A stretch of 64,000 bases of DNA, taken from positions 3,632 through 67,631 of the forward strand of contig JANNLG010000091.1 in NCBI GenBank assembly GCA_031396695.1. The letters run 5' to 3'. A program made the translations under genes and the position numbers. The stretch is from Deltaproteobacteria bacterium. Its GTDB lineage: Bacteria > Myxococcota_A > UBA9160 > SZUA-336. Position 1 is the stretch's first letter. The number at the start of each line of letters is the position of its first letter. Shown one piece after another: positions 1 through 64,000 of this stretch. The notes under the pieces are model-generated. The model saw only the letters and a list, made by a program, of their open reading frames with translations, searched no databases and was not told the DNA's origin.

Positions 1-156
1 GCTTTTTCCTACGGCAGATGAAAATAAACAGGATCTCCGAGACGAAAACCCGGGCGAAAGTGAGCCACTCGATCGACCCGGGTCTCGGTGCGGCGCCGAC
101 TCCGCAAGGTCGATAGATTCCCCGACTCCATCGCTCGAACCGCGGAGGTGGCTCCG

Positions 157-789
157 ATGCGCAAGTCGCTGCTCCTGACCTCGATCGCCCTGCTCGGCGC
201 CCTCGCCGCCCCGAGCGCCCGGGCCGATTCCGATTTCGCCCGTTCCGGTCCTTACATCGGAGTGGGCGCGACCTACGGCTTCAACCTGATCGAGTCCTCG
301 TTCGACGACGTGCTCGACGACGTGCTCTCGGAGGACGTCGAGGTCGACAACACTTGGGGCGCGAACGCCCGGCTCGGCTACCGGGTCCTGTCTTGGCTCG
401 CCGTCGAGGCCCAGTACGAATACCTCGACAACTTCGAGGTGAGCGTGAACGACTTCCGGCTGGCCGATCTGCAGGCGCAGACCCTCTCCGCCAACCTGCG
501 CTTCATCGTGCCGATCCAGCGCTTCCAGCCCTATCTCGTGCTCGGTGCGGGCGCGACCCTGTTCGATCTCGACGACAACCAGGTGCCTGGCCTGGAGGTC
601 GACCACTCGAGCTTCTCGGGTCGGATCGGCCTGGGCTTCGACGTGTACCTGACCCGGCACATCGTGCTCGGGATCGGTGCCGACGCCGTGCTCTCGACCG
701 CCGAGGTCGAGGACGAATTCATCAGCGGCGACTCGAGTGGGAGCCTGAGCTACATCGCGCTAAACGCGGGACTCGCGTATCGCTTCTAG
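157..789 (+). CDS. Outer-membrane beta-barrel protein (OmpA-like/porin-type OMP)
   Basis: Internal ATG at 157 preceded by GGAGG (144-148). Signal peptide MRKSLLLTSIALLGALAAPSARA. Alternating amphipathic strands with Gly/Tyr-rich turns. Typical C-terminal ...GLAYRF. I trimmed the 88..789 ORF to the RBS-supported start. Confidence 0.8.
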   Translation: MRKSLLLTSIALLGALAAPSARADSDFARSGPYIGVGATYGFNLIESSFDDVLDDVLSEDVEVDNTWGANARLGYRVLSWLAVEAQYEYLDNFEVSVNDFRLADLQAQTLSANLRFIVPIQRFQPYLVLGAGATLFDLDDNQVPGLEVDHSSFSGRIGLGFDVYLTRHIVLGIGADAVLSTAEVEDEFISGDSSGSLSYIALNAGLAYRF

Positions 790-2186
790 ACCGTCTGGCT
801 GAACAGCGGGCGCTCCCCCGCGCGCTGCCCTGGCAGGTAGGCGTCGAACACCATCGCCACGTTGCGCAGAACCAGCCGGCCGAGTGGCGTCACGCGCAAG
901 CTGCCGTCGGAGTCGAGCACGACCAGTCCGTCGGCAGCGAGCGGCTCGAGCGCGCGCCGCTCCGCGGCGAAGCGCGTGGCGAAGTCGCAGCCGTTGCGCG
1001 CGCGCCAATCACCCGCGCGCAGCTCGCCGTGACACATGATCTCGCCGATCACCCAGCGTCGCTCGAGGTCGTCGCGCGACAGCCGGTGGCCGCGCAACGT
1101 CGCGAGCCGCTCGCCGGCGATCGCCTCGTGCCAGGCATCGAGCTCGCGGACCGACTGGGCGTAGCTGGCCGACAGCTCGCTGATCGCGCTCGGTCCGAAG
1201 CCGATCAGCTCGACACCCGCGCGTGTCGTGTAACCCATGAAGTTGCGCCGCAGCGTGCGCTCGTGCAGAGCGCGCACTAGCTCGTCGTCGGGGCGCGCGA
1301 AGTGATCCATGCCGATGGACACGTAGCCGGCCCCGAGCAGGCGCTGGATCGCCGCGAGCTGAATGCGCAGGCGCAGCGCCGGCTCGGGCAGGTCGCCGCG
1401 TTCGAAGCCGCGCTGCTGCTTCGCGACCCAGGTGACGTGCGCGTAGGCGTACAGCGCGATGCGGTCGGGCGCGATCGCGAGCACCTCGTCGAGCGTGTGC
1501 TCGGTCGACTCGAGGGTCTGGAACGGCAGGCCGTAGATCAGGTCGAGGTTCACGCTCTCGAAGCCGCTCGCCCGCGCGCGCTCGACCAGCCGCCCGGTCA
1601 GCGCGGGGCTCTGCTCGCGGTGGATTGCCGCCTGTACGCGCGGCGCGAAGTCCTGGACGCCGAGCGAGATGCGGTTGAAGCCGCACGCTCGCAGCGCATC
1701 GACGTGCGCGTCGCTGGTCACGCGCGGATCGACCTCGAGCGAGATCTCTGCCCCGGGCCGCGCGGGAAACGCGGCGTTCACGGCTCGGAACAGGCGCGTC
1801 AGCTGCGCGGGTTCGAGGTGTGTCGGCGTGCCGCCGCCCCAGTGCTGCTGCACGACCGTGCGCTCGCCGGGCAGCGCCTCGCGCACGATCTCTATCTCGC
1901 GTTCGAGCGCGTCGAGGTAACGGGCAGGCGGCTCCGTCTTGCGCGTGATCACCCGGTTGCACGCGCAGAAATGACAGAGGCTGCGACAGAACGGGACGTG
2001 CACGTAGACCGACAACTCGTCGCCTGCAGGAATCGCCGCGAGATCGCGGCGGAAGTCTTCGGCGCCGTACGCCTCCGACCAGACCGGCGCCGTCGGATAG
2101 CTGGTGTAGCGCGGCCCGCTGCCGGCGTAGCGCAGCAGGATGGCTTCCACTCGCTCCGGGTCGAGCGCGACGGGCGAGAGCGTCAA
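786..2186 (-). CDS. hemN: Oxygen-independent coproporphyrinogen III oxidase (radical SAM)
   Basis: 466 aa. Radical-SAM CxxxCxxC motif (CRSLCHFCAC), N-terminal GPRYTSYPTAP, and HemN-like length and C-terminal domain. TTG start with AAGGAG upstream. Confidence 0.9.
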   Translation of the reverse strand: MTLSPVALDPERVEAILLRYAGSGPRYTSYPTAPVWSEAYGAEDFRRDLAAIPAGDELSVYVHVPFCRSLCHFCACNRVITRKTEPPARYLDALEREIEIVREALPGERTVVQQHWGGGTPTHLEPAQLTRLFRAVNAAFPARPGAEISLEVDPRVTSDAHVDALRACGFNRISLGVQDFAPRVQAAIHREQSPALTGRLVERARASGFESVNLDLIYGLPFQTLESTEHTLDEVLAIAPDRIALYAYAHVTWVAKQQRGFERGDLPEPALRLRIQLAAIQRLLGAGYVSIGMDHFARPDDELVRALHERTLRRNFMGYTTRAGVELIGFGPSAISELSASYAQSVRELDAWHEAIAGERLATLRGHRLSRDDLERRWVIGEIMCHGELRAGDWRARNGCDFATRFAAERRALEPLAADGLVVLDSDGSLRVTPLGRLVLRNVAMVFDAYLPGQRAGERPLFSQTV

Positions 2187-2201
2187 GCGCGAGCGGCTCC
2201 T

Positions 2202-3818
2202 TTACCGACCTACGTAGACGTTCTTCGCATCGGGCGCAAAGCGCTCGAGCAGGAATCTCTCCTGCGGCTTCTCCGATGCGGTCTTTGGAATCTCGTCCAC
2301 GACCTGAAGATAAGTCGGCACGAAGTTCGCCTCGAGGCCGGCGCGGCAGGCCGCGAAGATCGCCGCGGGGACGAACGCGGTGCCCGGCTGCGGGACGACC
2401 GCGGCAACTACGTCCTTCTCGCCGGGTGATCCCGACGCGGCGGGCACGCCGTACACGAAAACGTCCGAGACACTCGGCTGCTCCGCAATCAGCTTCTCGA
2501 CGAAGCCGGCGTTCACGAAGTCGCCGTTGTGGCGGATGCCGCCGCCCTTTCGGTGCGAGAAGAACAGCCAGCCGTGCTCGTCTCGCCAGCCCATGTCGCC
2601 GCTGCGCAGCCAGCCGCCGCGCGTCTTCTGCGCCGAAGCCTCCGCGTTCTCGAAGTACTCCACCTCGGCCGAGCCGCCGCTGGCTGGACGCGAGCAGATC
2701 TCGCCGATCTCGCCGTGCGCGCACTCGCGGTCGTTCGCGTCGAGCACCCGCATGTCGAGCCCCGGCGCTGGCTTGCCGAACGAGCCGATCGGCCCCTGCC
2801 CGATCGGCTTGTACGCAAGTCCGCCCTCGACGGCGCCGTACCACTCGAAGATCTTCACGTTGAAGCGCTTTTCGAACTCCGCCCAGATCGCGGCGGGCAT
2901 GCCCGCGCTGATCACCATGCGCACGGGGTTGTCGGCATCGTTGGCTCGGACACGCTCGCTGTAGATGGCCGTCGACATGCCGCCGAGCAGCGAGAACGTC
3001 GTGCAGCCGTGCAGACGGCACACGTCCCACAACTTCGACTTCGTGAACTTGCGGCTGAACACCGCGCGCAGTCCCATCCCCAGCGACGGACCCAGCGTGA
3101 CGGCTTGAGCGTTTCCGTGCGTGAGTGAGAGCCCCGTGTAGGGCCGGTCACTCGGCTGGTAGCCGAGCAACGACCCGAGCATGGCGAAGCCACCGAAGCG
3201 CGCATTGGGGAATACGACGCCCTTCGGATCTCCCGTGGTGCCGGAGGTGTAGATGATCTGCAGCGCATCGTTCCCGCTCTCCAGGCACGAGTCGACGGTC
3301 GGCACCGGCTTCGACAGCACTTCTCGCAACGACTCGACGCCCCGTACCGACGACAGCGGCAGTGCATCGTCGCCCTCGCGCGTATCGAGCGCGAGGATCC
3401 ATTCGAGCGCGGGCAGCGAGCCGCGCACAATCTCGAGAGAGCCGAGACAGTAGTCGGCGCAGACGATGCCCTTGCAGCCCGCCTTGCCCAGGAAGAAAGC
3501 GAGTTTCTCCCCGCGCGTGCGCGGGTCGATCGGTACGAAGACGGTGCCGGTGATCGAGGCCGCGATCATCGCCTCCACGTACTCCGGGTGGTTGCGCATC
3601 ATCAGTCCGAAGCGGTCGCCGCGGCGAAGGCCCCGCGCGAGGAGCGCCGCCGCGATCTGGTTCGCGTGCGTCGCCAGTTCCGCGTAGCTGCGCACCTCGT
3701 CCGGCGTACGACCGTCGTCGAGCGAGAGATGCTCGAACGTCAGCACGTCGAGGTCGGGCTTCTCCTCGGCGCGGATCCGGACCAAGTCACCGAGAATCAG
3801 AGGACTGCGCTCGCGCAT
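2202..3818 (-). CDS. AMP-dependent acyl-CoA synthetase/ligase (FadD-like)
   Basis: 538 aa. AMP-binding signature IYTSGTTGDPKGV, plus a GWLRSGD-type motif and a C-terminal PKTASEK-type lysine loop. Confidence 0.9.
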   Translation of the reverse strand: MRERSPLILGDLVRIRAEEKPDLDVLTFEHLSLDDGRTPDEVRSYAELATHANQIAAALLARGLRRGDRFGLMMRNHPEYVEAMIAASITGTVFVPIDPRTRGEKLAFFLGKAGCKGIVCADYCLGSLEIVRGSLPALEWILALDTREGDDALPLSSVRGVESLREVLSKPVPTVDSCLESGNDALQIIYTSGTTGDPKGVVFPNARFGGFAMLGSLLGYQPSDRPYTGLSLTHGNAQAVTLGPSLGMGLRAVFSRKFTKSKLWDVCRLHGCTTFSLLGGMSTAIYSERVRANDADNPVRMVISAGMPAAIWAEFEKRFNVKIFEWYGAVEGGLAYKPIGQGPIGSFGKPAPGLDMRVLDANDRECAHGEIGEICSRPASGGSAEVEYFENAEASAQKTRGGWLRSGDMGWRDEHGWLFFSHRKGGGIRHNGDFVNAGFVEKLIAEQPSVSDVFVYGVPAASGSPGEKDVVAAVVPQPGTAFVPAAIFAACRAGLEANFVPTYLQVVDEIPKTASEKPQERFLLERFAPDAKNVYVGR

Positions 3819-3833
3819 GCTGGGTCCCTTCCT

Positions 3834-5066
3834 TCAGACCTCGAGAATCGTCACGCACATCGCCGCCGCGTCGCTGCCGACGTTGCCGCCGCCGTTGTGC
3901 GCCAGGCCGACACGTGCGCCGTCGACCTGGCGCGAGCTCGAGCGGCCCTGAAGCTGCTCGGTGAGCTCGACGATCTGCGCGAGGCCGGTCGCGCCGACCG
4001 GATGTCCCTTGCGCAGGAGCCCGCCCGAGGTGTTCACGGGAATGCGCCCGCCCAGGCGCGTCGCCCCTTCGTCCAGCAGCTTCCCGCCATCGCCCTTCGC
4101 GCACAGGCCGAGTGACTCGTAGGCCAGTATCTCGGCCGGCGCCGAGGCGTCGTGACACTCGATCACGCTGAGCTCGCCGGGGCCGATGCCCGCCTCCTCG
4201 TACGCCTCGCGGGACGTGAGCTCGACGGTGCCGGGTTCGTCGACGCCGTGGTCCCAGCCCGAGCGAAGCACGGACGAAACGATGCGGACGGGCTTGCGGA
4301 TGCCGAGCTCGCGCGCCTTTCGCTCGCTCACGATCACCGCCGCGGCCGCGCCGTCGCCGATCGGCGAGCACATCGGCCGCGTCAGGGGCTCTGCGATCAT
4401 CGGCGCCGCGAGCACGTCCTCGACGCTGAGCACGTCGCGGAACTGCGCGCGCGGGTTCTGGCTACCGTGCCGCGAGTTCTTGGCCGCGACCTCCGCGAAC
4501 TGCTGCACGGTCGTGCCGTAGCGCCGCATGTGCGCGCGCGCCGCGGCCGCATAGATGTCCATGAACATCGAGCGGCTCTCGCCCGAGCCGCTCGAGGCGC
4601 TCTTCGCGCCTGTGTCGGCGGCGCTCTGCTGCAGCGACGCGAGGATCGCCTGCAGCGCCTCGACATCGACCGCGCCGCTGAAGGCGGCGAAGCTCTTCCG
4701 CTTGTCGGCGTGGTAGAGCTTCTCGACTCCGAGCGCGAGCACCACGTCGTAGAGCCCCGCACTCACCATCGCCGCAGCCTGCTGCAACGCCGTCGACGCG
4801 CTCGCGCAGGCGTTCTCGACGTTCACCACAGGAATCCTGCCGATTCCGATCGAGCGCAGGATCACCTGGCCGCGGATCGACTCCTGGCCAGTGATCAAGC
4901 CGGCCGCGGCGTTGCCGACCCACGCCGCCTGCAGGTCCTTGGCCTCGATCCCGGCATCCGCGAGCGCGCCCTTCACGGCGCCGGCGCCGAGCGCCTTCAG
5001 CCCCAGGTCCAGGTGCTTGCCGAAGTTCGTCATGCCGACGCCTGCGACCACTGCCTTCATTCGCAT
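3834..5066 (-). CDS. Thiolase-family protein (SCP2/nsLTP-type acetyl-CoA C-acyltransferase)
   Basis: 410 aa. Catalytic Cys context VNVENACASASTAL and C-terminal NGGGN...AAMCVTILE. GGGAGGG RBS 6 nt before the ATG at 5066. Confidence 0.85.
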   Translation of the reverse strand: MRMKAVVAGVGMTNFGKHLDLGLKALGAGAVKGALADAGIEAKDLQAAWVGNAAAGLITGQESIRGQVILRSIGIGRIPVVNVENACASASTALQQAAAMVSAGLYDVVLALGVEKLYHADKRKSFAAFSGAVDVEALQAILASLQQSAADTGAKSASSGSGESRSMFMDIYAAAARAHMRRYGTTVQQFAEVAAKNSRHGSQNPRAQFRDVLSVEDVLAAPMIAEPLTRPMCSPIGDGAAAAVIVSERKARELGIRKPVRIVSSVLRSGWDHGVDEPGTVELTSREAYEEAGIGPGELSVIECHDASAPAEILAYESLGLCAKGDGGKLLDEGATRLGGRIPVNTSGGLLRKGHPVGATGLAQIVELTEQLQGRSSSRQVDGARVGLAHNGGGNVGSDAAAMCVTILEV

Positions 5067-5088
5067 CGGAGTCCCTCCCGGTGGGCGG

Positions 5089-5877
5089 TCACAACAGGCC
5101 GTGACCCTTGATCTCGAGCGCCTTCTGCAGGAAGTCGAGCTCCGCCTCTCGGTAAGGAAGCGGCGCCGTGGCCTGGAGCAGCCGATCGCGCTCGAGCTCC
5201 TCGACGACCTTCGCGTCGCGCGGAAACGCGCTGCCGTAGCGGTTCATGTGGAACAGGTCGCCGAACGGACGGCGCGGCCGCTGCCCGCCCGCGCGCGGAT
5301 CCTCGAGCGGGTAGCCGACCGTCTGCAGCAGCAGCACGCGGCAGGTCTCGGGCATGCCGAGCGAGGCGCGGATCTTGTCGCCGTTCGGTGTACCCAGGCA
5401 ACAGGTGCCGAGCCCCTGCTCGTACGCCATCAGCGTGGCCTGCGCGATGCCCTGGCCGCAGTCGACCTCCGTGAGGCCGGGCTCCTTCAGCTTGTCGCGC
5501 AAGCTCGCGAACACGGGGATGAGCTGGGTCTCGAGCGCCTGCTCCTTGCCCGCGCCGAAGCCGAGCGCGCCGGCCTTGAGCAGCTCGCGCAAGCGGTTCG
5601 CCTGGTCGTCGATCGCGTCGGTGTCCAGGTACCAGACGATCACGACCGGCGCGCGCCGGATCTGGAAGCCCGCGATCGGAGCGACGATCGCGTCGACCAC
5701 GTCCTTCGGCGCGGTGTCGCGAAACACGACCACCGCGCGCAGCGCGCTCACGTTGCCCCAGTGCGAGGCGAGCCGCGCCGCTTCGAGCATGCGCTGGATC
5801 TTCTCCGGCTCGACCGGCTGATACGGCCGCATGAAACGGATCGAGCGCCGATTGCCGATGACCTCGCGAAGCTCCAT
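5089..5877 (-). CDS. Nitroreductase-family protein (paralog of 18543..19325)
   Basis: 262 aa. N-terminal NRRSIRFM motif typical of FMN nitroreductases. Shares a roughly 60-aa C-terminal extension (GGQRPRxPF...RDAKVV.ELE...APLP) with the second copy. Confidence 0.85.
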   Translation of the reverse strand: MELREVIGNRRSIRFMRPYQPVEPEKIQRMLEAARLASHWGNVSALRAVVVFRDTAPKDVVDAIVAPIAGFQIRRAPVVIVWYLDTDAIDDQANRLRELLKAGALGFGAGKEQALETQLIPVFASLRDKLKEPGLTEVDCGQGIAQATLMAYEQGLGTCCLGTPNGDKIRASLGMPETCRVLLLQTVGYPLEDPRAGGQRPRRPFGDLFHMNRYGSAFPRDAKVVEELERDRLLQATAPLPYREAELDFLQKALEIKGHGLL

Positions 5878-5913
5878 GACATTTCCTCCTTGCTCTCGTC
5901 TCGAGCGCTCGTC

Positions 5914-7119
5914 CTAGAGGCGGGTCGCGCCGACCAGCCCCAGTACCTCGTTGCAGCCGTCCTCGATCATCGATGCGCGCGCGTCGCGCACCAGCTTCTC
6001 GATCGGGTATTCGCGCGTCAGGCCGTTGCCGCCGAAGATCTGCAGCGCCTCGCTCGAGACCTCGAAGGCGGTCTGCGTGACGAAGGTCTTCGAGGCGATC
6101 GAGTAGTGCAGCAGCGGCGGGTTCGTGGCGTTGTAGAGCGCCACGCGCCGCGCCAGCGCGCGCGCGGCTTCGACGCGCGCGAACATCTTGAACAGCCGCG
6201 AGCGCACGCTCTGGTGCTGAAAAATCGGCACGCCGCCCTGCACGCGCTCCTTCGCATAGGAGACCGCGAGCTCGAGCGCCGCCTGCGCAACGCCCACGAA
6301 GATCGCGCCCATCGACGCATTGGCCATCGTGAGCACCATCTCCACGACGGCGCCGTAGGCCTCCGAGCCGACGATCATGTACTCCTCGGGAATCCGTACG
6401 TCGTCGAAGAAGATCTCGCCCTGATTCAGCGCGCGCTGGCCGATCTTGTCGAGCGGCTTGCCCCGCGACACACCCGGCAGATCGAGCGGTACGAGACATA
6501 CGCCGCCACCGTGGAAGCCGTGGCTCGGGTCGATGGTGCAGAACAGCGTCGCAACAGTGGCGATCGTGCCGTTCGAGACCCAAGCGGCCTTCTGGCCGCG
6601 GATCACCCACTCCTTCCCGTCCTTGCGCGCGACACAGTTCGGTTTCAGGTTGGGATCGCGGAAGTGCGGCTCACTGATCGCCAGCGAATCGCTTCCGTGG
6701 TCCGGCTCCGTGACGGCCCAGCAGCCGATCTCGTGCGCGGACTCGTCGCAGAAACGCTCGACCAGCGCGGGCCGCCCGGACATGCGCGCGAAGATCCGGT
6801 GGAAGCTCGCGACCCCGAGACTGATCGCCAGGCCCGAGTCGCCGCGGCCCATCTCCTCGCTCACCAGGCAGCGCACACGTGCCGCGTCGCCCGGAGCGAG
6901 GTCGCTGCCGCTCGATTCGAGCTGATCGAGTCCGAGCTCGCGCGACTTCTCGAACACGCGCCACAGCGTCGACTCGGGCGCGATCACCTGTGCCGGATCG
7001 GACAAGCGATCGAGCGCGATCCCGGCCGGCCGCAGCACCTCGTCGGCGAATTTTCGCGCGGTGTCGCGGATCGCCTTCTGCTCGTCGCTGAGTCCGACCT
7101 CGATGTCCGTGATCGCCAT
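5914..7119 (-). CDS. Acyl-CoA dehydrogenase
   Basis: ACAD fold motifs (CWAVTEPDHGSD, QIFGGNG..EYPIEK..RDA). Start moved to the internal ATG at 7119 (MAITDIEV...), which has a GGGAGG RBS 6 nt upstream. 401 aa. Confidence 0.9.
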   Translation of the reverse strand: MAITDIEVGLSDEQKAIRDTARKFADEVLRPAGIALDRLSDPAQVIAPESTLWRVFEKSRELGLDQLESSGSDLAPGDAARVRCLVSEEMGRGDSGLAISLGVASFHRIFARMSGRPALVERFCDESAHEIGCWAVTEPDHGSDSLAISEPHFRDPNLKPNCVARKDGKEWVIRGQKAAWVSNGTIATVATLFCTIDPSHGFHGGGVCLVPLDLPGVSRGKPLDKIGQRALNQGEIFFDDVRIPEEYMIVGSEAYGAVVEMVLTMANASMGAIFVGVAQAALELAVSYAKERVQGGVPIFQHQSVRSRLFKMFARVEAARALARRVALYNATNPPLLHYSIASKTFVTQTAFEVSSEALQIFGGNGLTREYPIEKLVRDARASMIEDGCNEVLGLVGATRL

Positions 7120-7177
7120 GACCGGCCTCCCAGTTCGGATCGATGACCGCAACGTACGGACCCACGCGATGCGCCGG

Positions 7178-7193
7178 TATGACCGGCGTCATA
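7178..7193. promoter_or_regulatory. Perfect palindrome TATGAC-CGGC-GTCATA, candidate Crp/Fnr-family operator (copy 1 of 5)
   Basis: Read directly. Centre is 66.5 bp upstream of the ACAD ATG (7119). A TACGTT (TAnnnT) hexamer lies 21 nt downstream of the site on the minus strand, the geometry of a class II (-41.5) activator site. The site overlaps the stop codon of the Crp/Fnr gene. Confidence 0.7.
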
Positions 7194-7878
7194 TGGACCG
7201 CGAATCGCTCGCGGACTCTCCGTTCGCGACCTGCTCGAGCGCTACGCGATCGAGCAGGCGGATCCAGCCCACTCCGCCCTCGATCCAGCCCGCGCGCTCG
7301 AAGCCGCGCAGCACGCGGATGGCCGTCTCGACGGTCGTGCCGGCCGCTTCACCCAGGATCCGGCGCTTCGTCACGAGCCGCTGTCCCTCCGGTGCTTCGA
7401 GCAGCACTCGCGCCATGCGCGCGGTGACGGTGTCACTCGCGAACGAGCACAGCCGGTCGTGCGCATGCTGCAGACGCTCCGCCACGATCGAGAGCAGACC
7501 TCGGGCGATGCCGGGATCCTCCGCCAGGAACGTCTGCACCACGCGACGCGGTACCCGCCACGCCTCGCCCGGCACGACGCCCTGCGCGGACTCCGCGTGA
7601 CTCGCCCCGGACGTCAGCGCCGCGAGTCCGAACAAGTCACCGATCTGGAGGCGCTCGAGCTCGATCGCCCGTCCCGAAGCGTGGCTCTTCAGCGTGCGCA
7701 GCTCGCCGTTGCCGACGGCGAACATGTACTCCGCCGCCGCCGATTCGAAGTACAGGTACTCGCCCTCGCGGAACGGAATCGAGCGCACGTGAGGTCTGAG
7801 ACGGGGCATCCGCGCCGGTCCGAGCAGCCGGAACAGCGCGGTTTCCTCGAGCGGTCGCGGCTTCGCAGGGGCCTGCAT
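7189..7878 (-). CDS. Crp/Fnr-family transcriptional regulator (no FNR-type Cys cluster)
   Basis: 229 aa. Has a cNMP-binding-like beta-roll plus a C-terminal HTH (GTTVETAIRVLRGFERAGWI) resembling the FNR recognition helix TVETISR. Contains only one Cys. Confidence 0.9.
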   Translation of the reverse strand: MQAPAKPRPLEETALFRLLGPARMPRLRPHVRSIPFREGEYLYFESAAAEYMFAVGNGELRTLKSHASGRAIELERLQIGDLFGLAALTSGASHAESAQGVVPGEAWRVPRRVVQTFLAEDPGIARGLLSIVAERLQHAHDRLCSFASDTVTARMARVLLEAPEGQRLVTKRRILGEAAGTTVETAIRVLRGFERAGWIEGGVGWIRLLDRVALEQVANGESASDSRSI

Positions 7879-7948
7879 CTCAGACTGTCCCCGAGCTGCA
7901 CTGAGGCAGAGCGCCCTGTGCGGGGCAATTCGGCACGGCGACGGGATG

Positions 7949-7964
7949 TATGACCTTCGTCATA
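7949..7964. promoter_or_regulatory. Perfect palindrome TATGAC-CTTC-GTCATA (copy 2 of 5)
   Basis: Lies in the divergent gap between the Crp/Fnr gene (ATG 7878) and the hemerythrin-like gene (ATG 8010). Suggests autoregulation. Confidence 0.7.
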
Positions 7965-8009
7965 GACGCTCCGCCCGCTGATTTTGCATGTTCGGTGCCG
8001 GAGGTAGCG

Positions 8010-8420
8010 ATGTCAGCGCACGCGACGTCGAATCCCATGATCCGCTGGTGGCAGGAGCACAGTGAGCTCGACGGCCTGGTCGAGGTCGTGGTCGAGGCGC
8101 TCGGCGGGGGCGCGATCGACTCCGCGGGCGAGTCGCTCGAGGATCTCGCAAGAGCGCTAGAGGCGCACTTCGAGCTCGAGGAGACAGCCTACTTCCCGCT
8201 GGTCGAGCGCCTCTCGCCCGACCAGCGCGCAGCGGTCGATGCGGCGCGGGTCGGTCACAGAAACATCCGCGAGCGACTCGAGGCTCTACTCACGCTCGTC
8301 GCGACCGGAGACTTGCGCGCCGCACGGGCGGCGTTCGACGTCCTGCTCGAGCGCTTCCGCACCCACGAAGCCGAAGAGGGCAAGTTGATCGCGCGGCTCG
8401 AGGCACTCGCCACCAGCTAG
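8010..8420 (+). CDS. Hemerythrin-like (HHE cation-binding) domain protein
   Basis: 136 aa from the internal ATG at 8010 (GGAGG at 8000-8004). Repeated H/E metal-ligand spacing (EHSELD, HFELEE, GHRNIRE, THEAEE) in a four-helix pattern. Confidence 0.7.
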   Translation: MSAHATSNPMIRWWQEHSELDGLVEVVVEALGGGAIDSAGESLEDLARALEAHFELEETAYFPLVERLSPDQRAAVDAARVGHRNIRERLEALLTLVATGDLRAARAAFDVLLERFRTHEAEEGKLIARLEALATS

Positions 8421-9754
8421 GGCGCGGGTCGGACGAAGTTGTTCATCCAATAGATGAACAGGCCCGTCAGCGCGACGTAGAGCCAGATGGGATAGCTGAT
8501 CCGCACGAGCCGCCGGTGCTCGGCGAAGCGCTCGCCAAGCGCGAGCTGCAACGTGCGCGCGACCAGCGGCACGACGGCGACGGCGAGCACGGTGTGAGTG
8601 GTCAGCACGGCGAGGAAGAAGGTTCGCAGCCAGTCGTCACCCGGAAAGCGGCGATGCCCGGCGAGACCGGTCTGCAGCACGTACAGCACCACGAAGAGCG
8701 CTCCGAGCGACACCGCCGAGAGCATCAGGCGTCGGTGCACCTCGCGCTGGCCGCGCCGGATCGCCACCAGCGCGGCAATCAAGAGCGCCGTGATCGCCGC
8801 GTTCAGCGCGCCGTTCAGGTGCGGCAGTAGCTCGCGTGGGCTCATCTCGACTCCTCGGGCTCCGAGCTCTAGGAGCATCGCGCCAAACAGACTCGAGAGG
8901 TAGAGCAGTGAGACGACGAACACGCGCCGATCGCCTGCGGCGCTGCGAGTGCGCACGGCCGCTGCGATCGAGCCCACGAACGCGATTCCGCCCGCGAGGG
9001 CGATGCTCGCGTAGCCGGCGCCGAGTACGCCGCCGGCGACCGGAAGCAGAGTCACGGGAATCAGCGCCAGCGCGAAGGCGAGCATGAAGCGACGAGTGAC
9101 TTGATCTCCGGCCACGGAGGGAAGCATGCGGAACGACGCCGCCTCGTACTCCTCGCGCCGGTACAGCGCGATCGCGAACACGTGCGGCGGTTGCCAGACC
9201 AGCACGATCGCGGCGAGCGCGATCCCCCACGGGCTGACGCGGCCGTCGACGGCGGCATCGGCGATCAACGGTGCAGTGCAGCCGGCGAACGCGCCCACCA
9301 GCGTGTTCCAGGCGCTGCGCGGCTTCAGCCAGATCGTGTAGACGAGCAGATAGTGCGCGAGCGTCGCCGCGCCGATCGCCGCGGGCAGCCAGCCACCGAC
9401 GGCGAAGAGCGCCAGCAGTCCGGCGACCGACGTCGCCATCCCGAAGGCCAGCGCGCGTCGAACCGGCAGCCGGCCGCTCGGCAGCGGGCGTGCGCGCGTT
9501 CGCTCCATGCGGGCGTCCGCGTCGCGCTCCCAGCACGCGTTGAGCGCGCTCGATCCCGCGCCGACGAGCGCGACTCCGAGCAGCGCGCCGAGCACCGTCG
9601 TCAGGTCGGGAAGTGCCGGCTGACCGAGCACGAACGCCGGCAGTGCGGTCAGCAGCACGCCGAGCAGCACGCCCGGACGCGTCAGGTCGAGATAGTCGCG
9701 CGCGCCCGATGTGCGCGGTGCGAGAGTCGCGACCTGCTGAGCGCTCGACGTCAT
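8417..9754 (-). CDS. ctaB: Protoheme IX farnesyltransferase (heme O synthase) fused to a DUF420 (CtaM-like) membrane domain
   Basis: 445 aa. The N-terminal ~290 aa is a UbiA-type prenyltransferase with CtaB/CyoE-like loops (NACWERDADARMERTRARPLP). The C-terminal ~150 aa (LPHLNGALNA...HRRLM...THTVLA...HRRLVRISYPIWLYVALTG) matches the DUF420 pattern. Confidence 0.85.
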   Translation of the reverse strand: MTSSAQQVATLAPRTSGARDYLDLTRPGVLLGVLLTALPAFVLGQPALPDLTTVLGALLGVALVGAGSSALNACWERDADARMERTRARPLPSGRLPVRRALAFGMATSVAGLLALFAVGGWLPAAIGAATLAHYLLVYTIWLKPRSAWNTLVGAFAGCTAPLIADAAVDGRVSPWGIALAAIVLVWQPPHVFAIALYRREEYEAASFRMLPSVAGDQVTRRFMLAFALALIPVTLLPVAGGVLGAGYASIALAGGIAFVGSIAAAVRTRSAAGDRRVFVVSLLYLSSLFGAMLLELGARGVEMSPRELLPHLNGALNAAITALLIAALVAIRRGQREVHRRLMLSAVSLGALFVVLYVLQTGLAGHRRFPGDDWLRTFFLAVLTTHTVLAVAVVPLVARTLQLALGERFAEHRRLVRISYPIWLYVALTGLFIYWMNNFVRPAP

Positions 9755-9764
9755 CCGGTCTCTC

Positions 9765-11852
9765 CTAGTGCAGGGTGAAGCCCGACGCGCGGTCGAACGC
9801 GATCACCCGCCGGGCTCGCTCGTCGAACGCGATGGACTGCTCGCTCGTGTGGGCCCACTCGTCGTCGTGGGTATCACCGATCTCCACGCGCACGAGGTGC
9901 TCTCCCGCAGGGACCGAGAGCGGCGCGACGGCGACGCTGGCGCCGTCGTTCCAGATGCCCTCGGGCGCGAAGCTCTCGTCGACCACTCGCGCACCGTCCA
10001 CGCTGACGCGCAGGCGAACCGGGGCGCGGCCCCGCTCGCACACCTCCGCCTGTCGCATGTGTCTGGGCAGACGTTCGAGCTCTTCCTCGCTGCGCGTGCG
10101 ACACACGTCGCTCTGTCGACCGGGGTGCTTGAACGTGACCACGAGCTCGGCGCCCGGCGCAGCAGGCGCGGTATAGCCCCAATCGCTGACAACGCCGATG
10201 ATCGCGCTGACGAGCAGCGCCAGAGCGACGGACCCCACGCCCGCCAGCGCGCGCGGTGGCTCCACAGTGGCTGGCCGTGGACGGTCTGCGAGCATTCGCG
10301 CGGCCGCGCGCACAAGCTCGGACTTGCGGGTCCGGTCGAGCCAGACGACCTCGATCCGCTCACGCACCTCGTGCTGCACACGCAGCGCCGGCCCACGCGT
10401 CCCGTCGAGCCGCTGGCCGAGAAACTCGGGCCCCTCGCGAAAGTGACACGATCCGGGCGGGCAGCTCACGATCAGCACCTGCTTCGCGCCGCGCCGCAGC
10501 GCCCGCTCGATCGACATCGCGTGGACCCAGCCCGCACACGGACCCGCCTGAACCCGCCAGCCGGGCAGCTCCGCACACAGCCCCGTCTTCGGGTCGATCT
10601 CGAGCGCACCTCCCGCCGACTGCGCGCAGACGAACGCGACGCCTGGCTGCTCGCCGTCCTGTCGTGCATGCTCGAGCCACGACGCGACGCGCTTGCGCTG
10701 TTCCAGCAGCGGGAACGCGGGCAGATCCGTGCCGATCGAATTGCACGAAGCCACGCAGATCCCGCACGCGACGCACTTCGCCGGGTCGACACGCGCCTCG
10801 AGCGCGTAGCTCTCGCGGCGGACCGGCTCCTCGCGTGTGACCATCGAGATCGCCTCGTACGGGCAGTCCTGGTAGCACTGCTCGCAAGCGTTGCAGCGCG
10901 CGGGGTCGACGGCCGCGCTCCGCGGCGCGCGCTTGCGCAGCGACCACGGCACCGCGCCGACCAGAGCGCCGCCGACGAGACACACGGTCCAGACCGCTCC
11001 GCCCGACAGCCGCTGGCCGAGCGCGAGCGGAAACAGGTACCACCAATCCATGCTGAACGACTCCGCGCGCGCGGTCATCTGCGCGCGCTCGGCGCTCGCG
11101 GCGGGATACGCGACCGAGAGCAGCGCGAGCGATCCCAGCACCCAGATCGTCATCGGAGCGCGCGTCAGGAAGCGCGCCCGCGCCGTGCGAGTCAGGTGCA
11201 GCCAGAGCAAGAACGCGAGCGCGAGAGGAACGAGCATGTGGAAGAAGAACACCACGAAGAACAACAGCGAGTTGATGCCCTCGTCGAACAGGAACGAGCG
11301 GCCCATCGGATCCGCGAAGATCGGCAGCGCGTCGAGCGCCTTCGCCGTCTCGATCGCCACGTATTTCCCGCGCACGTCCCAGACCAGCCAGTAACCGGTC
11401 CAGCCGAGCAGCCAGAGCACGCCAAGCGACAGCACGCCGGTCACCCACGCGACCCAGCGCGCGCCGCTGAAGCGTCTCTCGAAGAACAGCCGCAGCGCGT
11501 GCACCAGTCCGAAGAAGATGCACGCGTCGGAGCTGTAGCGGTGCAGCGAGCGCAAGAATCCCGCGCTCCACGGAGCGCTCGACATCGCGGCGACCGAGTC
11601 GTAGGCGAGGTACACGCTCGGGCGGTACCAGAACAGAAGCAGCACGCCCGTGACCGTGGCGACGAAGAGAGCGGTCAGCGCGACCGCCCCGGTCTGCAAG
11701 AACGGATTCAGCGCGTCGGGAAGCGCGCGCCCGAGCACGCGATCGAAGCCGAGGAACGAACGCTCGAGCAGACGCAGCGCGGCCTCCCCGCGGACCGATG
11801 CCTCGCCACCGTGCGCGGCCTCACCGGCCAGCCCGGCGCCTTCAGCCGCCAT
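9765..11852 (-). CDS. Fusion protein: di-heme cytochrome b (bc1/b6 N-terminal type) + 2x[4Fe-4S] ferredoxin + MvhD/FlpD-like domain + TM + C-terminal beta-rich domain
   Basis: 695 aa. Two His pairs on predicted helices (SLHRYSSDACIFFGLVHALR and FFFHMLVPLALAFLLWLHL). CNACEQCYQDCP and CVACGICVASCN cluster motifs. MvhD-like VAFVCAQS...GPCAGWV...VLIVSCPPGSCHFREG. Confidence 0.8.
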   Translation of the reverse strand: MAAEGAGLAGEAAHGGEASVRGEAALRLLERSFLGFDRVLGRALPDALNPFLQTGAVALTALFVATVTGVLLLFWYRPSVYLAYDSVAAMSSAPWSAGFLRSLHRYSSDACIFFGLVHALRLFFERRFSGARWVAWVTGVLSLGVLWLLGWTGYWLVWDVRGKYVAIETAKALDALPIFADPMGRSFLFDEGINSLLFFVVFFFHMLVPLALAFLLWLHLTRTARARFLTRAPMTIWVLGSLALLSVAYPAASAERAQMTARAESFSMDWWYLFPLALGQRLSGGAVWTVCLVGGALVGAVPWSLRKRAPRSAAVDPARCNACEQCYQDCPYEAISMVTREEPVRRESYALEARVDPAKCVACGICVASCNSIGTDLPAFPLLEQRKRVASWLEHARQDGEQPGVAFVCAQSAGGALEIDPKTGLCAELPGWRVQAGPCAGWVHAMSIERALRRGAKQVLIVSCPPGSCHFREGPEFLGQRLDGTRGPALRVQHEVRERIEVVWLDRTRKSELVRAAARMLADRPRPATVEPPRALAGVGSVALALLVSAIIGVVSDWGYTAPAAPGAELVVTFKHPGRQSDVCRTRSEEELERLPRHMRQAEVCERGRAPVRLRVSVDGARVVDESFAPEGIWNDGASVAVAPLSVPAGEHLVRVEIGDTHDDEWAHTSEQSIAFDERARRVIAFDRASGFTLH

Positions 11853-12777
11853 CGGGCTTCTCCCGCAGGAGAAGCTCCAGCGCCGAGCTCAGCCAGCGCT
11901 GCTGCCGCTCACCCAGCGTGAGTCGATAGGCGATGCGCCCGTCCCGGTCGACGAGGAGAAAGAGATTCGCGTGATCGATCACGCCGGTCTCGGGATCGCG
12001 GGTGCGCGCGATGCCCATGTCGTCGAGCACGCGCTCGACCTCGGTCGGCTCGCCGGTGACGAGCGCATAGAGCGGCGCCTCGATCTGGTGACTGCGCGCG
12101 AGCGCCGCGAGCACGTCTGGCGTGTCGTGCGCCGGATCCATGCTGACGGCGATCACGCGCAGATCGCCGCGCAGCTCCGCGGGCACCGCCGCGATCGCCG
12201 CCTTGGTCTGACCGAAAATCAGCGGACAGCTCAGCGGGCACGACGAGTACACGGCAGTCAGCAGCACGACCTTGCCCCGCAGTGCTTCGAGATCCAACGT
12301 GACTCCGTCCTGATTCACGAGCCGCAGAACGGGCGAGTGGAGCTGCGTGCGCAGCGCCTCGGCCGGGAACGTCAGCTGATCTCCCTCGGGCTCGCGACCG
12401 AGCGCCGTGAAGGAGATGGCGGCAATCGCGACGAAGAGAGCGCTCGATAGACATGGCCACACCCACGCGCGGCGTTGTGCCGCCAGCGCGCGCAACGGCT
12501 GCCACCAGAACAGCGCGATGACCGGAGCGATCACGGCCGGCGGTCCCATCATGGCCATCACGTAGCCCGGATTCAGACGGCCCGTCGCGGGGTCGTAGCC
12601 GAAGCACCAGATCCGGAACTCGTCCGCGAACCCGCCCATGCTCGTCTCACCTCCCGGGCTGAACAGCATCACGAGCAGCAGCAGCTCCCAGAACACGAGC
12701 ACGCCGAGCGCGAATGCGGGAAAGCCGCCGCCGTCGAAGAAGCGTTCGGCGTCCGCGCGGGCGTCGAGGGTGGTCAT
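11842..12777 (-). CDS. SCO1/SenC-family copper chaperone with extended N-terminal membrane region
   Basis: 311 aa from the ATG at 12777, which forms an ATGA overlap with the subunit I stop. Thioredoxin-fold CxxxC copper motif (SSCPLSCPLIF) and a downstream conserved His (D.AH.DTP-type region). The 669-aa ORF in the track is an artefactual N-terminal extension. Confidence 0.8.
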   Translation of the reverse strand: MTTLDARADAERFFDGGGFPAFALGVLVFWELLLLVMLFSPGGETSMGGFADEFRIWCFGYDPATGRLNPGYVMAMMGPPAVIAPVIALFWWQPLRALAAQRRAWVWPCLSSALFVAIAAISFTALGREPEGDQLTFPAEALRTQLHSPVLRLVNQDGVTLDLEALRGKVVLLTAVYSSCPLSCPLIFGQTKAAIAAVPAELRGDLRVIAVSMDPAHDTPDVLAALARSHQIEAPLYALVTGEPTEVERVLDDMGIARTRDPETGVIDHANLFLLVDRDGRIAYRLTLGERQQRWLSSALELLLREKPDGG

Positions 12778-14525
12778 CGCACGTGCCACACGTCTGCGAG
12801 CCATAGCCAGTTCGCGAAGTAGTAGACCGCGAACGAAAGCAGGAACACGAGCACCAGCACGAGCGTTCCCGGCGTGCGCTCGTCCTCGCCACCCGAACCC
12901 GGCGCCGGCTGGATCGCGGCGGCCGCGCGGCGATCGACGTGCCAGGCCGTCATCGGCTGGCCCGCGTTGGAGCGACCGAAGAACACGGCCGCGACCACCA
13001 GCGCGATGAACAGGAACAGCCCCAGGAAGGCGATCACCGACCCGACCCCGAGCAGCCCCAACATGACGTGCGCGCCGGAGTCGAAGCCCGCCGAGAACTG
13101 TGCGCCGCTGAACTCGACATCCCAGTGACGGCGCGGGACGCCGTAGGACCCGGCGAACGACATGCCGATCGCCATGGTCGTGATGCCGATGCCGAACAGG
13201 TACGGCTGGATCCTGCACCAGGTCCTCGCGTAGAACTCGCGCTGGAAGATCAGCGGGACGAGGTAGTAGGTCAGCGCCATGAACGCGAGCGTCGTGCCGC
13301 CGACTACGGTGACGTGGAAGTGACCCGGGATGCGCAGCGTGTTGTGCGCCATGATGTTGATCTGCTGCGTGCCGAGCACGACCCCGGTGATCCCGCCGCC
13401 GAAACCGAAGATCACGAGCGACAGGAAGAAGCCGGAGAATCCGGGATTCGACCACGGCGCGTTGGCGAGCCAGCCGAACAGCCCGCGCCCGAAGCCCTTC
13501 CCCCGCATCGCCACCTCGATCGACGCCGGCACCGTGAAGCCGTGGATCATCGATGCCAGGACGGCGAGATACATCGCGTAGGAGGTGTTCCAGATCTTCC
13601 ACGCCGCGCCGACGCCCGGATCGACCAGGATATGGTGCGCCGAGGCGAGGTTGATGAACAGGATGTAGAGCACGAAGGCGCCGCGGCAGACCGCCTGCGA
13701 GATCGGCTTCGCACCCACGGTCAATGCGCCGAGCAGGTACCAGACCGAGACCATCGCGCATACGTTCACCTGCTGAGACATGTGACCCAGTCCCCACCAG
13801 GTCACTCGATACCAACCGGGGTCGATCGCCGGCAGCACTCCGACCGACCACAGGAACGTCGGGATCATCACCACCGCGCCGTGCAAGAGCGTCACGACCG
13901 CGATGATCGCGGCCGCGGTGGCGCCGAACACGACCAGCGGCACGGAGCCCTCGTAGGTGTGGTCGCGCTTCGCGATGTAGAGCGTGCAGAAGAAGTTGAT
14001 CACGGCCACCAGCGCTCCGACCGCGAACAGGATGATGCCCAGGTAGAACAGCGGGTGCGCGACCAGCGGCGCGTACGACGTCATCAGCACGTCCGCCTTG
14101 CCGATCAGAATGGTGGCGTTGAACATGACCGCGCCGGCGAGCATCAGCGCGAATGCGATCCAGGCCAGCGCCACCGAATAGAGTCGGCTGTTGAGCAGGA
14201 CCGTCCCCGCGAAGTAGAGGATCGCGATCTCGAAGTTCAGGATCATCACGATCAGCATGTCGAGGCCGTGCAGCGTGAGAACGCGGTAGTACCAGTCCGC
14301 GGGAAGCAGATGCACCGCCGGCCAGCGCGTGAGACCGAGCAGGATGGCTCCCACGCCGCCGATCAGCAGGAACACGACGGCTGTGACCGCGTGCAGCTTC
14401 ATGAAGCGCTGCGCCGTGAGACAGACCGGCAGCCCGGTCGTGTCGCAGGCGCGGACCACTCCGGTCGGGTGATTTCCATGTGCCTCCGTCGGGATCGTGT
14501 CGCCGGGGATCGTCGTAGTCGTCAT
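12774..14525 (-). CDS. Heme-copper oxidase superfamily subunit I (B-family-like, canonical cross-link Tyr absent)
   Basis: 583 aa with about 12+ TM segments. Helix VI WWGLGHMSQQV (CuB His, but Gln at His+4). Helix VII SAHHILV (CuB HH). Helix X PGHFHVTVVGGT (heme ligands). Helix II LTLHGLDM. Confidence 0.85.
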   Translation of the reverse strand: MTTTTIPGDTIPTEAHGNHPTGVVRACDTTGLPVCLTAQRFMKLHAVTAVVFLLIGGVGAILLGLTRWPAVHLLPADWYYRVLTLHGLDMLIVMILNFEIAILYFAGTVLLNSRLYSVALAWIAFALMLAGAVMFNATILIGKADVLMTSYAPLVAHPLFYLGIILFAVGALVAVINFFCTLYIAKRDHTYEGSVPLVVFGATAAAIIAVVTLLHGAVVMIPTFLWSVGVLPAIDPGWYRVTWWGLGHMSQQVNVCAMVSVWYLLGALTVGAKPISQAVCRGAFVLYILFINLASAHHILVDPGVGAAWKIWNTSYAMYLAVLASMIHGFTVPASIEVAMRGKGFGRGLFGWLANAPWSNPGFSGFFLSLVIFGFGGGITGVVLGTQQINIMAHNTLRIPGHFHVTVVGGTTLAFMALTYYLVPLIFQREFYARTWCRIQPYLFGIGITTMAIGMSFAGSYGVPRRHWDVEFSGAQFSAGFDSGAHVMLGLLGVGSVIAFLGLFLFIALVVAAVFFGRSNAGQPMTAWHVDRRAAAAIQPAPGSGGEDERTPGTLVLVLVFLLSFAVYYFANWLWLADVWHVR

Positions 14526-14529
14526 CGCG

Positions 14530-15057
14530 CTACTCCTCGACCAGGATGCGTCCGGCCATCAGGTGGTGGCCGATGCCGCAGAACTCGTTGCAGATGATCG
14601 TGAACTCACCCGAGCTCGTCGGAGTCAGGGTGAGCACGTGGTCGTAGCCCGGCAGGATCTGGAAGTTCATGTTCAATGGCTGCAGCGAGAAGCCGTGCTG
14701 CAGGTCGATCGACGAGATGTGTACGCGGTAGGTCTGATCCTTCTTGAGCTTCAGGACCGGAAACCACGACCACATCTGCGCCTGCAGATAGGCGTCTCCT
14801 CCGGGCGCGGGCTGCACGATCGGGATGCCGTTCAGCTCCCCGACTTGGTTCGTGGACACGAAGCGCGCCACGCGCTGGGCGAACTCCGCGGGCGTGACCC
14901 GGTACGCCTCGCCGGTGCTGTTCTGCTTGCCGTAGAAGTGCCAGTACGGCATTGCGACGAACATCACGAGGCACCAGCTCATCGCGAGGCCGACCCAGAG
15001 TCTCTCCGCTCCGTGCGGCGCCTTGAACCAGCCCGCCGGCGGTGGATGAATGCTCAT
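14530..15057 (-). CDS. Heme-copper oxidase subunit II with complete CuA site (single TM, ba3-like size)
   Basis: 175 aa with one N-terminal TM and a cupredoxin domain. CuA ligand pattern: H in DLQHGFSL, and CNEFCGIGHHLM (C-x-E-x-C-G-x2-H-x2-M). Confidence 0.85.
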   Translation of the reverse strand: MSIHPPPAGWFKAPHGAERLWVGLAMSWCLVMFVAMPYWHFYGKQNSTGEAYRVTPAEFAQRVARFVSTNQVGELNGIPIVQPAPGGDAYLQAQMWSWFPVLKLKKDQTYRVHISSIDLQHGFSLQPLNMNFQILPGYDHVLTLTPTSSGEFTIICNEFCGIGHHLMAGRILVEE

Positions 15058-15072
15058 GCGATCACTCCTTGT

Positions 15073-15228
15073 TCACGGCAACGTCGCGGGCGCCAGGTAG
15101 TACAGCTCGACCCATGCCCAAAGCGTGTACGAGACGATCGGGATCAACACCCCGAGCGCGAGCAGCAGCCACGGATTGTCCATGAGTCTCTGCAGCGGGT
15201 GGACGTAGCCCGAGTCACTTCGCGCCAT
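15073..15228 (-). CDS. Small single-TM membrane protein (oxidase accessory subunit candidate)
   Basis: 51 aa from the ATG at 15228 with a GAGGAGG RBS. One hydrophobic helix (PWLLLALGVLIPIVSYTLWAWV). Position is analogous to the small subunits of ba3/cbb3 oxidases. Confidence 0.5.
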   Translation of the reverse strand: MARSDSGYVHPLQRLMDNPWLLLALGVLIPIVSYTLWAWVELYYLAPATLP

Positions 15229-16666
15229 AGTCGAACCTCCTCGACCCGGCCAGCGCACCCGCCGCCGGAGTGACCGATTCGCGACTCAGCCAGGCGGACC
15301 CGACGACCGCGATGAACAAGATGCCTCCGGCGATCGAGGCGAAGCCGCCTAGCCCCATCAGGCCCAGACCCAACGTCTCGGCGACACCGCGAGCCGCCTG
15401 CTCCGCGCCGTAGATCTTGCGCCCCATGCCGTGCGCGCCCGCGAGCGCGAAGCCGGCCGCCAGCACCAGCATCCCGGCGCCATACACCGCGGGCTGCCAG
15501 ACGACCGCGCGGCGCATTCCACTGCTCGAGATCCCGAGACCGAACGACGGCAGCAGCAGGTAGCTCGCCGCCATGAATGCGAGCGTGATCGCCCCGACCG
15601 ACGCGTGATAGTGCGCGGGGACCATCGTGCTCTGGCCGCGAATCGCCGCGCCGAGCCCGAAGCCCACCGCGGTCAGGACTGCACTCACGAGAAACGCGGA
15701 GATGCGCGGGTCCGCGAGCGACGCGGCGGAGATCGCGCCCGCACGCCATGCACGCACGACGGCCGTCGTGCACAAGATCAGGAAGATCGTGACGACCGGG
15801 AAGATGCACCAGCGCATCAGCTCGGTGTATCCGACCTGGTAGCCCGCCGTGTGGGTGCCCGCGAGCGCGAACACAGGCGCGAACAGCCACGGCAGAAGAA
15901 GCGCGACGAATAGCCAGCGCGCCGCGAGCGCGCTCACCGGGGCCGCGCCGAGCGCGGACTCGAGCAGCCACAGCCAAAGCGAGAGCATGGCGAGCGTGCA
16001 CACGAGCTGCAGCACGTGCCCGATTCCCCAGACCAGCAGGTCGGCGTACACGTCGGGTTGGAGACCGCCTGGCGCGCGCAGCCAGGTGAATGCGAGCGTG
16101 AGCGCGGCGAGCAGCAGCGCCGCGCGCGCCGTGCGCAGGCCGCTGACCACGCCCGCCGGCATGTCGATGGCGACCAGGCGCGCCGCGCCCGCGCGCCGAT
16201 CGGGCAGAAAGCGGGAATCGACGAAGCTGGCGAGTACGCCGAATCCGAACACCAGCTGACCCGCCTGGAAGATCCAGTGATCCACTGTCGGGATGTAGTT
16301 CGAGAGCAACGGAGGCGCGCCGGGAATCCCGGCTCCGACGAGCTGCAGCGCGATCCCCGCACCCGCGACGTGAACCGAGTGCCGCGCGAGCCACCCGGCG
16401 CGTCCGCGCGCCGGCAGCAGGAAGAAGAGCGAAGCCAGGATCGAGTAGAACCAGGCGACCAACGCCAGGTTGACGTGCGCGACCAGACAGCGCTTGAAGA
16501 AGACCGGGTCGGTCACGAAGCGATCGAAGGGAGGCATGCGTCCCAGAACCACGGCAAGCGCGAACAATCCGGCGAGCACGAGCACGATCAGCGACATTCC
16601 CAGCCAGCGCCGAGAAGCGAGTCGAAGTTCCGAGGTGTCGCTGCTCGTGCTAGCCGTTGAGGACAT
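15215..16666 (-). CDS. Divergent heme-copper-oxidase subunit I-like membrane protein lacking the helix VII His-His pair
   Basis: 483 aa, polytopic. Clear local similarity to the neighbouring subunit I (LVWGIGHVLQLV vs WWGLGHMSQQV; VPAHYHASVGAITLAFMAASYLLLP vs IPGHFHVTVVGGTTLAFMALTYYLVP). No HH motif, only GTHTAG. Confidence 0.7.
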   Translation of the reverse strand: MSSTASTSSDTSELRLASRRWLGMSLIVLVLAGLFALAVVLGRMPPFDRFVTDPVFFKRCLVAHVNLALVAWFYSILASLFFLLPARGRAGWLARHSVHVAGAGIALQLVGAGIPGAPPLLSNYIPTVDHWIFQAGQLVFGFGVLASFVDSRFLPDRRAGAARLVAIDMPAGVVSGLRTARAALLLAALTLAFTWLRAPGGLQPDVYADLLVWGIGHVLQLVCTLAMLSLWLWLLESALGAAPVSALAARWLFVALLLPWLFAPVFALAGTHTAGYQVGYTELMRWCIFPVVTIFLILCTTAVVRAWRAGAISAASLADPRISAFLVSAVLTAVGFGLGAAIRGQSTMVPAHYHASVGAITLAFMAASYLLLPSFGLGISSSGMRRAVVWQPAVYGAGMLVLAAGFALAGAHGMGRKIYGAEQAARGVAETLGLGLMGLGGFASIAGGILFIAVVGSAWLSRESVTPAAGALAGSRRFDYGAK

Positions 16667-16853
16667 GCTGCCGCACGGAAGTGCAATCGACGGGCCAGCG
16701 GTGCGACGCGGAATCGCAGAACGACGTGCTCGATCCGCGAAGGCGTGAGTCGATCAGTCTCATGGGAGTCCCCTCGCCGTAGCGTCAGGCCTCAGCAGGT
16801 CGCGTGGAGTGAGTCGCGCGACCCCGAATGGCGACGAGCTGTTCCGCGATCGA

Positions 16854-17084
16854 TCAGTCGATCTGCGGCATCTTCGCGCGCGACAGTCCGAGCAGCGCGC
16901 GGACCAGGAAGCCGAGCATTCGCGGCCGCAGCGTCATGCGCAGCAGCTGCAGAAACTCGCCGAGCGTCATGTGGGTGCGCGCGTCCCACACGCCCATCTT
17001 CCCGCTGATCACGATCTCGCCCTGGCCCGGCTCCATCCTGTCGAACGACAGGATGAAGCGCCCCGCTTGCGACTCGACCGTCAT
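16854..17084 (-). CDS. Hypothetical small protein (76 aa)
   Basis: High GC3 coding pattern. The ATG is 1 nt after the stop of the upstream 450-aa gene. No recognisable motif. Confidence 0.5.
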   Translation of the reverse strand: MTVESQAGRFILSFDRMEPGQGEIVISGKMGVWDARTHMTLGEFLQLLRMTLRPRMLGFLVRALLGLSRAKMPQID

Positions 17085-17085
17085 C

Positions 17086-18438
17086 TCAGGCCGCCCGCAG
17101 CGCCCGCGCGCGCCGCGCGTGCCACTTCTCCAGGTGGCGTCGGTGCCGTTCGGTGTAGGCCCCGTCCTGGTAGTGCGTGTCGTAGAAGTCGCAATCGATG
17201 TGCTGCGCCTGCACCATCACCGTCAGCAGGCAGGGATCGACGAGCGCCGGCAAGCGTCCCCACTTGCGCCAGACCGCGCGCAAGACGTCCTTCGTGCACT
17301 GCACGATCACCGGGTCCGTGCGCGGGATGGCGACCTCCATCTGGCCCGGACGCTTGTACGGAGCGTTCTCCGCGTTCGCGGGATGGAAGATCCCCGTCGG
17401 ACCCCACTTGCGCTCGATCAGATCGTCGACCGCGTCGTCGATCGAGCCGCCGTAGTAGTACGGGTGGTGCGTCTCGAAGACACCGTCTTTCCCGATCGGG
17501 TACGGGAAGCCCGCGAGCGGACCGTGATCCGCGGTCTCGAAGCGGAAGCCGAGGCCTCGACACAGAGGTGTGCCGCCGAGCGCCATCATCGCGTTGAAGC
17601 CGCCAAACGGCCAGCCTCCGAGTCCGAGCGCCGATTCCACCAGCAGCAGGTTCTGCGCCATGAAGCCGACCTCGACGTTGCACGCGCCGAAGGCGACCAG
17701 CGGCTCGAGACTCTGGTACGGCACCGGAATCGTCGCCAGCCCCTGCTTCACCCACTTCTCGCAGCCGAGCGGCGTCATGCCGTCATCGGCGTCCACCGGA
17801 TAGTTGCCCTGCTCGATGAACAGCATCAGCCCGTTGATCAGCTCCGCGGTCACGTCGCAGACCGGCATGAAGAGCGTCGTGCCGGGCTGGTTCGCGTTCC
17901 AGGTGTTGAACGACATGAACGCGGGCGAAGAGTGCGGCAGGTCGATGCGCTCGCTCGAGATCTGCACGCGCCGGTCCGCGAACACGGAGACTAGCTGATC
18001 GAGATCGTCCATGCGCGCGATCTCCTGCATGCGCTCGGGGTGCGTGCCGCGGATCTTCACGACGTAAGTGCCCTCGTCGTTCGTGTAGAACAGCTCCGTG
18101 CCGTGCGAGCCACAGGGACTCGGAAAGGTGCGGCCCGAGTACTCGAGCATGGTGTTGCAGTTGCCGTCCCAGGCCTCACCGGGCGCGAGCTCCTCCTTCC
18201 GCGTGTGCGGCATGTCCGCGAGGTTCGTGCCGGACATGCCCGTCGCGGCCATGCACAAGAGCGCCTCCTCCTCGAAGGAGAGCGGCAGCGGCTGCGCCTG
18301 CGACTTGAATGCGTTGGGTCCGTGACGGATCTCCATGCCCAGTCCGAAGCGGCGTGAGCGCCGTGTGAAGATCGACTCGAAGAGTGGCGTCGACCAAGCC
18401 TCTTCGAGCAGCTTGCGGGTCTCGGGATCCATCGCCAT
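17086..18438 (-). CDS. Large nitroreductase-superfamily-like protein (450 aa, function unknown)
   Basis: Start at the ATG at 18438 (MAMDPE...), with GAGGAGGAA 6 nt upstream. N-terminal TRRSRRFGLG and mid-protein GFMAQNLLLVESALGLGGWPFGG resemble nitroreductase FMN-fold motifs. The domain assignment is tentative. Confidence 0.7.
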   Translation of the reverse strand: MAMDPETRKLLEEAWSTPLFESIFTRRSRRFGLGMEIRHGPNAFKSQAQPLPLSFEEEALLCMAATGMSGTNLADMPHTRKEELAPGEAWDGNCNTMLEYSGRTFPSPCGSHGTELFYTNDEGTYVVKIRGTHPERMQEIARMDDLDQLVSVFADRRVQISSERIDLPHSSPAFMSFNTWNANQPGTTLFMPVCDVTAELINGLMLFIEQGNYPVDADDGMTPLGCEKWVKQGLATIPVPYQSLEPLVAFGACNVEVGFMAQNLLLVESALGLGGWPFGGFNAMMALGGTPLCRGLGFRFETADHGPLAGFPYPIGKDGVFETHHPYYYGGSIDDAVDDLIERKWGPTGIFHPANAENAPYKRPGQMEVAIPRTDPVIVQCTKDVLRAVWRKWGRLPALVDPCLLTVMVQAQHIDCDFYDTHYQDGAYTERHRRHLEKWHARRARALRAA

Positions 18439-18492
18439 GGCAGGTTCCTCCTCGCGCTGGCTGCAAAGAGAACAGGCGCGCCGAGCGGCAGC

Positions 18493-18508
18493 TATGACGG
18501 CGGTCATA
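18493..18508. promoter_or_regulatory. Perfect palindrome TATGAC-GGCG-GTCATA (copy 3 of 5)
   Basis: Lies in the divergent gap. Centre is 62.5 bp from the 450-aa gene ATG (18438) and 42.5 bp from the nitroreductase ATG (18543). Confidence 0.7.
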
Positions 18509-18542
18509 AGCCGGGGGATTGCGCCCGGCTAGTGTCGTGTTG

Positions 18543-19325
18543 ATGGAACTACGCGGTGTACTCGGTGGGCGGCGTTCGATCCGCTTCTTCGACCCGGATC
18601 GACCGGTCGAGCGTGCGAAGATCCAGAGGATGCTCGAGGCGATGCGAATCGCTTCGTGCGCGGTGAACGCGCACTGGCTGCGCGCGGTGGTGGTGAATCG
18701 CGCCGACATCCCGGCCGCGACGCTGGAGGCTCTGAAGACGCCCGTCGCCGGGCTCGTCCAAGAGCTCGCTCCGGTCCACATCTACTGCTACCTCGACGCG
18801 GGCGTGGTCACGCGCGTGAAGGGTGCGCGCCTGAAGCAGCTCGTGGACGTCGGCGCGCTGAACCCGACGCACGGTTGGAGTCACCGCTTCGTCGACGAGT
18901 TCGTCTATCCCCAGATCCTCGAGCCGATGACGAAGGGGCCAGGCTATCTCGTCTCGGCCGCCTTCGACTGCGGCGGCGCCGGTACGCAGGGTCTGCTGGT
19001 CGCCGTCGACGAGGGACTCGGCGTCTGCTGGACGGCGTTCAACCCGGCGCCCGCAAAGCAGCTGCTCGGCGTGCCCGACGACTGGGTGCCTCTCTACTGT
19101 CTGAACGTCGGCTACGCACTCGAGTCACGCGATGCCGGTGGCCAGCGACCACGCCCGCCGTTCGAAGAGCTGTACTTCGAGGGTCGCTTCGGCCGGCCCT
19201 TCGCGCGCGACGCGAAGGTGGTCGGCGAGCTCGAGCAGACCGGCATGATCCAGCCGCCCGCGCCGCTGCCGGGCCGCCGCGAGGAAATTCGCGGGCTCGC
19301 GCACCGGCTCGGGCTGCCGGAGTAA
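18543..19325 (+). CDS. Nitroreductase-family protein (paralog of 5089..5877)
   Basis: 260 aa from the ATG at 18543 (MELRGVLGGRRSIRFF...). Alignable end to end with the 262-aa copy, including the C-terminal extension. Confidence 0.85.
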   Translation: MELRGVLGGRRSIRFFDPDRPVERAKIQRMLEAMRIASCAVNAHWLRAVVVNRADIPAATLEALKTPVAGLVQELAPVHIYCYLDAGVVTRVKGARLKQLVDVGALNPTHGWSHRFVDEFVYPQILEPMTKGPGYLVSAAFDCGGAGTQGLLVAVDEGLGVCWTAFNPAPAKQLLGVPDDWVPLYCLNVGYALESRDAGGQRPRPPFEELYFEGRFGRPFARDAKVVGELEQTGMIQPPAPLPGRREEIRGLAHRLGLPE

Positions 19326-19329
19326 CGCG

Positions 19330-19737
19330 GTGCCGCTCGAGCGCGCACCGGACACGTTCGGGAGCGTGGCGATCTGGCGCGCGGGCCTGCGCGCGCAGTG
19401 GGGCGGCGACCCGCTGGCCGAGGAGCCGAGCCGGCTCGAGAGCCTGGCCGACTTCTGCGTTTTCGCCGGACAGGATCCCGACGCGCTGGTGGCGTTCTGC
19501 GTCCTGCGCAAACGCGACACCGGCGAGCGTTTCGCCAGCGCCGCCCGCCGCGCCGAACTCGCCGCGAAGCTGCGCGCCTGGGTCGCCGAGCGCGGACTCG
19601 CGGGCGCGGCGGCACCGCGCGCCTCGGCCGACGTGCTTTCGTTCCTGATCCACAACGGTGTCATGATGAACCCGGGCGCCGCGCACACGACGCCCCCGCC
19701 CGCGGGCCCGACCACGCCTCCCGGTCAGCCCGCGTAG
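19330..19737 (+). CDS. Hypothetical protein (135 aa)
   Basis: GTG start 4 nt after the nitroreductase stop. Strong GC3 bias in this frame. No motif recognised. The Pro-rich tail overlaps the convergent LLM gene by 13 nt. Confidence 0.5.
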   Translation: MPLERAPDTFGSVAIWRAGLRAQWGGDPLAEEPSRLESLADFCVFAGQDPDALVAFCVLRKRDTGERFASAARRAELAAKLRAWVAERGLAGAAAPRASADVLSFLIHNGVMMNPGAAHTTPPPAGPTTPPGQPA

Positions 19738-20750
19738 AAGAGCTTCGCGATCCGCTCCTGGTACGCGAACAGGCGATCGGGAGCGAGCGCGTAGGCCGGT
19801 GGAACGAGACACAGGGAGTCGGCGACGGTCCAGGCGCGCTCGACCTGCGCGCGCACGCGATCGTTCGAGCCGAGCAGCACGAAGCAACGAACCATCTCGT
19901 CGGGGACGAGCCGGGCGTGCGACAGCACCTCTCCGCGCTTGACCTCTTGCTGCAGACGCCGCGCGACATCGCCGAAGCCGTGGGCTTCGAAGAACGACTC
20001 GTACTGCTGGATTCCGGCGTAGAACGCGACGCTCGCGCGCGAGTCCTCGATCGCCTCGCCCTCGTCAGAGTTCGGTGCGCACCAGAGCCAGAGGTTCAGC
20101 TCGATGTCTTCGCGCTTTCGGCCCGCGCGCGCGAGGCCGGCGCGCAGATCGGGCTGGATGCGCTCGACCGCCCAATCGAGCGACCACATCGGATGGCCCA
20201 TCACGCCGTTCGCGATCTCTGCGGCCAGGCGCACGGCGGGGCCGCGCAGCGCGGCGATCCAGACGGGCACGTCCTCGCGCAGCGGCGGCGCGGTCGGTTG
20301 CAACTCGGCGAAGTCGGCCCGGTAGTAGCGGCCTTCGAAGGGCTCGAGCCCGCGGTGCGCACCGCGCATCACGTGGCGCACGGCGGCGACGGTCTCGCGC
20401 AGGTGCTCGAGCGGTCGGTGCTCGGGCGCGCCGAACACGCCGCGCGTCCACGCTTGCACGCTCGCGCCGAGACCGAGCACGAAGCGACCGCCGCTCAGGC
20501 GGTCGAGGTCGAGCGCCGCCATCGCCGTCTCGAACGGGCTGCGCGCGGCGGCGATCGCGATGCCGCTCGCGAGTTTCACGCGCTCGGTCGCCATCGCGGC
20601 GGCGGCGAGCGGAATCCACGGGGGTCCGTAGACCTGCGGCGCGAACAGCCCCTCGAGTCCCTGTGCCTCCGCCTGTCGCGCGATCACATTCAGGATCGGC
20701 GCCGGCAGCGCGCTCACGAAGCCCCAGTACCGCCGTCGAGCACTCATCAT
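19725..20750 (-). CDS. LLM-class (luciferase-like) flavin/F420-dependent oxidoreductase
   Basis: 341 aa from the ATG at 20750 (GGGAG RBS). Has LLM TIM-barrel hallmarks (GFVSALP..., SGGRFVLGLGAS, insertion region). Confidence 0.85.
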   Translation of the reverse strand: MMSARRRYWGFVSALPAPILNVIARQAEAQGLEGLFAPQVYGPPWIPLAAAAMATERVKLASGIAIAAARSPFETAMAALDLDRLSGGRFVLGLGASVQAWTRGVFGAPEHRPLEHLRETVAAVRHVMRGAHRGLEPFEGRYYRADFAELQPTAPPLREDVPVWIAALRGPAVRLAAEIANGVMGHPMWSLDWAVERIQPDLRAGLARAGRKREDIELNLWLWCAPNSDEGEAIEDSRASVAFYAGIQQYESFFEAHGFGDVARRLQQEVKRGEVLSHARLVPDEMVRCFVLLGSNDRVRAQVERAWTVADSLCLVPPAYALAPDRLFAYQERIAKLFYAG

Positions 20751-20805
20751 GCTGCTCCCTGTCTGCCGTCTCGTCACAGCATCGGCGACGCCATGGCTGG
20801 GCGGC

Positions 20806-20821
20806 TATGACGGGCGTCATA
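20806..20821. promoter_or_regulatory. Perfect palindrome TATGAC-GGGC-GTCATA (copy 4 of 5)
   Basis: Lies in the divergent gap. Centre is 63.5 bp from the LLM ATG (20750) and 41.5 bp from the RND adaptor ATG (20855). Confidence 0.7.
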
Positions 20822-20854
20822 ACGACGAATCCACGCGCGCCGTAGCGTGCTTGC

Positions 20855-22015
20855 ATGACTTCGAGACACTCTCGCTGCGCGTTCATGGCCGTGCTCGCCG
20901 CTTCGCTCTGGGGGAACGGCTGCAATTCCCCGGTGGCTCCCTCACTAGAAGACGAGCGCGCAGCGAAAGCTTCGGCCGCGTCCGCGGCGGCGCCCTCCGT
21001 CGAAGGCGTCTACACCGCGCTGGTTCACCGTGGCCAGATCGCGAGCACGATCACGACCTCGGGTTCGATCGCCGCGCGCCGCTCGACCACGCTCGGTCCG
21101 TCTGTGCCCGGACGCATCATCCACATCTTCGTGCAGGTCGGTGACGAGGTTCCGTTCGGCGCGCCGATCTTCCAGATCGACCCAGGGCCCTACGCGAGCA
21201 TCCAGGCCGAGGCGGATGCCGGTCTCGCGGTCGCGCGCGCCGACCTCGAGGACGCGCGCGAGAACGAAGCACGCATTGCCATGCTGGCCGCCAAGGAGAT
21301 GATCTCGAGCGAGGATCACCGCCGCGCGCGCACGGCGGTCAAGCTCGCGATGTCGCGGCTCGAGGCAGCCGAGGCGCGGGCATCGCGCGCGCGCGACGAC
21401 TTGAACCGCACGCTCGTGCTCGCGCCCTACGCGGGAAGCATCATCGAGCGCAGCACCCACGAGGGCACCATGGCGACGGTCACGCCGAACACCGCCGTCG
21501 TCGTGCTGCAGGAGAGCGGTGAGCTCGAGGCGATCGTCGACGTGCCCGAGGCATCGCGTATCGCCGTGCGGCCGGGTGACCGCGTGCGCATCTGGACCGA
21601 GGAGCTGCCCGCGCCGCTCGAGTCGGAGGTGCGCGCAGTGAGCCGCGCGATCGACCCGCGCACGCGTACCTACCGCGTGCGCGCGAGCGTTCGCGATCCG
21701 AGCAGCACGCTCAAGTCGGGCGCGTTCGTGCGCGCCGAGATCAGTCCCGGTCCGCGTCCGGAAGCGCTGCTCGTGGAGCGTTCCGCAGTCGTGCAGCGCG
21801 ACGGCAGCTCGTACGTCTTCCGCGTCGCCGACGGCCGCGCCGAACGCATCAGCGTGCGCCTCGGCGTGCTTGGCCTGCAGGACGCGGAAGTGCTCGATGG
21901 ACTCGCAGACGGCGACCGCGTCGTGCTCGGCGATGTGGTCGGGAGGCTCGATGACGGCGCGCGCGTGCGCCCGATCGAGGTCGCGGCGGGCCCTGCGCCG
22001 AAGGCGCGGCCGTGA
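20855..22015 (+). CDS. RND efflux periplasmic adaptor (membrane fusion protein), probable lipoprotein
   Basis: 386 aa. N-terminal hydrophobic segment ending in Cys (AASLWGNGC). Coiled-coil hairpin, lipoyl and beta-barrel pattern of the HlyD/AcrA family. GTGA overlap with the pump gene. Confidence 0.85.
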   Translation: MTSRHSRCAFMAVLAASLWGNGCNSPVAPSLEDERAAKASAASAAAPSVEGVYTALVHRGQIASTITTSGSIAARRSTTLGPSVPGRIIHIFVQVGDEVPFGAPIFQIDPGPYASIQAEADAGLAVARADLEDARENEARIAMLAAKEMISSEDHRRARTAVKLAMSRLEAAEARASRARDDLNRTLVLAPYAGSIIERSTHEGTMATVTPNTAVVVLQESGELEAIVDVPEASRIAVRPGDRVRIWTEELPAPLESEVRAVSRAIDPRTRTYRVRASVRDPSSTLKSGAFVRAEISPGPRPEALLVERSAVVQRDGSSYVFRVADGRAERISVRLGVLGLQDAEVLDGLADGDRVVLGDVVGRLDDGARVRPIEVAAGPAPKARP

Positions 22016-25000
22016 AGCTCGCCTCGCTCTCGATCCGGCGACCGGTGTTCGCGCTGATGCTGTCACTCGGGCTGGTCGTGCTCGGCTTGGTCTCGCTTTC
22101 GCGCCTCGAGATCGCGCTCGACCCGGACGTGGAGTTCCCGTTCATCGCGGTGACGACCGTGCTGCGCGGCGCCTCGCCCGAGACCGTCGAGTCCGAGATC
22201 ACCGACGTGCTCGAGGAGGAGATCAACACCACCGAGGGCATCCGCTCGCTGCGCTCGGTCTCCGCGGAGAGCCTCTCGCAGGTGTTCGTCGAGTTCGAGA
22301 TCGGCGAGGACGTCGACGTGAAGGCTCAGCAGATCCGCGACAAGGTCGCGCTCGCGCGTCCGCGGCTGCCGCTCGACGCGGAGGACTCCGTGGTCGCGCA
22401 GCTCGATCCGGACGCGGCGCCGATCCTGTCGATCCTGCTGGCGGGACCGTATGCGATTCGCGAGCTCTCCGAGCTCGCGGAGAACGAGGTCGCCGATCGC
22501 ATCGAGCGGCTGCCCGGAGTGGGCAGTGTCTCGGTCGTGGGCTCGCGCAGGCGCGAGATCCGCATCTGGCTCGATCCGCTGAGACTGTCCGGCTACGGGC
22601 TCTCGATCGAAGAGATCGCCGACGTGCTGCGCCGCGAGAACGCGGAGCTCGCCGGCGGCCGGATCGAGAACGCCGAGCAGGAGTGGGCGGTCACGACCGC
22701 CAACAAGGTCGGCCGGATCGACGACTTCGGCAGCCTGATCGTCGCCGAGCGTGGTGGCAGCCTCGTTCATCTGCTCGACGTGGCCACGATCGAGGACGGC
22801 CTGCAAGAGGAACGCAGCATCGCGCGCCTGAACGGCGAGCGCGGCGTTTCCCTCGAGGTGCGCCGACGCAGCGGCGCCAACACCGTCGCGGTTGCGCGCG
22901 CGGTGCGCGCGACCGTCGAGGAGCTGCGCGCGACCCTGCCCGCCGGCCTGTCGATGTCGCTCGCGCGCGACAACGCGACCTTCATCGAGGACTCGATCGG
23001 CTCGATCTTCGAGGACATGGTGCTCGGCGCGATCCTGACCGTAGCGGTCGTGCTGCTCTTCCTGCGCAACCTGCGCTCGACGCTGATCGCTGCACTCGCG
23101 ATCCCCGCCAGCGTGATCGCCTCGTTCACGTTCTTCCTGATGGCGGGCTTCACGCTGAACATGATGTCGCTGATGGCACTCTCGCTCTCAATCGGGCTGG
23201 TGATCGATGACGCGATCGTGGTGCTCGAGGCAATCTACCGCCGGCTCGAGTCTGGCGAGTCCCGCCGTGAGGCCGCGGACCGGGGAACCGAACAGGTCGG
23301 GCTCGCGGTCGTGTCCACGACACTCGCCGTGTGCGCGGTTTTCGTGCCGATCGCCTTCATGTCGGGCATGGTCGGCCAGTGGTTCTACGAGTTCGGCTTG
23401 GTCGTCGCGATCGCCGTCGGCGTCTCCACGCTGGTGGCGCTGACGCTCACGCCGATGCTTGCGAGCAAACTGCTGCGGCTCGAGCGTGCACCCGGTCGCA
23501 CGGTGCGCACGCTCGAGCGCGGCCAGACCGCGCTCGAGCACGGCTATCGGCGCCTGCTGGCCGGCGCGTTGCGACGCAAGGGACTCACGGTCGGCGCAGC
23601 GCTCGTCGCGATCGTGCTCGGACTCGGCGTGGCAGCGCTTCTGCCCTTCGACTTCTACCAACAGGGCGATCAAGGCGAGTTCGCGGTCGACGCCAAGCTC
23701 CCGATCGGAACACCGCTCGGCGTCACCGATCGGGTTTCTCGACGCATCGAGGAGATCGTCTCAGCCCAACCGCATGTGCTCGACGTGTTCGCGACGGTCG
23801 GGCCCGGCTTGCAGCGCGAAGCCAACCGCACGCACATCGTCGTGAAGCTGGTGCCGAAGCAGGAGCGGAGCGCGACCCAGCTCGACGTGATGGACGCCCT
23901 GCGCGAGACGCTGCACGATGCGGTGCCGGAGGCCGAGGAAATCTCCGTCGGCGAGCTCTCCTGGATCCAGTTCAGCGGTGGACGCTCCGCGACGCTCGTC
24001 TACACGCTGCGCGGTCCCGACCTCGAGCGGCTCGCAGGTCACGCGGCGGCGCTGGTCGCGCGCATGAAGTCCGACCCGGTCTTCGTCGACGTCGCGTCGT
24101 CGCACGAGACCGGCCGGCCGGAGATCCGGCTCACGCTCGCGCGCGACGTCGCCGCGGACTTGAGCGTGCCCGGCGTCGCGGTCGGCCGCACGATCCGCGC
24201 GCTGCTCGCCGGTGAGAAGGTCGGCACCTTCGAGCAGTCCGGCGAGCGCTACGACGTGCGCGTGCAGGTGCTCCCGGAGTATCGCGACGATCCCGGCGAG
24301 CTCGACCTGATCCGCGTGCGCTCCATGCGCGGCGATCTGGTCCCGCTCACCAACGTGGCGCGCGTGCGCATCGGCGAAGGCCCGGTCGAGATCCATCGCG
24401 AGGATCGCTCGCGGCAGATCACGCTGTACGCAAACCTCGCGCACGGCGCGCCACTCGGCGTCGGATCGCAGAAGCTCGAGGCCTGGGGCCGCGAGCTCGC
24501 GATCGTTAGCCCGGACGAGCTGGCGGCCGCGGGGCGCGCGCGCGCGATGATGGAGACGGGTACGGCCATCCGCTTCGCGTTCTTCCTGGCGCTCGCGGCC
24601 ATCTACATGATCCTCGCATCGCTGTTCAACTCGCTCGTGCATCCGTTCACGATCATGGTGTCCGCGCCGCTCGCGTTCATCGGCGGCTTCCTCGCGCTCT
24701 GGTTCGCGGGCATGTCACTCGACCTGATGAGCGGCATCGGCCTGCTGGTGCTTCTGGGTCTGGTGATGAAGAACGGCATCCTGCTGGTCGACTGCGCGAA
24801 CCAGCTGCGCGAGGACGGCCGGAGCGCGCAGAACGCCATGCTCGAGGCGGGCCCAGTGCGCTTGCGCCCCGTGCTGATGACGACGGGCGCGCTGATCTTC
24901 GGTCTGCTGCCGGTCGCGTTCAGTGCCAGCTCTGGCTCGGAATTCCGCGCACCCATGGCCATGATCACCGTCGGCGGCCTGTTGACCTCGACGCTGCTCA

Positions 25001-25146
25001 CCTTGGTCGTGGTTCCGGTCGTCTATTGCCTGCTCGATTCGCTGCGCATCGGCGCCGCATTGCGCCTCGGCACCGCTCTGCGCGAGCGGCTTCGCGGATG
25101 GTCAGGGCTCGTCGAAGAACGAATCGATCTCGGGCGGCGCCCGTAG
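22012..25146 (+). CDS. RND efflux transporter permease (AcrB/HAE family)
   Basis: 1044 aa. Internally duplicated 12-TM architecture with two large periplasmic loops. Typical N-terminus SIRRPVFALMLSL. Confidence 0.95.
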   Translation: MKLASLSIRRPVFALMLSLGLVVLGLVSLSRLEIALDPDVEFPFIAVTTVLRGASPETVESEITDVLEEEINTTEGIRSLRSVSAESLSQVFVEFEIGEDVDVKAQQIRDKVALARPRLPLDAEDSVVAQLDPDAAPILSILLAGPYAIRELSELAENEVADRIERLPGVGSVSVVGSRRREIRIWLDPLRLSGYGLSIEEIADVLRRENAELAGGRIENAEQEWAVTTANKVGRIDDFGSLIVAERGGSLVHLLDVATIEDGLQEERSIARLNGERGVSLEVRRRSGANTVAVARAVRATVEELRATLPAGLSMSLARDNATFIEDSIGSIFEDMVLGAILTVAVVLLFLRNLRSTLIAALAIPASVIASFTFFLMAGFTLNMMSLMALSLSIGLVIDDAIVVLEAIYRRLESGESRREAADRGTEQVGLAVVSTTLAVCAVFVPIAFMSGMVGQWFYEFGLVVAIAVGVSTLVALTLTPMLASKLLRLERAPGRTVRTLERGQTALEHGYRRLLAGALRRKGLTVGAALVAIVLGLGVAALLPFDFYQQGDQGEFAVDAKLPIGTPLGVTDRVSRRIEEIVSAQPHVLDVFATVGPGLQREANRTHIVVKLVPKQERSATQLDVMDALRETLHDAVPEAEEISVGELSWIQFSGGRSATLVYTLRGPDLERLAGHAAALVARMKSDPVFVDVASSHETGRPEIRLTLARDVAADLSVPGVAVGRTIRALLAGEKVGTFEQSGERYDVRVQVLPEYRDDPGELDLIRVRSMRGDLVPLTNVARVRIGEGPVEIHREDRSRQITLYANLAHGAPLGVGSQKLEAWGRELAIVSPDELAAAGRARAMMETGTAIRFAFFLALAAIYMILASLFNSLVHPFTIMVSAPLAFIGGFLALWFAGMSLDLMSGIGLLVLLGLVMKNGILLVDCANQLREDGRSAQNAMLEAGPVRLRPVLMTTGALIFGLLPVAFSASSGSEFRAPMAMITVGGLLTSTLLTLVVVPVVYCLLDSLRIGAALRLGTALRERLRGWSGLVEERIDLGRRP

Positions 25147-25620
25147 GCCCAGCTGGATCGCGGCGATATCCGCGATCTTCCGCCGCGCGGCGATCAGGTG
25201 GACCGGGATCGAGATCGCGATCGCCCAAGACAGCCAGATGTGGGAGTCGAGCGCGAAGTCGGCCGCGCCGACCGGCAGGTGCTCCTGCTGCCACAGCGCG
25301 AGGCCGGAGAGCGACAACAGCAGCGACAACACGAGCGTGAGCACGATGTGCAGCTTGCGCCAGTTCGGCGGATCGGGCGGGCCGAGCCGCGCGCCCAGGT
25401 CGCGAGCGAGCGGCCGCGCCGCGAGCGCCAACGAGAGCAGCGGCGCGGCGATGAACGCGAAGCCCGTCCACTCGTGCACGGCGGCGAGCGCCAGTCCGTA
25501 GCCGCCGAGCAGCTGCGCGCGCAGCTCCGGCCAGTGGATCAGAACGCCGGTGGCGACGAGCAGCAGGCTGGCGCAGGCATGCGCGGCGTGGAGGGCGCGT
25601 CGCAGGCTTCCCGGGCTCAT
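25102..25620 (-). CDS. Four-helix b-type cytochrome (cytochrome b561 / hydrogenase-FDH gamma-like) membrane protein
   Basis: 172 aa with 4 predicted TM segments and conserved-looking His on the helices (LIHW, AVHEW, LHIVL, SHIW...PVHL). Divergent from the molybdoenzyme operon. The RBS is weak. Confidence 0.6.
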   Translation of the reverse strand: MSPGSLRRALHAAHACASLLLVATGVLIHWPELRAQLLGGYGLALAAVHEWTGFAFIAAPLLSLALAARPLARDLGARLGPPDPPNWRKLHIVLTLVLSLLLSLSGLALWQQEHLPVGAADFALDSHIWLSWAIAISIPVHLIAARRKIADIAAIQLGLRAPPEIDSFFDEP

Positions 25621-25655
25621 GGATTTGGAGGCTATGGGCGCGGCCGTCGCACGCC

Positions 25656-25671
25656 TATGACAGCCGTCATA
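25656..25671. promoter_or_regulatory. Perfect palindrome TATGAC-AGCC-GTCATA (copy 5 of 5)
   Basis: Lies in the divergent gap. Centre is 66.5 bp from the gamma-subunit ATG (25730) and 43.5 bp from the cytochrome b ATG (25620). CAGATT lies 21 nt downstream toward the molybdoenzyme operon. Confidence 0.7.
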
Positions 25672-25729
25672 ACCACGCGTCGCGCCGCAAGGCAGATTCT
25701 CGAGCAGAGACTGACTCGGAGGCCGGACG

Positions 25730-26401
25730 ATGCGCGCCCACTACGTCACTCCCGCGGAATTCTCGACGCTGCTCGCTCCGGACGCAGTCGGCTGGAATGC
25801 AGCAAGACCCGAGACCCTGCGGCTCTCGGGCACACCCCTGGCGCTGCAGCCGACGGCTGCGATCCAGGTTGCCTGGGCCAAGCGCAAGATCGGCGCGGTG
25901 GGTCGCGTCGAGGTGGCGGCGCTTCACGACGGCGCGCGTCTGGCGTTCCATCTCGACTGGCCGGATGCGACGGAGAACCGGGAGGTGAGCGACACCGTCA
26001 CCTTCGTCGACGCGGCCGCGGTCGTGCTGGCGGCGACCCCCGCCGCACCGCTGATCACGATGGGCGCGCCGGGCCTGCCGGTGAACGCCTGGTACTGGCG
26101 CGCCGACGAGACGCATGGTCGCGAGGTCATTGCCGAGGGCATCGGCTCCAGTCTCACGCTCGACGGAGCGCTCGTGACCAGCCAGGGACTTTGGAAAGGC
26201 GGCCGCTGGCACGTCGTGATCGCGCGTCTGTTGCACACAGCTGCTGGCAGCGCGGGCGTGCAGCTCGAACCCGGCCGGCCGACACCGTTCGCTGTCGCCG
26301 TCTGGGAAGGCTCGAACGGCGAGCGTGCGGGCATCAAGGCGTTCTCCGGCGAATGGCGGGAGCTCGTGCTCGACGTGATTCCCGCGTCGACGGCGGGGTG
26401 A
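25730..26401 (+). CDS. Type II DMSO-reductase-family gamma subunit (EB_dh heme-b domain), no signal peptide
   Basis: 223 aa. Ethylbenzene-dehydrogenase-gamma-like pattern (HLDWPD, NAWYWRAD, ERAGIKAFSGEW with a candidate Lys ligand, and a Met in ITMGAP). GGAGG is 7 nt before the ATG, and no upstream in-frame start is available. Confidence 0.8.
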   Translation: MRAHYVTPAEFSTLLAPDAVGWNAARPETLRLSGTPLALQPTAAIQVAWAKRKIGAVGRVEVAALHDGARLAFHLDWPDATENREVSDTVTFVDAAAVVLAATPAAPLITMGAPGLPVNAWYWRADETHGREVIAEGIGSSLTLDGALVTSQGLWKGGRWHVVIARLLHTAAGSAGVQLEPGRPTPFAVAVWEGSNGERAGIKAFSGEWRELVLDVIPASTAG

Positions 26402-26404
26402 GCG

Positions 26405-27427
26405 ATGTCGCAGCGACAGATCGCGATGGTCTTCGATCTCAACAAGTGCATCGGCTGCCAGACCTGCACGATCGCGTGCAAGCGGCTTTGGACCCGCGAC
26501 GAGGGCATGGAGTACATGTGGTGGAACACCGTGAACACCCAGCCCGGCCAGGGCACGCCCCGCAACTGGGAGCAGATGGGTGGCGGCTTCCGCGACGGCG
26601 TCGCGCAGCCGGGCCGCATGCCGACGCGCGACGACTTCGGCGACGCCTGGGAGTTCAACCAGCAGGAGGTGTTCCTCGGCGGCAAAGGCACCGCCCTGCA
26701 GCTGCGCCCCAACGGCAAGCAGCCCGAGTGGAGTCCGAACTGGGACGAGGACCAGGGCGCGGGTGAGTATCCGAACGCGCACTACTTCTATCTGCCTCGC
26801 ATCTGCAATCACTGCACGCATCCCGCCTGTCTCGAGGCGTGCCCGCGCAAGGCGATCGAGAAGCGCGAGCAGGACGGCATCGTGCTGATCAACGAAGAGC
26901 GCTGTCGCGGCTACCGCTTCTGCATGGAAGCTTGCCCGTACAAGAAGATCTACTTCAACCACGCGAAGAAGGTCTCGCAGAAGTGCATCTTCTGCTTCCC
27001 GCGCATCGAGCAGGGCGTCGCGCCCGCGTGCGCGCGCATGTGCCCCGGCCGCGTGCGCTTCGTCGGGTACCGCGACGATCCGGCCGCGCCGATCCACAAG
27101 CTCGTCGACGTGTGGAAGGTGGCGATCGCGCTCCACCCGGAATACGGGACGGAGCCCAACGTATTCTACGTGCCGCCGCTCGCGCCGCCGCGCTTCGACG
27201 CGAACGGCGAGATCGATGGCTCCAAGCCGCGCATCCCGGACGAGTATCTCGTCTCGCTGTTCGGTCCCGACGTATTCCGGGCGCTCGAGATCCTGAAGGC
27301 GGAGATGGCGAAGACGCGCGCCGGCGGGAAGTCGGAGCTGATGGACCTGCTGATCGGCTACCGCTGGAAGGAGATGTTCGGCGGCTTCGACACCGATCCC
27401 GCGACGCTCGAGAGAAAGAGCGCATGA
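26405..27427 (+). CDS. Type II DMSO-reductase-family beta subunit (NarH/EbdB-like, 4 Fe-S clusters)
   Basis: 340 aa. Motifs: MVFDLNKCIGCQTCTIACK, CNHCTHPACLEACP, CRGYRFCMEACPY, CIFCFPRIE...CARMCP. Confidence 0.9.
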   Translation: MSQRQIAMVFDLNKCIGCQTCTIACKRLWTRDEGMEYMWWNTVNTQPGQGTPRNWEQMGGGFRDGVAQPGRMPTRDDFGDAWEFNQQEVFLGGKGTALQLRPNGKQPEWSPNWDEDQGAGEYPNAHYFYLPRICNHCTHPACLEACPRKAIEKREQDGIVLINEERCRGYRFCMEACPYKKIYFNHAKKVSQKCIFCFPRIEQGVAPACARMCPGRVRFVGYRDDPAAPIHKLVDVWKVAIALHPEYGTEPNVFYVPPLAPPRFDANGEIDGSKPRIPDEYLVSLFGPDVFRALEILKAEMAKTRAGGKSELMDLLIGYRWKEMFGGFDTDPATLERKSA

Positions 27428-30273
27428 CCCTCGCAATCGACCGCAGGACCTTCATGCGCGGAGCGGCGGCCGGCTCCGCGTCGCTTGCGCTCGGCCTGTT
27501 CCGCCTGCGCCCCGCCGACGCCGCCGCGCTCGCGGTGCCGGTGGCGTACGCGGACTGGCGCGACGTGTATCGCCAGAAGTGGACATGGGACAAGGTCGTG
27601 CGCTCGACTCACTTCGTGAACTGCTGGTACCAGTCACACTGCGCATGGAACGTGTACGTGAAGGACGGCATGGTCTGGCGCGAGGAGCAGGCGGCGGACT
27701 ACCCGCAGATCCGACCGGATGTGCCGGACTTCAATCCGCGCGGCTGTCAGAAGGGCGCGTGCTTCAGTGAGCGCATGTATGACCCCGCGCGCGTGAAGTA
27801 CCCGCTGAAGCGCGTGGGTCCGCGCGGCTCCGGGCGATGGAAGCGCATCTCCTGGGACCAGGCGCTCGACGAGCTGGCCGACTCGCTGATCGACACGATC
27901 ACGCAGGAGGGCACGGACCGCGTGATCTGGGAGGTCGGTCCTCTCTACACCCTCGGCACGATGGGCGCGGGGCACCAGCGCATGGTGCTGCTGCTCGACT
28001 CGGTCTCGCTCGACATGAACACCGAGATCGGAGACGGACACCGCGGCGCGGCCGAGACCTTCGGCAAGATCGTCTTCGAGCGCTCAGCCGACGACTACTT
28101 CTTCTCCGACCTGATCCTGTGTTGGGGTGCAAACCCGGTCGCGACCCAGATTCCCAACGCGCACTTCCTGCTCGAGGCGCGCTACAAGGGCGCGGAGCTG
28201 GTCACGATCGCTCCGGATTTCAGTCCGTCGGCGATGCACGCGGACCGCTGGATTCCCGTGAAGCCGGGCGGCGACGCCGCGCTCGGGCTCGGCATGGCGC
28301 ACGTGCTCGTCGAAGAAGGCCTGTTCGACCGCGCGTTCGTGCTCGAGCAGACGGACATGCCGCTGCTCGTGCGCGACGACACTCACCGCTATCTGCGCAG
28401 CTCCGACCTGCAGCAAGGCGGCGACGACGAGGAGCTGTACGTCCACGACGCCAAGCGCGGCATCGTGCCGATCGGACGCCGAACGCTCGCGCTCGACGGA
28501 CTCCAGCCTTCGCTCGAGGGGCGCTTCGACGCGAAGCTCTCCGACGGCAAGACGGTGCCGGTGCGTACGGTCTTCTCGATCCTGCGTGAACGCCTCGCGG
28601 GCTATACGCCCGAGCGCGCGGCCGAGCTCTCCGGCACGCCCGCTGCGCAGATCCGCTGGCTCGCGCGCCGCATGGCGAAGTCCAAGGCCGCCTGCATGGT
28701 CACGACCAGCAACTTCAGCAAGTACTACCACGGCAACCTGATCGAGCGGACGCAAGCGCTCGTGTTCGCGCTGACCGGAAACTACGGCAGGAAGGGCAGC
28801 GGCTTCGTCGGCTTCCCGTTCCTGGTGCACGACGGGCTCGAGCGCCTGACGCTCTCGATGTTCGACCTGCCGCTGCGCGCGCTGGTCGCGGCGGACGTGG
28901 TGATCGACACCGTCAAGCTGAAGCTCGCCGGCTGGACCGACGAGATGATCGCCTACGAGCGCAGCCGCGAGATGTACGCGAACGGCAGCGGCGCCAGCGG
29001 CTCGCTGTTCTGGTACGTGCACGGCGGATTGCTCGAGGCGAGCGAGAAGCTCGAGGACTGGGATCCGTACCTGAAGCGACCGGTCAAAGACGTGCTGAAG
29101 GAGTCTCTGGAAAAGAACAGGCAGCAGGTGGTGCCCGCGCCCGGCCGCGATCCGCGCTTCATGTTCGTCTACGGCAGCAATCCGCTGCGCCGGATCCGAT
29201 CCTACCCGTTGGTGCTCAAGAATCTGTGGCCGAAGCTCAAGACCGTCGTGACGCTCGACTGGCGCATGACCTCGACGGGTATGCAGTCGGACTACGTGCT
29301 GCCCGTGTCCGCTTGGTACGAGCGCACCGAACACAAATGGGTGACGCCGCTCATGCCGTTCATCCACGCGGGCGAGAAAATGACCCAGTTCTACGAGGCC
29401 AAGTCAGACTGGGAGATCCTGTCGCTGCTCACGCAGCGGGTCGAGAAGCGCGCGGCGGTGCGCGGGATCGAGAAGTTCCACGATCGCGCGGGCCGCGAGC
29501 GCAGCTTCCCCGGCCTCTACGCCGCCTTCTCTCAAGACGGAGCCTACGGACCGACCGACGACGACAAGGTCGCGAAGGCGCTGCTCGCGCACTCGACGAA
29601 CTTCAACGAGGTCGACTGGGAGGCGCTCAAGAAGAAGGGCTGGGCGCGCTTCACGAGCCTGGGCACGAATCCACTCTCGATCGGCAACGCGACGCAGATC
29701 AAGCCCGACGACACGATCACGCCGCTCACCGATCATGTGATCGACAAAGTCCCCTACCCGACTCTCTCGCGGCGCATGCAATTCTATCTCGACCAGGAAC
29801 TGTATCTCGAGATGGCGGAGGAGCTTCCGGTCCACAAAGACCCGCCGTCGGCCGGCGGACGCTATCCGCTCACGCTCACGGGCGGACACACGCGCTGGAG
29901 CATCCACTCCGCGTGGCGCGACGACGCTCTCATGCTCCGGCTGCAACGCGGAGAGCCCGTGATGTACATGAGCTCGGAGGATGCGAAGACGCGCGGCATC
30001 GAGGACGCCCAGATCGTGCGCGTCTGGAACGACCTCGACTCCTTCCAGGTGATGGCCAAGCTCTCGCCCGCGCTGCGGCCGGGGCAGGTCACCATCTACC
30101 ACGCCTGGGACAACTTCCAGTTTCGGGGCGGCAAGGGCTTCCAGAATCTGATTCCGACGCCGCTCAACCCCGTCGAGCTCGCCGGTGGCCAGTTCCACTT
30201 GCGACCGATGGTCATCTGCCTGCAGCCCAGTCACACCGACCGCGACACGCGCGTGGAAGTCGCGCTCGCATGA
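27424..30273 (+). CDS. Type II DMSO-reductase-family molybdopterin catalytic alpha subunit, Tat-exported
   Basis: 949 aa from the ATG at 27424 (ATGA overlap with the beta stop). Twin-arginine signal DRRTFMRGAAAGSASLALG. His-first FS0 motif THFVNCWYQSHC...PRGCQKGAC, typical of the Nar/Ebd-type clade. Has MopB and C-terminal molydopterin-dinucleotide-binding regions. Confidence 0.9.
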   Translation: MTLAIDRRTFMRGAAAGSASLALGLFRLRPADAAALAVPVAYADWRDVYRQKWTWDKVVRSTHFVNCWYQSHCAWNVYVKDGMVWREEQAADYPQIRPDVPDFNPRGCQKGACFSERMYDPARVKYPLKRVGPRGSGRWKRISWDQALDELADSLIDTITQEGTDRVIWEVGPLYTLGTMGAGHQRMVLLLDSVSLDMNTEIGDGHRGAAETFGKIVFERSADDYFFSDLILCWGANPVATQIPNAHFLLEARYKGAELVTIAPDFSPSAMHADRWIPVKPGGDAALGLGMAHVLVEEGLFDRAFVLEQTDMPLLVRDDTHRYLRSSDLQQGGDDEELYVHDAKRGIVPIGRRTLALDGLQPSLEGRFDAKLSDGKTVPVRTVFSILRERLAGYTPERAAELSGTPAAQIRWLARRMAKSKAACMVTTSNFSKYYHGNLIERTQALVFALTGNYGRKGSGFVGFPFLVHDGLERLTLSMFDLPLRALVAADVVIDTVKLKLAGWTDEMIAYERSREMYANGSGASGSLFWYVHGGLLEASEKLEDWDPYLKRPVKDVLKESLEKNRQQVVPAPGRDPRFMFVYGSNPLRRIRSYPLVLKNLWPKLKTVVTLDWRMTSTGMQSDYVLPVSAWYERTEHKWVTPLMPFIHAGEKMTQFYEAKSDWEILSLLTQRVEKRAAVRGIEKFHDRAGRERSFPGLYAAFSQDGAYGPTDDDKVAKALLAHSTNFNEVDWEALKKKGWARFTSLGTNPLSIGNATQIKPDDTITPLTDHVIDKVPYPTLSRRMQFYLDQELYLEMAEELPVHKDPPSAGGRYPLTLTGGHTRWSIHSAWRDDALMLRLQRGEPVMYMSSEDAKTRGIEDAQIVRVWNDLDSFQVMAKLSPALRPGQVTIYHAWDNFQFRGGKGFQNLIPTPLNPVELAGGQFHLRPMVICLQPSHTDRDTRVEVALA

Positions 30274-30878
30274 GCGCCGAGGCGCGCAGTCACGCGTATC
30301 GAGTCTTCGCCGAGGCGTTCGGCTATCCGGAGGGGGAGCTACTCGACGAGATCCGGAGCGGTGCGCTGCGCGACGCAGTGCACGAGGCGCTCGAAGCCGT
30401 CTCTCCCGGACTCGAGGAAGAGTTCGATCGCGAAGCGCTGCACGTCGACGGCGACGGAGACGCGCTTGCCGCCGAGTACACGCGCCTGTTCGACGTGGGC
30501 ACTTCCGGTCCGCCCTGCCCCCTGCACGGCGGACTCTGGATGGGTGACCGCATGAAGACGATGGAAGAGGTGCTGCGCTTCTACCGCCACTTCGGGCTCA
30601 CGGTGGGGGGCGAACCGAGCGAGCTTCCCGATCATCTCGGGCTCGAGCTCGAGTTCCTGCACTACCTCGCGTTCCGCGAGAGCCAGGCGCTGCGCGACGG
30701 CACCGATCCGGGCGCCTTCACACGCGCGGAGCGCGATTTCCTGACTCGCCATCCGGGCCGCGCCGTTCCGCTGCTGCGCGCGAAGCTCGAGCAAGTGCAG
30801 GCGGCGCCCTTCTTCGTCGCGCTGGCGCGCGCGCTCGAAGGTCTGCTGGCCCACGCTCGTGCGCAGCTCGACTCCTAG
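30270..30878 (+). CDS. TorD/NarJ-family molybdoenzyme maturation chaperone (delta subunit)
   Basis: 202 aa from the ATG at 30270 (ATGA overlap with the alpha stop). Motifs: YRVFAEAFGYP, EYTRLF, PDHLGLELEFLHYL. Confidence 0.8.
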   Translation: MSAEARSHAYRVFAEAFGYPEGELLDEIRSGALRDAVHEALEAVSPGLEEEFDREALHVDGDGDALAAEYTRLFDVGTSGPPCPLHGGLWMGDRMKTMEEVLRFYRHFGLTVGGEPSELPDHLGLELEFLHYLAFRESQALRDGTDPGAFTRAERDFLTRHPGRAVPLLRAKLEQVQAAPFFVALARALEGLLAHARAQLDS

Positions 30879-31670
30879 CTGCCCTTGTTCTCGCCCACGA
30901 AGCCCTGCACGTCGCGCATGTGCTTGCGACCCGCGGGCTGGTAGCTGTAGAGCAGCGCGCGCCGATCGGACTCGCTGCGGTTGGGCTGCGAGCGGTGCAC
31001 CAGGTAGGGGCCGAAGTAGGCGACCGTGCCCGCGGGCACGACTAGCGGCACGAGCCGCTCGGTGTCAAAACGCTCGAGGTCCATCTCGTACTGACCGAAG
31101 TCCTCGACCTCGCGGCGCGGCATTTCGCCACTGCGGTGACTGCCGGGCACGACCTCGAGGCAGCCGTTCTCGAGCGTCGCGTCGTCCAGGAAGAGCATCG
31201 CGGTTCCGACCTCGTCCGCGTTCTCGGCCACGCCCACCCAGTAAGGGTGATCCTGGTGCAGCACGATCGGCCCGCCGACCCGCGCGCGTTTCACGTTCAG
31301 CTTCTCGGTGAAGAGGCCCACTGCGTCGACGCCGACGACGTCTTGCATCGGCTCGAGGAAGCGCGCGTCGTGCGCCCACCGGTTCAGCGCCTCGGACAGG
31401 TGCGCGAACGACCACGACACCCTGCAGCGCGTCGTGGTCGTGCGCTTCCCACTTCACCATCGTGCCGAACTCGCGCTGTAGCTCGAACACGTACGCCCCG
31501 ATCGGCCACTTCCGGCGGCGCTTCAGGTCGAGCAGACGCTGGCAGAGCTCCTCGCAGGCGTCGCGGATCTCGCGCAGCTCGCGGGCGTCGAAGGCCTGGC
31601 TTCGCACCACGAAGCCGTCGCGCTCGAGCGCCGCCTTCTCGTCCGGAGAGAAGCGCCGAGATGGCTGCAT
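30875..31670 (-). pseudogene. Phytanoyl-CoA dioxygenase (PhyH)-family gene interrupted by a 1-nt frameshift near 31415-31430
   Basis: The N-terminal ~83 aa (MQPSRRFSPDEKAALERDGFVV...KWEAHDHDALQG) are in the frame of ORF 31065..31685. The catalytic part (HQDHPYW...LVHRS) is in the frame of ORF 30875..31420. The span is 796 nt, not divisible by 3. GAGGAGG RBS before the ATG at 31670. Could also be an assembly error. Confidence 0.6.
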
Positions 31671-31728
31671 GGCTGTCCTCCTCACAGCTGAGTTTCGGCA
31701 TGATACGGTCGCGAGAGATGGGGTTTCA

Positions 31729-32493
31729 ATGAACTATCCGGACGCCTCGAGGGCGCAGCGCGAGTTCTTCCGGGAGCACGGCTGGCTCGTGGTCGAGGAC
31801 GCAGTCGCGCTCGACGAGCTCGCCGAAGTCTCTCGGCGCATGGAGATCATCCTCGAGAAGAAGGAGAAGCTCGCCTTCGACTGGGCCTGGGAAAAGGGCA
31901 AGTCAAAAGAGGCGCGCGAGTTCAAGATCGTGCAGGGCAGCCCGACGCTGGTCTGGAGCGAGATCGCGCAGCAGCCCTTCCGACGCTGGGCGCTCGCCTT
32001 CGCCGCGTCGCTTTCCGGCAAGCCGGTCGAGTTCTGGTACGACCAGTTCCTGGCCAAGCCACCGCGCGACGGCGCGCCCACGTACTGGCACCAGGACGAG
32101 GGCTACTGGGGCCGCAACCTCGACGAGCTCGGGCTCACCTGCTGGCTTCCGCTGCACGACGTGGACGAGACGAACGGCTGCATGTGCTTCATCGACCGCG
32201 GCCATCGCGACGGAATCCTCGAGCACTTCCACCCGGAGCACATCCAGAGCGACCTGCTCTACTGCGAGCCCGACCTGTCGCGGCGCGTCGCCTGCCCGAT
32301 CCGCGCGGGCAGCGTCACGTTCCACCACGGCAAGACCCCCCACATGACGCCGCCCAACACGAGCGAAGCCTGGCGCCGCGCGGTGACGACACACATGCGT
32401 GTCGAGGGCAGCCCCGGCGAGGGCGATCACTTCCCGTGGAAGACCTACGTCAACCAGATCACGGGCGAGACGACCGTTCCGCCTCGTCGCTGA
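31729..32493 (+). CDS. Phytanoyl-CoA dioxygenase (PhyH)-family Fe(II)/2OG oxygenase
   Basis: 254 aa. REFFREHGWLVVEDA, facial triad context YWHQDEGYW and TFHHGKTPH. Start chosen at the ATG at 31729 rather than the extended ORF start. Confidence 0.8.
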   Translation: MNYPDASRAQREFFREHGWLVVEDAVALDELAEVSRRMEIILEKKEKLAFDWAWEKGKSKEAREFKIVQGSPTLVWSEIAQQPFRRWALAFAASLSGKPVEFWYDQFLAKPPRDGAPTYWHQDEGYWGRNLDELGLTCWLPLHDVDETNGCMCFIDRGHRDGILEHFHPEHIQSDLLYCEPDLSRRVACPIRAGSVTFHHGKTPHMTPPNTSEAWRRAVTTHMRVEGSPGEGDHFPWKTYVNQITGETTVPPRR

Positions 32494-32500
32494 GCGCGCG

Positions 32501-33325
32501 ATGACCGTCGCCGAGCTCTACCTGGAACTCCTGAAACGCTCGCTCACGCGCACCGAGCTGGGCGAGACCTGGCGTCCGTACCTGCCCAAGGCGCGGCACC
32601 GGCTGCGCCGAGCCTTCGCGCTCGGGCTGCGAGGCTGGCTGCGACGGCGCGGCTTGGACCTGGTGCGTCGCACCGAGGTCGACCCGAGCCGGCGCGCGCT
32701 CGGACGCGACCGAACGCCTGCGGGCGAGACCATGATCGGCCAGCGTCGGCTCGACCACTTGCAGGCGTGCCTCCGAGACCTGCTCGAGAAGGGCGTGCCC
32801 GGGGATCTGATCGAGACGGGCGTGTGGCGCGGCGGAGCCGTGATCTTCATGCGCGCAGCGCTCGCGGCCTTCGGCGACGAGTCCCGGCGCGTCTGGGTCG
32901 CGGACTCGTTCGAGGGCCTGCCGCGCGCGGAGTCCGATCGCTTCGCGTCCGACCGCGGACAGCTGCACTGGACCGACGTGGAGCCGGCCGTCTCGCTCGA
33001 GACCGTGAAGCGGAACTTCGAGCGCCACGGCCTGCTCGACGAACGCGTGCGCTTCCTGGCCGGCTGGTTCCGCGACACGTTGCCCGACGCCCCGATCGAC
33101 GCGCTCGCGCTGCTCCGGCTCGACGGGGTCACCTACGACTCGACGCTCGACGCGCTGCGCCCGCTCTATCCGAAGCTCTCGCCCGGCGGCTACCTGATCG
33201 TCGACGACTGGGCGCTCGAGGGCTGCCGGCGCGCGGTCGAAGACTACCGCCGCGAACATGCGATCCGAGAGACGATCGTCGAGATCGACGGCAGCGCCGT
33301 CTACTGGCAGAAGCGTTCGGGCTAG
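32501..33325 (+). CDS. TylF/MycF-family (macrocin-type) O-methyltransferase
   Basis: 274 aa. [16 protein letters not shown] motif and [15 protein letters not shown]...[10 protein letters not shown] metal/SAM region, typical of the TylF family. Confidence 0.85.
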
Positions 33326-34326
33326 CCGAGATCGCTCGCGAGCTGCGGAAACACGCGCGAGACCTTCGCGACCAGATACTCGCCGTAGCTGCCCTCGAAG
33401 GCGTGCACGCTCTGGCCGTCCCAGCGCGATTCGCGATCGTCCGCGCGCGCCGGCAAGCCCTCGATCGGCTGCACGCGCGCGTGGAAGCCGGGATCGAAGA
33501 AGAGCGGGAACGAGAGCCGGTCGCGCAGCGCGCTCGCGCGCACGCGGTGCGGCGTCGAGCGGTACAGCCCGCGTGTCATGCGGTCGAGCATGTCGCCGAT
33601 GTTGCAGACGAAGCTGCCCGGGATCGGCGCAGCGTCGATCCAGCCCGCGTCGGTGCGGATCTCGAGCCCGCCGTTGTCGTCCTGTAGCAGCAGCGTGAGC
33701 AGGCCGTAGTCGGTGTGCTCGCCGACGCCCCAGACTCCGACGCTTTCCGGTGTCGGCGCGGGATAGTTGAAGATCCGGAACAGCACCAGCGGCTCGGCGG
33801 TGTAGCGGCACGCGAAGTAGTCCTCCTCGAGCTCCAGGCTCAGCGCGATCGCCGCGACTAGCCGCTGTCCGAGCGCGGTCAGCGCGGCGACGTAGTCGAG
33901 CACGGTCTCGCGGAAGCCGGGCAGATCGGGGAACAGGTTCGCGCCGTGCATGGGTGTACGCGCGCGCACCAGCGGGTGCTCGGGCGGCAGCTCCGTGCCC
34001 AGGTACAGGCCCTCCTTGCGATCGGGAACGCCGGACGTGAGCTCGTCGCCGACGCCGAAGTAGCCGCGCCAGGCTCGGCCGCCGTGCGCCATGGCGATGC
34101 GCTGCTTGCTCGACAGGTCACTCGCGAAGAACGCGCGAGAGAGGGATTCGAGCCGCATCAGCAACGCTCCGTCCACGCCGTGGCCCGTGACGTAGAAGAA
34201 ACCGTGCGCGCGGCAGGCTTCGCCGATCTGCCCTGCGACGCGGCGGCGATCCCGGATGTCGCCGGCGAGCGGCGCCACGTCGATCACCGGAACGATCGCC
34301 GCGAGATCGGTTGGGCTGGAGGTCAT
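33322..34326 (-). CDS. 2OG-Fe(II) oxygenase (isopenicillin N synthase-like family)
   Basis: 334 aa from the ATG at 34326. [10 protein letters not shown]-terminal DIOX_N motif, [12 protein letters not shown] (HxD) and STPHRV (distal His/Arg). Confidence 0.85.
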
Positions 34327-34488
34327 GATCGATTCGGGCCAGTATCGCAGAACAGGAGACGCGCGACGGACACCGAACCCGCACAGACCGAGAGCAGCCC
34401 GCCCGATGCGAGCGCCGAGACCACGACGGTCGCGGCCGAGGCCGCGCAGCACCTGCGCGGCCTCGCGAACGAGCTCCCCGAGCTGATC

Positions 34489-34803
34489 TTGGGGCTCGGC
34501 GGGCTGGCCTCGGCGGAGGCTTCGCTCAGCCTGACCGCCCTCCTGCGCATGCTCGGCTTGCGTGCGATCGGCGTCGTCCTGGTCGCGGTCGCGATCGCGC
34601 TGGTTGTAGTCGCCGCGACGCTGCTGCTCTCGCAGTGGCTCGGCTCCAGCTCCGCTGCGCTGGGCTTGGTGGCCGCGGCGGCGCTCGGGCTCGCCTGGCT
34701 CTCGATCTGGCGCGCGGGTGTCTGGCGGGCGCGGATCGGGTTCACGCGCACGCGCGAAGCGCTCGGGGCCGAGCCGCCGCCGCGCGAGGGCCCGCGCCCA
34801 TGA
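34489..34803 (+). CDS. YqjE-like (holin-X/DUF1469-type) two-TM membrane protein, start uncertain
   Basis: Two hydrophobic helices ([40 protein letters not shown]). The stop forms an ATGA overlap with the next gene. No in-frame ATG/GTG between 34327 and 34548. I chose the TTG at 34489; the ATG at 34549 is the alternative. Confidence 0.45.
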
Positions 34804-35147
34804 CGGCCAAACAGTCGCTCGCGCGCGTCGAACGCGAGAGCGCGCGAGCCACGGCGGCTCGAAACGCGCTCGCGCTGCGCGCGGAGCCGCTGATCCGACT
34901 CGCGGGCCGCGTGCACCCGCTCGCGCTCGCGGGCTCCGCATTCGCCGCCGGCCTGCTCGCGGGTCGTCTGTTCGGACGGCCGCGGCTTCCGCGCGCGCTC
35001 GAGCCCGCTGCGCTGATCTCGAATACGCTTGCGAGGTCGCTCGCGGGCTTGCTCGAGTCGTTCGTCTCGGCCGCGCTCGCGCCGGCTCCGGCTAGCGACG
35101 GCTCGACAGCAGATAGCCCGCCAGGAACGCGATCCCGAGCGCCGTGA
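34800..35147 (+). CDS. YqjK-like small membrane protein (hypothetical)
   Basis: 115 aa with ATGA coupling to the preceding gene. One hydrophobic segment ([15 protein letters not shown]). The 3' end overlaps the convergent DUF883 gene by 56 nt, so the true end is uncertain. Confidence 0.45.
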
Positions 35148-35445
35148 ACGGGCGCTCGCGGATGAAGGTCTCCGTCTGGCGGAGCACGTCGCCCGCCTTC
35201 TCGCGCGTGGCCTGCGTCGCGTGAGCGGTGCGCTCGCCCACCGATTCAGTGCCGGTCGCGAGCGTCTCGCGCATGCGCTGCGCCGCCTCGTCGGCGAGGC
35301 CCGCGACGCCCACGCCCAGCTCTTGCAGCGCGTCGAGCAGCTTCGCCGCGCCCGGGCTCAGGGTTTCTTTCGCGACGGTGCGAAATCCCGGGTCTTTTCC
35401 GTTGTCGCTCGGCGCCTTCGCACCCGGCTCCGCCGTTGGACTCAT
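35092..35445 (-). CDS. DUF883 (ElaB/YqjD-like) C-tail-anchored membrane protein
   Basis: 117 aa from the ATG at 35445 (GGGAGG RBS). Helical N-terminal part and characteristic C-terminus [22 protein letters not shown]. Confidence 0.7.
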   Translation of the reverse strand: MSPTAEPGAKAPSDNGKDPGFRTVAKETLSPGAAKLLDALQELGVGVAGLADEAAQRMRETLATGTESVGERTAHATQATREKAGDVLRQTETFIRERPFTALGIAFLAGYLLSSRR

Positions 35446-35501
35446 CTTCGACCTCCCGCGTTGTCGCGTCTCGCCAAGACTACCGCGCTCGCGTCGCCGC
35501 G

Positions 35502-36944
35502 CTAGACACCCAGGAGTGTCGGAGGGCGCTTCGTCACCCAGCCGCTGCGCCGGTCGTACGCGTGGGCGAGCTCGAGGCAGTCCCTTTCCGCGCGATTGCG
35601 TCCGACGATCTGCAGCCCCATCGGCAGACCGTTCGCGCCGAAGCCCGCCGGCGCGGTGACGACGGGACAGCCCGACATCGTCACGGGCAGCACGACCTTC
35701 ATCCACTCGTGGTAGGTCTCCATGCGGCGACCGGCGATCTCGCGCGGCCAGTCGAGCGAAACGTCGAACGGAAATAGCTGCGCCGTGGGCAGAATCCAGT
35801 AGTCGAAGCGCTCGAAGAAGGCGCGCACGGCCTCGTACCAGCGCGAGCGCACGAGCGAGGCGGCCGTCACCTCGTAGGCGCTGAGTTTCGCGCCGCTTTC
35901 GACCTCGAAGATCGCTTCGGGCTTCATGTGCGCGCGCAGCGACGCGCTCTTGTACACGTCGAGCAGGCCGCTGCCGGCCTGCCAGGCGCGCAGCACGAGC
36001 CACGCCCGCCAGACCTCGTCGATCGGGAAATCGGGATTCGCCTCTGCGACGCTGCAGCCGAGCTCCTCGAACACGGCGAGCGCGGCGCGACAGGTTTCGA
36101 GCACGCCGGCCTCGAAGGGCAGGTAGCCGTCCATGTCGCCCGAGAAGGCGATGCGCGCTCCAGAGAAGTCGCGCGAGAGATCGAGCGGCCGCTCGAGCGC
36201 GGGTCCGCCTTCGAGCGTGAGCGGCGCGCGCGCGTCGTAGCCGGCTTGTACGCCGTAGAGCAGCGCCAGGTCCGGGACGCTGCGCGCCATCGGCCCCAGC
36301 ACGCCCATCGACGGCAGCCACAGGTCGCGCGCGTTCGTCGGCACGCGGCCGATGCTCGGCCGCAGCGAGAACACGTTGTTCCAGCCTGCGGGATTGCGCA
36401 GGCTGCCGCCGAAATCGCCGCCGTCAGCGACGGGCAGCATGCGCAGCGCCAGCGCCACGGCCGCACCTCCGCTGCTGCCACCGGCGCTGCGCGACGGGTC
36501 GTAGGCGTTGCGCGTGGCGCCGTGCACTTTGTTGAAGGTGTGCGAGCCGAGACCGAACTCGGGCGCGTTGGTGCGGCCGATCAAGATCGCTCCGGCGCGG
36601 CGAACGCGCTCGACCATCAGGCCGTCGGCGGGCGCGACGAAACTTCGGAGCGGCGCGAAGCCGCCCATCGACGTCGGCATGCCGCGGACCGGCTCGAGAT
36701 CCTTGATCGCCTGCGGGAAGCCATGCAGCGGCCCGCGGCGCTCGCCGCGCGAGAGCTCGTCGTCGCAGGCCCGCGCCTCGGCGAGCAGCGCGTCGCGGTC
36801 GCGCAGCGCGATGATCGCGTTCACCTGCGGGTTCAGGCGCTCGATCTGGTCGAGCGTCGCGCGCATGACCTCGACACACGACACCTGCCGGTCGCGGATC
36901 GAAGCCGCGAGCTCGACGGCGTCCAGCGTGACGATCGGGTGCAT
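35502..36944 (-). CDS. Amidase (amidase-signature family)
   Basis: 480 aa. AS signature GGSSGGAAVALA and the upstream FPQAIKD/Ser-cisSer-Lys context. Confidence 0.9.
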   Translation of the reverse strand: MHPIVTLDAVELAASIRDRQVSCVEVMRATLDQIERLNPQVNAIIALRDRDALLAEARACDDELSRGERRGPLHGFPQAIKDLEPVRGMPTSMGGFAPLRSFVAPADGLMVERVRRAGAILIGRTNAPEFGLGSHTFNKVHGATRNAYDPSRSAGGSSGGAAVALALRMLPVADGGDFGGSLRNPAGWNNVFSLRPSIGRVPTNARDLWLPSMGVLGPMARSVPDLALLYGVQAGYDARAPLTLEGGPALERPLDLSRDFSGARIAFSGDMDGYLPFEAGVLETCRAALAVFEELGCSVAEANPDFPIDEVWRAWLVLRAWQAGSGLLDVYKSASLRAHMKPEAIFEVESGAKLSAYEVTAASLVRSRWYEAVRAFFERFDYWILPTAQLFPFDVSLDWPREIAGRRMETYHEWMKVVLPVTMSGCPVVTAPAGFGANGLPMGLQIVGRNRAERDCLELAHAYDRRSGWVTKRPPTLLGV

Positions 36945-37072
36945 GCTTCGCTCCGCGCGTTCCGAGCCTGGCTGCCGCGCATGCTAGCGCGTTTCGCGCA
37001 GCGCAACGGTTTCTCGCCGGACTTTGCGCGCTCCGATAGACTGCCGCCGGGCGCGCGCGCCCTGGAGGTCGA

Positions 37073-37501
37073 ATGCGCAGATTCCGAAAGCTCGTCGTGA
37101 TTGGACTCGCCGTGTTGATGGCGCTCGGCGTCGGAATTTTCGGCGTGTCCGAGCTCGGTGGCGAGATCGTGACGCTCGAAACCCACACGCCGGACGGCGA
37201 CTCGAGCACGCGCATCTGGGTCGTCGACGACGCGGGTCGCGCCTGGCTGCGCGCGGGCACACCGGACAACGGCTGGCTGAAGCGCATCGACGCCAATCCC
37301 GACGTCAGCGTCGAGCGCAACGGCGAGCCGACACGCTACAAGGCCGTGCCGGTGCGCGACGATCCGGCCCTGCGCGACCGCATCCACCAACTGATGCGCG
37401 ACAAGTACACCTGGGCCGATCGGATCGTGAGCCTGATGCGCGACGGCTCGTCCTCGGTGCCGATCCGGCTCGATCCGATCGAGCCCGGCGGCGCGTCGTA
37501 G
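37073..37501 (+). CDS. Hypothetical membrane-anchored protein (142 aa)
   Basis: GGAGG 5 nt before the ATG. N-terminal TM/signal anchor KLVVIGLAVLMALGVGIFG followed by a soluble beta-rich domain. No confident family call. Confidence 0.6.
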   Translation: MRRFRKLVVIGLAVLMALGVGIFGVSELGGEIVTLETHTPDGDSSTRIWVVDDAGRAWLRAGTPDNGWLKRIDANPDVSVERNGEPTRYKAVPVRDDPALRDRIHQLMRDKYTWADRIVSLMRDGSSSVPIRLDPIEPGGAS

Positions 37502-37511
37502 CGCGCGCGGC

Positions 37512-38831
37512 CTAGGCGGCGAGCTCGAGCGCGCGCAGCGCCAGGCCGCTGGCGACCGAAACCAGCTCGTCGCCCGCGCGCACGCGATCGACGCCGAAGC
37601 GCGACGCGAACAGCGCGCGCACGGCCGGCACCAGCGACGAACCGCCGGTCAGGAACACGCGGTCGACGTCGCCGGCCGCCACGCTCGAGGCCGCCAGCAG
37701 ATCGTCGACGCAGGTCTCGATCGCCTGCAGCTCGGGCGCGATCCAATTCTCGAAATCCGCGCGCGCGATCCTGGTCTCGATCTTGACCGGCTCGTGCGCG
37801 AAGCGCAGCACGGTCGCGTCGTCGCGCGTGAGCGAGAGCTTGGCGCGCTCCACCGCGCGGTGTAGCGGGAAGCCGAGATCCGAGCGCACCACGTGAATCA
37901 GCGCCTCGAGCCGCGCGGGCTCGAGCGCGTCGCGCTGCAAGTCGTAGAGCAGTGCGAGCGTGCGCGGCGTGCGCAGGAAGCTCAAGTGGTGCCAGCGCTC
38001 GAGATGGCCGTAGATCCAGCGCGGCACGGGCAGGACCGTGCCGAAGATGGAACGGAACTCGCTGCCCAGGCCGAGCGCGGGCGCGACCGACGCGCGCACG
38101 ATCCGGCCGTCGAACACGTCACCGGCCACCGGCACGCCGGAGTTGCCAAGCACGCCGCGCGCGCCGCCCTCCGAACGCTCGCGGCGCGCGCCGGGCCCGA
38201 CGCGCAGCAGCGAGAAGTCGCTGGTGCCGCCACCGAAATCTCCGATCAGGATCAGCTCGTCGTGATCGAGCGTGCGCTCGTAGTGGTAGGCGGCGGCGAT
38301 CGGCTCGTACTCGAACACCACATCTTCGACGCCGGCGGTCGCGAACGCGGCCCGCAGACGCGCGAGTGCGAGCGTCTCGTCGTCGGGCGAGCGCGCGGAC
38401 ACGAAGCGCACGGGGCGGCCGACCACGACGGGGCCCGTCACCGGACCGAGCTCCTTCTCGGCCTCGCTCAGCATGGCGCGTAAGAGCACCGCGATCAGCG
38501 CCTCGAGCCGGTACTCGCGCTCGAAGATGCGCGTGGCCGAGAAGTCGCGCGCGGCGAGAAACGACTTCAACGACTGGACCAACCGCCCGGGCTCGTCGAC
38601 CGCGAGATAGCGCGCGATCGCGCGCGGTCCGGCCAGCTCGCGCATCCCGCCCGACGTCGAGTCGCGACCGTCGGGCGTGCGCTCGACGTACACCACCGAT
38701 CGGAACGTCGACGTCAGCTTCCCGCCGCCGCGCGCGAACTGCGCCAGGCGCGGCGCGCCCTCACCTTCGGCCAACGCCAGCGCAGAGTTGGTGGTGCCGA
38801 AATCGATCCCGAAGGCGCGCGCCATGGCCAC
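37512..38831 (-). CDS. Hsp70-family ATPase (YegD-like, nucleotide-binding domain dominated)
   Basis: 439 aa. Phosphate-1 motif FGIDFGTTNSALA, IGDFGGGTSDFSL, and the adenosine motif VFLTGGSSLVPAV. Confidence 0.85.
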   Translation of the reverse strand: MAMARAFGIDFGTTNSALALAEGEGAPRLAQFARGGGKLTSTFRSVVYVERTPDGRDSTSGGMRELAGPRAIARYLAVDEPGRLVQSLKSFLAARDFSATRIFEREYRLEALIAVLLRAMLSEAEKELGPVTGPVVVGRPVRFVSARSPDDETLALARLRAAFATAGVEDVVFEYEPIAAAYHYERTLDHDELILIGDFGGGTSDFSLLRVGPGARRERSEGGARGVLGNSGVPVAGDVFDGRIVRASVAPALGLGSEFRSIFGTVLPVPRWIYGHLERWHHLSFLRTPRTLALLYDLQRDALEPARLEALIHVVRSDLGFPLHRAVERAKLSLTRDDATVLRFAHEPVKIETRIARADFENWIAPELQAIETCVDDLLAASSVAAGDVDRVFLTGGSSLVPAVRALFASRFGVDRVRAGDELVSVASGLALRALELAA

Positions 38832-38895
38832 CCCGCCGCAGAGAGCGGCGCAGGATGCGCTCGGGCGCTCGTTCCGGCAAGCGCCGGGTCAGACG

Positions 38896-39846
38896 CTAGG
38901 CGTTCTGATCCAGATACTCGGACAGACCGTAGCCGACTCGCTCGCCGTCGAGCGTGTACTCGGTCATGCCCTCGCCGATGTGCGTGTTCTGACCGGCGCG
39001 CCGGTTGCGCAGCGGGATGAAGCCGCGTACGCGCCCCTCGACGCGGTGCTTGGCGCCGTCCGCGAGCGTCACGTTGGCGCGCAGCACCGAGTGGTAGTTC
39101 GTGCCGCCCTCGTAGTCGGTCTCTAGATCGACGCTGGTGATCCGGTGCAGCTCCTGCCCCTTGTGGAACACGCCGCCGACACGGTCGCCCACGATCGAGA
39201 TCACCATGCCCAGGTCATCGCCGAAGTTGCCCGTGATCCAACGGTACGACGGCGTCGACTGCCAGTAGCGCGGACCCCAGGAGTGGTCGCGCAGGCCGTG
39301 GCCGCGGATGTCGATGCGCGGCTCGCCTTCGACCGCGATCGTGCCCGACACTTTCATGTGCTGCTCGTAGTGCGCGCGTGCGAAGTCGTTCTTGTCGTCG
39401 GGTTTTCCCACGTGGCCGTAGATCGGACCGACGCCCTCGTGCACCAGGTCGATCACCAGCCGCTTGTGCGGGTTCTCCTTGAAGGCCTTGCCGGGGTCCG
39501 CCATGCCGCGCGGATCGGCGAGATACACGACCGAGCCCTCGTAGCGCGTGCGCAGCTTCTCGCCGGGCACGAGCACCGTCACTTCGAGTCCGCCCGCGTT
39601 CCAGCCGTCGTTCGACGTGATCGCCGGCCGCTTGTAGTTGAACAGCGCCGAGCCATCCGCGTTGTAGACGATCACGGTCATCTCCGCCTGACCTTCGTTG
39701 GCGCGGTTGCCGATGCGCAAGAAGCCGCCGCGGTTCTGGGCCCGGTCGAAGAAGTTGAAGTACACCGACTCGTTGAAGTTCGGCTCGGGTCCGAGCGGGT
39801 GGGTGTAGTCGTCTTCGGGCTTCACGTTGCCGACGATCTTGACCAA
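38896..39846 (-). CDS. Conserved hypothetical soluble protein (316 aa)
   Basis: Clean GC3-biased ORF with GGAGG-like sequence upstream. Beta-rich, with no TM or signal peptide. I do not confidently recognise the family. Confidence 0.7.
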   Translation of the reverse strand: MVKIVGNVKPEDDYTHPLGPEPNFNESVYFNFFDRAQNRGGFLRIGNRANEGQAEMTVIVYNADGSALFNYKRPAITSNDGWNAGGLEVTVLVPGEKLRTRYEGSVVYLADPRGMADPGKAFKENPHKRLVIDLVHEGVGPIYGHVGKPDDKNDFARAHYEQHMKVSGTIAVEGEPRIDIRGHGLRDHSWGPRYWQSTPSYRWITGNFGDDLGMVISIVGDRVGGVFHKGQELHRITSVDLETDYEGGTNYHSVLRANVTLADGAKHRVEGRVRGFIPLRNRRAGQNTHIGEGMTEYTLDGERVGYGLSEYLDQNA

Positions 39847-39935
39847 GGGCGGTGCCTCCTCGCCGCATCCTACCCTAACGGGGCAATCCTAAAGGGACAC
39901 TCGCGACGCTCCGATGCGACGCCGAGGAAGCATCG

Positions 39936-41753
39936 GTGCCCGAATCGGGAGCCACACGCGCACGCCGCTATCCGCGCTTCGGGCGCATCGACGGGTCACA
40001 CCCGTGGAAGCGCCGTGTGCCCGGCGCGTTCGTCGACTACGCGGCCCGGCGCCGCCACAACGGCTCGGTCGCCTACTTCAACTTCGAGCTCGCGAAGGAG
40101 CTCGGCCTGGTGCCGCGCCAGCACGCCGTGCGCCTGAACCAGACACTCGAGCGCGCGATCCTGCGCACATTCGGCCTGCGCATCATCAACGAGTGGGACT
40201 ATCTGCACCGCGTGCGCGTGCCCGCGCGCGAGCGCCTGCCCGGCACCTACATGGCCACGCGCTACCTGCAGCTCCAGCATCCGGGACGCAGCGGAAAGAC
40301 CTCCGGCGACGGGCGCAGCATTTGGAACGGCACGATCACGCACGACGGTGTCACCTGGGACATCTCGAGTTGCGGCACCGGCGTCACGCGGCTGTGTCCG
40401 GCCACCGCGCTCGAGGGGCGCTACTTCCGGTCCGGCTCGCGCACCGCATCGTACGGTTGCGGCACCGCGGCGCTCGGCGAGGGCATCGCGGCGGCGCTGC
40501 TCTCCGAGACCTTCCACCGCAACGGTATCGCGACCGAACGCGTGCTGGCGGTGATCGCGCTGCCGAACGGCCAGGCGATCAACGTGCGCGCGGGCCGCAA
40601 CCTGCTGCGGCCCTCGCACCTGTTCGCGCCGCTCCGCCAGGGCGACGTCGCGCGCCTGCGCGCCGCCGTCGACCTGTTCTGCGAGCGGCAGATCGCGAAC
40701 GGCGAGTGGCCGAAGCTCGCCCGCGGCGCCGCGCGCTACCGATTCATGGCCGAAGAGACCGCGCGCGTGTTCGCGCGCGCCGCCGCCACCTTCGAGAGCG
40801 AGTACATCTTCTGTTGGCTCGACTGGGACGGCGACAACGTGCTCGCGAGCGGCGGGATCGTGGACTACGGCTCGGTGCGCCAGTTCGGCCTCTACCACCG
40901 CGAGTACCGCTTCGACGACGACGACCGCTGGTCGACGACGATCCCCGAGCAGCGCGTGAAGGCGCGCTTCATCGCGCAGTGCTTCGCGCAGATCCGCGAC
41001 TGCGTCACGACCGGCCGCAAGCGCCCGCTCGCGGCGTTCCGGCGCGATCCGGTGCTGCGCGTGTTCGACGCGGAGTTCGAGAGGACGAAGCTTCGCCTGT
41101 TCCTGCGCAAGCTGGGCTTCCGCGCCGAGACCAGCGCCTGGCTCGCGCGCGCACACGCGCCCGCGCTCGCCCGCTTGCGCCGCGCCTACGATCACTTCGA
41201 GTCCGCGCGCGCGACGCGTGGGCCACGCAAGGCTGCCGACGGACTGACCTGGAACGCGATCTTCAGCACGCGCGATCTGCTGCGCGAGCTGACCGCGCAC
41301 TTCGCGCGCGAGCGCGCACCGCTCGCAGCGCGCGCGCTCGTCGCGCTCGCGAGCTCGAGCTACGCATCGGCCGCCGACCGCGCATGCACGCCCACGCGGG
41401 CGCGCCGCGCGCGCGAGCTGCAGCGCGAATACCTCGCGCTCCTGAAGGCCGCCGCGCGCCGCGAGCGCCGCCCGCTCGCCGAGCTGCTGAACGAAGTCGC
41501 CGAGCGAAGCGCCGTGATCAACCGCCGCGAGCGCATCACGGGCGACGGCGTCGAGTACGCGACCGACCGCCTGCTGCGACACCGACGCCGACTCGGGCGC
41601 GAGGGCGTGATGCGCGTGATCGCGGAGTTCGTGAACCACCAGGACTTGAATCCCGTGTCCGCGAACGGCGCGGGCTCGAAACCGACGGGCGATGTCCGCC
41701 GCGTGCTCGACAGCTTGATCCGGGTCGTCACCGACCTGCGTCACGGTTTGTAG
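39936..41753 (+). CDS. Divergent SelO/YdiU (UPF0061)-like pseudokinase-fold protein with long helical C-terminal region
   Basis: 605 aa. GTG start after GAGGAAG. Motifs parallel SelO: SGDGRSI (GDGRA), WDISSCGTGVT (dlqLKGsGpT), LSETFHRNGIATERVLAVI (SEAMhaLGIPTTRALa), and RPSHLF (SHiRfG). Confidence 0.6.
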   Translation: MPESGATRARRYPRFGRIDGSHPWKRRVPGAFVDYAARRRHNGSVAYFNFELAKELGLVPRQHAVRLNQTLERAILRTFGLRIINEWDYLHRVRVPARERLPGTYMATRYLQLQHPGRSGKTSGDGRSIWNGTITHDGVTWDISSCGTGVTRLCPATALEGRYFRSGSRTASYGCGTAALGEGIAAALLSETFHRNGIATERVLAVIALPNGQAINVRAGRNLLRPSHLFAPLRQGDVARLRAAVDLFCERQIANGEWPKLARGAARYRFMAEETARVFARAAATFESEYIFCWLDWDGDNVLASGGIVDYGSVRQFGLYHREYRFDDDDRWSTTIPEQRVKARFIAQCFAQIRDCVTTGRKRPLAAFRRDPVLRVFDAEFERTKLRLFLRKLGFRAETSAWLARAHAPALARLRRAYDHFESARATRGPRKAADGLTWNAIFSTRDLLRELTAHFARERAPLAARALVALASSSYASAADRACTPTRARRARELQREYLALLKAAARRERRPLAELLNEVAERSAVINRRERITGDGVEYATDRLLRHRRRLGREGVMRVIAEFVNHQDLNPVSANGAGSKPTGDVRRVLDSLIRVVTDLRHGL

Positions 41754-41836
41754 CCAGCGCAGGAATCCCGCGGCAGCGCGCCCCCTTAGGCGATCGGGTA
41801 TGATCCGACCCAACGTCGCACGCGGGGAGTCGGACC

Positions 41837-42540
<704 letters not shown>

Positions 42541-42544
<4 letters not shown>

Positions 42545-43707
42545 AGTACCTGCCGTTCATCCTGCGCAACCTGGGCCGGAACAAGCTGCGCTCGCTGCTC
42601 ACCGCTTCGGCGATCGCGCTCGCGATCGCGCTGGTCTGCATCCTTCGCACCATGCCCGCGGGCATGGATTCGTTCCTGTCTTCGATCGCGTCGAACACGC
42701 GCATCTCCACGCACAACGAAGCGGGCATGGTCTACGCGATGCCGTACTCGTACCTGCAGAAGGTGCGCGCCGTGCCGGGCGTGGTCGCGGCGATCAGCTG
42801 GCAGTGGTTCGGCGGCGCCACGGATCTCGCCAAGGGCGTCGAGTTTCCGAACTTCGCGGTCGACCCGGAGGACTTCGGCCGGGTCTACGAGGACTGGAAG
42901 ATCGCGCCGCAAGCGCTCGAGGATTTTCGCAAGTACCGCGACGCGGCGATCGTGGGTCGCGCGACGCTGCTGAAGAAAGACTGGAAGGTCGGCGACGTCG
43001 TCACGCTGCAAAGTACGGTGTTTCCGCTCCAGCTCTCGTTCCGGATCGTCGGCGAGGTGCCGAATCCGCAGGCCATGCAGTTCTACTTCCAGCGCGAGTA
43101 CCTGACGCAGGCCTTCGCAGCGACCGGCACGCCGATCGACACGACCGGCATGATCTGGTCGCGCATCGACGATCCCGAGCGCGTCGCGCCGGCGATGAAG
43201 CAGATCGATGAGATGTTCCGCAACGGCGAGGCGGAGACCACTTCCGAAACCGAGAAGAGCTTCTTCGGGAACTTCTTCGGCAGCTTGAAGGGCATCGTCA
43301 CGATCATCATGATCGTCGCCGGCATCGTCACGCTGTGCATCGTGTTCATCGCCGCGAACACGGCCAGCATGTCGGTGCGCGAGCGCGTCGGCGAGATTGC
43401 GATCCTGAAAGCGATCGGCTTCCGGAAGGCGACGATCTTCTCGACGCTGCTCGCCGAGGCAGTGGTGTTGTCGACCGTGGCGGGCATCGCGGGCGCACTG
43501 ATCTCGCTCGGCCTCACGTCGCTCCTGCGCTCGAGCGCGGGCTCGGGCGGGCCGCAGATGGGACCGCTGACCGGCTTCATCGTCACCGACGCGATCCTGA
43601 TCCAGGCGATCTTCATTGCCTTCTTCATCGGGATCCTGTCCGGCTGGCTGCCCGCGCTGGGCGCGTCGAAGCGCAGCGTCGCGCAGACGCTACGCGAGGT
43701 CTTCTAG
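42541..43707 (+). CDS. ABC transporter permease, FtsX/MacB-like (copy 1)
   Basis: 388 aa with ATGA overlap to the ATPase gene. N-terminal RNLGRNKLRSLLT, a large periplasmic loop, and a C-terminal FtsX 3-TM bundle. Confidence 0.85.
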
Positions 43708-43712
43708 CCGCC

Positions 43713-44891
43713 ATGGCGCTCCCGCTCTCGTACAGCTGGCGCAGCCTGATCGCACGCGGCACGCGCACGGCCTTCACGGTGGCGGTGATCGCGCTGGTCG
43801 TGATCGCGACCACGCTGTTCTGGAGCTTGATCGGCAGCCTGAAACGCACGCTCGTCTCGTCGGGCTCACCCGAGAACCTGGTGGTGATGCGCAAGGGCGC
43901 GACCAACGACGGCTCGAGCCAGCTCTCGCTCGAGTCGCTGCAGGCGATCCGCTTCTTCGAGGGCATCGCGCGTGACGCGCAGGGCAACCCGCTGATCTCG
44001 CCCGAGCTGGTGGTGCAACCGTTCTTCGCCACCTCGGACGGCGGGCGCGAGAACGTGCTGGTGCGCGGCGTCGAGCCCGTCGCGCTGCTCGTGCACGACG
44101 AGGTCGAGCTCGTCGAGGGCCGCATGTTCAACGCCTCGAGCGGCGAGGCGGTGGTCGGTCGCGGCGTGTCGAGGCGCTACGCGGGCGCGTCGCTCGGCTC
44201 GCAGATGAAATTCGGCCGCGGCACCTGGACAGTGGTCGGCATCCTGGAGTCGGGCGGCTCCTCGTTCGAGAGCGAGGTCTGGGTCGACGCGCGCGAGCTC
44301 GCCAACGACGCCAAGCGCACCCTGCCCTACTCGGGCTACCGCGTGCGCGTGGCGCCCGGCGCCGACATGGACGCACTGGCGCGGCGGATCGGCGACGACC
44401 CCCGCTTCGCACTCCAAGCCACGCGCGAGATCGACTACTACGAGAGCCTGTCGTCGGCCGCGAACACGCTCTACATCATCGTGATCGGGCTCGCGGTGCT
44501 GGCGGGCATCGGCGCGGTGTTCGGCGCGACCAACACCATGTACGCGGCGGTGCAGTCGCGCACCTCCGAGATCGGCACGCTGCGGGCGCTCGGCTTCTCG
44601 CGCGGCTCGATCCTGTTCTCGTTCCTGGCCGAGTCCGTGATGACCGCGCTGTTCGCGTTCGCGGTCGGCGCGCTCGGCGGCTGGGCGCTCGGGCTGTTGA
44701 TCTCGTGGTGGCTTGGCGGCATCGCGTTCGGCGCGGCGACCTTCACCACCAACGTGATCCAGCTCCGTGTCGCTCCCACCGATTTGCTGATGCCGCTCGC
44801 ATTGTCCGTCCTGATCGGCGTCTTCGGCGGTCTCGCGCCCGCGGCCCGCGCCGCGCGCATGCGGCCCGTCGACGCCCTGCGAAAGGCGTAG
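43713..44891 (+). CDS. ABC transporter permease, FtsX/MacB-like (copy 2)
   Basis: 392 aa from the ATG at 43713. Same architecture (SWRSLIARGTRTAFT..., and EIGTLRALGFSR in the FtsX domain). Confidence 0.85.
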   Translation: MALPLSYSWRSLIARGTRTAFTVAVIALVVIATTLFWSLIGSLKRTLVSSGSPENLVVMRKGATNDGSSQLSLESLQAIRFFEGIARDAQGNPLISPELVVQPFFATSDGGRENVLVRGVEPVALLVHDEVELVEGRMFNASSGEAVVGRGVSRRYAGASLGSQMKFGRGTWTVVGILESGGSSFESEVWVDARELANDAKRTLPYSGYRVRVAPGADMDALARRIGDDPRFALQATREIDYYESLSSAANTLYIIVIGLAVLAGIGAVFGATNTMYAAVQSRTSEIGTLRALGFSRGSILFSFLAESVMTALFAFAVGALGGWALGLLISWWLGGIAFGAATFTTNVIQLRVAPTDLLMPLALSVLIGVFGGLAPAARAARMRPVDALRKA

Positions 44892-44894
44892 AGC

Positions 44895-46106
44895 ATGGCA
44901 GCCGAGTCCCCACGAAACCTGCGCGACGATCTGCAAGCGCTGCGCATCGATCGCAGCGCGCCCGCCGCGAGACCGCCGAGCGGTCGGCGCAACCTGTACA
45001 TCGGCGTCGCTGCGGCGCTGGCGGTGGCGCTGCTCGGCGCGGGCGCCTGGTCGCTGATCGGCGGCGCGCGCGAGGTCGCGGTCGCCTATGCGAGCCGGAT
45101 CGAAGCCGGCGGATCGGCGCCGGCCGCGCCCGTGCTCTCCGGCTCCGGCTACGTCGTCACCGCCGACAAATACATCTCCGTCGGCACGCGCATTCCCGGA
45201 CGCATCGAGAAGTTCTTCGTCGACGAAGCGGACCGCGTGAAGGCAGGCGACCCACTGGTGCAGCTCGACGATCGCGACTACAGCGCAGCGCTCGAGAGCA
45301 CTCGCGCACGGCTGGCGGTGGTGAAGGCGAACGCGCAGCTCCACAAGCTCGAGGCCGCGCGTGCGGTGAAGCTGCGCGCCGAGAACTACGCCTCGCAGTC
45401 CGAGCTCGACACCGCCCAGACTCTGCTCCGTGTCGACCAGGCGCAGATCGCGCAGTTCGAGGCGGAGATCGCGCAGGCGCAGGTGAACCTGGACTACACC
45501 GTTCTGCGTGCACCGACCGACGGCGTGATCCTCGCCAAGTTGAAGGAGGTCGGCGAGATGGCGGTGCCCGGCGGCTTCGCCGGCTCCGGCGAGCTGATCC
45601 GGATGGCGAATCTGACCGAGCTGCGCGCCGAGGTCGACGTGTCCGAGGCCGATCTCGCGCGCGTGAAGCTCGGCCAGAAGGCACAGGTGGTTCCCGACGC
45701 GTACCCGGACAAGCGCTACGGCGCGTCGGTCGTGAAGCTCTACCCGCAGGTCAATCGTCAGAAGGGCACGCTCAAGATCGAAGTCTCGATCGAGAGTCCC
45801 GACCAGGCGCTCTTGCCCGACATGAGCGTGCGCATCCACTTTCTCGGCGACGACCAGTCGCCGCAGAGCGGCGGGCCGGCGCTGGTGCTCGCGCCGCGCG
45901 CCGCGATCCGCAGCGACGCCGGCGGCAGCTTCGCGTGGATCGTCTCCGACGGCCGGCTGCGCCGCCAGCCGCTGCGCACCGGCGCAGACCAGGGCGAGCA
46001 GGTCGTGGTGGTCGAGGGCCTATCCGGCGGCGAGGCACTCGTCGTCGGCGAGGCCGACGACCTGAAGGACGGCCAGCGCGTCGAAACCGCGACGGGCGCC
46101 TCCTAG
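44895..46106 (+). CDS. HlyD/MacA-family periplasmic adaptor
   Basis: 403 aa. N-terminal TM anchor, lipoyl motif (KAGDPLVQLDD), coiled-coil hairpin, and a beta-barrel C-terminal part. Confidence 0.85.
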   Translation: MAAESPRNLRDDLQALRIDRSAPAARPPSGRRNLYIGVAAALAVALLGAGAWSLIGGAREVAVAYASRIEAGGSAPAAPVLSGSGYVVTADKYISVGTRIPGRIEKFFVDEADRVKAGDPLVQLDDRDYSAALESTRARLAVVKANAQLHKLEAARAVKLRAENYASQSELDTAQTLLRVDQAQIAQFEAEIAQAQVNLDYTVLRAPTDGVILAKLKEVGEMAVPGGFAGSGELIRMANLTELRAEVDVSEADLARVKLGQKAQVVPDAYPDKRYGASVVKLYPQVNRQKGTLKIEVSIESPDQALLPDMSVRIHFLGDDQSPQSGGPALVLAPRAAIRSDAGGSFAWIVSDGRLRRQPLRTGADQGEQVVVVEGLSGGEALVVGEADDLKDGQRVETATGAS

Positions 46107-46381
46107 TCCTTGGGCTTGGCCTTGCCGTTGGTCCCCAGCGTGGTGCGCGCGTAGTCGCGCACGCGCGTCAGCAGCCGGCGCGCCCAGATGAACTCGGTCG
46201 CCAGAATCGCGAGCCCGGCCGGGATCACCACGAGCGCAGGTCCGGGCGCGACGATCATCACCACGCCGATCGCGAGCACGGTGCCGCCGACCACGAGCAC
46301 GACGAGCTTGCGCGCGCCGCGCACGAGCTGTGCCGCGATCGAGGCCTTGGGCTCGAGAAGCGGATCGGGCTCCTCAACCAT
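46103..46381 (-). CDS. PGPGW-motif small membrane protein
   Basis: 92 aa from the ATG at 46381. IVAPGPALVVIPAGLAILATEFIWARR matches the PGPGW-family two-TM hairpin. 8-nt overlap with the TerC stop. Confidence 0.65.
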   Translation of the reverse strand: MVEEPDPLLEPKASIAAQLVRGARKLVVLVVGGTVLAIGVVMIVAPGPALVVIPAGLAILATEFIWARRLLTRVRDYARTTLGTNGKAKPKD

Positions 46382-47084
46382 GCTGCGACAGGCGCGCGTC
46401 CGCGCGCGCGCGCGCCGCGCGTGCACGCCACCAGCCCAGCGCCGAAATGGACACGAACAGGCCGATCCGCAGCGGCAGGTTGATCGCGTCCGCGAGCTCC
46501 TCACCGATGTAGCTCCGGATCAGCGGGTCGTGCAACATGATGTTGCCCGCGATCTCGCCGAGCAGACCGCCGCCCAGCCAGATGATCCACGGGAAGCGGC
46601 CCATCATCTGCGCCAGGAAACCGCTGCCCCAGACCACCAGCGGGATCGACAGTGCGACCCCGAACGTGACCAGAAGCATGTCGCCCTCGGCCGCTCCGGT
46701 GATCGCGATGACGTTGTCGAGGCTCATGCTCACGTCCGCGACGATGATCACCCAGATGGCGTCGCGCAGGCTCGTGGCCTCGCGTCCGCCGGCGTGCTCC
46801 CCGCCTTCCTGCAGGATCAGCTTCAACGCGACCCAGATCAGCACCGCGCCCGCGACGAACTGCAGGAACGAAACGCCCATCAGCTGGCTCATGAACGCGA
46901 TGAAGATCAGCCGCAGGCCGACGGCGCCCGCGGTGCCCCAGAGCCGCCCGAGCAGCTGTTGGCGCGCCGGAAGCGTGCGCACGGCCAGGGCGATCACGAG
47001 CGCGTTGTCGCCCGCGAGCAGGAGGTCGATGCCGACGATCTTCAGCCAGCGGAGCCAGAAGTCGCCGGTGAAGATCTCTTCCAT
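46374..47084 (-). CDS. TerC-family integral membrane protein
   Basis: 236 aa. Duplicated DNxxV motif (LLAGDNALVIALA and SMSLDNVIAITGA). Confidence 0.85.
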   Translation of the reverse strand: MEEIFTGDFWLRWLKIVGIDLLLAGDNALVIALAVRTLPARQQLLGRLWGTAGAVGLRLIFIAFMSQLMGVSFLQFVAGAVLIWVALKLILQEGGEHAGGREATSLRDAIWVIIVADVSMSLDNVIAITGAAEGDMLLVTFGVALSIPLVVWGSGFLAQMMGRFPWIIWLGGGLLGEIAGNIMLHDPLIRSYIGEELADAINLPLRIGLFVSISALGWWRARAARARADARLSQHG

Positions 47085-47090
47085 GTCTGC

Positions 47091-48797
47091 TCATCCCTCC
47101 CGAAGCGCCGGCGCGCGTCGCAGCGCGTCGGCGAGGTCATCGAAGCTCGTGGCCCGCGCGACGGCTGCGCGCATCTCCGGATCCTGAAATGTCCGCGCGA
47201 TTTCCGCCAGCAGCTCGAGCTGGATCAGGTCGTCGTGCTCAGGGGTGACGACCAGCACGATGAAGCGCGCCAGCTCGCCGTCGGGCGCGCCGAAGTCCAC
47301 GCCGCCGCTCGACAAGCCCAGCGCGACGACCGGCGCCGACAGCCCTGGCATGCGCGCGTGGGGGATCGCGATGCCCTGCCCCACACCGGTGGGCATGATC
47401 GCCTCGCGGGCGAGCACCGCATCCGCGAGCACGGCCGGATCGAGGCCCGCGACCGGCGCGGTCGCCTGCGCCAGGCCGCGAATCGCCTCGGCGCGATCGG
47501 CGCCGAGCAGCGACGGCACGAACGTGCGCGGATCGAGGTGGGCGAGAAAAAGCCGGCGCATGCGGCGCCCGACGAGTCTTTTGAGCATCGGTCCGCTCAT
47601 CGCCGAGGTCGCGAGCGCCATCACTACGAGCGCCACGAACAGCTGCTCCGAGATGATTTCGTACTGCAGCGCGACGACCGCCATCGCCATCTCCATGGCG
47701 CCGCGCGCGTTCATGCCGAAGCCGATCGCCCAGGCTTCGCTCGGCGGCAGACCGCTCCAGCGCGCGGCCAGTCCGCAGCCGAGCACCTTGCCGATGCACG
47801 CGATCGCGAACACGAGCAACACCAGCCCCGGTTCGAAGTTCGCCACGAAGTCGACGCGCAGGCCAAGGCTGCCGAAGAACAGCGGCGCGAACACCACCGC
47901 GACCAGCCGTTCGAGCGCGATCAGCCGCCGCGGCGAAGTCTCGATCGTGCCGCCCATCACGACGCCGGCCAGGAACGCGCCCATCAGCGCGCCGTGCCCG
48001 ACGGACTCGGTCAGCGCCGCGGCGGCGAACGCTACGCAGACCACGAACGCGACCACGCCGCCGGCATCGGGCGCGCCGCGGTCGAGCCAGGCCAGCACGC
48101 GCAGCGCGAGCCTGCGCCCGACGGTGAGCGCGAGCCCGACCGACGCGATCGTGATCGCGATCTCGGTGCCGACGCCGACGAGACCCGGGCCCGCCTCGCG
48201 AAACAGTCCTACCACGAGCCCGAACAGTGTCCAGCCAATCAGATCGTCGAAGACGGCCGAGCCGATGATCAGCGCGCCGAGATCGGTGCGGTACAAGTCG
48301 AGGTCGACGAGCGTCTTCGCGATCACCGGCAGCGCCGAGATCGCGAGCGCCGTGCCCATGAACAGCGCGAACACGATCGGCTCGACGCCGCCCTCGGAGC
48401 CGAACGCGACCGGCCACACGTAGGCCGCGCCGAAGCCCGTCGCGAACGGAACCACGATACCCGCGACGCCCACCGCCGACGCGACGCGCAGGCGCGCGAG
48501 CAGGCGGCCGAGATCGACTTCGAGTCCCGCCACCGTCAGGAACAGGATGATCGAGACCAGCGTCAGCACCGTGAACGCGGTCGCCTGCGCGCCCGCCTGC
48601 GGGTAGAGCTGCGCGCACAGCTCGGGCGCGAAGCGGCCGAACAGCGTCGGCCCGAGTAGGATTCCGGCGAGCAACTCGCCCAGCACCGACGGCTGGCCGA
48701 TCCGGCGCGCGAGCGTGCCCAAGAGGCGCGCGGTGCCGAGCAAAAGGCTCAGCGCGAGCAGAAGCTGGGGCAGCTCACCGGGGGCTAGCGAGTTCAC
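47091..48797 (-). CDS. CPA2 cation:proton antiporter fused to a C-terminal PTS EIIA(Ntr)-type regulatory domain
   Basis: 568 aa. ~400-aa Na+/H+ exchanger membrane domain (GELLAGILLGP), then an EIIA-2-like domain with GIAIPHARM. Confidence 0.85.
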   Translation of the reverse strand: MNSLAPGELPQLLLALSLLLGTARLLGTLARRIGQPSVLGELLAGILLGPTLFGRFAPELCAQLYPQAGAQATAFTVLTLVSIILFLTVAGLEVDLGRLLARLRVASAVGVAGIVVPFATGFGAAYVWPVAFGSEGGVEPIVFALFMGTALAISALPVIAKTLVDLDLYRTDLGALIIGSAVFDDLIGWTLFGLVVGLFREAGPGLVGVGTEIAITIASVGLALTVGRRLALRVLAWLDRGAPDAGGVVAFVVCVAFAAAALTESVGHGALMGAFLAGVVMGGTIETSPRRLIALERLVAVVFAPLFFGSLGLRVDFVANFEPGLVLLVFAIACIGKVLGCGLAARWSGLPPSEAWAIGFGMNARGAMEMAMAVVALQYEIISEQLFVALVVMALATSAMSGPMLKRLVGRRMRRLFLAHLDPRTFVPSLLGADRAEAIRGLAQATAPVAGLDPAVLADAVLAREAIMPTGVGQGIAIPHARMPGLSAPVVALGLSSGGVDFGAPDGELARFIVLVVTPEHDDLIQLELLAEIARTFQDPEMRAAVARATSFDDLADALRRAPALREG

Positions 48798-48828
48798 GAG
48801 CTAGAGCTCGGGCCGCGCGCTCGTCGGC

Positions 48829-49968
48829 TCAGCGCTCGTCGATCGGGGTGTAGACCTCCCCCTTGGGTCCGACGTAGCTCCCGCGCGGGCGGTAGATGCG
48901 GTTGTTCTGGTACTGCTCGAGCACGTGCGCGCACCAGCCGGCGATGCGGCTGGTCGCGAACACGGGCGTGAACAGGTCGATCGGGATGCCCATGCTGTAG
49001 TAGACCGACGCCGAGTAGAAGTCGACGTTGCAGATCAGGCCCTTGCGCTGACCCATCAGCTCTTCGAGCCGCGCGCTCATCTCGTACAGCTCCGGGTGCC
49101 CGGTCTCGCGCGTGATGTCCTTGCTCATCGCCTTCAGGATCTTCGCGCGCGGATCGCCCTCTTTGTACACGCGGTGACCGAAGCCCATGATCTTCTCGCC
49201 CGACGCGAGCGCCGCTTCGAGCCAGGCCTCGAGCCGGTCGGGCGATTTGATCTCGAGCAGCATGCGCGCCACCTGCTCGTTCGCGCCGCCGTGCAGCGGG
49301 CCCTTCAACGTGCCGATCGCGGCCATCACGCTCGAGTAGATTCCCGACAGCGTGCTCGATGTGACGCGCGCCGAGAACGCCGACGCATTCAGCTCGTGAT
49401 CTGCGTGCAGGATCAGACAGGTGTCGAAGCGCTCGACTTCCTTCGCGTCGGGCTCCTCGCCCTTCAGCATGTACAGGAAGTTCCAGGCGATCGACTTGTC
49501 GGGCAGCGGCTGCAGCGGCCATTGCCCGCTGCGCACGCGCTGGTAGGCGGTGACGATCGTGCCGACGCGCGCGGCGAGCCGCGTCGACTTGCGCAGCGTC
49601 GCCGCCGCGTTCACGAGGTTCGCGTCGGGATCGTGCAGTGTGAGCCCAGCGATCACGGCGTGCAGGAAGTCCATCGGATGCACGCGGGTCGGCAGGCCGT
49701 GGAACCAGCCGAAACTCTCCGGAGGCAGCGCCATGCTGTGGTGCAGGTCGGTCGAGAATTCCTCGAGCTCACGGCGTGTCGGCAGCCAGCCGTACCAGAG
49801 CAGGTAGACGACCTCTTCGAAGGTCGCGTGCGCGGCGAGATCCTCGATCGTGAAGCCACGGTAGAGCAGCGTCGTGCCTTCGATGGTGCTGATCGACGTG
49901 GTCGCGGTGACAACGCCTTCGAGGCCGCGGTCGATGGCGCCGCTGTACTCCGGGACTGGCTCGCTCAC
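48829..49968 (-). CDS. gltA: Citrate synthase (type I-size; a 2-methylcitrate synthase is not excluded)
   Basis: 379 aa from the GTG at 49968 (GGGGAGA RBS). Motifs: LILHADHELNAS, GPLHGGAN, GFGHRVYK. The extended 635-aa ORF in the track is rejected. Confidence 0.9.
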   Translation of the reverse strand: MSEPVPEYSGAIDRGLEGVVTATTSISTIEGTTLLYRGFTIEDLAAHATFEEVVYLLWYGWLPTRRELEEFSTDLHHSMALPPESFGWFHGLPTRVHPMDFLHAVIAGLTLHDPDANLVNAAATLRKSTRLAARVGTIVTAYQRVRSGQWPLQPLPDKSIAWNFLYMLKGEEPDAKEVERFDTCLILHADHELNASAFSARVTSSTLSGIYSSVMAAIGTLKGPLHGGANEQVARMLLEIKSPDRLEAWLEAALASGEKIMGFGHRVYKEGDPRAKILKAMSKDITRETGHPELYEMSARLEELMGQRKGLICNVDFYSASVYYSMGIPIDLFTPVFATSRIAGWCAHVLEQYQNNRIYRPRGSYVGPKGEVYTPIDER

Positions 49969-50540
49969 GTTCGTCTCCCCTGCCGGCTCGCCTCTCGACC
50001 CCCGTTCGTATGAGACCGCAATCCCCGCTTGGCCGCCAGCTTCGCGTCGATGCGCCGCTGCAGGTACGGAGAGAAGTGACCGCGGTACCTTTTCCAGAGC
50101 TCCGGCCGGCTCCAGTCTTCGCCGGTGATCCGGCCCCGACACTCGGGCGCGCCACAGCCGCAGTTGAACTGATCGTACGGCGAGCCGTCGCTCATCGCGT
50201 AGTCGAAGCAGACTTCCTCGCCCGGCTCGAGCCGGCGCAGCGCGACCAGCGCGATCTGACCCGACAGCCCGCAGTTCGGCTGGCACGAGTGATTCACCCA
50301 GTCGGCCGGCCCGTCCTGCGCCGAGACCAGGTACAGATCCTCTTCGACCTGGATCGTGAGCAGCCGCTCCGCGGGGGTGAGCGCGTCGAGACCCGACGCG
50401 TGCACGGCCTCGCCGCCCCAGACGACGACCAGCTCGCCCGCCGCGACCGGCTCGCGCACGACCAATGTGCGTCCACCCTTGCCGTTGATTTGCCGAGGCT
50501 GAAGCTTCGGAGAGTGATACGACGTCGGGTGGTCGGCCAT
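49965..50540 (-). CDS. SET-domain protein (putative protein-lysine methyltransferase) with Cys-rich post-SET segment
   Basis: 191 aa. NHSCQPN, FDY and CGCGAPECRG motifs. GTGA overlap of its stop with the citrate synthase start. Confidence 0.8.
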   Translation of the reverse strand: MADHPTSYHSPKLQPRQINGKGGRTLVVREPVAAGELVVVWGGEAVHASGLDALTPAERLLTIQVEEDLYLVSAQDGPADWVNHSCQPNCGLSGQIALVALRRLEPGEEVCFDYAMSDGSPYDQFNCGCGAPECRGRITGEDWSRPELWKRYRGHFSPYLQRRIDAKLAAKRGLRSHTNGGREASRQGRRT

Positions 50541-50596
50541 GAGCGAATCGTAGAAGAACCTCGCAGCTGCGCGCCAGTGCGTGCGAGAATCTTTGC

Positions 50597-51364
50597 ATGA
50601 GCTCTGCGCTCGACGACCTGAGCGAGGTGGCCGGTTGGATCGCGGAGTCCCGGCGCGTCGTGGTGCTGACCGGCGCCGGCATCTCGACCGAGTCGGGAAT
50701 TCCCGACTTCCGCGGGCCCCAGGGCGTGTGGACCAAGAATCCGGGCGCCGAGAAAATGGCGACGCTTTCCCACTACGTCGCCGACCCGGAGGTGCGCCGG
50801 CGCGCGTGGCGCAGTCGCCTCGAGTCGCCGGCGTGGCAGGCGAAACCCAACGCGGGTCACCAGGCGTTGGTCGCGCTCGAGCGGAGCGGTCGCCTGCACA
50901 CGCTGATCACGCAGAACGTCGACGGCCTGCACCAGGCCGCCGGCTCGTCGCCGTCGCTCGTGGTCGAGATCCACGGCACGCTGCACGAGGTCACGTGTCT
51001 GGACTGCGGCGAGCGCGCGCCCATGGAGCGAGCGCTCGCGCGCGTGCGCGCCGGCGAGGACGACCCGGCCTGCCGGAGCTGCGGGGGAATCCTGAAGTCG
51101 GCCACTATCTCGTTCGGTCAGAACCTGGTGTCGCGCGATCTCGAGCGCGCGGAGCGGGCGGCGCACGAGTGCGACCTGCTGCTCGCGGTGGGCAGCACCC
51201 TGTCGGTGTTTCCGATCGCCAACGTCGTGCCGGTCGCCAAGCGCGCGGGTGCGCGGGTGGTGATCGTGAACGCGCAGCCGACCGAGATGGACGAGCTGGC
51301 CGACGCGCTGATCCGCGGTCCGATCGGCGAGATCCTGCCGGTGCTCGTGAACGCCCCGAGCTAG
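50597..51364 (+). CDS. cobB: NAD-dependent protein deacylase (Sir2/CobB family)
   Basis: 255 aa. GAGISTESGIPDFRG, QNVDGLH, Zn ribbon CLDCG...CRSCGG, catalytic His in EIHGTL. Confidence 0.9.
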   Translation: MSSALDDLSEVAGWIAESRRVVVLTGAGISTESGIPDFRGPQGVWTKNPGAEKMATLSHYVADPEVRRRAWRSRLESPAWQAKPNAGHQALVALERSGRLHTLITQNVDGLHQAAGSSPSLVVEIHGTLHEVTCLDCGERAPMERALARVRAGEDDPACRSCGGILKSATISFGQNLVSRDLERAERAAHECDLLLAVGSTLSVFPIANVVPVAKRAGARVVIVNAQPTEMDELADALIRGPIGEILPVLVNAPS

Positions 51365-51374
51365 AGTCGGCGCG

Positions 51375-52448
51375 GTGATCGCACTCGAAGTCAGCTCGGC
51401 CGCGGGCAAGCCGCCGTTCGGTGGCGTGGGCGGCACGATCCGCGCGCTGGCCGGCGAGCTGCTGGCGCAGGACCGCGAGACCGAATACGCGCTCTGCAAC
51501 CGCTTCGGCCGCTGGCGGCGCGGAGACCTGTGGCGGCCGCAGGCCGAGAACGCGCGCGTGCGCGTGTTGATCGATCCGTTGAACGGCTGGATCCTGCGCG
51601 GCGCGCGGCTCCTGCACTCGATGGCCGTGTACCTGCCGCGCACGCCGCGCATCACCAAGCTGGTCACGATCCACGACCTGAACGCGGTGCGGAACGTGGA
51701 GTGGGTCACTCAGTCCTGGCACGAGAAGCGCAGCGGGAAGATCGCGCTCGCCGTCTCGCGCGCGGATCACGTGATGACCTACAGCGCCTTCACCGCCAAC
51801 GAGATCCGCGAGCAGTACGCGTTTCCCGCCGAATGCGTGCACCCCGTTCTGCTCGGCGTCGATTGCGAGCGCTTCGCGCCGACCGCGCCCGAGCTCGTGG
51901 CCGGCCTGCGCGCGAAGCACGGCGACTACGTGATCGCGATCGGCCTGCTCACCGCGCGCAAGAACTTCGTCACGCTGATCGAGGCGATGGCGCGCCTGCC
52001 CGAGCTGCGGCTGGTGCTGGTCGGTCGCGGCAGCGACGGCGAGGCCGAGGTCGAGGCTGCGCTCGATCGCACCGGCATGCGCGCGCGCACGCTGCGCATG
52101 ACGGGCGTGCCGGAGCCGGAGCTGGTGGCTCTGATCGGCGCCGCGCGCGTCTGCGCCGTGCCGAGCCTGTACGAGGGCTTCGGACTGACCACGCTCGAGG
52201 CGATGGCCTGCGGGACGCCGGTCGTGTGCTCGAACGCGGCCTCGCTGCCCGAGGCGGCCGGCGACGCGGCGCTGCTGGTCGATGCGCGCCGAGGCGACGA
52301 GCTCGAGGCGGCACTGCGCCGGGTCGTGTTCGATTCCGCGCTCGCGGCGGACCTGCGCGCGCGCGGGCTCGCGCACGCGCGCGCGATGTCGTGGGCGGCC
52401 TCCGCGCGCCGGCTGCGCGCGATCTACCGCGCGATCGCCGACGTCTAG
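51375..52448 (+). CDS. Glycosyltransferase family 4 (GT-B, GT1-type)
   Basis: 357 aa. C-terminal EGFGLTTLEAMACGTPVV motif. GTG start. Confidence 0.85.
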   Translation: MIALEVSSAAGKPPFGGVGGTIRALAGELLAQDRETEYALCNRFGRWRRGDLWRPQAENARVRVLIDPLNGWILRGARLLHSMAVYLPRTPRITKLVTIHDLNAVRNVEWVTQSWHEKRSGKIALAVSRADHVMTYSAFTANEIREQYAFPAECVHPVLLGVDCERFAPTAPELVAGLRAKHGDYVIAIGLLTARKNFVTLIEAMARLPELRLVLVGRGSDGEAEVEAALDRTGMRARTLRMTGVPEPELVALIGAARVCAVPSLYEGFGLTTLEAMACGTPVVCSNAASLPEAAGDAALLVDARRGDELEAALRRVVFDSALAADLRARGLAHARAMSWAASARRLRAIYRAIADV

Positions 52449-52458
52449 ACGCGCGGAC

Positions 52459-53253
52459 TCACGAGCGCGCGCCGATCCGATTGCCCGAGGCGTAGCGCAC
52501 GAGACCGCGCTCGAACACGAAAATCGCGAGCAGCGTCCAGCCCAACGACGCGGCCAGGGCTGCCGCCGCGAGCGCGAGGCTCGGCGCGCGCACCAGCTCC
52601 GCCGGTAGGAAGCCGACGAAGCCCGCCGGCACGACGGTGTAGAGCAGGACGCTGACCCCGCCCGAGAACAGCGGCCGCGGATAGGTGCTGAAGACCAGCG
52701 TGAACTCGGAGATCTGCCGCGCGAACGTCTCCATGCCGTCGATCCAGAACGAGAGGCTTTGCAGCAGCACGCCGCTGGCCGTGAACACGCAGGCGCTCGA
52801 GGCCACCGCGAGCCCGGTGGCCGCGAGCGACGCGGGCTCGAGCGCGCCCGCGAGCCCGAGCATGACCGCGCCGCTCGCCATGTCGCCCCAGCCCGAAGCG
52901 ATCGTGTGTGACGCGAGCCGGTGCAGCAGCACCGGCTTGGGCTGGACCAGGCACGAGTCGAGCTCGCCGTCGTGGATCGCGCGGCCCAGGTCGCGCACCC
53001 CGCCCGCCAGCACGATCGACGCGCCGTAGCCCGACGCGACCACACCGAAGAGCGTCAGCACGTCGAGCAGACGCCAGCCGCCGATCTCGGGGAAGCGCTC
53101 GAACAAGAGCCACCAGACCGAGAAGAACGCCGCGTTGTTGAGCGCCATGAAGCTGGCTTGCAACCAGAAGGCGCCGCGCAGCGCCAGGCTCGAACGCAGG
53201 TTCATGGCCACGAGCGCGCGCGCGAAGCGGAGCGTGCCGGCGAGTCGCGACAT
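52459..53253 (-). CDS. ABC-2-type transporter permease
   Basis: 264 aa from the ATG at 53253, with six predicted TM segments. Second of two tandem permeases downstream of the ATPase. Confidence 0.7.
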   Translation of the reverse strand: MSRLAGTLRFARALVAMNLRSSLALRGAFWLQASFMALNNAAFFSVWWLLFERFPEIGGWRLLDVLTLFGVVASGYGASIVLAGGVRDLGRAIHDGELDSCLVQPKPVLLHRLASHTIASGWGDMASGAVMLGLAGALEPASLAATGLAVASSACVFTASGVLLQSLSFWIDGMETFARQISEFTLVFSTYPRPLFSGGVSVLLYTVVPAGFVGFLPAELVRAPSLALAAAALAASLGWTLLAIFVFERGLVRYASGNRIGARS

Positions 53254-53255
53254 CG

Positions 53256-54068
53256 CTAGCCCCCGCTCACGGTGAGCCGCGCGCGGGCCGAACGCGAGAG
53301 CCAGGCGAGTCCGACGCCGATCCCTACGCCCCACGCCAACAGCTCGAGCAGCGTCACCAGCGCAGCTTCCGGCGCGAATCCGAACGCCATCCGGCCCGGT
53401 CCCCAGAGCATGGCGGGGAACGGCGAGCAGCGCGCCAGTGTGCGCAGCCAGTCCGGATACAGCTCGAGCGGTAGCAGGAGCCCGCCGAGCACGAACACGA
53501 GCTTCTGCCAGATCCAGTAGACCGGGCTCGTGTCCACGATCCAGAACGCGGACAGCCCGATCGCCGCCGTCGAGAGCACCGCGAGCACGCTCGCGAGCGC
53601 GCCGAGCGGCAACGCGAGCAGGAGACCGCGCGGATCCTCCGGAAACCCGCCCGCCATCCAGAAGGCGACCGCCGCGCCAGTCGGTCCGAGCACGAGCAGG
53701 CGCAAGCCCGTCTCGCCGAGCGCCTCCGCGATCTGCGTGCCGAGATAGGAGACCGGCCGAACCAGCCGGCAGGCGATGTCGCCGGAGCGAACGTCGGCCT
53801 CGATCGCCAGGAACAGGTGCGGCACGGACAGCAGACACCATTCGGTGACGGCCAGGTACCAGATCAGCTCCCGCTTGCCCGCGCCCGGGATCGCCTGGGG
53901 GCCCTGCCCCAGCACCGTCTCCCAAACGCGCGAGAAGATGAACACGATCACGCCGAGGAACAGGGCGCGGCCCGCGAGCACGGAGCGCTCGGCCAGCGCC
54001 CGGCGCGCGGACACCAACGCGATCGCACCGTACTTGCGGGTCGAACGGACGAAGCGATCGGCCGTCAT
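53256..54068 (-). CDS. ABC-2-type transporter permease
   Basis: 270 aa from the ATG at 54068 (ATGA overlap with the ATPase stop). Polytopic. Confidence 0.7.
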   Translation of the reverse strand: MTADRFVRSTRKYGAIALVSARRALAERSVLAGRALFLGVIVFIFSRVWETVLGQGPQAIPGAGKRELIWYLAVTEWCLLSVPHLFLAIEADVRSGDIACRLVRPVSYLGTQIAEALGETGLRLLVLGPTGAAVAFWMAGGFPEDPRGLLLALPLGALASVLAVLSTAAIGLSAFWIVDTSPVYWIWQKLVFVLGGLLLPLELYPDWLRTLARCSPFPAMLWGPGRMAFGFAPEAALVTLLELLAWGVGIGVGLAWLSRSARARLTVSGG

Positions 54069-55066
54069 GCGCGCGACACCGACCGGGCCGCGCCCGCGTA
54101 GATGGCGCTGACGATCTCCTCCATCGGCGGATCCTCGACCGACAGATCGAGCACGCGGGCGCCGGCCACGATCGCGGCAACCACACGGTCGACGCCGATC
54201 ACGTCGAGATCGACTTCGAGCTCCGTGCGGTGACTCGCGCTCGGCAGCCGCCTCACGCCCGGCAGGTCGACGCGCAGCTCCACCTCCTCGGTCACGACCG
54301 AGACGCGCTTCTTGGCGATGAAGCCCCTGCGCAGCGTGGCGAGGGAGCGATCGAGCAGGAGCCGTCCGTGATGGATCACGAGCACGCGCTCGCACACGCT
54401 CTCCATGTCGCCGGTGTCGTGCGAGGTGAGCAGGATCGTGCAGCCGTCCAGACGGCCGCGCTCGCGCAACAGGTCGCGAATGGTGGCCTTCGCGACCACG
54501 TCGAGCCCGATCGTCGGTTCGTCCAGGAACAGGATCTCCGGCCGGTGCAGGAGGCTCGCCACCAGCTCACAGCGCATGCGCTCGCCGAGCGAGAGCTGGC
54601 GCACCGGCTTCTCGACCACCTGCGCGATCTCGAAGCTCGCGACCAGGTCGTCGCGCCGGCGCCGGTACTCGGCCGGCTCGAGCTCGTAGATGCGCGCCAG
54701 CAGGTCGAACGTGTCCGCGGCCGGCAAGTGACTCCAGAGCTGCGAGCGCTGACCGAAAACCGCGCCGATCCGATACGCTAGCCGCGTGCGCTCGCGTCCC
54801 GGCTCGAGCCCGAGCACGCGCACCCGTCCGGCGGTCGGCTGCAGGATCCCCGACAGGATCTTCAGCGTGGTCGACTTGCCGGCTCCGTTCGGGCCCACGA
54901 ACGCCACGCGCTCGCCGGGCGCGATCGCGAACGAGAGATCGTCGACCGCCACCACCTCGCGCGTGCGCCGGACGAACAGCGCGCGCAGGGAGCCCGCGAG
55001 TCCGTGGGCGCGTTCGGTCACGCGAAACGTCTTGCGCAGGTTTTCGAGCTCGATCGCGGGCGCCAT
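54065..55066 (-). CDS. ABC transporter ATP-binding protein
   Basis: 333 aa from the ATG at 55066 (GGGGAG RBS). GPNGAGKST, LSLGERMR, LFLDEPT. Confidence 0.9.
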   Translation of the reverse strand: MAPAIELENLRKTFRVTERAHGLAGSLRALFVRRTREVVAVDDLSFAIAPGERVAFVGPNGAGKSTTLKILSGILQPTAGRVRVLGLEPGRERTRLAYRIGAVFGQRSQLWSHLPAADTFDLLARIYELEPAEYRRRRDDLVASFEIAQVVEKPVRQLSLGERMRCELVASLLHRPEILFLDEPTIGLDVVAKATIRDLLRERGRLDGCTILLTSHDTGDMESVCERVLVIHHGRLLLDRSLATLRRGFIAKKRVSVVTEEVELRVDLPGVRRLPSASHRTELEVDLDVIGVDRVVAAIVAGARVLDLSVEDPPMEEIVSAIYAGAARSVSRA

Positions 55067-55085
55067 GTCGACTCCCCGAAACGCC

Positions 55086-55119
55086 GAACGCCCTTCCGGA
55101 GGGATCCGGAAGGGCGTTC
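55086..55119. repeat. Perfect 14-bp inverted repeat (GAACGCCCTTCCGG-AGGGAT-CCGGAAGGGCGTTC)
   Basis: Read directly. Lies 20 bp upstream of the ABC ATPase ATG, in the 230-bp divergent gap shared with the GT39 gene. Could be an operator or a leader hairpin. Confidence 0.6.
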
Positions 55120-55296
55120 GAGGGTAAAACGCTGTCCTTCCGGCTACACGCGGGTCTCCGCGCAGACGCCGAGCGAGGCGCAAATCTGCGCGCGCTTCGC
55201 GAGCGAGCCGAGAAGGTCGAAAGCGGACATCGATGGCAGCTTCGCGTCCGCGGCCCGAGCTTGTCAAGCGATCGCTGTGCTAAAAGACGCCTCTCG

Positions 55297-56763
55297 ATGA
55301 CCCACGACAGCGAGCTCGATTCGGGACCGTGGTACCGGAGGCGCCTGGGCGGCGGCCTGTGCGCGGCGGTGTTGCTGATCGCGATGTCGGGCGTGCTGTT
55401 CCTGAACCTGCGCGAGGAGCCAGTGGCACGCTCGAGCGAGAAGCGCTGCCTCTCGGTGGTGCATTCGATGGTTCGGTCGGGCGACTGGATGGTCCCGCGC
55501 ATTCAGGGGCAGGCGCGGCTGCAGAAGCCGCCGCTGATGTACTGGGCGGGGGCCGCGACGGCGAGCCTGCTCGACGACACCAGCGCCTTCGCGGTGCGTC
55601 TTCCGTCGGCCCTCGCGACGCTCGCGCTGGTCGCGCTGGTGATCGCGTGGGGAGCGTCGCTGGGTGGGATCGGCCGGGGTCTGGCGGCCGGCGCGGTGAT
55701 CGTCGCCATGTACCAGCTCACGGCCTCGGGCCGGCGCGGCGACGCGGAGATGCTGCTCGCCTTTTTCTGTGCGGCGACCCTGTTCGCATTCGATCGCCTG
55801 CACTTCACGCGGCGACACGCGCTGCTGCCGCTGCTCGGCCTGCTCGCCGGGCTTGCGCTGCTCTCGAAGGCGACCGCGGTGTTCGTGGTCGTCCTCCTAC
55901 CCATCCTCGTCTTCCTCGCGCTCGAGGGTGAGCTGCGTCGGCTGCGCGAGCCCGGTCTGCTCGGCGCCATCGCGTTGGCATTCGCGATCGGCATCGCGTG
56001 GTACGTGGCGATCGTCGCGCGCGTGCCCGGCGCCTTCGAGTCGCTTTGGCAGGACCTGGTCCTGCCGCTCGGCTTCAGCTCGGAGTTCGGCGTCGACGCG
56101 AAGCACTACCAGCCGGTCTGGTACTACCTGACGGTTCTGCCGCGGCGCGCCGCGCCCGCGAGCGTGCTGCTGCCGATCGTTCTGTGGCGGCTCTGGACGA
56201 CGCGGGTGTACCGCGACGATCCGCGCATGCGCTTCGCGGCGCTCGGCTTCGTGGCGCCGTTCGTAGCGTTCTCGCTGCTGCCGCAGAAGCAGGCGCACTA
56301 CACGCTGGTGATGCTGCCGTCGCTCGCGCTGCTGTGCGCGGAGTCGCTCGCCGCGCTCGCGCCGCGGGCGCGCTTCTGGCTCGCGCGCGGGCTCGGCGCG
56401 CCGTTCGCGCTCGCGGGGATCGCCGCCACCGCGCTGCTCGCGCTGTACTTCCACTGGCTCGAAGCCCGGCCGCTCGCGCTGATCGTCCTCGCGTCGCTGG
56501 TCGTGGGCGGACTCTTCGCGGTCGCGCTGGTCGCGGCGCTGCGCGGTCGGCTCGCCGGTTTCGCGCTGGCGGCCGTGCCCGCCTTCCTGCTCGTGCTCGC
56601 GCTGCAGCGCGGCGTCGCGATGGTGCGCGCGCAGACGATCGAGGTGGATGGACTCACCCACCTGACGATCGACGAGCGCGAGCGCCTCTACCGCGTGTCG
56701 CGCGAGCAGCCCTGGTTCCTCGACCTGTTCCAGCTCGCACGCGAGCGCGACAACGGCGGCTAG
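55297..56763 (+). CDS. ArnT/PMT-like glycosyltransferase (GT39/GT83 family, polyprenyl-phosphate-sugar dependent)
   Basis: 488 aa from the ATG at 55297. Polytopic, with the periplasmic-loop motif RLQKPPLMYW. Confidence 0.8.
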   Translation: MTHDSELDSGPWYRRRLGGGLCAAVLLIAMSGVLFLNLREEPVARSSEKRCLSVVHSMVRSGDWMVPRIQGQARLQKPPLMYWAGAATASLLDDTSAFAVRLPSALATLALVALVIAWGASLGGIGRGLAAGAVIVAMYQLTASGRRGDAEMLLAFFCAATLFAFDRLHFTRRHALLPLLGLLAGLALLSKATAVFVVVLLPILVFLALEGELRRLREPGLLGAIALAFAIGIAWYVAIVARVPGAFESLWQDLVLPLGFSSEFGVDAKHYQPVWYYLTVLPRRAAPASVLLPIVLWRLWTTRVYRDDPRMRFAALGFVAPFVAFSLLPQKQAHYTLVMLPSLALLCAESLAALAPRARFWLARGLGAPFALAGIAATALLALYFHWLEARPLALIVLASLVVGGLFAVALVAALRGRLAGFALAAVPAFLLVLALQRGVAMVRAQTIEVDGLTHLTIDERERLYRVSREQPWFLDLFQLARERDNGG

Positions 56764-57485
56764 CGCGGCGCGGCGTCGATCTCGGGCAGGATCGCGCGCC
56801 GCATCAGCCACCACACGCCCAGCAGGTCGATGAGCGTCCGCCGCAAGCGCTTGAAGTTGGAGTACTTCGAGCGCCCCGTACGGCGCGGGCGGTGGTTCAC
56901 GTCGAGCTCGTGCACGGAGAGTCCCTGTCGCGCGAACAGCGCCGGCAGAAAGCGGTGCATGCCGTCGAACTGCGGCAGCTCGACGAACGCTTCGACCGCA
57001 AAGACCTTGAGCGAGCAGCCCGTGTCCGACGCGCCGTCGCGCAGCAGCGCACGGCGCGCGGCGTTCGCGAACCGACTCGCGAGCCGGCGCGAGAGCGAGT
57101 CGCGGCGAATCGCGCGACGCCCGATCACCACGTCGAAGCGTGCGGCTCGCTCCAGCAAGCCAGGCAGATCGGCGGGATCGTTCTGAAGATCCCCGTCGAG
57201 TGTGGCCACGTGCGAGAAGCGCGCAGTGCGCACACCGGCGAGCAGCGCCGCGGACTGGCCGAGATTCCACCGCAGCGGCACGAGCCGCACGTGGCGGTTG
57301 CGCTCGACGGCTTCGAACGCCCGCTTGCGCGTCTCGTCGCGGCTGCCGTCGTCGACCAGGATCAGCTCCCACGGGAGCTCGCGCACGCCGAGCACGGCCA
57401 CCAGCTCGGCGACCAGCGGGACGACGTTCTCCTCTTCGTCGAAGAGCGGCACGACGACCGACACGCCGGTGAGCTGCTCGGTCAT
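56760..57485 (-). CDS. GT2 polyprenyl-phosphate glycosyltransferase (ArnC/DPM1-like)
   Basis: 241 aa from the ATG at 57485 (ATGA overlap). VVVPLFDEEENV, LVDDGSRD, DGDLQNDP. Confidence 0.85.
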   Translation of the reverse strand: MTEQLTGVSVVVPLFDEEENVVPLVAELVAVLGVRELPWELILVDDGSRDETRKRAFEAVERNRHVRLVPLRWNLGQSAALLAGVRTARFSHVATLDGDLQNDPADLPGLLERAARFDVVIGRRAIRRDSLSRRLASRFANAARRALLRDGASDTGCSLKVFAVEAFVELPQFDGMHRFLPALFARQGLSVHELDVNHRPRRTGRSKYSNFKRLRRTLIDLLGVWWLMRRAILPEIDAAPR

Positions 57486-57763
57486 GCGACCTCGCGACGC
57501 CGCAGCGCGATGTTGCGCGCGTAGACCAGGAAGCCGGTCGACTGCCCGATGATGAACACCAGATCGCGCCGGTATAGCGAGTACAGCAGCAGCAGCGCCG
57601 AGCCGGCGATCGAGAGCTGCCAGAACACCTCCGGCACGATGCTGCGGCCCGCCCGTTCGGAGTGGATCCACTGCACGACGAAGCGGAGCGAGAAGATCGC
57701 CTGACCGATCAGGCCGAGGAGCAACCAGGGATCGCGCAGCGCATCGAGCAGCGCGTCGTTCAT
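57482..57763 (-). CDS. LAB_N (lipid-A-disaccharide synthase N-terminal-like) small membrane protein
   Basis: 93 aa with three TM segments. GQAIFSLRFVVQWIHSE motif. Commonly paired with ArnC-like GT2 genes. Confidence 0.75.
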   Translation of the reverse strand: MNDALLDALRDPWLLLGLIGQAIFSLRFVVQWIHSERAGRSIVPEVFWQLSIAGSALLLLYSLYRRDLVFIIGQSTGFLVYARNIALRRREVA

Positions 57764-57791
57764 CGCGCCCGCTTCGCGGCGAACCGCGGTG

Positions 57792-58661
57792 TTACGCGAT
57801 CCGCACCCAGCCGAACCAGAACGCGACGGCCATGACCGCGGACAGGCCGACGCGATACCAACCGAACGCGGCCAGCCCGTGGCGGTTCAGAAAGGCGACC
57901 AACCAGCGCACCGCCAGCGCGGCCGACAGCGTCGCCACCGCGACGCCGAGCGCGACCGAGCCGGCGCCCAGCGTTTCGATCAAGTTCGGTGTGCCGTCGC
58001 GGGCCGAGGCCAGCACGTTTTTGGCCAGCTTGTAGACGCAGGCGCCACCAAGCGTCGGCACGCCGACCAGGAACGAGAACTCGGCCGCGTCGCGCGGGCG
58101 CAGGCCCACGAGCGTGCCGCCCGCGATCGTCATCATCGAACGCGAAGTGCCGGGCCACATGGCGACGCACTGCAACAAGCCGATCGCGAACGCGCGCCGC
58201 CAGTCGAGCGCGTCCAGCGCCAGCGCGCCGCGCGGCTCCGCCGAGGCGCGCCCGCGATCCAGCCAGATCATCCACACGCCGCCGGCCAGCAGCGCTCCGA
58301 CCACCGGCAGCGGCCGGAACAGATGCAGCTCGAGCCAGTCGTCGAGCAGCGGGCCGAGGATCGCCGCTGGCAGGAATGCCACGGCGATGTTCCGCAGCAG
58401 GCGAAGCCCCGCTTCGTCGCGGCCCACGACTCCGCGCAACATCTGCGCGACGCGCGAGGCGTACAAGCCGAGCACCGCCAGGATCGCGCCGCCCTGGATC
58501 ACGATCGAAAAGGCGTCCAGCGCGGACTTCATCTCCGGCTGATCCAGACCGAGCAAAGACTGCGCCAGGATCAGATGGCCGGTCGAACTCACCGGCAGAT
58601 ACTCGGTGATTCCCTCGACCAGCCCGAGCACCGCCGCCTGCCACTTCTCGAGCATGCACAC
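57792..58661 (-). CDS. uppP: Undecaprenyl-diphosphate phosphatase
   Basis: 289 aa. GLVEGITEYLPVSSTGHLIL and the PGTSRS motif. The true start may be the third codon (ATG at 58655). Confidence 0.9.
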   Translation of the reverse strand: MCMLEKWQAAVLGLVEGITEYLPVSSTGHLILAQSLLGLDQPEMKSALDAFSIVIQGGAILAVLGLYASRVAQMLRGVVGRDEAGLRLLRNIAVAFLPAAILGPLLDDWLELHLFRPLPVVGALLAGGVWMIWLDRGRASAEPRGALALDALDWRRAFAIGLLQCVAMWPGTSRSMMTIAGGTLVGLRPRDAAEFSFLVGVPTLGGACVYKLAKNVLASARDGTPNLIETLGAGSVALGVAVATLSAALAVRWLVAFLNRHGLAAFGWYRVGLSAVMAVAFWFGWVRIA

Positions 58662-58775
58662 TCCGGGGAGGGAGGTGGCGGCAGGTTACAGAAGCGCGGC
58701 GTCGACAGCGAGCAGGCACGCGAGGGATTGAAGCCGATCGACTTGAATCCCCCGTGAGCGCGGCATGAGAAGCCC

Positions 58776-59897
58776 CTAATCGAGCCGCTTGCGGAAACGC
58801 AGGATCGCGATCCCGATCGCGACCGAGAAGAACAGCACGAGCGGCCAGACGTCGCGCGAGAGCTCGCCGAGCGTCGCGCCGCGCAGGACGATCCCGCGCA
58901 CGATGCGCAGGAAGTGCGTGAGCGGGAACACCTCCGCCAGCCAGCGCGCCGGCCACGGCATGCCGTCGAACGGGAACATGAAGCCCGACAGCAGGATCTG
59001 CGGCAGGAAGGTGACGAACGCCATCTGGAAGGCCTGGAACTGCGTCTGCGCGAGCGTCGAGATCAGGAGCCCGAGCGTGAGCGCGGCCGCGACGAAGACG
59101 CCCGTGCCCGCATACAGCCCGAGCAGGCTGCCCTGGATCGGCACGCCGAACACATAGCGGCCGAGCACCAGGATCAGCGTGACCTGCGCGTACCCGATCA
59201 GCACGTACGGCGCGATCTTGCCGACCATCAGCTCGGGCGTCTGCACCGGCGTGGTGATCAAGAGCTCGAGGTTTCCGCGCTCGCGCTCGCGCACGATCGC
59301 GACGGCGGTGAAGAGCACGAGCGTGAGCGTCAGGATGACACCGCACAGGGCCGGCACGATGTGCACGGGCGAGCGGCGCTCCGGGTTGTAGTACGCGCGC
59401 AGCTCGAAGACCGGCGCCGCACGTGCCGCCGCAGCCGCGGGTCGCGCGAAGCGATCGACCATCTCGAGCGACGCGAGCCCGCGCGCGGCCGCGAGCACGA
59501 TCGGGTCGCCGCCGTCGACGAGCAGCTGTGCGCGCGCGCGATCGCCGTCGATCGCGCGGCGCTCGAAGTCGGCGGGAATCACGATCCCGACCGAGATCCG
59601 CCCCTCCACCAGCTGGCGCTCGAGCGCCTCGACCGAGCGCGCGCTGTAGACCACGTCGATCACCTGCGTGGCTTGCGCGTCTTGCACCAGCAGGCGCGCG
59701 CGCTGCGTGCCCGCCAGGTCCACGACACCGGCGCGCAGGTGGCGCACGTCCTGGTTGATCGCGTAGCCGAACAGCATCGTCATCATCAGCGGCACACCCG
59801 CGACCATGCCGCCGGTCAGCCGGTCGCGGCGCAGGTGGCGGAACTCCTTGCGTGCGATGGCAGAGATGCGCGAGAGCGAGCGCGTAAAGCCGGTCAT
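58776..59897 (-). CDS. ABC-2-type exporter permease (YhhJ/YbhS-like)
   Basis: 373 aa from the ATG at 59897 (ATGA overlap). N-terminal ARKEFRHLRRD, a large periplasmic loop, then a 5-TM bundle. Confidence 0.8.
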   Translation of the reverse strand: MTGFTRSLSRISAIARKEFRHLRRDRLTGGMVAGVPLMMTMLFGYAINQDVRHLRAGVVDLAGTQRARLLVQDAQATQVIDVVYSARSVEALERQLVEGRISVGIVIPADFERRAIDGDRARAQLLVDGGDPIVLAAARGLASLEMVDRFARPAAAAARAAPVFELRAYYNPERRSPVHIVPALCGVILTLTLVLFTAVAIVRERERGNLELLITTPVQTPELMVGKIAPYVLIGYAQVTLILVLGRYVFGVPIQGSLLGLYAGTGVFVAAALTLGLLISTLAQTQFQAFQMAFVTFLPQILLSGFMFPFDGMPWPARWLAEVFPLTHFLRIVRGIVLRGATLGELSRDVWPLVLFFSVAIGIAILRFRKRLD

Positions 59898-60841
59898 GCG
59901 TTCGCCTCCGACTCGCGCAGGCGGCGCGTCGACGCGACGAACACGTCCTCGAGGCTCGCGCGCGCGAGCACCACGTGCGCGTCGACGTCGGCGTCGGCGA
60001 GCGCATGCGCGACCCGCGACGCCGGCTCCGCGACCTCGCGATCGACCAGCGCGTGCAGCCGCTGTCCGAGCTGCGCCACGCTCTGCACCTCCGAGAGTCG
60101 CGCCAGCACGTCGCGCGCCGCGCGCAGGTCGGGTCCCTCGATTTCGACCACCGCCGCCTCGATCTCGGCCATCAAGCGTTCCGGCGCGCCGTTCGCGACG
60201 ACCCGGCCGCGGTCCAGGATCGCGAGTCCGTGACAGCGCTCGGCTTCGTCCATGTAGTGCGTCGAGACGAGGATAGTCGTGCCACGCTCGACCAGCCGGA
60301 ACAAGCTCTCCCAGAAATCGCGCCGACTCTGCGGATCGACCGCGCTGGTCGGCTCGTCCAGGAACAGGAGCTCCGGCTCGTGCAGCGTCGCGGCGGCGAG
60401 CGCGAGCCGCTGCTTCTGTCCGCCCGAGAGCGTGCCCGCGCGCTGCTCGGCGCGCTCGCCGAGCCGGAACTCCTCGAGCAGCGCCTCGATGCGCGCGCGC
60501 CGCTGCGCTTTTCCGAGCGAGTAGATCTCGCCCAGGAACTCGAGGTTCTCGCGCACCGACAGATCCTCGTAGAGCGAGAAGCGCTGGGTCATGTAGCCGA
60601 GCTTGCGGCGCAGCTTCTCGGCGTCGCGCGGCATCTGCAGGCCGAGCACCTCCGCTTCGCCCTCGGACGGCACGAGCAGTCCGCACAGCATGCGGATCGT
60701 GGTCGACTTGCCCGAGCCGTTCGGGCCCAGGAAACCGTAGATCGCCGCGCGCGGCACTTCGAGATCGACGTGATCGACCGCGACCAGCGACCCGAAGCAG
60801 CGCGTGAGTCCGCGCGTGCGGATCGCGATCGCGTCGCTCAC
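59894..60841 (-). CDS. ABC transporter ATP-binding protein
   Basis: 315 aa. GPNGSGKST, LSGGQKQR, LFLDEPT. The GTG start forms a GTGA overlap with the adaptor stop. Confidence 0.9.
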   Translation of the reverse strand: MSDAIAIRTRGLTRCFGSLVAVDHVDLEVPRAAIYGFLGPNGSGKSTTIRMLCGLLVPSEGEAEVLGLQMPRDAEKLRRKLGYMTQRFSLYEDLSVRENLEFLGEIYSLGKAQRRARIEALLEEFRLGERAEQRAGTLSGGQKQRLALAAATLHEPELLFLDEPTSAVDPQSRRDFWESLFRLVERGTTILVSTHYMDEAERCHGLAILDRGRVVANGAPERLMAEIEAAVVEIEGPDLRAARDVLARLSEVQSVAQLGQRLHALVDREVAEPASRVAHALADADVDAHVVLARASLEDVFVASTRRLRESEANA

Positions 60842-61824
60842 TTCGGCACGGGCGCGGGCCCCGCCTCGGCTAGCGCGTCGAGCTCGAAGCGCACCTCGAC
60901 CGGCACGCCGGTCGGCAGATTCCGGTCGGGCACTCCGTCGATCTCGATCTCGGCCAGGTACGAGAGCCGGCCGCGGTCGTACTGCGTGAGCGCGAAGTAC
61001 GGCGTGAACGCGGCCTCGTGAGAGAGCATGCGCACCGTGCCCGCGAGCTCGCCCTCGAGACCCGCGATCTGCACGCGCGCGCGACTGCCGGCGGCGATGC
61101 GCGCGCGCACAGGCTCGGGCACGTACACGCGCGCGTAGGCCGGGTCGGACGAGAGCAGGATCGCGACCACCGCGCCGGCCGGCGGGCGCTCGCCGAGCTC
61201 GAACGGCAGCGCGTCCACGCGACCCGCGCGCGGCGCGCGTACCGCCAGGCGCGCGCGGCGAATGCCGATCTCGGCGACCTGCGCATCGGCGGCCGCCAGC
61301 GCGCCGCGCGCCTGATCGAGCTCTTCCGAGGTCGAGCCCTGTTCGAGCGCCTCGAGCGTGGCGCGGAATTCGTCGCGCCGCGCGATCGCCTCGTCGCGCC
61401 GCGCGCGCAACAGGTCGCTGCGCGCCTGCGACTCGAACGCGCGCTGCTCGAGCGCGCGCGCGCGTTCGAAGTCGGACTGCGCGTTGCGCACCGCGCTCTC
61501 GGCGCCGGCCAGCCGCGCGCGCGCTTCGCGAATGCGCTCGGCGCGCGGCCCGCGCTCGGCCTCGGCGAGCCGCGCGCGCAGCTCGTCGCGCGTGGCTTCG
61601 GCGCGCGCGTTCTGCGCATCGAGCAGCGCGTCGTCGAGCTGCACGAGCACCTGACCCGCGACGACGGCGTCGCCCTCGCGGACCAAGATCGCGACGATCG
61701 GCTCGTTCGCTTCCGCGACCAGCTCGATGCGGTCGCGCTCCAGCGTGCCCACGGCCGGGAGGTCGGCGGGATCGGAGCCGCAGGCCGCCAGCAGAACGAG
61801 ACTCGCGATCCGGGTACGCTTCAT
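60838..61824 (-). CDS. HlyD-family secretion adaptor, probable lipoprotein
   Basis: 328 aa from the ATG at 61824 (ATGA overlap with the TetR stop). Lipobox-like LLAAC, lipoyl motif, long coiled coil. Confidence 0.8.
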   Translation of the reverse strand: MKRTRIASLVLLAACGSDPADLPAVGTLERDRIELVAEANEPIVAILVREGDAVVAGQVLVQLDDALLDAQNARAEATRDELRARLAEAERGPRAERIREARARLAGAESAVRNAQSDFERARALEQRAFESQARSDLLRARRDEAIARRDEFRATLEALEQGSTSEELDQARGALAAADAQVAEIGIRRARLAVRAPRAGRVDALPFELGERPPAGAVVAILLSSDPAYARVYVPEPVRARIAAGSRARVQIAGLEGELAGTVRMLSHEAAFTPYFALTQYDRGRLSYLAEIEIDGVPDRNLPTGVPVEVRFELDALAEAGPAPVPK

Positions 61825-62501
61825 GTCGGCTCCACGCGCGCGCGCGCGCCGTCGAAGAACAGCCGCGTCGTGTGCTCGATCAGTCGTTCGCTGAACGCGG
61901 CGTCGAGCTCGTATCCGAGCACCTTGCCGGTGAGCGGGTGCGCGAGAAACGGGAAGATGCACATGCCGAACAGCGACAGCACCGCGAGCTTCGGCTCGAG
62001 GTCCGAACGCAGCTCGCCGCTCGCAACCTCGGCCGCGACCAGTCCGGGGATGAGCGCGGCCGCGCGCGTCGCGAAGCGCTCGATGAAGCGCGCGCGCGCC
62101 GCGGAGTCTCCGGTCACGATCTCGCGCAGGAGCAGCGCCGGCACCCACGGCTGACTCGCGATCGTCGCGATGTACATCCGCACCAGCGCAACCAACGGAC
62201 CGGTGCCGTCGTCCGGCTGCGCGGCCAGCTCGCGCACCCGCCCGAGCAGCTCCTCGAACACCGAGCCGAGCATCGCCTCGTACAAGCCGAGCTTGTCTCC
62301 GAAGTAGTACGAGATCATGCCCGGGGTCACGTCGGCCTCGCGCGCGATCTCGCGAATCCCCACCTCGCCGAAGCCGCGCTTGGCAAACAGCTCGCGCGCC
62401 ACCGCGACCAGCCGGCGCCGGACGTCGTCGGCCGACTCGCCGCGAGCCGGCCGACCCACCCGCTTCGCCTGCCCCTGCCTTCGTTCGTGCCGCAGTGCCA
62501 T
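61821..62501 (-). CDS. TetR/AcrR-family transcriptional regulator
   Basis: 226 aa. N-terminal HTH ELFAKRGFGEVGIREIAREADVTPGMISYYFGDK. Confidence 0.9.
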   Translation of the reverse strand: MALRHERRQGQAKRVGRPARGESADDVRRRLVAVARELFAKRGFGEVGIREIAREADVTPGMISYYFGDKLGLYEAMLGSVFEELLGRVRELAAQPDDGTGPLVALVRMYIATIASQPWVPALLLREIVTGDSAARARFIERFATRAAALIPGLVAAEVASGELRSDLEPKLAVLSLFGMCIFPFLAHPLTGKVLGYELDAAFSERLIEHTTRLFFDGARARVEPT

Positions 62502-62510
62502 GGCTAGAAA

Positions 62511-62530
62511 TTATTCGAACGATCGATTAA
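62511..62530. promoter_or_regulatory. AT-rich imperfect palindrome TTATTCGAACGATCGATTAA, candidate TetR operator/promoter
   Basis: 16 of 20 positions are self-complementary. Lies 10 bp upstream of the TetR ATG, in an unusually AT-rich patch of a GC-rich window. Confidence 0.35.
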
Positions 62531-62577
62531 ATGCAAGCCGAGCCTGAATGACGGACGAAGGTCTCGCGCGCCGAGCC

Positions 62578-63999
62578 TCAGCTCCCGGCGGCCTTCGTGA
62601 CCAGGCGAGTGGTCGAGCGGCCCTCGACCAGCGGGACGAGCTCGACTCGGCCGCCCCATTTTTGGACGACGTCCCAGCCGACCACGTCGCGCTTGGTCTT
62701 GTAGTCGGCGCCCTTGGTGAGCACGTCGGGGCGGAGCGCGCGAATCAGTTGGAGCGGCGTCTCCTCATCGAACAGCACCACCGCGTCGACACATTCCAGT
62801 GACGCCAGAATCTGCGCGCGGTCGTGCTCGCTCTGCAGCGGCCGGCCCGCTCCCTTCAGCCGGCGCACCGATGCGTCCGTGTTCACGCCCACGATCAGCG
62901 CTTCGCCGAGCGCGCGCGAGCGCTCGAGATAGCGCACGTGACCGAGGTGCAGGATGTCGAAGCAGCCGTTGGTGAACACGACCGAGCGGCCCTGCGCGCG
63001 CAGGCGCGCGGCCAGCTCGGCCGCTTGCGCGCGGGTCGCGACTTTCTCGTGCGAGCGCGCGCTCTTCGCGCCGAGCTCGGCCAGGATTTCCTGACCCGAA
63101 ACCGTGGCGGCGCCGAACTTCCCGACCTTCACGCCCGCCGCGATGTTCGCGAGCCAGGCGGCCTCGGCGATCTCGGCGCCCGCAGCGAGCGCGAGCGCGA
63201 CGGCGGCCGCGACCACGTCGCCCGCGCCGGTCACGTCCATCAGTTCGCGCGGGCGCGCGGAGATCTCGAGCAGCTCACCTCCGCGCGAGCCGAGCAACAT
63301 GCCCGCCTGTCCGCGCGTGACGAGCGCGTGCGCGACGTCGAGCTCTTTGGTCATGCGCAACGCCGCCGCCGCCACGTCGTCGACATTCGCGAGTCGAACG
63401 CCGGCGAACGCAGCCGCTTCGCGCAGATTCGGTTTGATCACGGTCGCGCCGCGGTAGACCTCCCACGGCAAGCCCTTCGGATCGACCACCACGGGTTTGC
63501 CGCCAGCGGCCGCGATGGCGGCGCGACAGACAGCGGGCGTGAGCACGCCCTTGGCGTAGTCGGACAGGATCAGCGCGTCCGCCTTGCGCACCGCGGCGAC
63601 GACGCGCGCGCACAGGCGCTTCTCGAGCGCGGGCGAGAGGCTCGCGATGGTCTCGCGGTCGAGCCGGATCACCTGCTGGCGGCGCGCGACGATGCGCGTC
63701 TTGCGCGTGGTGACCCGTTCCCGGTCGGCGAGAATTCCCGGCGACGGAATGCCGAGGCTCTCGGCCTCGCCGCGGAACAGCGCGCCGTCTGCGTCCTCGC
63801 CGATCGCCGTGCACAGGCTCGCGCGCGCGCCGAGCGCGACGAGCGACTTGGCGACGTTCGCCGCGCCGCCGAGCATGAACTCCTCGCGCTCGACCGCGAG
63901 CACCGGCACCGGTGCCTCGGGCGAGATCCGCTCGACCTCGCCGATCACGTAGGCGTCGAGCGTCGCGTCGCCGACCACGACCACGCGCCGACCGACCAT
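62578..63999 (-). CDS. hldE: Bifunctional D-glycero-beta-D-manno-heptose-7-phosphate kinase / heptose-1-phosphate adenylyltransferase
   Basis: 473 aa. N-terminal ribokinase-like domain (VVVGDATLDAYV...ISPEAPVPV, DVTGAGD) and C-terminal cytidylyltransferase domain (VFTNGCFDILHLGHVRYL). Confidence 0.9.
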   Translation of the reverse strand: MVGRRVVVVGDATLDAYVIGEVERISPEAPVPVLAVEREEFMLGGAANVAKSLVALGARASLCTAIGEDADGALFRGEAESLGIPSPGILADRERVTTRKTRIVARRQQVIRLDRETIASLSPALEKRLCARVVAAVRKADALILSDYAKGVLTPAVCRAAIAAAGGKPVVVDPKGLPWEVYRGATVIKPNLREAAAFAGVRLANVDDVAAAALRMTKELDVAHALVTRGQAGMLLGSRGGELLEISARPRELMDVTGAGDVVAAAVALALAAGAEIAEAAWLANIAAGVKVGKFGAATVSGQEILAELGAKSARSHEKVATRAQAAELAARLRAQGRSVVFTNGCFDILHLGHVRYLERSRALGEALIVGVNTDASVRRLKGAGRPLQSEHDRAQILASLECVDAVVLFDEETPLQLIRALRPDVLTKGADYKTKRDVVGWDVVQKWGGRVELVPLVEGRSTTRLVTKAAGS

Positions 64000-64000
64000 C

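Follow-up and report, generated by a model that had tools for sequence, protein, structure and literature searches.

The window, i.e., the whole 64-kb stretch of DNA that was analysed, contains a tightly packed operon of seven genes (8417-16666, minus strand) that encodes, in this order, a divergent paralog of heme-copper oxidase (HCO) subunit I without a CuB site, a small ORF with one transmembrane (TM) helix, HCO subunits II and I, an SCO protein, a cytochrome b fusion protein, and a heme o synthase-DUF420 fusion protein. For the two subunit genes (12774-15057) the original prediction had proposed a NOR-like derivative of the B family, with an intact CuA subunit II and a Gln in place of the cross-link Tyr of subunit I. 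Both ORFs lie on the minus strand where they had been located, and all the motifs quoted for them are present. They are not chance ORFs, since they are long, have a high GC3 (0.90-0.91), and have homologues that number in thousands.

The subunit II gene (14530-15057, minus strand), located 4 nt upstream of the subunit I gene, encodes a protein of 175 aa with a cupredoxin domain (Pfam COX2, E 3.7e-5), whose top PDB match is subunit II of the ba3 oxidase (E 3.8e-12). It has the size of the ba3 subunit, and a hydropathy scan revealed a single TM segment. The CuA ligands are complete (H121, C156, C160, H164, and M167). The sequence DLQHGF is found at aa 118-123 and the CuA motif CNEFCGIGHHLM at aa 156-167 (nt 14557-14592), and the site could be aligned residue by residue with that of ba3 subunit II, IICNQYCGLGHQNM, in agreement with the predicted full CuA site.

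The subunit I gene (12774-14525, minus strand) encodes a protein of 583 aa (Pfam COX1, E 1.3e-62). Its top match among the PDB sequences in a HMMER alignment is subunit I of the Thermus thermophilus ba3 oxidase (E 5e-45), with an identity of only about 25-30%, and its AF2 model (pLDDT 72.9) is most similar to the HCO entry 7DEG and to ba3 (TM-score 0.72-0.76). An exact-sequence look-up returned no record identical to the window protein, which public databases, together with thousands of relatives, call "cytochrome c oxidase subunit I" or "cbb3-type". Site mapping identified the six canonical His, H86, H248, H297, H298, H402, and H404, as the equivalents of H72, H233, H282, H283, H384, and H386 of ba3, respectively. 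H86 (LTLHGL, aa 83-88) and H404 (PGHFHV, aa 400-405) are the low-spin heme ligands, H402 is the high-spin heme ligand, and H248 together with the His pair H297-H298 (SAHHILV, aa 295-301) are the ligands of the non-heme metal.

The distinctive feature of subunit I is the helix VI motif WWGLGHMSQQVNV (aa 243-255; 13761-13799, minus strand). HMMER and MAFFT alignments, as well as a motif check, agree that H248 corresponds to the CuB ligand H233 of ba3 and that Gln252 (motif GHMSQQ) occupies the position of the cross-link Tyr237, as had been predicted. The adjacent V236 of ba3 is also replaced by a Gln, and thus Q251-Q252-N254 stand where ba3 has V236-Y237-W239. The protein also contains a K-channel-like set of residues, S325, H328, T331, and Y263, equivalent to S309, T312, T315, and Y248 of ba3. 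The WY pair noticed a few residues beyond the motif does exist (W262-Y263), but it aligns with I247-Y248 of ba3, and judging from this alignment Y263 is the K-channel Tyr well below the active site and no stand-in for Tyr237. The Tyr and proton-channel positions, to which the original prediction had drawn attention, were mapped in 85 members of the clade: all 85 carry the motif GHxxQQ[VI]N, and Q251, Q252, N254, S325, H328, and Y263 are likewise invariant, while the position of T331 is occupied by Thr in 82 members and by Ser in three.

The first gene of the operon (15215-16666, minus strand) encodes the divergent subunit I paralog, a protein of 483 aa that matches subunit I in BLASTP with E 2e-18. 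Site mapping showed that it retains the heme ligands and has neither the His-His pair of helix VII nor the Tyr and K-channel residues. No Pfam match was found for this protein, whose AF2 model (pLDDT 88.4) has ba3 subunit I as top Foldseek match (TM-score 0.74-0.76), and it belongs to a family of 724 proteins mostly annotated as "hypothetical". When 84 related loci were compared, 43 of them with complete flanks, the paralog was found in 18 of these 43 (about 40%). It is followed by the small single-TM ORF (15073-15228, minus strand), of 51 aa, or 61 aa if translated from a GTG at 15258. A homolog immediately precedes the subunit II gene in 56 of the 84 loci; in L001, Thermus, T. roseum, and Defluviimonas the ORF is either annotated or was called. 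From its position, this ORF is possibly the counterpart of ba3 subunit IIa; the label is positional only, since neither a PDB nor a Pfam match was found.

Downstream of subunit I, the operon encodes an SCO1/SenC copper chaperone (11842-12780, minus strand; 312 aa; Pfam SCO1-SenC, E 4e-18) that carries about three additional N-terminal TM helices according to a TM scan, presumably assembles CuA, and adjoins the cluster in 40 of the 43 complete loci. The next gene (9765-11852, minus strand) encodes a cytochrome b/Fe-S/FlpD fusion protein of 695 aa, delineated by Pfam and NCBIfam matches, motifs, and topology. It combines a di-heme cytochrome b, with two H-x13-H motifs and six TM helices, with two CxxCxxCxxxC 4Fe-4S motifs, an FlpD/MvhD-like domain, a further TM helix, and an uncharacterised domain of some 140 aa. 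A standalone 172-aa ORF of the Defluviimonas cluster is homologous to the C-terminal domain (E 4e-23), and the fusion is present in 41 of the 43 complete loci. The last gene (8417-9754, minus strand) encodes a fusion of heme o synthase (CyoE/CtaB) and DUF420 (Pfam UbiA and DUF420), the synthase scoring 247 bits with TIGR01473, over the cut-off; it adjoins the cluster in 24 of the 43 complete loci. A heme a synthase gene (ctaA) was not found in the 64-kb window.

Some of the genes surrounding the operon had been taken as signs of an anoxic or NO setting. A hemerythrin-like gene (7950-8420, plus strand; Pfam Hemerythrin, E 2e-13) is indeed present and converges on the operon at its 3' end, but it recurs just in the nearest relative, the syntenic locus L087, where its ortholog is 61% identical, and at the end of the Defluviimonas cluster, where it is annotated. 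HemN and the Crp/Fnr-family regulator (7189-7878, minus strand; Pfam cNMP_binding and HTH_Crp_2, with a weak FixK-like match) are also real, but they are not conserved neighbours across the 84 loci, a Crp/Fnr homolog being found beside the cluster in just one of them. A scan for FNR/Dnr-type boxes (TTGAT-N4-ATCAA, up to 2 mismatches) yielded 8 matches versus 4 expected and none upstream of the operon, and thus an anaerobic or NO-dependent control by the neighbouring Crp/Fnr protein is unsupported. HemN, Crp/Fnr, a 473-aa unknown protein, and nitroreductases were discarded as parts of the system because they have no cluster-side counterparts beyond the closest relative. Likewise, an enzyme of the type II DMSO-reductase family encoded 10 kb away is not recognisable as a nitrate reductase, its nearest subfamily being Ebd-like.

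In a NJ tree, the proteins with the GHxxQQ motif form a clade supported by 99/100 bootstrap replicates, subunit I lies outside the GHPxVYFW group, and the nearest neighbours of the clade keep the Tyr (GHxxQY). This agrees with a report that eNOR is close to the "K" family of O2 reductases (bioRxiv 10.1101/592808). According to a motif scan, at least 586 species-level genomes contain a member of the clade, among them genomes of Rhodothermales, Thermus, and many MAG phyla. The closest genomes belong to Myxococcota and other Gram-negative phyla, with a protein from an uncultured Myxococcales MAG 83% identical to subunit I and Rhodothermales members 65-67% identical. A homolog search with a betaproteobacterial member of the clade returned only names of Steroidobacteraceae and Gammaproteobacteria MAGs. 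A Thermus plasmid member reads GHFK, i.e., the low-spin ligand equivalent to H386 of ba3 is a Lys.

The Gln at the fourth position after the CuB His is diagnostic of eNOR, sNOR having Asn and cNOR/qNOR Glu (PMC8756737 Table A4), and it sharpens the predicted NOR-like B-family derivative to a specific family. On these sequence features we assign 12774-15057, with high confidence, to subunits II and I of an eNOR, the core of the seven-gene operon and a predicted NO reductase. The placement relies on published diagnostic features and taxa, the tree having been built without the characterised Rhodothermus marinus enzyme. Other properties described for eNORs are CuA subunits, K-channel-like residues that include S309, and, in some members, His/Lys ligation of the low-spin heme (PMC11214002). 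The usual operon layout is II-I-SCO, and the Ferrigenium operon contains subunits II and I, heme o synthase, sco1, and cytochrome b/Fe-S genes (bioRxiv 10.64898/2026.01.22.701106); the layout of the window operon matches this description and is conserved in the 84 loci. CtaA is encoded in many eNOR operons but is not universal. With 547 eNORs counted in GTDB genomes (Murali et al.), this is an already described, biochemically tested, and very widespread family. Since the loss of the Tyr is a known eNOR signature, no new kind of enzyme is at hand here; of the whole system, the accessory genes have been described least.

The activity expected for the window enzyme is extrapolated from the purified R. 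marinus eNOR, the sole eNOR with measured NO reductase activity, which reduces NO and not O2 with a low turnover of 0.68 NO per s and whose data indicate a modified heme a (heme As) in both sites (PMC11214002). For the window enzyme, the type of heme and the nature of the non-heme metal, Fe or Cu, are likewise extrapolated. We propose that a periplasmic donor would reduce the CuA of subunit II, from which electrons would pass to the low-spin heme and then to the binuclear site, which would consist of the high-spin heme and the non-heme metal on H248, H297, and H298, where two NO would be coupled to yield N2O and H2O. Protons would come from the cytoplasm via T331, Y263, H328, and S325 towards Q252, and with such a K-channel-like path turnover would be electrogenic. 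Replacement of Tyr237 by Gln252 means that the His-Tyr cofactor, the source of the fourth electron for O2 reduction, is absent, and thus an oxidase function is not expected. In turn, Q251, Q252, and N254 would make the distal pocket polar in comparison with that of ba3. SCO and the heme o synthase-DUF420 protein would serve to assemble the CuA centre and the hemes. For the small ORF, the HCO paralog, and the cytochrome b fusion, any role is putative.

The enzyme might reduce NO for its scavenging or detoxification under micro-oxic conditions rather than for energy-conserving denitrification, a reading that we consider possible though the less probable one. No nir, nos, or nar genes were found in the 64-kb window, and the nearest syntenic relative, L087, also has no nir gene nearby; nevertheless, nir genes could be located elsewhere in the genome, and in relatives with 78-79% identity nirS and nap genes are adjacent. 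Among the relatives, L085 (79% identity) carries nirS and napDA directly upstream of the cluster, nirS is also near the clusters of L007, L028, L060, and L020, nirK scores over the NCBIfam cut-off in L025 and L043, and napA lies beside the clusters of L014 and L068. Hemerythrin, Crp/Fnr, HemN, and nitroreductases as neighbours would suit detoxification, and regulators of the Rrf2 family, to which the NO sensor NsrR belongs, are found next to the cluster in 19 loci and in Thermus, but these proteins match the superfamily model only and not the NsrR equivalog. Such a role has also been raised in the Ferrigenium preprint (bioRxiv 10.64898/2026.01.22.701106); the conserved K-channel-like residues, with Thr or Ser at T331, suggest instead electrogenic turnover.

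A wider and more speculative proposal, which we regard as rather unlikely, is that the eNOR is here the core of an undescribed membrane module with the CuB-less paralog and the cytochrome b fusion, wiring the quinone pool or a cytoplasmic donor to NO reduction. The parts would be a two-heme paralog without CuB and a di-heme cytochrome b with cytoplasmic 4Fe-4S/MvhD-like domains and one periplasmic domain of unknown fold. Genes of this cytochrome b/Fe-S kind, nearly universal in the clusters compared (41/43), have been termed "rather unusual" in the single paper that mentions them (bioRxiv 10.64898/2026.01.22.701106), and the eNOR/HCO literature that we examined contains no description of the paralog family.

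It appears highly improbable that the protein is still an O2 reductase in which a Tyr from another helix, Y316 (helix VIII) or Y287 (helix VII), forms the cross-link. In cbb3 oxidases this role is taken by a helix VII Tyr that precedes the HH pair by 6 residues. Y287 precedes it by 10 and, being common to the Tyr-retaining group, is no replacement. Y316 is at least 97% conserved in the GHxxQQ clade and absent from its Tyr-retaining neighbours and from the B family, but it corresponds to V300 of ba3, nine residues above S309, and helical phase would place it on the face opposite the active site. Although the nearest relatives (GHxxQY) look like O2 reductases and the operon contains typical oxidase assembly genes, no O2 reduction was seen with purified R. 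marinus eNOR (PMC11214002), the models of NOR families reveal no migrated tyrosine (Murali et al.), and relatives have nirS, nirK, and nap genes next to the cluster. Equally remote is another reaction (NO dismutation, N2O reduction, or peroxide/peroxynitrite reduction), or chiefly electron transfer with the paralog and the cytochrome b fusion: for other HCO families without the Tyr, NO dismutation or N2O reduction has been proposed, the Q251/Q252/N254 pocket is unusual, and the conserved accessory proteins include two redox proteins without a known role, but those candidates are related to qNOR and cNOR and not to the B family, the sole tested eNOR makes N2O from NO (PMC11214002), and the recurrent functional neighbours are genes of NO-producing nitrite reductases.

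The window protein and its oxidase-annotated relatives are most likely NO reductases that make N2O, a greenhouse gas, and by the GHxxQQ signature the capacity to reduce NO would be assigned to a lineage that is probably Myxococcota and to many further uncultured phyla. Should the protons of eNOR be cytoplasmic, this step of denitrification would conserve energy, which the step catalyzed by cNOR does not. Concrete candidates for the electron input of eNOR are found among the conserved accessory proteins, namely the cytochrome b/Fe-S fusion and the CuB-less paralog.

Compared with the known systems, cNOR and qNOR catalyze the same expected reaction and also have a variable residue four positions after the CuB His, Glu in them and Gln in the window protein. 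gNOR, with Asp replacing a CuB His and a subunit II without CuA ligands, does not fit the three His and full CuA site found here, nor does nNOR, with a Glu active site and a His/Met low-spin heme, fit the Gln and the His/His ligation by H86 and H404. sNOR (norSY-senC of ammonia oxidisers) is alike in its B-family origin, CuA subunit, adjacent SenC/SCO, and loss of the Tyr, and the original prediction had pointed to it; this was the wrong family, since sNOR has Asn at the Tyr position, lacks the S309 equivalent, and has a conserved Glu elsewhere in the channel, whereas Gln252 and Ser325 are found here. [quoted passage not shown]

The ba3 oxidase of T. thermophilus is the closest solved structure by both sequence and fold, and shares the ligand set, the small one-TM CuA subunit II, a possible IIa-like subunit, and the single K-type channel (S309, T315, and Y248 equivalents). 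A ba3-type O2 reductase (GHPxVY, His-Tyr cross-link) was nonetheless discarded given GHMSQQ and the position outside the GHPxVYFW group. Apart from the changes at Tyr237, V236, and W239, the window protein has T312 replaced by His, Y244 by Val, and an additional Glu99 in helix II, and by analogy with the tested eNOR it would reduce NO rather than O2. The nearest sequence neighbours (41-44% identity) form the Tyr-retaining GHxxQY[VI]N group, which probably represents the "K family" of O2 reductases described by Hemp, Murali and colleagues. E99, Q251, N254, Y287, and H328 are common to both; among the conserved positions compared, Gln252 for Tyr and Y316 are the clearest differences, and several small or non-polar residues also differ.

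With eNOR, known from R. marinus and from the "cytochrome a1-like" hemoprotein of Magnetospirillum magnetotacticum, there is no difference in the defining features: a B-related subunit I, six His, Gln at the Tyr position, a CuA subunit II, the S309 equivalent, heme o synthase and SCO in the operon, members with a His/Lys heme, and a wide taxonomic spread. The window member is particular in its origin from a probable Myxococcota MAG, the absence of CtaA from the window, the fusion of heme o synthase to DUF420, and the CuB-less paralog encoded upstream, a trait that it shares with about 40% of the related clusters.

The subunit I gene (12774-14525, minus strand) encodes a protein of 583 aa that matches the Pfam COX1 family (E 1.3e-62) and matched no NCBIfam equivalog in the profile search. 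Only 4 nt separate it from the subunit II gene (14530-15057, minus strand), whose 175-aa product has one predicted transmembrane helix and a cupredoxin domain with a CuA site. The third-position GC of both ORFs is 0.90-0.91, as in the real genes of this window (~69% GC). The closest solved relative of subunit I is subunit I of the Thermus thermophilus cytochrome ba3 (E 5e-45), and residue equivalences were taken from an alignment with this protein and from a MAFFT alignment numbered on ba3. All the motifs quoted in the original prediction were found at their expected places in the two subunits. The histidine ligands H86, H248, H297/H298, H402 and H404 correspond to H72, H233, H282/H283, H384 and H386 of ba3, and R465/R466 to R449/R450. 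The predicted loss of the cross-link tyrosine was confirmed, since both alignments place Gln252 at the position of ba3 Tyr237; V236 and W239 of ba3 are replaced by Q251 and N254. The CuA site is likewise intact: when the cupredoxin domain is aligned to ba3 subunit II (E 3.8e-12), the five ligands H121, C156, C160, H164 and M167 are all in register. For subunit I, the AF2 model (pLDDT 72.9) was most similar to 7DEG, an HCO entry, and to ba3, with TM-scores of 0.72-0.76, and a structure search with this model found no eNOR structure in the PDB. Subunit I also contains an N-terminal, cytoplasmic segment (residues 23-33, VRACDTTGL; 14430-14460, minus strand) without a ba3 counterpart, for which a short beta hairpin is predicted and in which R25 and C27 do not vary within the eNOR clade.

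Published work settles what the Tyr-to-Gln change represents. Four positions after the CuB histidine, oxygen reductases carry Tyr, cNOR and qNOR Glu, sNOR Asn and eNOR Gln, and it is "a conserved Gln" at this very position that defines eNOR subunit I (Schwartz et al., PMC8756737). The eNOR enzymes are derived from the B family and have, besides a CuA subunit, residues resembling those of the K channel, among them the S309 equivalent; the enzyme purified from Rhodothermus marinus reduced NO at 0.68 per s and did not reduce O2, and 547 eNORs have been counted in GTDB genomes (Murali et al., PMC11214002). On these features, the window protein is assigned to eNOR, a family already described, biochemically tested and very widespread. 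The NOR reading of the original prediction is supported, and the protein does not represent a novel kind of B-family derivative. The sNOR, bNOR, gNOR and nNOR identities are ruled out, as the defining features of each were looked for and were not found.

To collect relatives, one genome per species was scanned with the back-translated motif [WY]W[GI]xGH[MGS][SAT]QQ. At least 600 stretches matched, and at least 586 were confirmed as relatives. Among the matches listed, the best one comes from an uncultured Myxococcales MAG (83% identity), followed by Rhodothermales and Balneolaceae (65-68%) and by Verrucomicrobiota, Planctomycetota, Nitrospirota, Gemmatimonadota, Methylomirabilota and Proteobacteria (54-70%); further relatives, from Defluviimonas, Thermomicrobium roseum and Thermus thermophilus (46-52%), came from searching plasmids by tblastn. 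In the 85 members of the clade that were site-mapped, Q251, Q252, N254, S325 (S309 in ba3), H328 (T312) and Y263 (Y248) are invariant, and T331 (T315) is replaced by Ser in 3 members and is Thr in the other 82. The metal and heme ligands are also invariant, with the sole exception of the Thermus protein, where H386 is replaced by Lys (GHFK). [quoted passage not shown]

The proteins with the GHxxQQ motif form a clade in 99 of 100 bootstraps of a neighbour-joining tree. Their nearest outside relatives (41-44% identity) have GHxxQY and keep the tyrosine, whereas typical B-family sequences (GHPxVYFW) are more distant, in agreement with a report that eNOR groups with the O2 reductases of the "K" family (bioRxiv 10.1101/592808). 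From its diagnostic features and the taxa involved, we infer that the window protein would co-cluster with the R. marinus eNOR. The nearest outside relatives (P0124, P0125, P0127 and P0141, and also P0226, P0255 and P0220), with the motif GHxxQY[VI]N, probably belong to the "K family" of O2 reductases, on which little has been described. They share Gln236, Asn239, His312 and a Glu in helix II with the eNOR clade but retain the cross-link Tyr, and this group brackets the Tyr-to-Gln change between the clades. At the conserved polar and aromatic positions of the clade, Q252 and Y316 are the main differences from these Tyr-retaining neighbours; several small or non-polar positions also differ. Unusual HCO active sites occur among the distant representatives: two (P0259 and P0261) have Gln instead of the helix VI CuB His (GQxxxY), and a separate group (P0171, P0174, P0190, P0233 and P0250) carries FHxxHY[IVL]P at the helix VI site.

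If the enzyme works like ba3 and the purified eNOR, a periplasmic carrier would deliver electrons to CuA, and the low-spin heme would relay them to the site of the high-spin heme and non-heme metal, at which two NO would be coupled to N2O. Cytoplasmic protons would move via T331, Y263, H328 and S325 towards Q252. Since the His-Tyr cofactor is absent, the fourth electron for O2 reduction is missing. The position of Q252 is occupied in cNOR by the Glu that ligates FeB. Q252 may hydrogen-bond to the metal or ligate it weakly. Whether the tyrosine has been relocated was examined through residue conservation. Y263 is a channel residue, equivalent to ba3 Y248. Y287 (ba3 F272) also occurs in the Tyr-retaining neighbours and lies 10 residues before the HH pair, a turn deeper than the cbb3 tyrosine, which is located 6 residues before this pair. 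The clade-specific Y316 corresponds in the alignment to V300 of ba3, which is nine residues above S309, and its helical phase would place it on the face opposite the active site.

Neither a nir, nos or nar gene nor one for heme a synthase occurs in the 64-kb window. In the locus L085, whose subunit I is 79% identical, nirS, napD, napA and napGH-like genes lie directly upstream of the cluster. A nirS gene is found within 8-10 kb of the cluster in four other loci (L007, L028, L060 and L020), nirK above the NCBIfam cut-off beside it in L025 and L043, with nirK tblastn matches in four further Verrucomicrobia or Balneolaceae loci, and napA beside it in L014 and L068. In 19 loci and in Thermus, a regulator of the Rrf2 family is encoded at the flank of the cluster; these regulators matched only the superfamily model and not NsrR. 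The Thermus thermophilus plasmid pHB5018d (L002, 5858-11146) encodes the GHFK eNOR-like subunit I, flanked by the Rrf2 regulator, a DUF542 protein, and a NirK-like multicopper protein fused to a cupredoxin plus a cytochrome c.

HemN, the Crp/Fnr gene, the nitroreductases and a 473-aa protein are common only to the window and its nearest syntenic relative, L087, and no FNR-type box was found upstream of the operon. The 473-aa protein (17086-18507, minus strand), which had no family match, a small downstream ORF of ~76 aa and a divergent nitroreductase gene (18519-19325, plus strand) form a set (16856-19325) that is kept in L087 (473-aa protein 90% identical) and absent from other eNOR loci. The region 25102-30273 encodes a type II DMSO-reductase-family molybdoenzyme in gamma-beta-alpha order, i.e., an EB_dh heme b subunit (25730-26401), an Fe-S subunit (26405-27427) and a catalytic subunit ending at 30273, adjoined by a cytochrome b561 gene. 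Its closest relatives belong to the ethylbenzene-dehydrogenase-like subfamily, and a NarG identity was rejected. In L086, the same enzyme is encoded at a distance of 1.6 kb from the eNOR cluster.

Interest here comes mainly from two sources: eNOR genes routinely carry the mistaken annotation cytochrome c oxidase, and the accessory genes are conserved although they are uncharacterised. The seven genes form a compact minus-strand operon (16666 to 8417) encoding, in this order, an HCO-like paralog, a small single-transmembrane protein, subunit II, subunit I, SCO, a cytochrome b/Fe-S/FlpD fusion and a heme o synthase-DUF420 fusion. The paralog (15215-16666; 483 aa), a membrane protein without a Pfam match, aligns with subunit I over its full length (26% identity, E 2e-18) and has a predicted HCO fold (pLDDT 88.4; TM-score to ba3 0.74-0.76). 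Its family, with 724 matches mostly named "hypothetical protein", accompanies ~40% of the related eNOR clusters. It retains the equivalents of H72, H233 (the first CuB His), H384, H386, R449 and W229, [A/S/G/M]-P takes the place of the helix VII His-His and Leu, Val or Phe that of Tyr237, and the channel residues are gone, a residue pattern with which the paralog probably binds two hemes without a binuclear centre. The conserved 51-aa ORF (15073-15228), between the paralog and subunit II, is in the position of ba3 subunit IIa and had no sequence match among solved structures.

The cytochrome b fusion (9765-11852; 695 aa) has six transmembrane helices and two H-x13-H motifs (di-heme), two CxxCxxCxxxC (4Fe-4S) motifs and a FlpD/MvhD-like domain, this Fe-S and FlpD part being predicted as cytoplasmic, and then one more transmembrane helix and a domain of ~140 aa without known family. 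It is reasonable to consider the paralog and this fusion as a putative dedicated electron-input module. The SCO protein (11842-12780; 312 aa) has ~3 extra N-terminal transmembrane helices. The fusion of heme o synthase to DUF420 (8417-9754) was found, among the loci tested, in the closest relatives only.

When 84 related loci were searched with the operon proteins by tblastn, the cluster proved to be conserved in different phyla. The counts were restricted to the 43 loci whose flanks are complete; of these, the cytochrome b fusion is present in 41, SCO in 40, the small ORF in 33, heme o synthase in 24 and the HCO paralog in 18. The eNOR operon of Ferrigenium straubiae has been described as comprising subunits II and I, heme o synthase, sco1 and a "scaffold protein of unknown function" (2026 preprint, bioRxiv 10.64898/2026.01.22.701106). 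The ~140-aa end domain of the cytochrome b fusion may be this scaffold protein; in the Defluviimonas cluster its homologue is an ORF of its own, 172 aa long (L004, 13979-14497; E 4e-23). The same preprint called cytochrome b/Fe-S genes "rather unusual", but among the loci sampled here they are the rule and not a rarity.

Follow-up and report, generated by a model that had tools for sequence, protein, structure and literature searches.

The open reading frame at positions 15215-16666 on the minus strand of the window, by which the whole analysed stretch of 64,000 nucleotides is meant, encodes a 483-aa paralogue of haem-copper oxidoreductase (HCO) subunit I with 12 TM helices, two predicted haem sites and no CuB site. 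It belongs to a large and old family of selectively maintained subunit I paralogues, and its conserved residues and gene neighbourhoods led us to favour, tentatively, a role outside catalysis, in which it would carry two haems and serve the real enzyme in assembly or haem handling. HCOs perform aerobic respiration and yield much of biological N2O. To our knowledge, haem insertion into these enzymes is still poorly understood, and haem A synthase has no known electron partner in bacteria. The paralogue is a concrete candidate for a missing component of HCO assembly or haem handling, because it appears to keep the haem-binding half of subunit I and its gene travels with those for CtaA, CtaB, SCO and the structural subunits.

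The closest sequence relative of the paralogue was the eNOR-type subunit I encoded by the adjacent gene (12774-14525). The two proteins were aligned by BLASTP over the whole length with 26 % identity (E = 2e-18), and profile-profile comparison by hhalign gave a probability of 100 % (E 8.5e-43). The AlphaFold (AF2) model of the paralogue (pLDDT 88, pTM 0.90) contained 12 TM helices, and its top 50 Foldseek matches were HCO subunit I throughout, with Thermus ba3 subunit I as the best (TM 0.75, E 7e-9). The paralogue is a full-length homologue of subunit I, and chance similarity is excluded. Direct family searches were empty for the window protein, which had no match to PF00115 in Pfam, also at E <= 10, none in NCBIfam and none among PDB sequences by phmmer or with a 58-sequence profile; the paralogue was therefore identified through its neighbour, by profile-profile comparison and by its fold. 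Members of a second subfamily (subfamily 2, described below) scored 41-61 bits against PF00115, for which the cut-off is 34.8. A tblastn search of the PLSDB plasmids with the paralogue found nothing.

The lack of Pfam, NCBIfam and PDB-sequence matches could be read as the mark of a decaying duplicate or of similarity caused by TM composition, but this reading has practically no probability left. Besides the hhalign and fold matches, it is refuted by invariant ligands in at least 1,400 clusters, by synteny kept across phyla and by a dN/dS of ~0.23 (vs L020), close to the 0.20 of the catalytic partner. The family is under purifying selection, and the paralogue diverges faster than the partner (~55 % vs 77 % identity at the same loci). 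A preliminary description of this DNA had proposed a polytopic 483-aa homologue of the adjacent subunit I encoded at the head of the HCO operon; both points were borne out, the reading frame being the opening gene of a close-packed minus-strand operon.

Residue conservation was analysed in two sets, 74 relatives from the loci and 133 representatives that share <=50 % identity with one another. Four histidines, H64, H217, H352 and H354, were 100 % conserved in both sets. The helix II segment reads LVAH64, in which His64 (codon 16475-16477, minus strand) aligns with partner H86 and corresponds to the residue that provides the low-spin haem with its first axial ligand. In helix X, H352-Y353-H354 (15605-15613, minus strand) aligns with partner H402/H404 and would supply the proximal ligand of the 'high-spin' haem and the second ligand of the low-spin haem; Y353 was 98 % conserved. 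The helix VI motif W213-G-I-G-H217 (16016-16030, minus strand) holds the sole surviving 'CuB' His and is followed by Q220 and Leu221, and W213, H217 and Q220 were 96-100 % conserved. In HCOs, an Arg pair binds the haem propionates; its equivalent here, R416-K417 (15416-15421, minus strand), maps to R465/R466 of the partner, with R416 present in 133/133 representatives and Lys at position 417 in 131/133. The paralogue is thus predicted to keep the haem framework, namely the low-spin bis-His site, a proximal His for the second haem, the Arg/Lys clamp for the propionates and Trp-x3-His in helix VI, with haem content and haem type read from ligand conservation.

The catalytic apparatus is changed throughout. 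Helix VII is remodelled (ALLLPWLFAPVFALAGTH, 15851-15904, minus strand): in the hhalign mapping, partner H297 falls on a gap and H298 on P264 (97 % conserved), so that a 3-residue deletion and Pro264 take the place of the His-His pair. No conserved HH pair was found among the 133 representatives. In the pairwise alignment, the first His of the pair is faced by H272 of 'GTHT', and the preliminary description had seen no counterpart of the pair, only GTHTAG; H272 was rejected as a surviving CuB ligand, since it occurs in 1/74 relatives. This rarity and the deletion with invariant Pro264 in the profile alignment indicate that the helix VII loss, which the same description had reported, is real and family-wide at the level of sequence. 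At the Tyr/Gln position (His+4, helix VI), L221 (L/V/F in the family) faces the invariant Q252 of the partner. The helix VII/VIII path residues of the partner, Y287, N292, S295, D302, K310, N313, T314, S325, H328, T331 and E337, are all replaced by hydrophobic residues or gaps. As judged by these alignments, the paralogue has lost two of the three CuB/FeB-site His, the Tyr/Gln residue and the polar proton-path residues. Invariant M284 was considered as a family-defining new ligand and rejected, as the partner has an equally invariant M326. R43/D53/R59 were considered as a bo3-like quinol site, but the conserved R43/R59 near helix II are also present in the partner; the paralogue may or may not be the quinol-interacting partner that the preliminary description had offered. 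The helix II, VI and X motifs quoted in the preliminary description all exist, its view that the axial His of the haems and a single CuB His are kept agreed with the alignment of homologues that it had proposed as a check, and the cross-link Tyr is absent as it had stated.

The eNOR subunit I of Rhodothermus marinus (PMC11214002) and ba3 subunit I share with the paralogue the 12-helix fold, the His of helices II, VI and X, the Arg pair region and the SNY/SY-P motif. Unlike eNOR subunit I, the paralogue carries neither the two FeB/CuB His nor the diagnostic Gln nor the polar residues of helices VII and VIII, and by these residues it fits neither the eNOR nor the oxidase class.

All further genes of the operon lie on the minus strand. 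The next gene (15073-15228) encodes a one-helix protein of 51 aa that is probably an analogue of B-type HCO subunit IIa; its ATG (15228) is preceded by GGAGG, and it overlaps the stop end of the paralogue gene by 14 nt. The paralogue is translationally coupled to the structural subunits. This small reading frame is kept at the same position in most related loci and is absent where no eNOR genes follow; the small-II-I gene order also occurs in Defluviimonas, Thermomicrobium and Thermus. Subunit II (14530-15057; PF00116, TIGR02866) has a complete CuA motif, CNEFCGIGHHLM. The catalytic subunit I (12774-14525; PF00115, 1.3e-62) has six canonical His, and Q251-Q252 replace the cross-linked Tyr in a GH..QQ.N motif common to the Thermus, Thermomicrobium and Defluviimonas homologues. 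The Thermus homologue carries the His/Lys variant described for eNORs (PMC11214002), and Gln in place of the cross-linked Tyr is an eNOR criterion (PMC8756737). Because the Tyr is replaced by the eNOR-type Gln (Q252), the neighbouring HCO is probably an eNOR-type NO reductase and not an oxidase; the Tyr is lacking in what the preliminary description had called a complete HCO. The operon continues with a SCO1/SenC copper chaperone with an N-terminal membrane part (11842-12777; PF02630, 4.3e-18), whose ATG overlaps the COX1 stop as ATGA, with a cytochrome b (bc1/b6 type)-2x[4Fe-4S] ferredoxin-FlpD/MvhD-like fusion with a C-terminal extension (9765-11852; PF00033, Fer4, PF02662), and with haem O synthase (CtaB) fused to DUF420 (CtaM) (8417-9754; TIGR01473, 247 bits; PF04238, 8e-38). 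A CtaA HMM built from 9 sequences had no match anywhere in the 64-kb window, and a scan for promoters and terminators found sites no commoner than by chance. Genes for a hemerythrin and a Crp/Fnr regulator come after the operon.

The paralogue family comprised 1,423 clusters at 50 % identity, was found in at least 588 species genomes and spans Myxococcota, Planctomycetota, Verrucomicrobiota, Gammaproteobacteria and other groups, numbers that speak against its earlier characterisation as unusual. Eighty genome loci of the window's type were compared, from Myxococcota, Planctomycetota, Verrucomicrobiota and Spirochaetia. The order paralogue, IIa, II, I, SCO, cytochrome b/FeS and CtaB was found in about 70 of them; CtaB was present in all 80, and no CtaA gene was found within +/-8 kb. 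At 11 loci or more, the operon adjoined nirS and genes of haem d1 biosynthesis. The paralogue is most likely an optional accessory and not a core subunit, because the cultured eNOR-type operons of Defluviimonas, Thermomicrobium and Thermus are without it and only 7 of the 30 metagenome eNOR-type loci with enough flank carry it. The cytochrome b/FeS fusion is kept in eNOR-type operons with or without the paralogue, and 20 of these 30 loci have the same cytochrome b/FeS protein and no paralogue. Obligate pairing with a Tyr-less HCO, which the preliminary description had suggested surveying, was rejected in both directions: some relatives lie beside A-type oxidases or only a cytochrome c, and most sampled eNOR-type operons lack the paralogue.

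The linkage to nirS and haem d1 biosynthesis genes, and the hemerythrin and Crp/Fnr genes after the operon in the window, would suit an independent haem-only enzyme that acts on NO, peroxide or O2 or binds NO, or else a gas sensor controlling the NO reductase; judging by the conserved residues, a His-ligated, five-coordinate haem facing a distal His/Gln pocket is plausible. We regard this as quite improbable. The paralogue has lost the second metal, the Gln/Tyr residue and every proton-path residue, no sensor output domain is present, the nirS linkage is accounted for by the eNOR partner, and the family occurs no less regularly in aerobic aa3 clusters of sulfur-oxidising Gammaproteobacteria. 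No other family was matched either: the preliminary description had suggested comparison with NnrS, which resembles the paralogue as a polytopic membrane protein tied to NO metabolism (haem and copper, denitrifiers), but the paralogue had no match to PF05940 even at E <= 10 and its fold is that of HCO subunit I. A haem-only NO reductase, or an NO-binding or NO-reducing subunit as proposed there, is disfavoured because the polar helix VII/VIII proton-path residues are predicted to be gone, relatives lie by CtaA in aa3 clusters and many eNOR-type operons do without the paralogue.

Subfamily 2 occurs in aa3-type cox clusters of sulfur-oxidising Gammaproteobacteria. CtaA was found within 10 kb in 8/8 contexts, as the direct neighbour in 3/8 and one or two genes away in 4 more, and one locus has a CtaA-CtaA-SCO-paralogue-PCuAC run. 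Transcription of the subfamily 2 genes often diverges from that of the structural cox genes, and Surf1 is present in gammaproteobacterial clusters that carry them. Metagenome loci of the eNOR type included the orders COX1-paralogue-CtaB-SCO-cytb, paralogue-CtaB and cytb-paralogue-CtaA, and Calditrichota have the order paralogue-SCO-A-type COX1-COX3-COX2-CtaB. In Planctomycetota, a monohaem cytochrome c gene lies immediately downstream of the paralogue, and a sigma factor was the only Pfam domain found in the flanks of the planctomycete loci. Natural fusions join the paralogue to haem O synthase (TIGR01473, 250 bits), to TPR domains and to cytochrome b (P0233); the first parallels the known CtaA-CtaB fusions (PMC9145763).

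A related observation was made in Ferrigenium straubiae, whose eNOR operon contains a COX1-like protein (K02274) named 'eNOR scaffold protein of unknown function', its presence in eNOR operons being called 'a very common observation' (Becker et al., bioRxiv 10.64898/2026.01.22.701106). It was detected in the proteome under denitrifying conditions at 28.0, vs 31.6 for eNOR I and II (10.64898/2026.01.22.701106). The Ferrigenium gene (IMG gene 2878407321) shares its operon with eNOR II, eNOR I, haem O synthase, Sco1 and cytochrome b/FeS in an order resembling L111, L165 and L170, but it follows the cytochrome b gene, whereas the window paralogue gene comes first. The window operon and about 70 of the 80 loci fit the preprint description of a COX1-like gene with haem O synthase, Sco1 and cytochrome b/FeS, and by KO, product name and operon composition the Ferrigenium protein is probably a member of the paralogue family. 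On haem ligands and haem sites, proton-path loss, the aa3-cluster subfamily and the fusions, the preprint is silent. The accessible portions of the Murali et al. papers on eNOR do not mention the paralogue, and a literature search for HCO subunit I without CuB gave unrelated papers only.

As an assembly or haem-handling factor, the paralogue would be co-produced with the eNOR-type NO reductase (IIa-II-I), SCO, the cytochrome b/FeS protein and haem O synthase-CtaM, would accept the farnesylated haem (O, A or As) made by CtaB or CtaA, binding it in mimics of the subunit I sites, and would then hold the haem, redox-poise it or pass it to subunit I as this is being formed, perhaps in a state docked to the complex. 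The kept haem framework beside the lost catalytic apparatus, purifying selection, conserved synteny with the eNOR-type operon, the haem O synthase and TPR fusions, the optional occurrence and the detection of the Ferrigenium 'eNOR scaffold protein' are consistent with such a role, as is the linkage to haem O/A and HCO biogenesis genes in every context type. In the preliminary list of roles, 'scaffold' comes nearest. The closest functional analogy is NifEN, a catalytically degenerate paralogue of nitrogenase NifDK that keeps the cofactor-binding architecture and serves cofactor maturation and delivery; like the paralogue it is encoded with the catalytic subunit, but its sequence and cofactor are unrelated, so that the analogy can only suggest a function. 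CtaA/Cox15 (PF02628) and Surf1 (PF02104) are likewise His-ligated haem membrane proteins that handle farnesylated haem for HCO assembly, and their genes share clusters with many paralogues, often directly adjoining them. Their sequences and folds are unrelated to the paralogue, which matched the CtaA family neither in Pfam nor with the CtaA HMM, and since both coexist with it at many loci, the roles are not simply redundant.

Some observations speak against an assembly role. Assembly genes usually stand at the 3' end of operons, and the first position of the paralogue gene with its translational coupling therefore favours a stoichiometric subunit. Surf1 is a known haem a chaperone, and its presence in the same gammaproteobacterial clusters implies that the role of the paralogue would be redundant or different. 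The strict conservation of H217/Q220 in the former metal pocket is left unexplained by simple haem storage. In addition, the cytochrome b fusion and the planctomycete cytochrome c gene hint at electron transfer through the haems, which a pure chaperone would not need.

These last two features, together with the first-gene position coupled to IIa-II-I, would be explained if the paralogue were a di-haem cytochrome that stays bound to the NO reductase complex for good and passes electrons into or out of it without chemistry of its own, the donors being the cytochrome b/FeS/FlpD protein, a cytochrome c or quinol. The two haem sites appear to be kept, as does their low-spin to high-spin layout, and the Ferrigenium protein was seen in the proteome. 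We consider such a relay rather unlikely. Defluviimonas and 20 of the 30 metagenome loci have the cytochrome b/FeS protein without the paralogue, and subfamily 2 genes are often divergent from the structural cox genes. The recurrent CtaA/CtaB adjacency and the haem O synthase and TPR fusions would be left unexplained. Moreover, both haems of HCOs lie at equal membrane depth, so that the paralogue cannot carry electrons across the membrane.

Adjacency to CtaA in subfamily 2 and the fusion with haem O synthase, which mirrors CtaA-CtaB fusions, raise a further alternative to an assembly factor, namely an enzyme that modifies haem, or a redox partner in the synthesis of haem A. Haem O would then be the substrate, bound in the former a3 pocket, while the low-spin haem moves electrons, giving a second, possibly O2-independent, route to haem A/As or the missing electron partner of CtaA. 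No CtaA gene was found around the 80 loci or in the 64-kb window; CtaB is present in all of them, fused here to CtaM, and Thermomicrobium has CtaA-CtaB in the position after COX1. The presence of CtaM correlates with haem A synthesis genes (PMC9145763), and the Ferrigenium preprint asks how an eNOR that depends on haem A can mature under anoxia. Electrons could be taken up or supplied by the cytochrome b and cytochrome c partners. This alternative is nevertheless improbable: the pocket keeps just one His and a Gln, with no obvious catalytic residues or proton path, and the absence of CtaA covers +/-8 kb only and is silent on the remaining genome. As CtaA and the paralogue occur together at L111, L170 and in all 8 subfamily 2 contexts, the paralogue is no simple substitute for CtaA, and the proposal that it replaces CtaA is weakened. 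In its broadest and equally doubtful form, the idea makes the paralogue a redox component that has been missing from the maturation of farnesyl-haem, its low-spin haem being connected with cytochrome b, cytochrome c or FeS partners; haem O, bound where a3 used to be, might be oxidised to haem A/As without O2, or the paralogue might feed or withdraw the electrons needed by CtaA. If true, this would account for the maturation of haem A-dependent eNOR in denitrifiers that live at or close to anoxia.

Cultured carriers of the paralogue, such as Thiothrix nivea, open its role to experiment. Genes of the family are annotated as 'cbb3-type cytochrome c oxidase subunit I' or K02274, so that metagenomic surveys arrive at inflated numbers of oxidases and NO reductases.

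The 483-aa relative of haem-copper oxidoreductase (HCO) subunit I (15215–16666) is the first gene of a compact minus-strand operon and is followed on the same strand by a small one-helix ORF (15073–15228), subunit II with a full CuA motif (14530–15057), subunit I (COX1; 12774–14525), SCO (11842–12777), a cytochrome b/2×[4Fe-4S]/FlpD fusion (9765–11852) and a haem O synthase–DUF420 (CtaM) fusion (8417–9754). The small ORF begins, at an ATG preceded by GGAGG, 14 nt before the paralogue gene ends, and COX1 and SCO have an ATGA in common; these junctions show translational coupling. Searches of Pfam, NCBIfam and PDB sequences with the paralogue gave no match, even with permissive thresholds. Against the neighbouring subunit I, BLASTP aligned the full length (E = 2e-18), and hhalign of the two family alignments gave a probability of 100% (E = 8.5e-43). 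The AlphaFold model (pLDDT 88, pTM 0.90) contained 12 helices and matched HCO subunit I structures only, with Thermus ba3 the best (TM 0.75). The homology is unambiguous, confirming the degenerate subunit I paralogue that a preliminary description had placed at the operon head.

Compared with the closest locus, the paralogue had a dN/dS of about 0.23, indicating purifying selection; subunit I had 0.20. The paralogue diverges faster (identity about 55% versus 77% in the same loci). The idea that it is an artefact or a decaying gene was refuted and has practically no probability left. In long-read MAG contigs two genes seem to be split by frameshifts, the paralogue in the closest locus (L020, at 8903) and COX1 in another (L016, 10288–11045); these are most probably errors of assembly and not true pseudogenes.

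Residue conservation was analyzed in 74 relatives from genome loci (35–81% identity) and in 133 representatives with mutual identity of at most 50%. Exactly four histidines were invariant in both sets: H64 in helix II, H217 in helix VI (motif W-G-x-G-H-x-x-Q), and H352 and H354 in helix X (motif H-Y-H), in agreement with the earlier proposal that the haem axial histidines and one CuB histidine are kept. R416 (invariant) and K417 (Lys in 131/133) align with the Arg-Arg pair by which HCOs bind the haem propionates. In helix VII, the His-His pair was absent throughout the family; a 3-residue deletion was found there, and the profile alignment placed an invariant Pro264 facing the second His. H272 of the GTHT in the window occurred in 1 of the 74 sequences, and the Tyr position (His+4) was Leu, Val or Phe, so that the described loss of the pair and of the Tyr holds family-wide. 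When every polar residue invariant in the adjacent subunit I was mapped onto the paralogue, the haem framework was retained, and the helix VII/VIII set (Y287, N292, S295, D302, K310, N313, T314, S325, H328, T331 and E337, subunit I numbering) fell on hydrophobic residues or gaps. The paralogue is therefore predicted to contain two haem pockets but neither a second metal nor a proton path. This is the pattern of a pseudo-enzyme, which has lost the catalytic metal, key residue and proton path but keeps its haem sites intact and stays under selection; the term pseudo-oxidase used earlier was apt.

The adjacent subunit I keeps all six canonical histidines and carries an invariant Q251-Q252, with Gln at the Tyr position, which is diagnostic of the eNOR class of NO reductases (PMC8756737). 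It is therefore predicted to be an eNOR-type NO reductase and not an oxidase. Its cultured relatives (about 50% identity), encoded on a Defluviimonas plasmid, the Thermomicrobium roseum megaplasmid and Thermus thermophilus plasmids, have the GH..QQ.N motif in common with it. Low-spin haem ligation is predicted to be His/Lys in the Thermus relative, where H-F-K replaces H-F-H in helix X, as Murali et al. (PMC11214002) describe for some eNORs; on plasmid pHB5018d this gene (L083, 7983–9665) adjoins multicopper (NirK-like), cytochrome c and radical SAM/SPASM genes. In at least 11 related loci the neighbours of the operon include nirS and genes for haem d1 biosynthesis. Two further histidines (H328, H394) and E337, K310 and D302 were also invariant among 46 subunit I homologues.

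A relative of the paralogue was found in at least 588 genomes (scan of one genome per species), and searching 1.84 billion representatives with a profile recovered 1,423 clusters (E ≤ 1e-30 for 580), so the protein is not unusual, contrary to what had been supposed. About 70 of the best 80 genome loci had the order of the window, paralogue–IIa–II–I–SCO–cytb/FeS(–CtaB), which occurred in Myxococcota, Planctomycetota, Verrucomicrobiota and Spirochaetia. The exceptions were Calditrichota, with paralogue–SCO–A-type COX1–COX3–COX2/cyt c–CtaB, and Planctomycetota, with paralogue–monohaem cytochrome c–CysG-like gene and no HCO nearby. In three such Planctomycetota loci (L060, L074, L076) the cytochrome c gene directly follows the paralogue, and in two a CysG-N-like (sirohaem synthase type) gene also follows; this pair recalls NorB/NorC, except that no catalytic metal site is present.

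A second subfamily, about 30% identical with the same invariant residues, is larger still (6,460 matches, including cultured Thiothrix nivea). All eight loci analyzed lay in or beside aa3-type cox clusters (COX2–COX1–Cox11–COX3–Surf1–...–CtaB) and within 10 kb of a haem A synthase (CtaA) gene, directly adjacent in three and 1–2 genes off in four more; one contained the run CtaA–CtaA–SCO–paralogue–PCuAC. With the A-type and HCO-free loci, these clusters show that a Tyr-less HCO is not a constant companion. That the paralogue is a haem-only NO enzyme or sensor, as first suggested, is improbable, given the lost proton path and the relatives in aa3 clusters. DUF2189 membrane protein genes accompany this subfamily in T. 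nivea (L084, 8985–10004 and 12553–13332, one overlapping the paralogue start by 4 nt) and in L085 and L089, and their product may be its partner.

The paralogue domain also occurs in natural fusions, the partners being a genuine haem O synthase (CtaB; TIGR01473, 250 bits), a bc1-type cytochrome b and TPR domains. In a reverse survey, 80 metagenome loci picked via eNOR-type COX1 were scanned for the paralogue, which was present in 9 (7 among the 30 loci whose downstream flank reached 5 kb or more), in the orders COX1–paralogue–CtaB–SCO–cytb, COX1–SCO–cytb–paralogue–CtaA and paralogue–CtaB. Together with the genomic contexts, this indicates that the paralogue often accompanies HCO operons, and not only those of one type, as an accessory that may be absent. 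Its place at the head of the operon, its fusion to cytochrome b and the adjacent cytochrome c gene would fit a di-haem relay subunit that stays permanently bound, but the optional nature of the gene and its linkage to CtaA and CtaB make this less likely. CtaA was not found near any of the 80 loci of the same type as the window's, and the CtaB fusion is CtaA-like, both of which suggest a haem-modifying enzyme or a redox partner of haem A synthesis; this role is improbable, being weakened by the co-occurrence of paralogue and CtaA elsewhere, including two reverse-survey loci.

The constant gene neighbours, in NO-reductase and oxygen-reductase clusters alike, are haem O/haem A synthases, copper chaperones and structural HCO genes. 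Combined with the pseudo-enzyme pattern, they lead us to favour, tentatively, an accessory of HCO biogenesis that would bind haem and have no catalytic role of its own. Such a subunit I mimic would receive, hold or redox-poise farnesylated haem and pass it to the real subunit I, by analogy with NifEN for nitrogenase. The data establish the fold, the ligands and losses, the selection, the synteny and the fusions; that haem is bound, which type it is and that it is handed over are inferred. Among the roles offered initially, scaffold comes closest. An 'eNOR scaffold protein' appears in a preprint on Ferrigenium straubiae (Becker et al. 2026, bioRxiv 10.64898/2026.01.22.701106), which describes it as very common in eNOR operons and lists it as IMG gene 2878407321, 'hypothetical protein', KO K02274 (cox subunit I), with a proteome value of 28.0 versus 31.6 for eNOR I and II. 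Matched by description only, it very probably belongs to the same family; no other use of the term was found in the literature searched, nor any mention of the paralogue in the accessible parts of the Murali et al. papers defining eNOR, sNOR, gNOR and nNOR. The family has thus been noticed and informally named once before, never characterised. New here are the ligand, propionate-clamp and proton-path analysis, the family's size and subfamily structure, its presence in aa3 clusters beside CtaA, its natural fusions and the evidence that it is optional in eNOR operons.

In several loci (L007, L008, L014, L058), DUF420 is encoded on its own immediately upstream of the paralogue; in Bacillus and Staphylococcus, CtaM is needed for the aa3 oxidase to be active. 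The 695-aa fusion at 9765–11852 comprises a bc1/b6-type cytochrome b, two [4Fe-4S] motifs, an FlpD/MvhD-like domain and a C-terminal extension, and is kept in eNOR-type operons with or without the paralogue (Defluviimonas L081, L091, many of L092–L171). It looks like a transmembrane electron conduit between a cytoplasmic FeS module and P-side redox centres; for a variant with FAD/NAD domains, a quinol:NAD+ oxidoreductase was speculated (bioRxiv 10.64898/2026.01.22.701106). Just downstream of the operon are a Crp/Fnr-type regulator (7189–7878, minus strand) and a hemerythrin-domain protein (7950–8420, plus strand). A hemerythrin gene also closes the Defluviimonas operon, and Rrf2 and DUF542 (ScdA-like) genes follow that of Thermus, suggesting NO/O2-responsive control or repair functions. 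Directly upstream, 473-aa and 76-aa proteins (16854–18507, minus strand) had no Pfam match and are conserved only in L020; two nitroreductase-family genes are nearby (18519–19325, plus strand; 5089–5877, minus strand). A cytochrome b561-like gene (25102–25620, minus strand), an ethylbenzene-dehydrogenase-type haem b subunit (25730–26401, plus strand) and a 1,144-aa molybdopterin oxidoreductase (26839–30273, plus strand) look like a Nar/EBDH-family periplasmic molybdoenzyme cluster, and similar Mo enzymes lie beside L012 and L016.

Follow-up and report, generated by a model that had tools for sequence, protein, structure and literature searches.

The p-cymene dehydrogenase CmdABC of Aromatoleum aromaticum pCyN1, a denitrifying betaproteobacterium, is encoded by a locus with the gene order gamma-beta-alpha-SDR-delta, in which the beta and alpha genes overlap by ATGA and genes of the BcrAD/BadFG type (aryl-CoA reductase) lie close by. 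Its alpha subunit carries a Tat signal and its gamma subunit is leaderless. In the ebd genes, which encode the ethylbenzene dehydrogenase EbdABC (EBDH, PDB 2IVF), alpha comes first.

The steroid C25 dehydrogenases S25DH1-4 and the steroid C26 hydroxylase S26DH1 of Sterolibacterium denitrificans are alpha-beta-gamma Mo/Fe-S/haem-b enzymes with a Tat signal on alpha, for which a delta chaperone is essential and cytochrome c is the acceptor named in the literature. A single amplified fragment of 1.8 kb contained both the gamma3 and the beta3 gene of S25DH (PMC6016249). Several alpha paralogs occur per beta-gamma pair, and the S26DH1 and S25DH genes have the order gamma-beta-alpha. The chlorate reductase ClrABDC of Ideonella and the haloarchaeal periplasmic NarGH also combine an Asp-ligated Mo-bisPGD alpha subunit and a four-cluster beta subunit with an EB_dh-type gamma subunit and a TorD-type chaperone.

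Here we describe an operon from a Myxococcota-type organism, located in a window of 64,000 nucleotides (the whole stretch of DNA analysed), which is likely to encode a periplasmic, O2-independent and water-dependent C-H hydroxylase of the ethylbenzene/p-cymene/steroid-C25 dehydrogenase branch.

Operon structure and cofactor residues

The operon consists of four genes on the forward strand. Gamma (25730-26401) encodes an EB_dh/DOMON-type haem-b protein of 223 aa (Pfam EB_dh, E 5.5e-28) and is followed after 3 nt by beta (26405-27427), encoding the Fe-S subunit with clusters FS1-FS4 (340 aa; Fer4_11, E 2e-32). Alpha (27424-30273) encodes the Mo-bisPGD catalytic subunit of 949 aa, with a Tat signal (N-terminus MTLAIDRRTFMRG) and Pfam matches to Molybdopterin (E 4.5e-36) and Molydop_binding (E 4.2e-16), and delta (30270-30878) a NarJ/TorD-type assembly chaperone of 202 aa (Nitrate_red_del, E 2.6e-21). 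The four ORFs and the ATGA overlaps of beta with alpha (27424-27427) and alpha with delta (30270-30273) are all found in the sequence where the sequence-only reading had placed them. Beta (525 bits against TIGR03478, cutoff 480.7) and delta (163.7 bits against TIGR03482, cutoff 152.3) exceed the curated NCBIfam cutoffs; alpha (936 against 984.75) and gamma (142 against 169.85) fall just under theirs. The family matches are strong and exclude chance ORFs. The operon is real, and its product is a periplasmic molybdenum enzyme of the same type as the ethylbenzene, p-cymene and steroid dehydrogenases, in agreement with the earlier assignment to the type II DMSO reductase family with an alpha subunit of EbdA size.

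The best matches of alpha, beta and gamma among solved structures are EbdA (2ivf_A, E 1e-203), EbdB (2ivf_B, E 8.6e-135) and EbdC (2ivf_C, E 9e-32), respectively. All four Cys groups of beta are aligned with EbdB, and Met111 and Lys203 of gamma align with the EbdC haem ligands Met108 and Lys201. In alpha, the Asp molybdenum ligand within EIGD is aligned to EbdA Asp223, and the FS0 motif H-F-V-N-C-W-Y-Q-S-H-C indeed has the spacing H-x3-C-x5-C, with the fourth Cys following in NPRGCQKG. This spacing had been suspected to be unusual, but it is normal for its branch: the pattern CW(Y/F/P)Q..C is common to the query alpha, EbdA, CmdA and a CmdA paralog in the alignment, and CmdA (H-x3-C-W-Y/F-Q-x-H-C) also shares the Asp ligand and the Lys motif. 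The two-residue insertion responsible is present in EbdA and CmdA and missing from ClrA, haloarchaeal NarG (pNarG), which have C-x3-C, and PcrA, and therefore marks the hydroxylase branch. Within the alignment this CWxQxxC insertion and the K-x-Y/F-H-G motif (EbdA Lys450), both present in the query, occur in hydroxylases only. EbdA His192, for which a role in OH rebound has been proposed, is conserved neither in the query alpha nor in CmdA. S25DH also has no equivalent of it according to a review (PMC6153880).

Gamma starts at the first start codon past the upstream stop (25730), and a search for an N-terminal hydrophobic leader found none. EbdC, CmdC and the clade homologs are leaderless as well, whereas ClrC and the haloarchaeal EB_dh protein have leaders.

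Phylogeny and related loci

CmdA (AIS23703.1, UniRef100_A0A096ZNW8) is the closest relative of alpha among the sequences compared, with a full-length identity of 49% that leaves the chemistry unfixed, followed by EbdA (40%), PcrA (38%), pNarG (37%) and ClrA (34%). Identities of the other subunits are 69% for beta (CmdB), 36% for gamma (CmdC) and 31% for delta (CmdD). A phylogeny of alpha, proposed in the sequence-only reading, was constructed by neighbour joining with S25dA, S26dA, SerA, DdhA and AhyA left out; it places the query clade as sister to the CmdA clade (100/100 bootstrap), on a different sub-branch from EbdA and apart from PcrA, pNarG and ClrA, while the wider hydroxylase grouping receives 64-96% support only. 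Members of the query clade, all uncharacterised, are 58-91% identical to the query and originate from MAGs only.

The order gamma-beta-alpha...delta is found in every one of the 29 related metagenome loci in which gamma is retained. The order described earlier as atypical thus differs from that of clrABDC and the haloarchaeal narGH-EB_dh-TorD genes, in which alpha comes first, but is the normal one for its own branch, including the cmd locus. Little is left of the novelty claimed for gene order and FS0; both are normal for the branch, and the operon therefore adds a new and uncharacterised member to a kind of enzyme that is already known. In relatives, two or three alpha paralogs stand in tandem with a single beta-gamma pair. 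Some relatives also have NnrS genes next to the operon.

Neighbouring cytochrome b

Divergent from gamma lies a gene on the reverse strand (25102-25620) for a four-helix dihaem cytochrome b (Pfam Ni_hydr_CYTB, E 4.7e-10). The profile of its family matches only FdnI among solved structures (1kqf_C, E 2e-5), the cytochrome b556 of E. coli formate dehydrogenase-N (PDB 1KQF chain C), which shares PF01292 at very distant similarity. The invariant His11, His49, His127 and His141 correspond in the alignment to the haem-ligating His18, His57, His155 and His169 of FdnI. Of 27 clade loci, 19 have this gene next to the operon, arranged in one of three ways; the linkage is a new observation, and the cmd locus has no such gene.

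This cytochrome b is a candidate for the membrane redox partner of the enzyme. FdnI pairs with the membrane-anchored FdnH, whereas the beta subunit described here has no membrane helix and it is the soluble haem-b gamma subunit that would dock. In contrast to the cytochrome c acceptor of S25DH/S26DH, the locus is linked to a cytochrome b gene, and the window has no gene for a cytochrome c with a CxxCH motif. The haem b of EBDH lies near +250 mV (PMC8840923), so that reduction of menaquinone would be uphill.

Putative regulon

Five perfect copies of the palindrome TATGAC-N4-GTCATA are present in the window, all of them between genes; shuffled sequences give 0.3 copies with two mismatches allowed. 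One copy (TATGACAGCCGTCATA, 25656-25671), a putative operator, separates the cytochrome b gene from gamma, and relatives carry the palindrome at the equivalent position (e.g., L083 at 8198). Another (20806-20821) lies between the divergent genes of a luciferase-like (F420/FMN-class) oxidoreductase (19725-20777, reverse strand; Bac_luciferase, E 8e-54; 196 bits against TIGR03617, below the cutoff of 278.15) and acrA, the first gene of an RND efflux pair (20855-25146, forward strand) composed of a membrane-fusion protein (20855-22015, HlyD_D23) and an AcrB-type pump (22012-25146, ACR_tran, E 1.9e-266). The RND pair is syntenic in L002/L083, where the palindrome stands at the start of the acrA-type gene (1973). 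A further copy (18493-18508) is located between a 473-aa ORF (17086-18507, reverse strand) and a nitroreductase-like gene (18519-19325, forward strand; Pfam nitroreductase family), and the remaining two (7178-7193 and 7949-7964) flank a gene on the reverse strand for a Crp/FNR-family regulator without the FNR-type Cys cluster (7189-7878; Pfam cNMP_binding, HTH_Crp_2). Homologs of this regulator are found close to palindrome copies in L004, L022 and L064, and it is a candidate for the protein that binds the palindrome.

The copy at 7178-7193 is placed 26 bp upstream of the ACAD start in an acyl-CoA module of four genes on the reverse strand (2202-7152; Pfam and NCBIfam matches), which encode an ACAD (5914-7152), a nitroreductase-like protein (5089-5877), an SCPx-type (lipid-transfer-type) thiolase (3834-5066) and an AMP-forming CoA ligase (2202-3818). 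In the window the module is not adjacent to the operon but 19 kb away; in L002/L083, L006/L084, L014 and L015 the four-gene block lies about 3-9 kb from it, and L009 and L028 have three of the four genes. Sequence identity is 80% between the thiolases and 74% between the nitroreductase-like proteins. The palindrome putatively links the operon with the RND pump, flavoproteins, the Crp-family regulator and the acyl-CoA module, a linkage that is newly observed here.

Alternative assignments

A sterol or isoprenoid side-chain hydroxylase resembling S25DH/S26DH, which would begin side-chain degradation leading to CoA activation and thiolytic cleavage, is unlikely, though the most probable of the alternatives. 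The gamma-beta-alpha part of the gene order agrees with S26DH1, the alpha paralogs of the relatives recall Sterolibacterium, and the putatively co-regulated module supplies an SCPx/lipid-transfer-type thiolase, an ACAD and an acyl-CoA ligase that matches the steroid-22-oyl-CoA synthetase model, far below its cutoff. Clade member P0057 bears the JGI name 'steroid C-25 hydroxylase alpha subunit', but this is an automatic label; the tree was built without S25dA or S26dA sequences, and the window holds only one alpha and neither recognisable steroid-ring genes nor a 25-hydroxysteroid kinase.

A periplasmic enzyme that respires an oxyanion (nitrate, chlorate, perchlorate, selenate or another), reducing it with quinol electrons received via the FdnI-like cytochrome b and then the gamma haem, is improbable. 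Reductases of this sort do occur in the family, PcrA and pNarG are little less similar to alpha than EbdA, and the window contains genes for HemN and a Crp-family regulator, as NnrS genes lie beside some related operons. The neighbouring membrane dihaem cytochrome b fits a quinol-oxidising chain; if linked to quinone, it would be just as suitable for a reductase, a point against the hydroxylase reading. However, the position of alpha beside CmdA, its FS0 insertion and Lys motif, the leaderless gamma, the acyl-CoA catabolic genes of the putative regulon and the S25DH-like alpha paralogs of relatives all speak against a reductase, and a Pfam scan covering all but a few of the window ORFs revealed no gene for chlorite dismutase.

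A true CmdABC ortholog hydroxylating the benzylic methyl of p-cymene is very improbable in spite of the shared gene order, ATGA overlap and FS0 motif and although CmdA is the closest characterised relative among those compared, since the two clades are each distinct (query clade support 100%), identity to CmdA is 53-68% within its own clade but 45-49% in the query clade, gamma and delta are much less similar than beta to their Cmd counterparts, and the window ORFs scanned against Pfam include neither an SDR nor a gene of the BcrAD/BadFG type.

Proposed function

The phylogeny, the Lys450 motif, the leaderless gamma and the putatively co-regulated acyl-CoA genes favour a water-dependent hydroxylation of C-H bonds over the reduction of oxyanions (nitrate, chlorate or selenate) and over the oxidation of nitrite. 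The earlier statement that the substrate cannot be read from the sequence thus stands for the specific compound, but the reaction class is narrowed, with an alkyl-aromatic, isoprenoid or sterol-like side chain as the probable substrate.

By homology to EBDH, the delta chaperone would keep apo-alpha in the cytoplasm during insertion of Mo-bisPGD and FS0, alpha would assemble there with beta and the leaderless haem-b gamma, and the folded complex would be exported via Tat on the RRTFMRG signal of alpha, with the other subunits as hitchhikers. Once in the periplasm, the enzyme would oxidise a C-H bond of a hydrophobic substrate by means of Mo(VI)=O, which Asp204 holds and the conserved Lys fixes, and return an OH that stems from water. 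The two electrons would pass from FS0 over FS1-FS4 to haem b (Met111/Lys203), for which the divergently encoded, putatively co-regulated FdnI-like cytochrome b is the likeliest next acceptor. The alcohol may then be converted to the acid, activated by the AMP-forming ligase and shortened by the ACAD/thiolase module under the same palindromic operator.

Operon structure and subunits

ORF listing and translation confirmed the four co-directional genes of the sequence-only reading, all on the forward strand: gamma (25730-26401; 223 aa; Pfam EB_dh), beta (26405-27427; 340 aa; type II iron-sulfur subunit model TIGR03478), alpha (27424-30273; 949 aa; Pfam Molybdopterin and Molydop_binding) and delta (30270-30878; 202 aa; type II chaperone model TIGR03482). 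The G+C content of the window is about 70%. In the DNA, gamma and beta are separated by 3 nt, and the ATGA overlaps of beta with alpha and of alpha with delta are both seen. Against the NCBIfam models, beta (525 bits, cutoff 480.7) and delta (163.7 bits, cutoff 152.3) score above the cutoff, and alpha (TIGR03479, 936 bits, cutoff 984.75) and gamma (TIGR03477, 142 bits, cutoff 169.85) just below it.

The N-terminus of alpha, MTLAIDRRTFMRG, is a twin-arginine signal (RRTFMRG). Beta aligns with EbdB of ethylbenzene dehydrogenase (EBDH) at E 8.6e-135, including all four Cys groups for FS1-FS4, and has no membrane helix. Gamma matches EbdC (2ivf_C) at E 9e-32, with Met111 and Lys203 falling on the haem-b ligands Met108 and Lys201. 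The gamma N-terminus shows no hydrophobic leader, and since no start codon lies between the preceding stop and 25730, gamma has no signal peptide. This absence was rejected as an anomaly since CmdC, the EbdC structure chain and every homolog in the query clade (the MAG-only relatives of the window alpha) are likewise leaderless; the ClrC of chlorate reductase and the haloarchaeal EB_dh protein, unlike the window gamma, do carry a leader. By standard inference, alpha, beta and gamma would be co-exported via Tat on the signal of alpha. Judged by the FS0 motif and Asp ligand of alpha, the Cys groups of beta and the haem ligands of gamma, the operon is assigned to the type II (Asp-ligated) DMSO reductase family.

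Directly downstream (30875-34941) come two genes for PhyH-family dioxygenases, followed by genes for a TylF-type O-methyltransferase and a 2OG-Fe(II) oxygenase. One PhyH gene converges on delta, the stop codons overlapping in CTAG. The PhyH and 2OG-Fe(II) genes encode oxygen-dependent enzymes next to an 'anaerobic-type' hydroxylase; apart from one PhyH match in locus L022, the block is not kept in relatives.

Cofactor motifs of the alpha subunit

The FS0 stretch H-F-V-N-C-W-Y-Q-S-H-C is present exactly as first described. Its spacing had been regarded as unusual, a view that the reference alignment does not bear out: the same spacing occurs in EbdA (HLNICWPQGSC), in CmdA, the alpha subunit AIS23703.1 of p-cymene dehydrogenase (CmDH) of Aromatoleum aromaticum (HHLNCWYQAHC), and in the CmdA paralog P0143. 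The fourth FS0 Cys, in NPRGC, is conserved in the alignment with references. The molybdenum ligand is Asp204 in EIGD, which aligns with EbdA Asp223, and the Lys that fixes this Asp through a hydrogen bond (EbdA Lys450, in K-x-Y/F-H-G) is conserved as well. EbdA His192 is not conserved in the window alpha and is missing from CmdA too; according to a review, its equivalent is also missing from the steroid C25 dehydrogenase S25DH of Sterolibacterium (PMC6153880).

FS0 is shorter (C-x3-C) in the chlorate reductase alpha ClrA, the haloarchaeal periplasmic NarG (pNarG) and the perchlorate reductase alpha PcrA. The two-residue insertion (C-W-x-Q-x-x-C) and the Lys450 motif are found together in the window alpha, EbdA, CmdA and P0143, and neither is found in ClrA, pNarG or PcrA. 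These motifs, like the leaderless gamma, count against the main rival explanation, namely that the enzyme is a quinol-fed oxyanion reductase. Judging from the alignment, the insertion is a feature of a hydroxylase sub-branch with EbdA, CmdA and the window alpha, though not universal in the hydroxylase branch, because tandem alpha paralogs of related loci, which fall in that branch of the neighbour-joining tree, have H-x4-C-x3-C (e.g. HNRTNCISAC).

Relatedness and phylogeny

The window alpha is 49% identical to CmdA over the full length, 40% to EbdA, 38% to PcrA, 37% to haloarchaeal NarG and 34% to ClrA. According to the literature, the identity of S25dA8 to CmdA is 42% and that of S25dA5-7 to S25dA1 about 38%; by this measure the window alpha appears comparatively close to CmdA. 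Among 1.84 billion 50%-identity representatives, 872 alpha relatives were detected at E <= 1e-30, the top representative being a member of the CmdA-like group; cluster look-up for the ten best representatives gave MAG names only. Two of the cluster representatives, P0239 (1152 aa) and P0248 (1130 aa), have about 200 additional N-terminal residues ahead of the part that matches the window alpha from position 21 or 48 onwards. Sequence clusters with 65-91% identity to the window alpha number more than 100. No named Sterolibacterium protein occurs among the database matches to the window alpha, the alpha of locus L071 and a tandem alpha2 paralog.

The alpha phylogeny that the sequence-only reading had proposed was calculated by neighbour joining (100 bootstraps) from 58 sequences comprising representatives, locus exemplars and references, without S25dA, S26dA, SerA, DdhA and AhyA. 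It places the window alpha with the hydroxylases: the query clade (support 100) is sister (support 100) to the CmdA clade, which contains CmdA, its paralog and MAG proteins from Rhodocyclaceae and Halioglobus. EbdA forms a separate sub-branch within the larger group of hydroxylases to which both clades belong (support 64-96), and PcrA, pNarG and ClrA fall outside it, so that the tree, too, counts against an oxyanion reductase. The operon is unlikely to encode a CmdABC ortholog, since the window alpha is sister to the CmdA clade and not within it, with 49% identity to CmdA as against 53-68% within that clade. On this placement, the query clade is a large, abundant and uncharacterised sister clade of CmdA found in MAGs only.

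Gene order and related loci

The gene order had been called atypical, which holds against the textbook alpha-first operons and not for the enzyme's own branch. Direct reading gave alpha, beta, delta, gamma for the Ideonella chlorate reductase and alpha, beta, EB_dh, TorD for haloarchaeal NarGH. A scan of species-representative genomes yielded 79 related loci, all from MAGs, mainly of Myxococcota/'Deltaproteobacteria' and Binatia with some Gammaproteobacteria and Chloroflexota, and every related locus that retains gamma has the order gamma-beta-alpha(-alpha2(-alpha3))-delta. Conserved neighbours were counted by tblastn because ORF picking with a GC3-GC2 filter mis-called the beta and delta genes of the window. 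The cmd locus of A. aromaticum reads EB_dh, Fer4, alpha, SDR, chaperone, with an ATGA overlap of beta and alpha as in the window, and the gamma3 and beta3 genes of S25DH were amplified as a single 1.8-kb fragment (PMC6016249). On account of the related loci, the cmd locus and this fragment, the order is normal for hydroxylases of the CmDH/S25DH type. By its own terms the sequence-only reading is largely refuted: characterised homologs share the order, and the FS0 spacing is normal for the clade. Both features flagged earlier are, by sequence comparison, ordinary for the CmdA/hydroxylase branch.

Relatives possess two or three tandem alpha paralogs per beta-gamma pair, with about 40% mutual identity. 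This multiplicity counts against an oxyanion reductase and resembles the shared beta-gamma subunits of S25DH; gene order and shared beta-gamma architecture of S25DH and the C26 dehydrogenase S26DH were compared with the window from the literature only. The second and third alpha genes are located between alpha and delta (L004, 12910-15753; L039, 15765-18569; about 45 others in loci L001-L079), and share about 40% identity with the window alpha; a search with one of them matched MAG proteins only, all without a name or with a generic one.

Next to delta, relatives encode a multi-helix membrane protein of 350 aa that matches no Pfam family and, in some loci, an NnrS-family protein (L083, 13577-16103; L084, 16479-17531; also L004, L006, L028 and L050); neither is present in the window. 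Genes of the p-cymene pathway context (SDR or BcrAD/BadFG-type) were absent from the window ORFs scanned against Pfam. In the cmd locus (L082), a gene for an APH-family kinase (17266-18465) lies a few kb downstream. The APH family includes the 25-hydroxysteroid kinase that acts in the anaerobic degradation of cholesterol.

FdnI-like cytochrome b

Divergent from gamma, a gene at 25102-25620 encodes a cytochrome b of 172 aa (Pfam Ni_hydr_CYTB). A homolog adjoins the operon in 19 of the 27 clade loci with enough flanking DNA, either divergent upstream, in the operon directly 5' of gamma, or 3' of delta; in relatives, a MobB gene often separates the cytochrome b gene from gamma. The cmd locus, unlike the window, has no such cytochrome b. 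The only solved structure matched by a profile of 14 members is FdnI of formate dehydrogenase-N (E 2e-5), whose four haem ligands are matched in the alignment by the invariant His 11, 49, 127 and 141. The conserved residues other than His (P31, R34, G39-G40-Y41 and D121) are predicted on the periplasmic side by the positive-inside rule. No CxxCH motif was found in the plausible window ORFs scanned, and the literature searched contained no link of a cytochrome b561 to an EBDH-like enzyme. We infer that electrons pass from the gamma haem to the FdnI-like cytochrome b. The haem b of EBDH lies at about +250 mV (PMC8840923), which makes reduction of menaquinone unfavourable.

Elsewhere in the window, a UbiA-DUF420 fusion (8417-9754, reverse strand) adjoins a 695-aa cytochrome b/4Fe-4S ferredoxin/FlpD fusion (9765-11852, reverse strand), the pair lying beside COX1/COX2-like genes. 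Both relatives inspected (L083, 1-1977; L084, 848-3920) have a UbiA-family gene and a cytochrome b/ferredoxin/FlpD gene in synteny with the operon, the DUF420 fusion occurring in L083 only. Four sizeable ORFs with coding-like GC3 gave no Pfam match (15215-16666 and 17086-18507, reverse strand; 19330-19737 and 39936-41753, forward strand); the first three also gave no NCBIfam match, the fourth being checked on Pfam only. Among them, the 483-aa product is a polytopic membrane protein encoded beside the oxidase genes, and the 473-aa ORF begins at a copy of the palindrome described below.

Palindrome and putative regulon

The perfect 16-bp palindrome TATGAC-N4-GTCATA occurs in exactly five copies in the 64 kb, all in or at the edge of intergenic gaps. 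With two mismatches allowed there are no extra matches in the window, the value for shuffled sequence being 0.3. The copies lie between the cytochrome b gene and gamma (25656-25671), between an LLM oxidoreductase gene and acrA (20806-20821), between the 473-aa ORF and a nitroreductase-like gene (18493-18508), 71 bp upstream of a Crp-family regulator gene (7949-7964), and between that gene and an acyl-CoA block (7178-7193). The block (2202-7152) encodes ACAD, nitroreductase-like, SCPx-thiolase and AMP-ligase proteins and is syntenic with the operon in relatives. Eleven related loci have the palindrome at equivalent positions, three of them with regulator homologs nearby.

The palindrome appears to mark a regulon, which is probably controlled by the Crp-family regulator (7189-7878). 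FNR-type oxygen sensing by this protein was rejected because it has no FNR-type N-terminal Cys cluster. An RND pump in the same putative regulon is in keeping with a hydrophobic compound being handled, and the catabolic character of the regulon counts against an oxyanion reductase.

Proposed function and significance

The operon is predicted to encode an EBDH-like hydroxylase on its phylogeny, the FS0 insertion, the conserved Lys, a Tat signal on alpha only and the leaderless beta and gamma. By homology to EBDH, delta would help cofactor insertion in the cytoplasm, alpha, beta and gamma would leave together through Tat, and in the periplasm Mo(VI)=O would hydroxylate a hydrophobic C-H bond with oxygen from water, electrons passing from FS0 to FS4 and on to haem b. 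The FdnI-like cytochrome b may take up these electrons, and the alcohol may be converted to an acid and a CoA thioester and shortened thiolytically via the co-regulated module.

Tentatively, and with the odds rather against it, the clade may represent a widespread variant of O2-independent hydroxylase (Myxococcota, Binatia and some Gammaproteobacteria MAGs) in which a dedicated FdnI-type dihaem cytochrome b serves as the docking site of soluble alpha-beta-gamma and couples the hydroxylation of C-H bonds to the quinone pool of the membrane and not to a soluble cytochrome c, with hydroxylase, RND pump, flavoproteins and acyl-CoA module forming one regulon under the Crp-family regulator via TATGAC-N4-GTCATA. 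Only two aspects go further than a new member of the known hydroxylase type, namely the conserved cytochrome b and the regulon defined by the operator, both proposed from comparative genomics.

To our knowledge, O2-independent C-H hydroxylation by molybdenum enzymes is rare, with a handful characterised (EBDH, CmDH and S25DH/S26DH). Annotations as cmdA/ebdA/ahyA are abundant in surveys of hydrocarbon genes, for instance among Myxococcota MAGs (PMC12529799). The query clade probably contributes to these counts, and its substrate, once known, would alter how the counts are read. The linked cytochrome b and the common operator offer concrete experimental handles, and an enzyme of this clade could supply a biocatalyst for regioselective hydroxylation.
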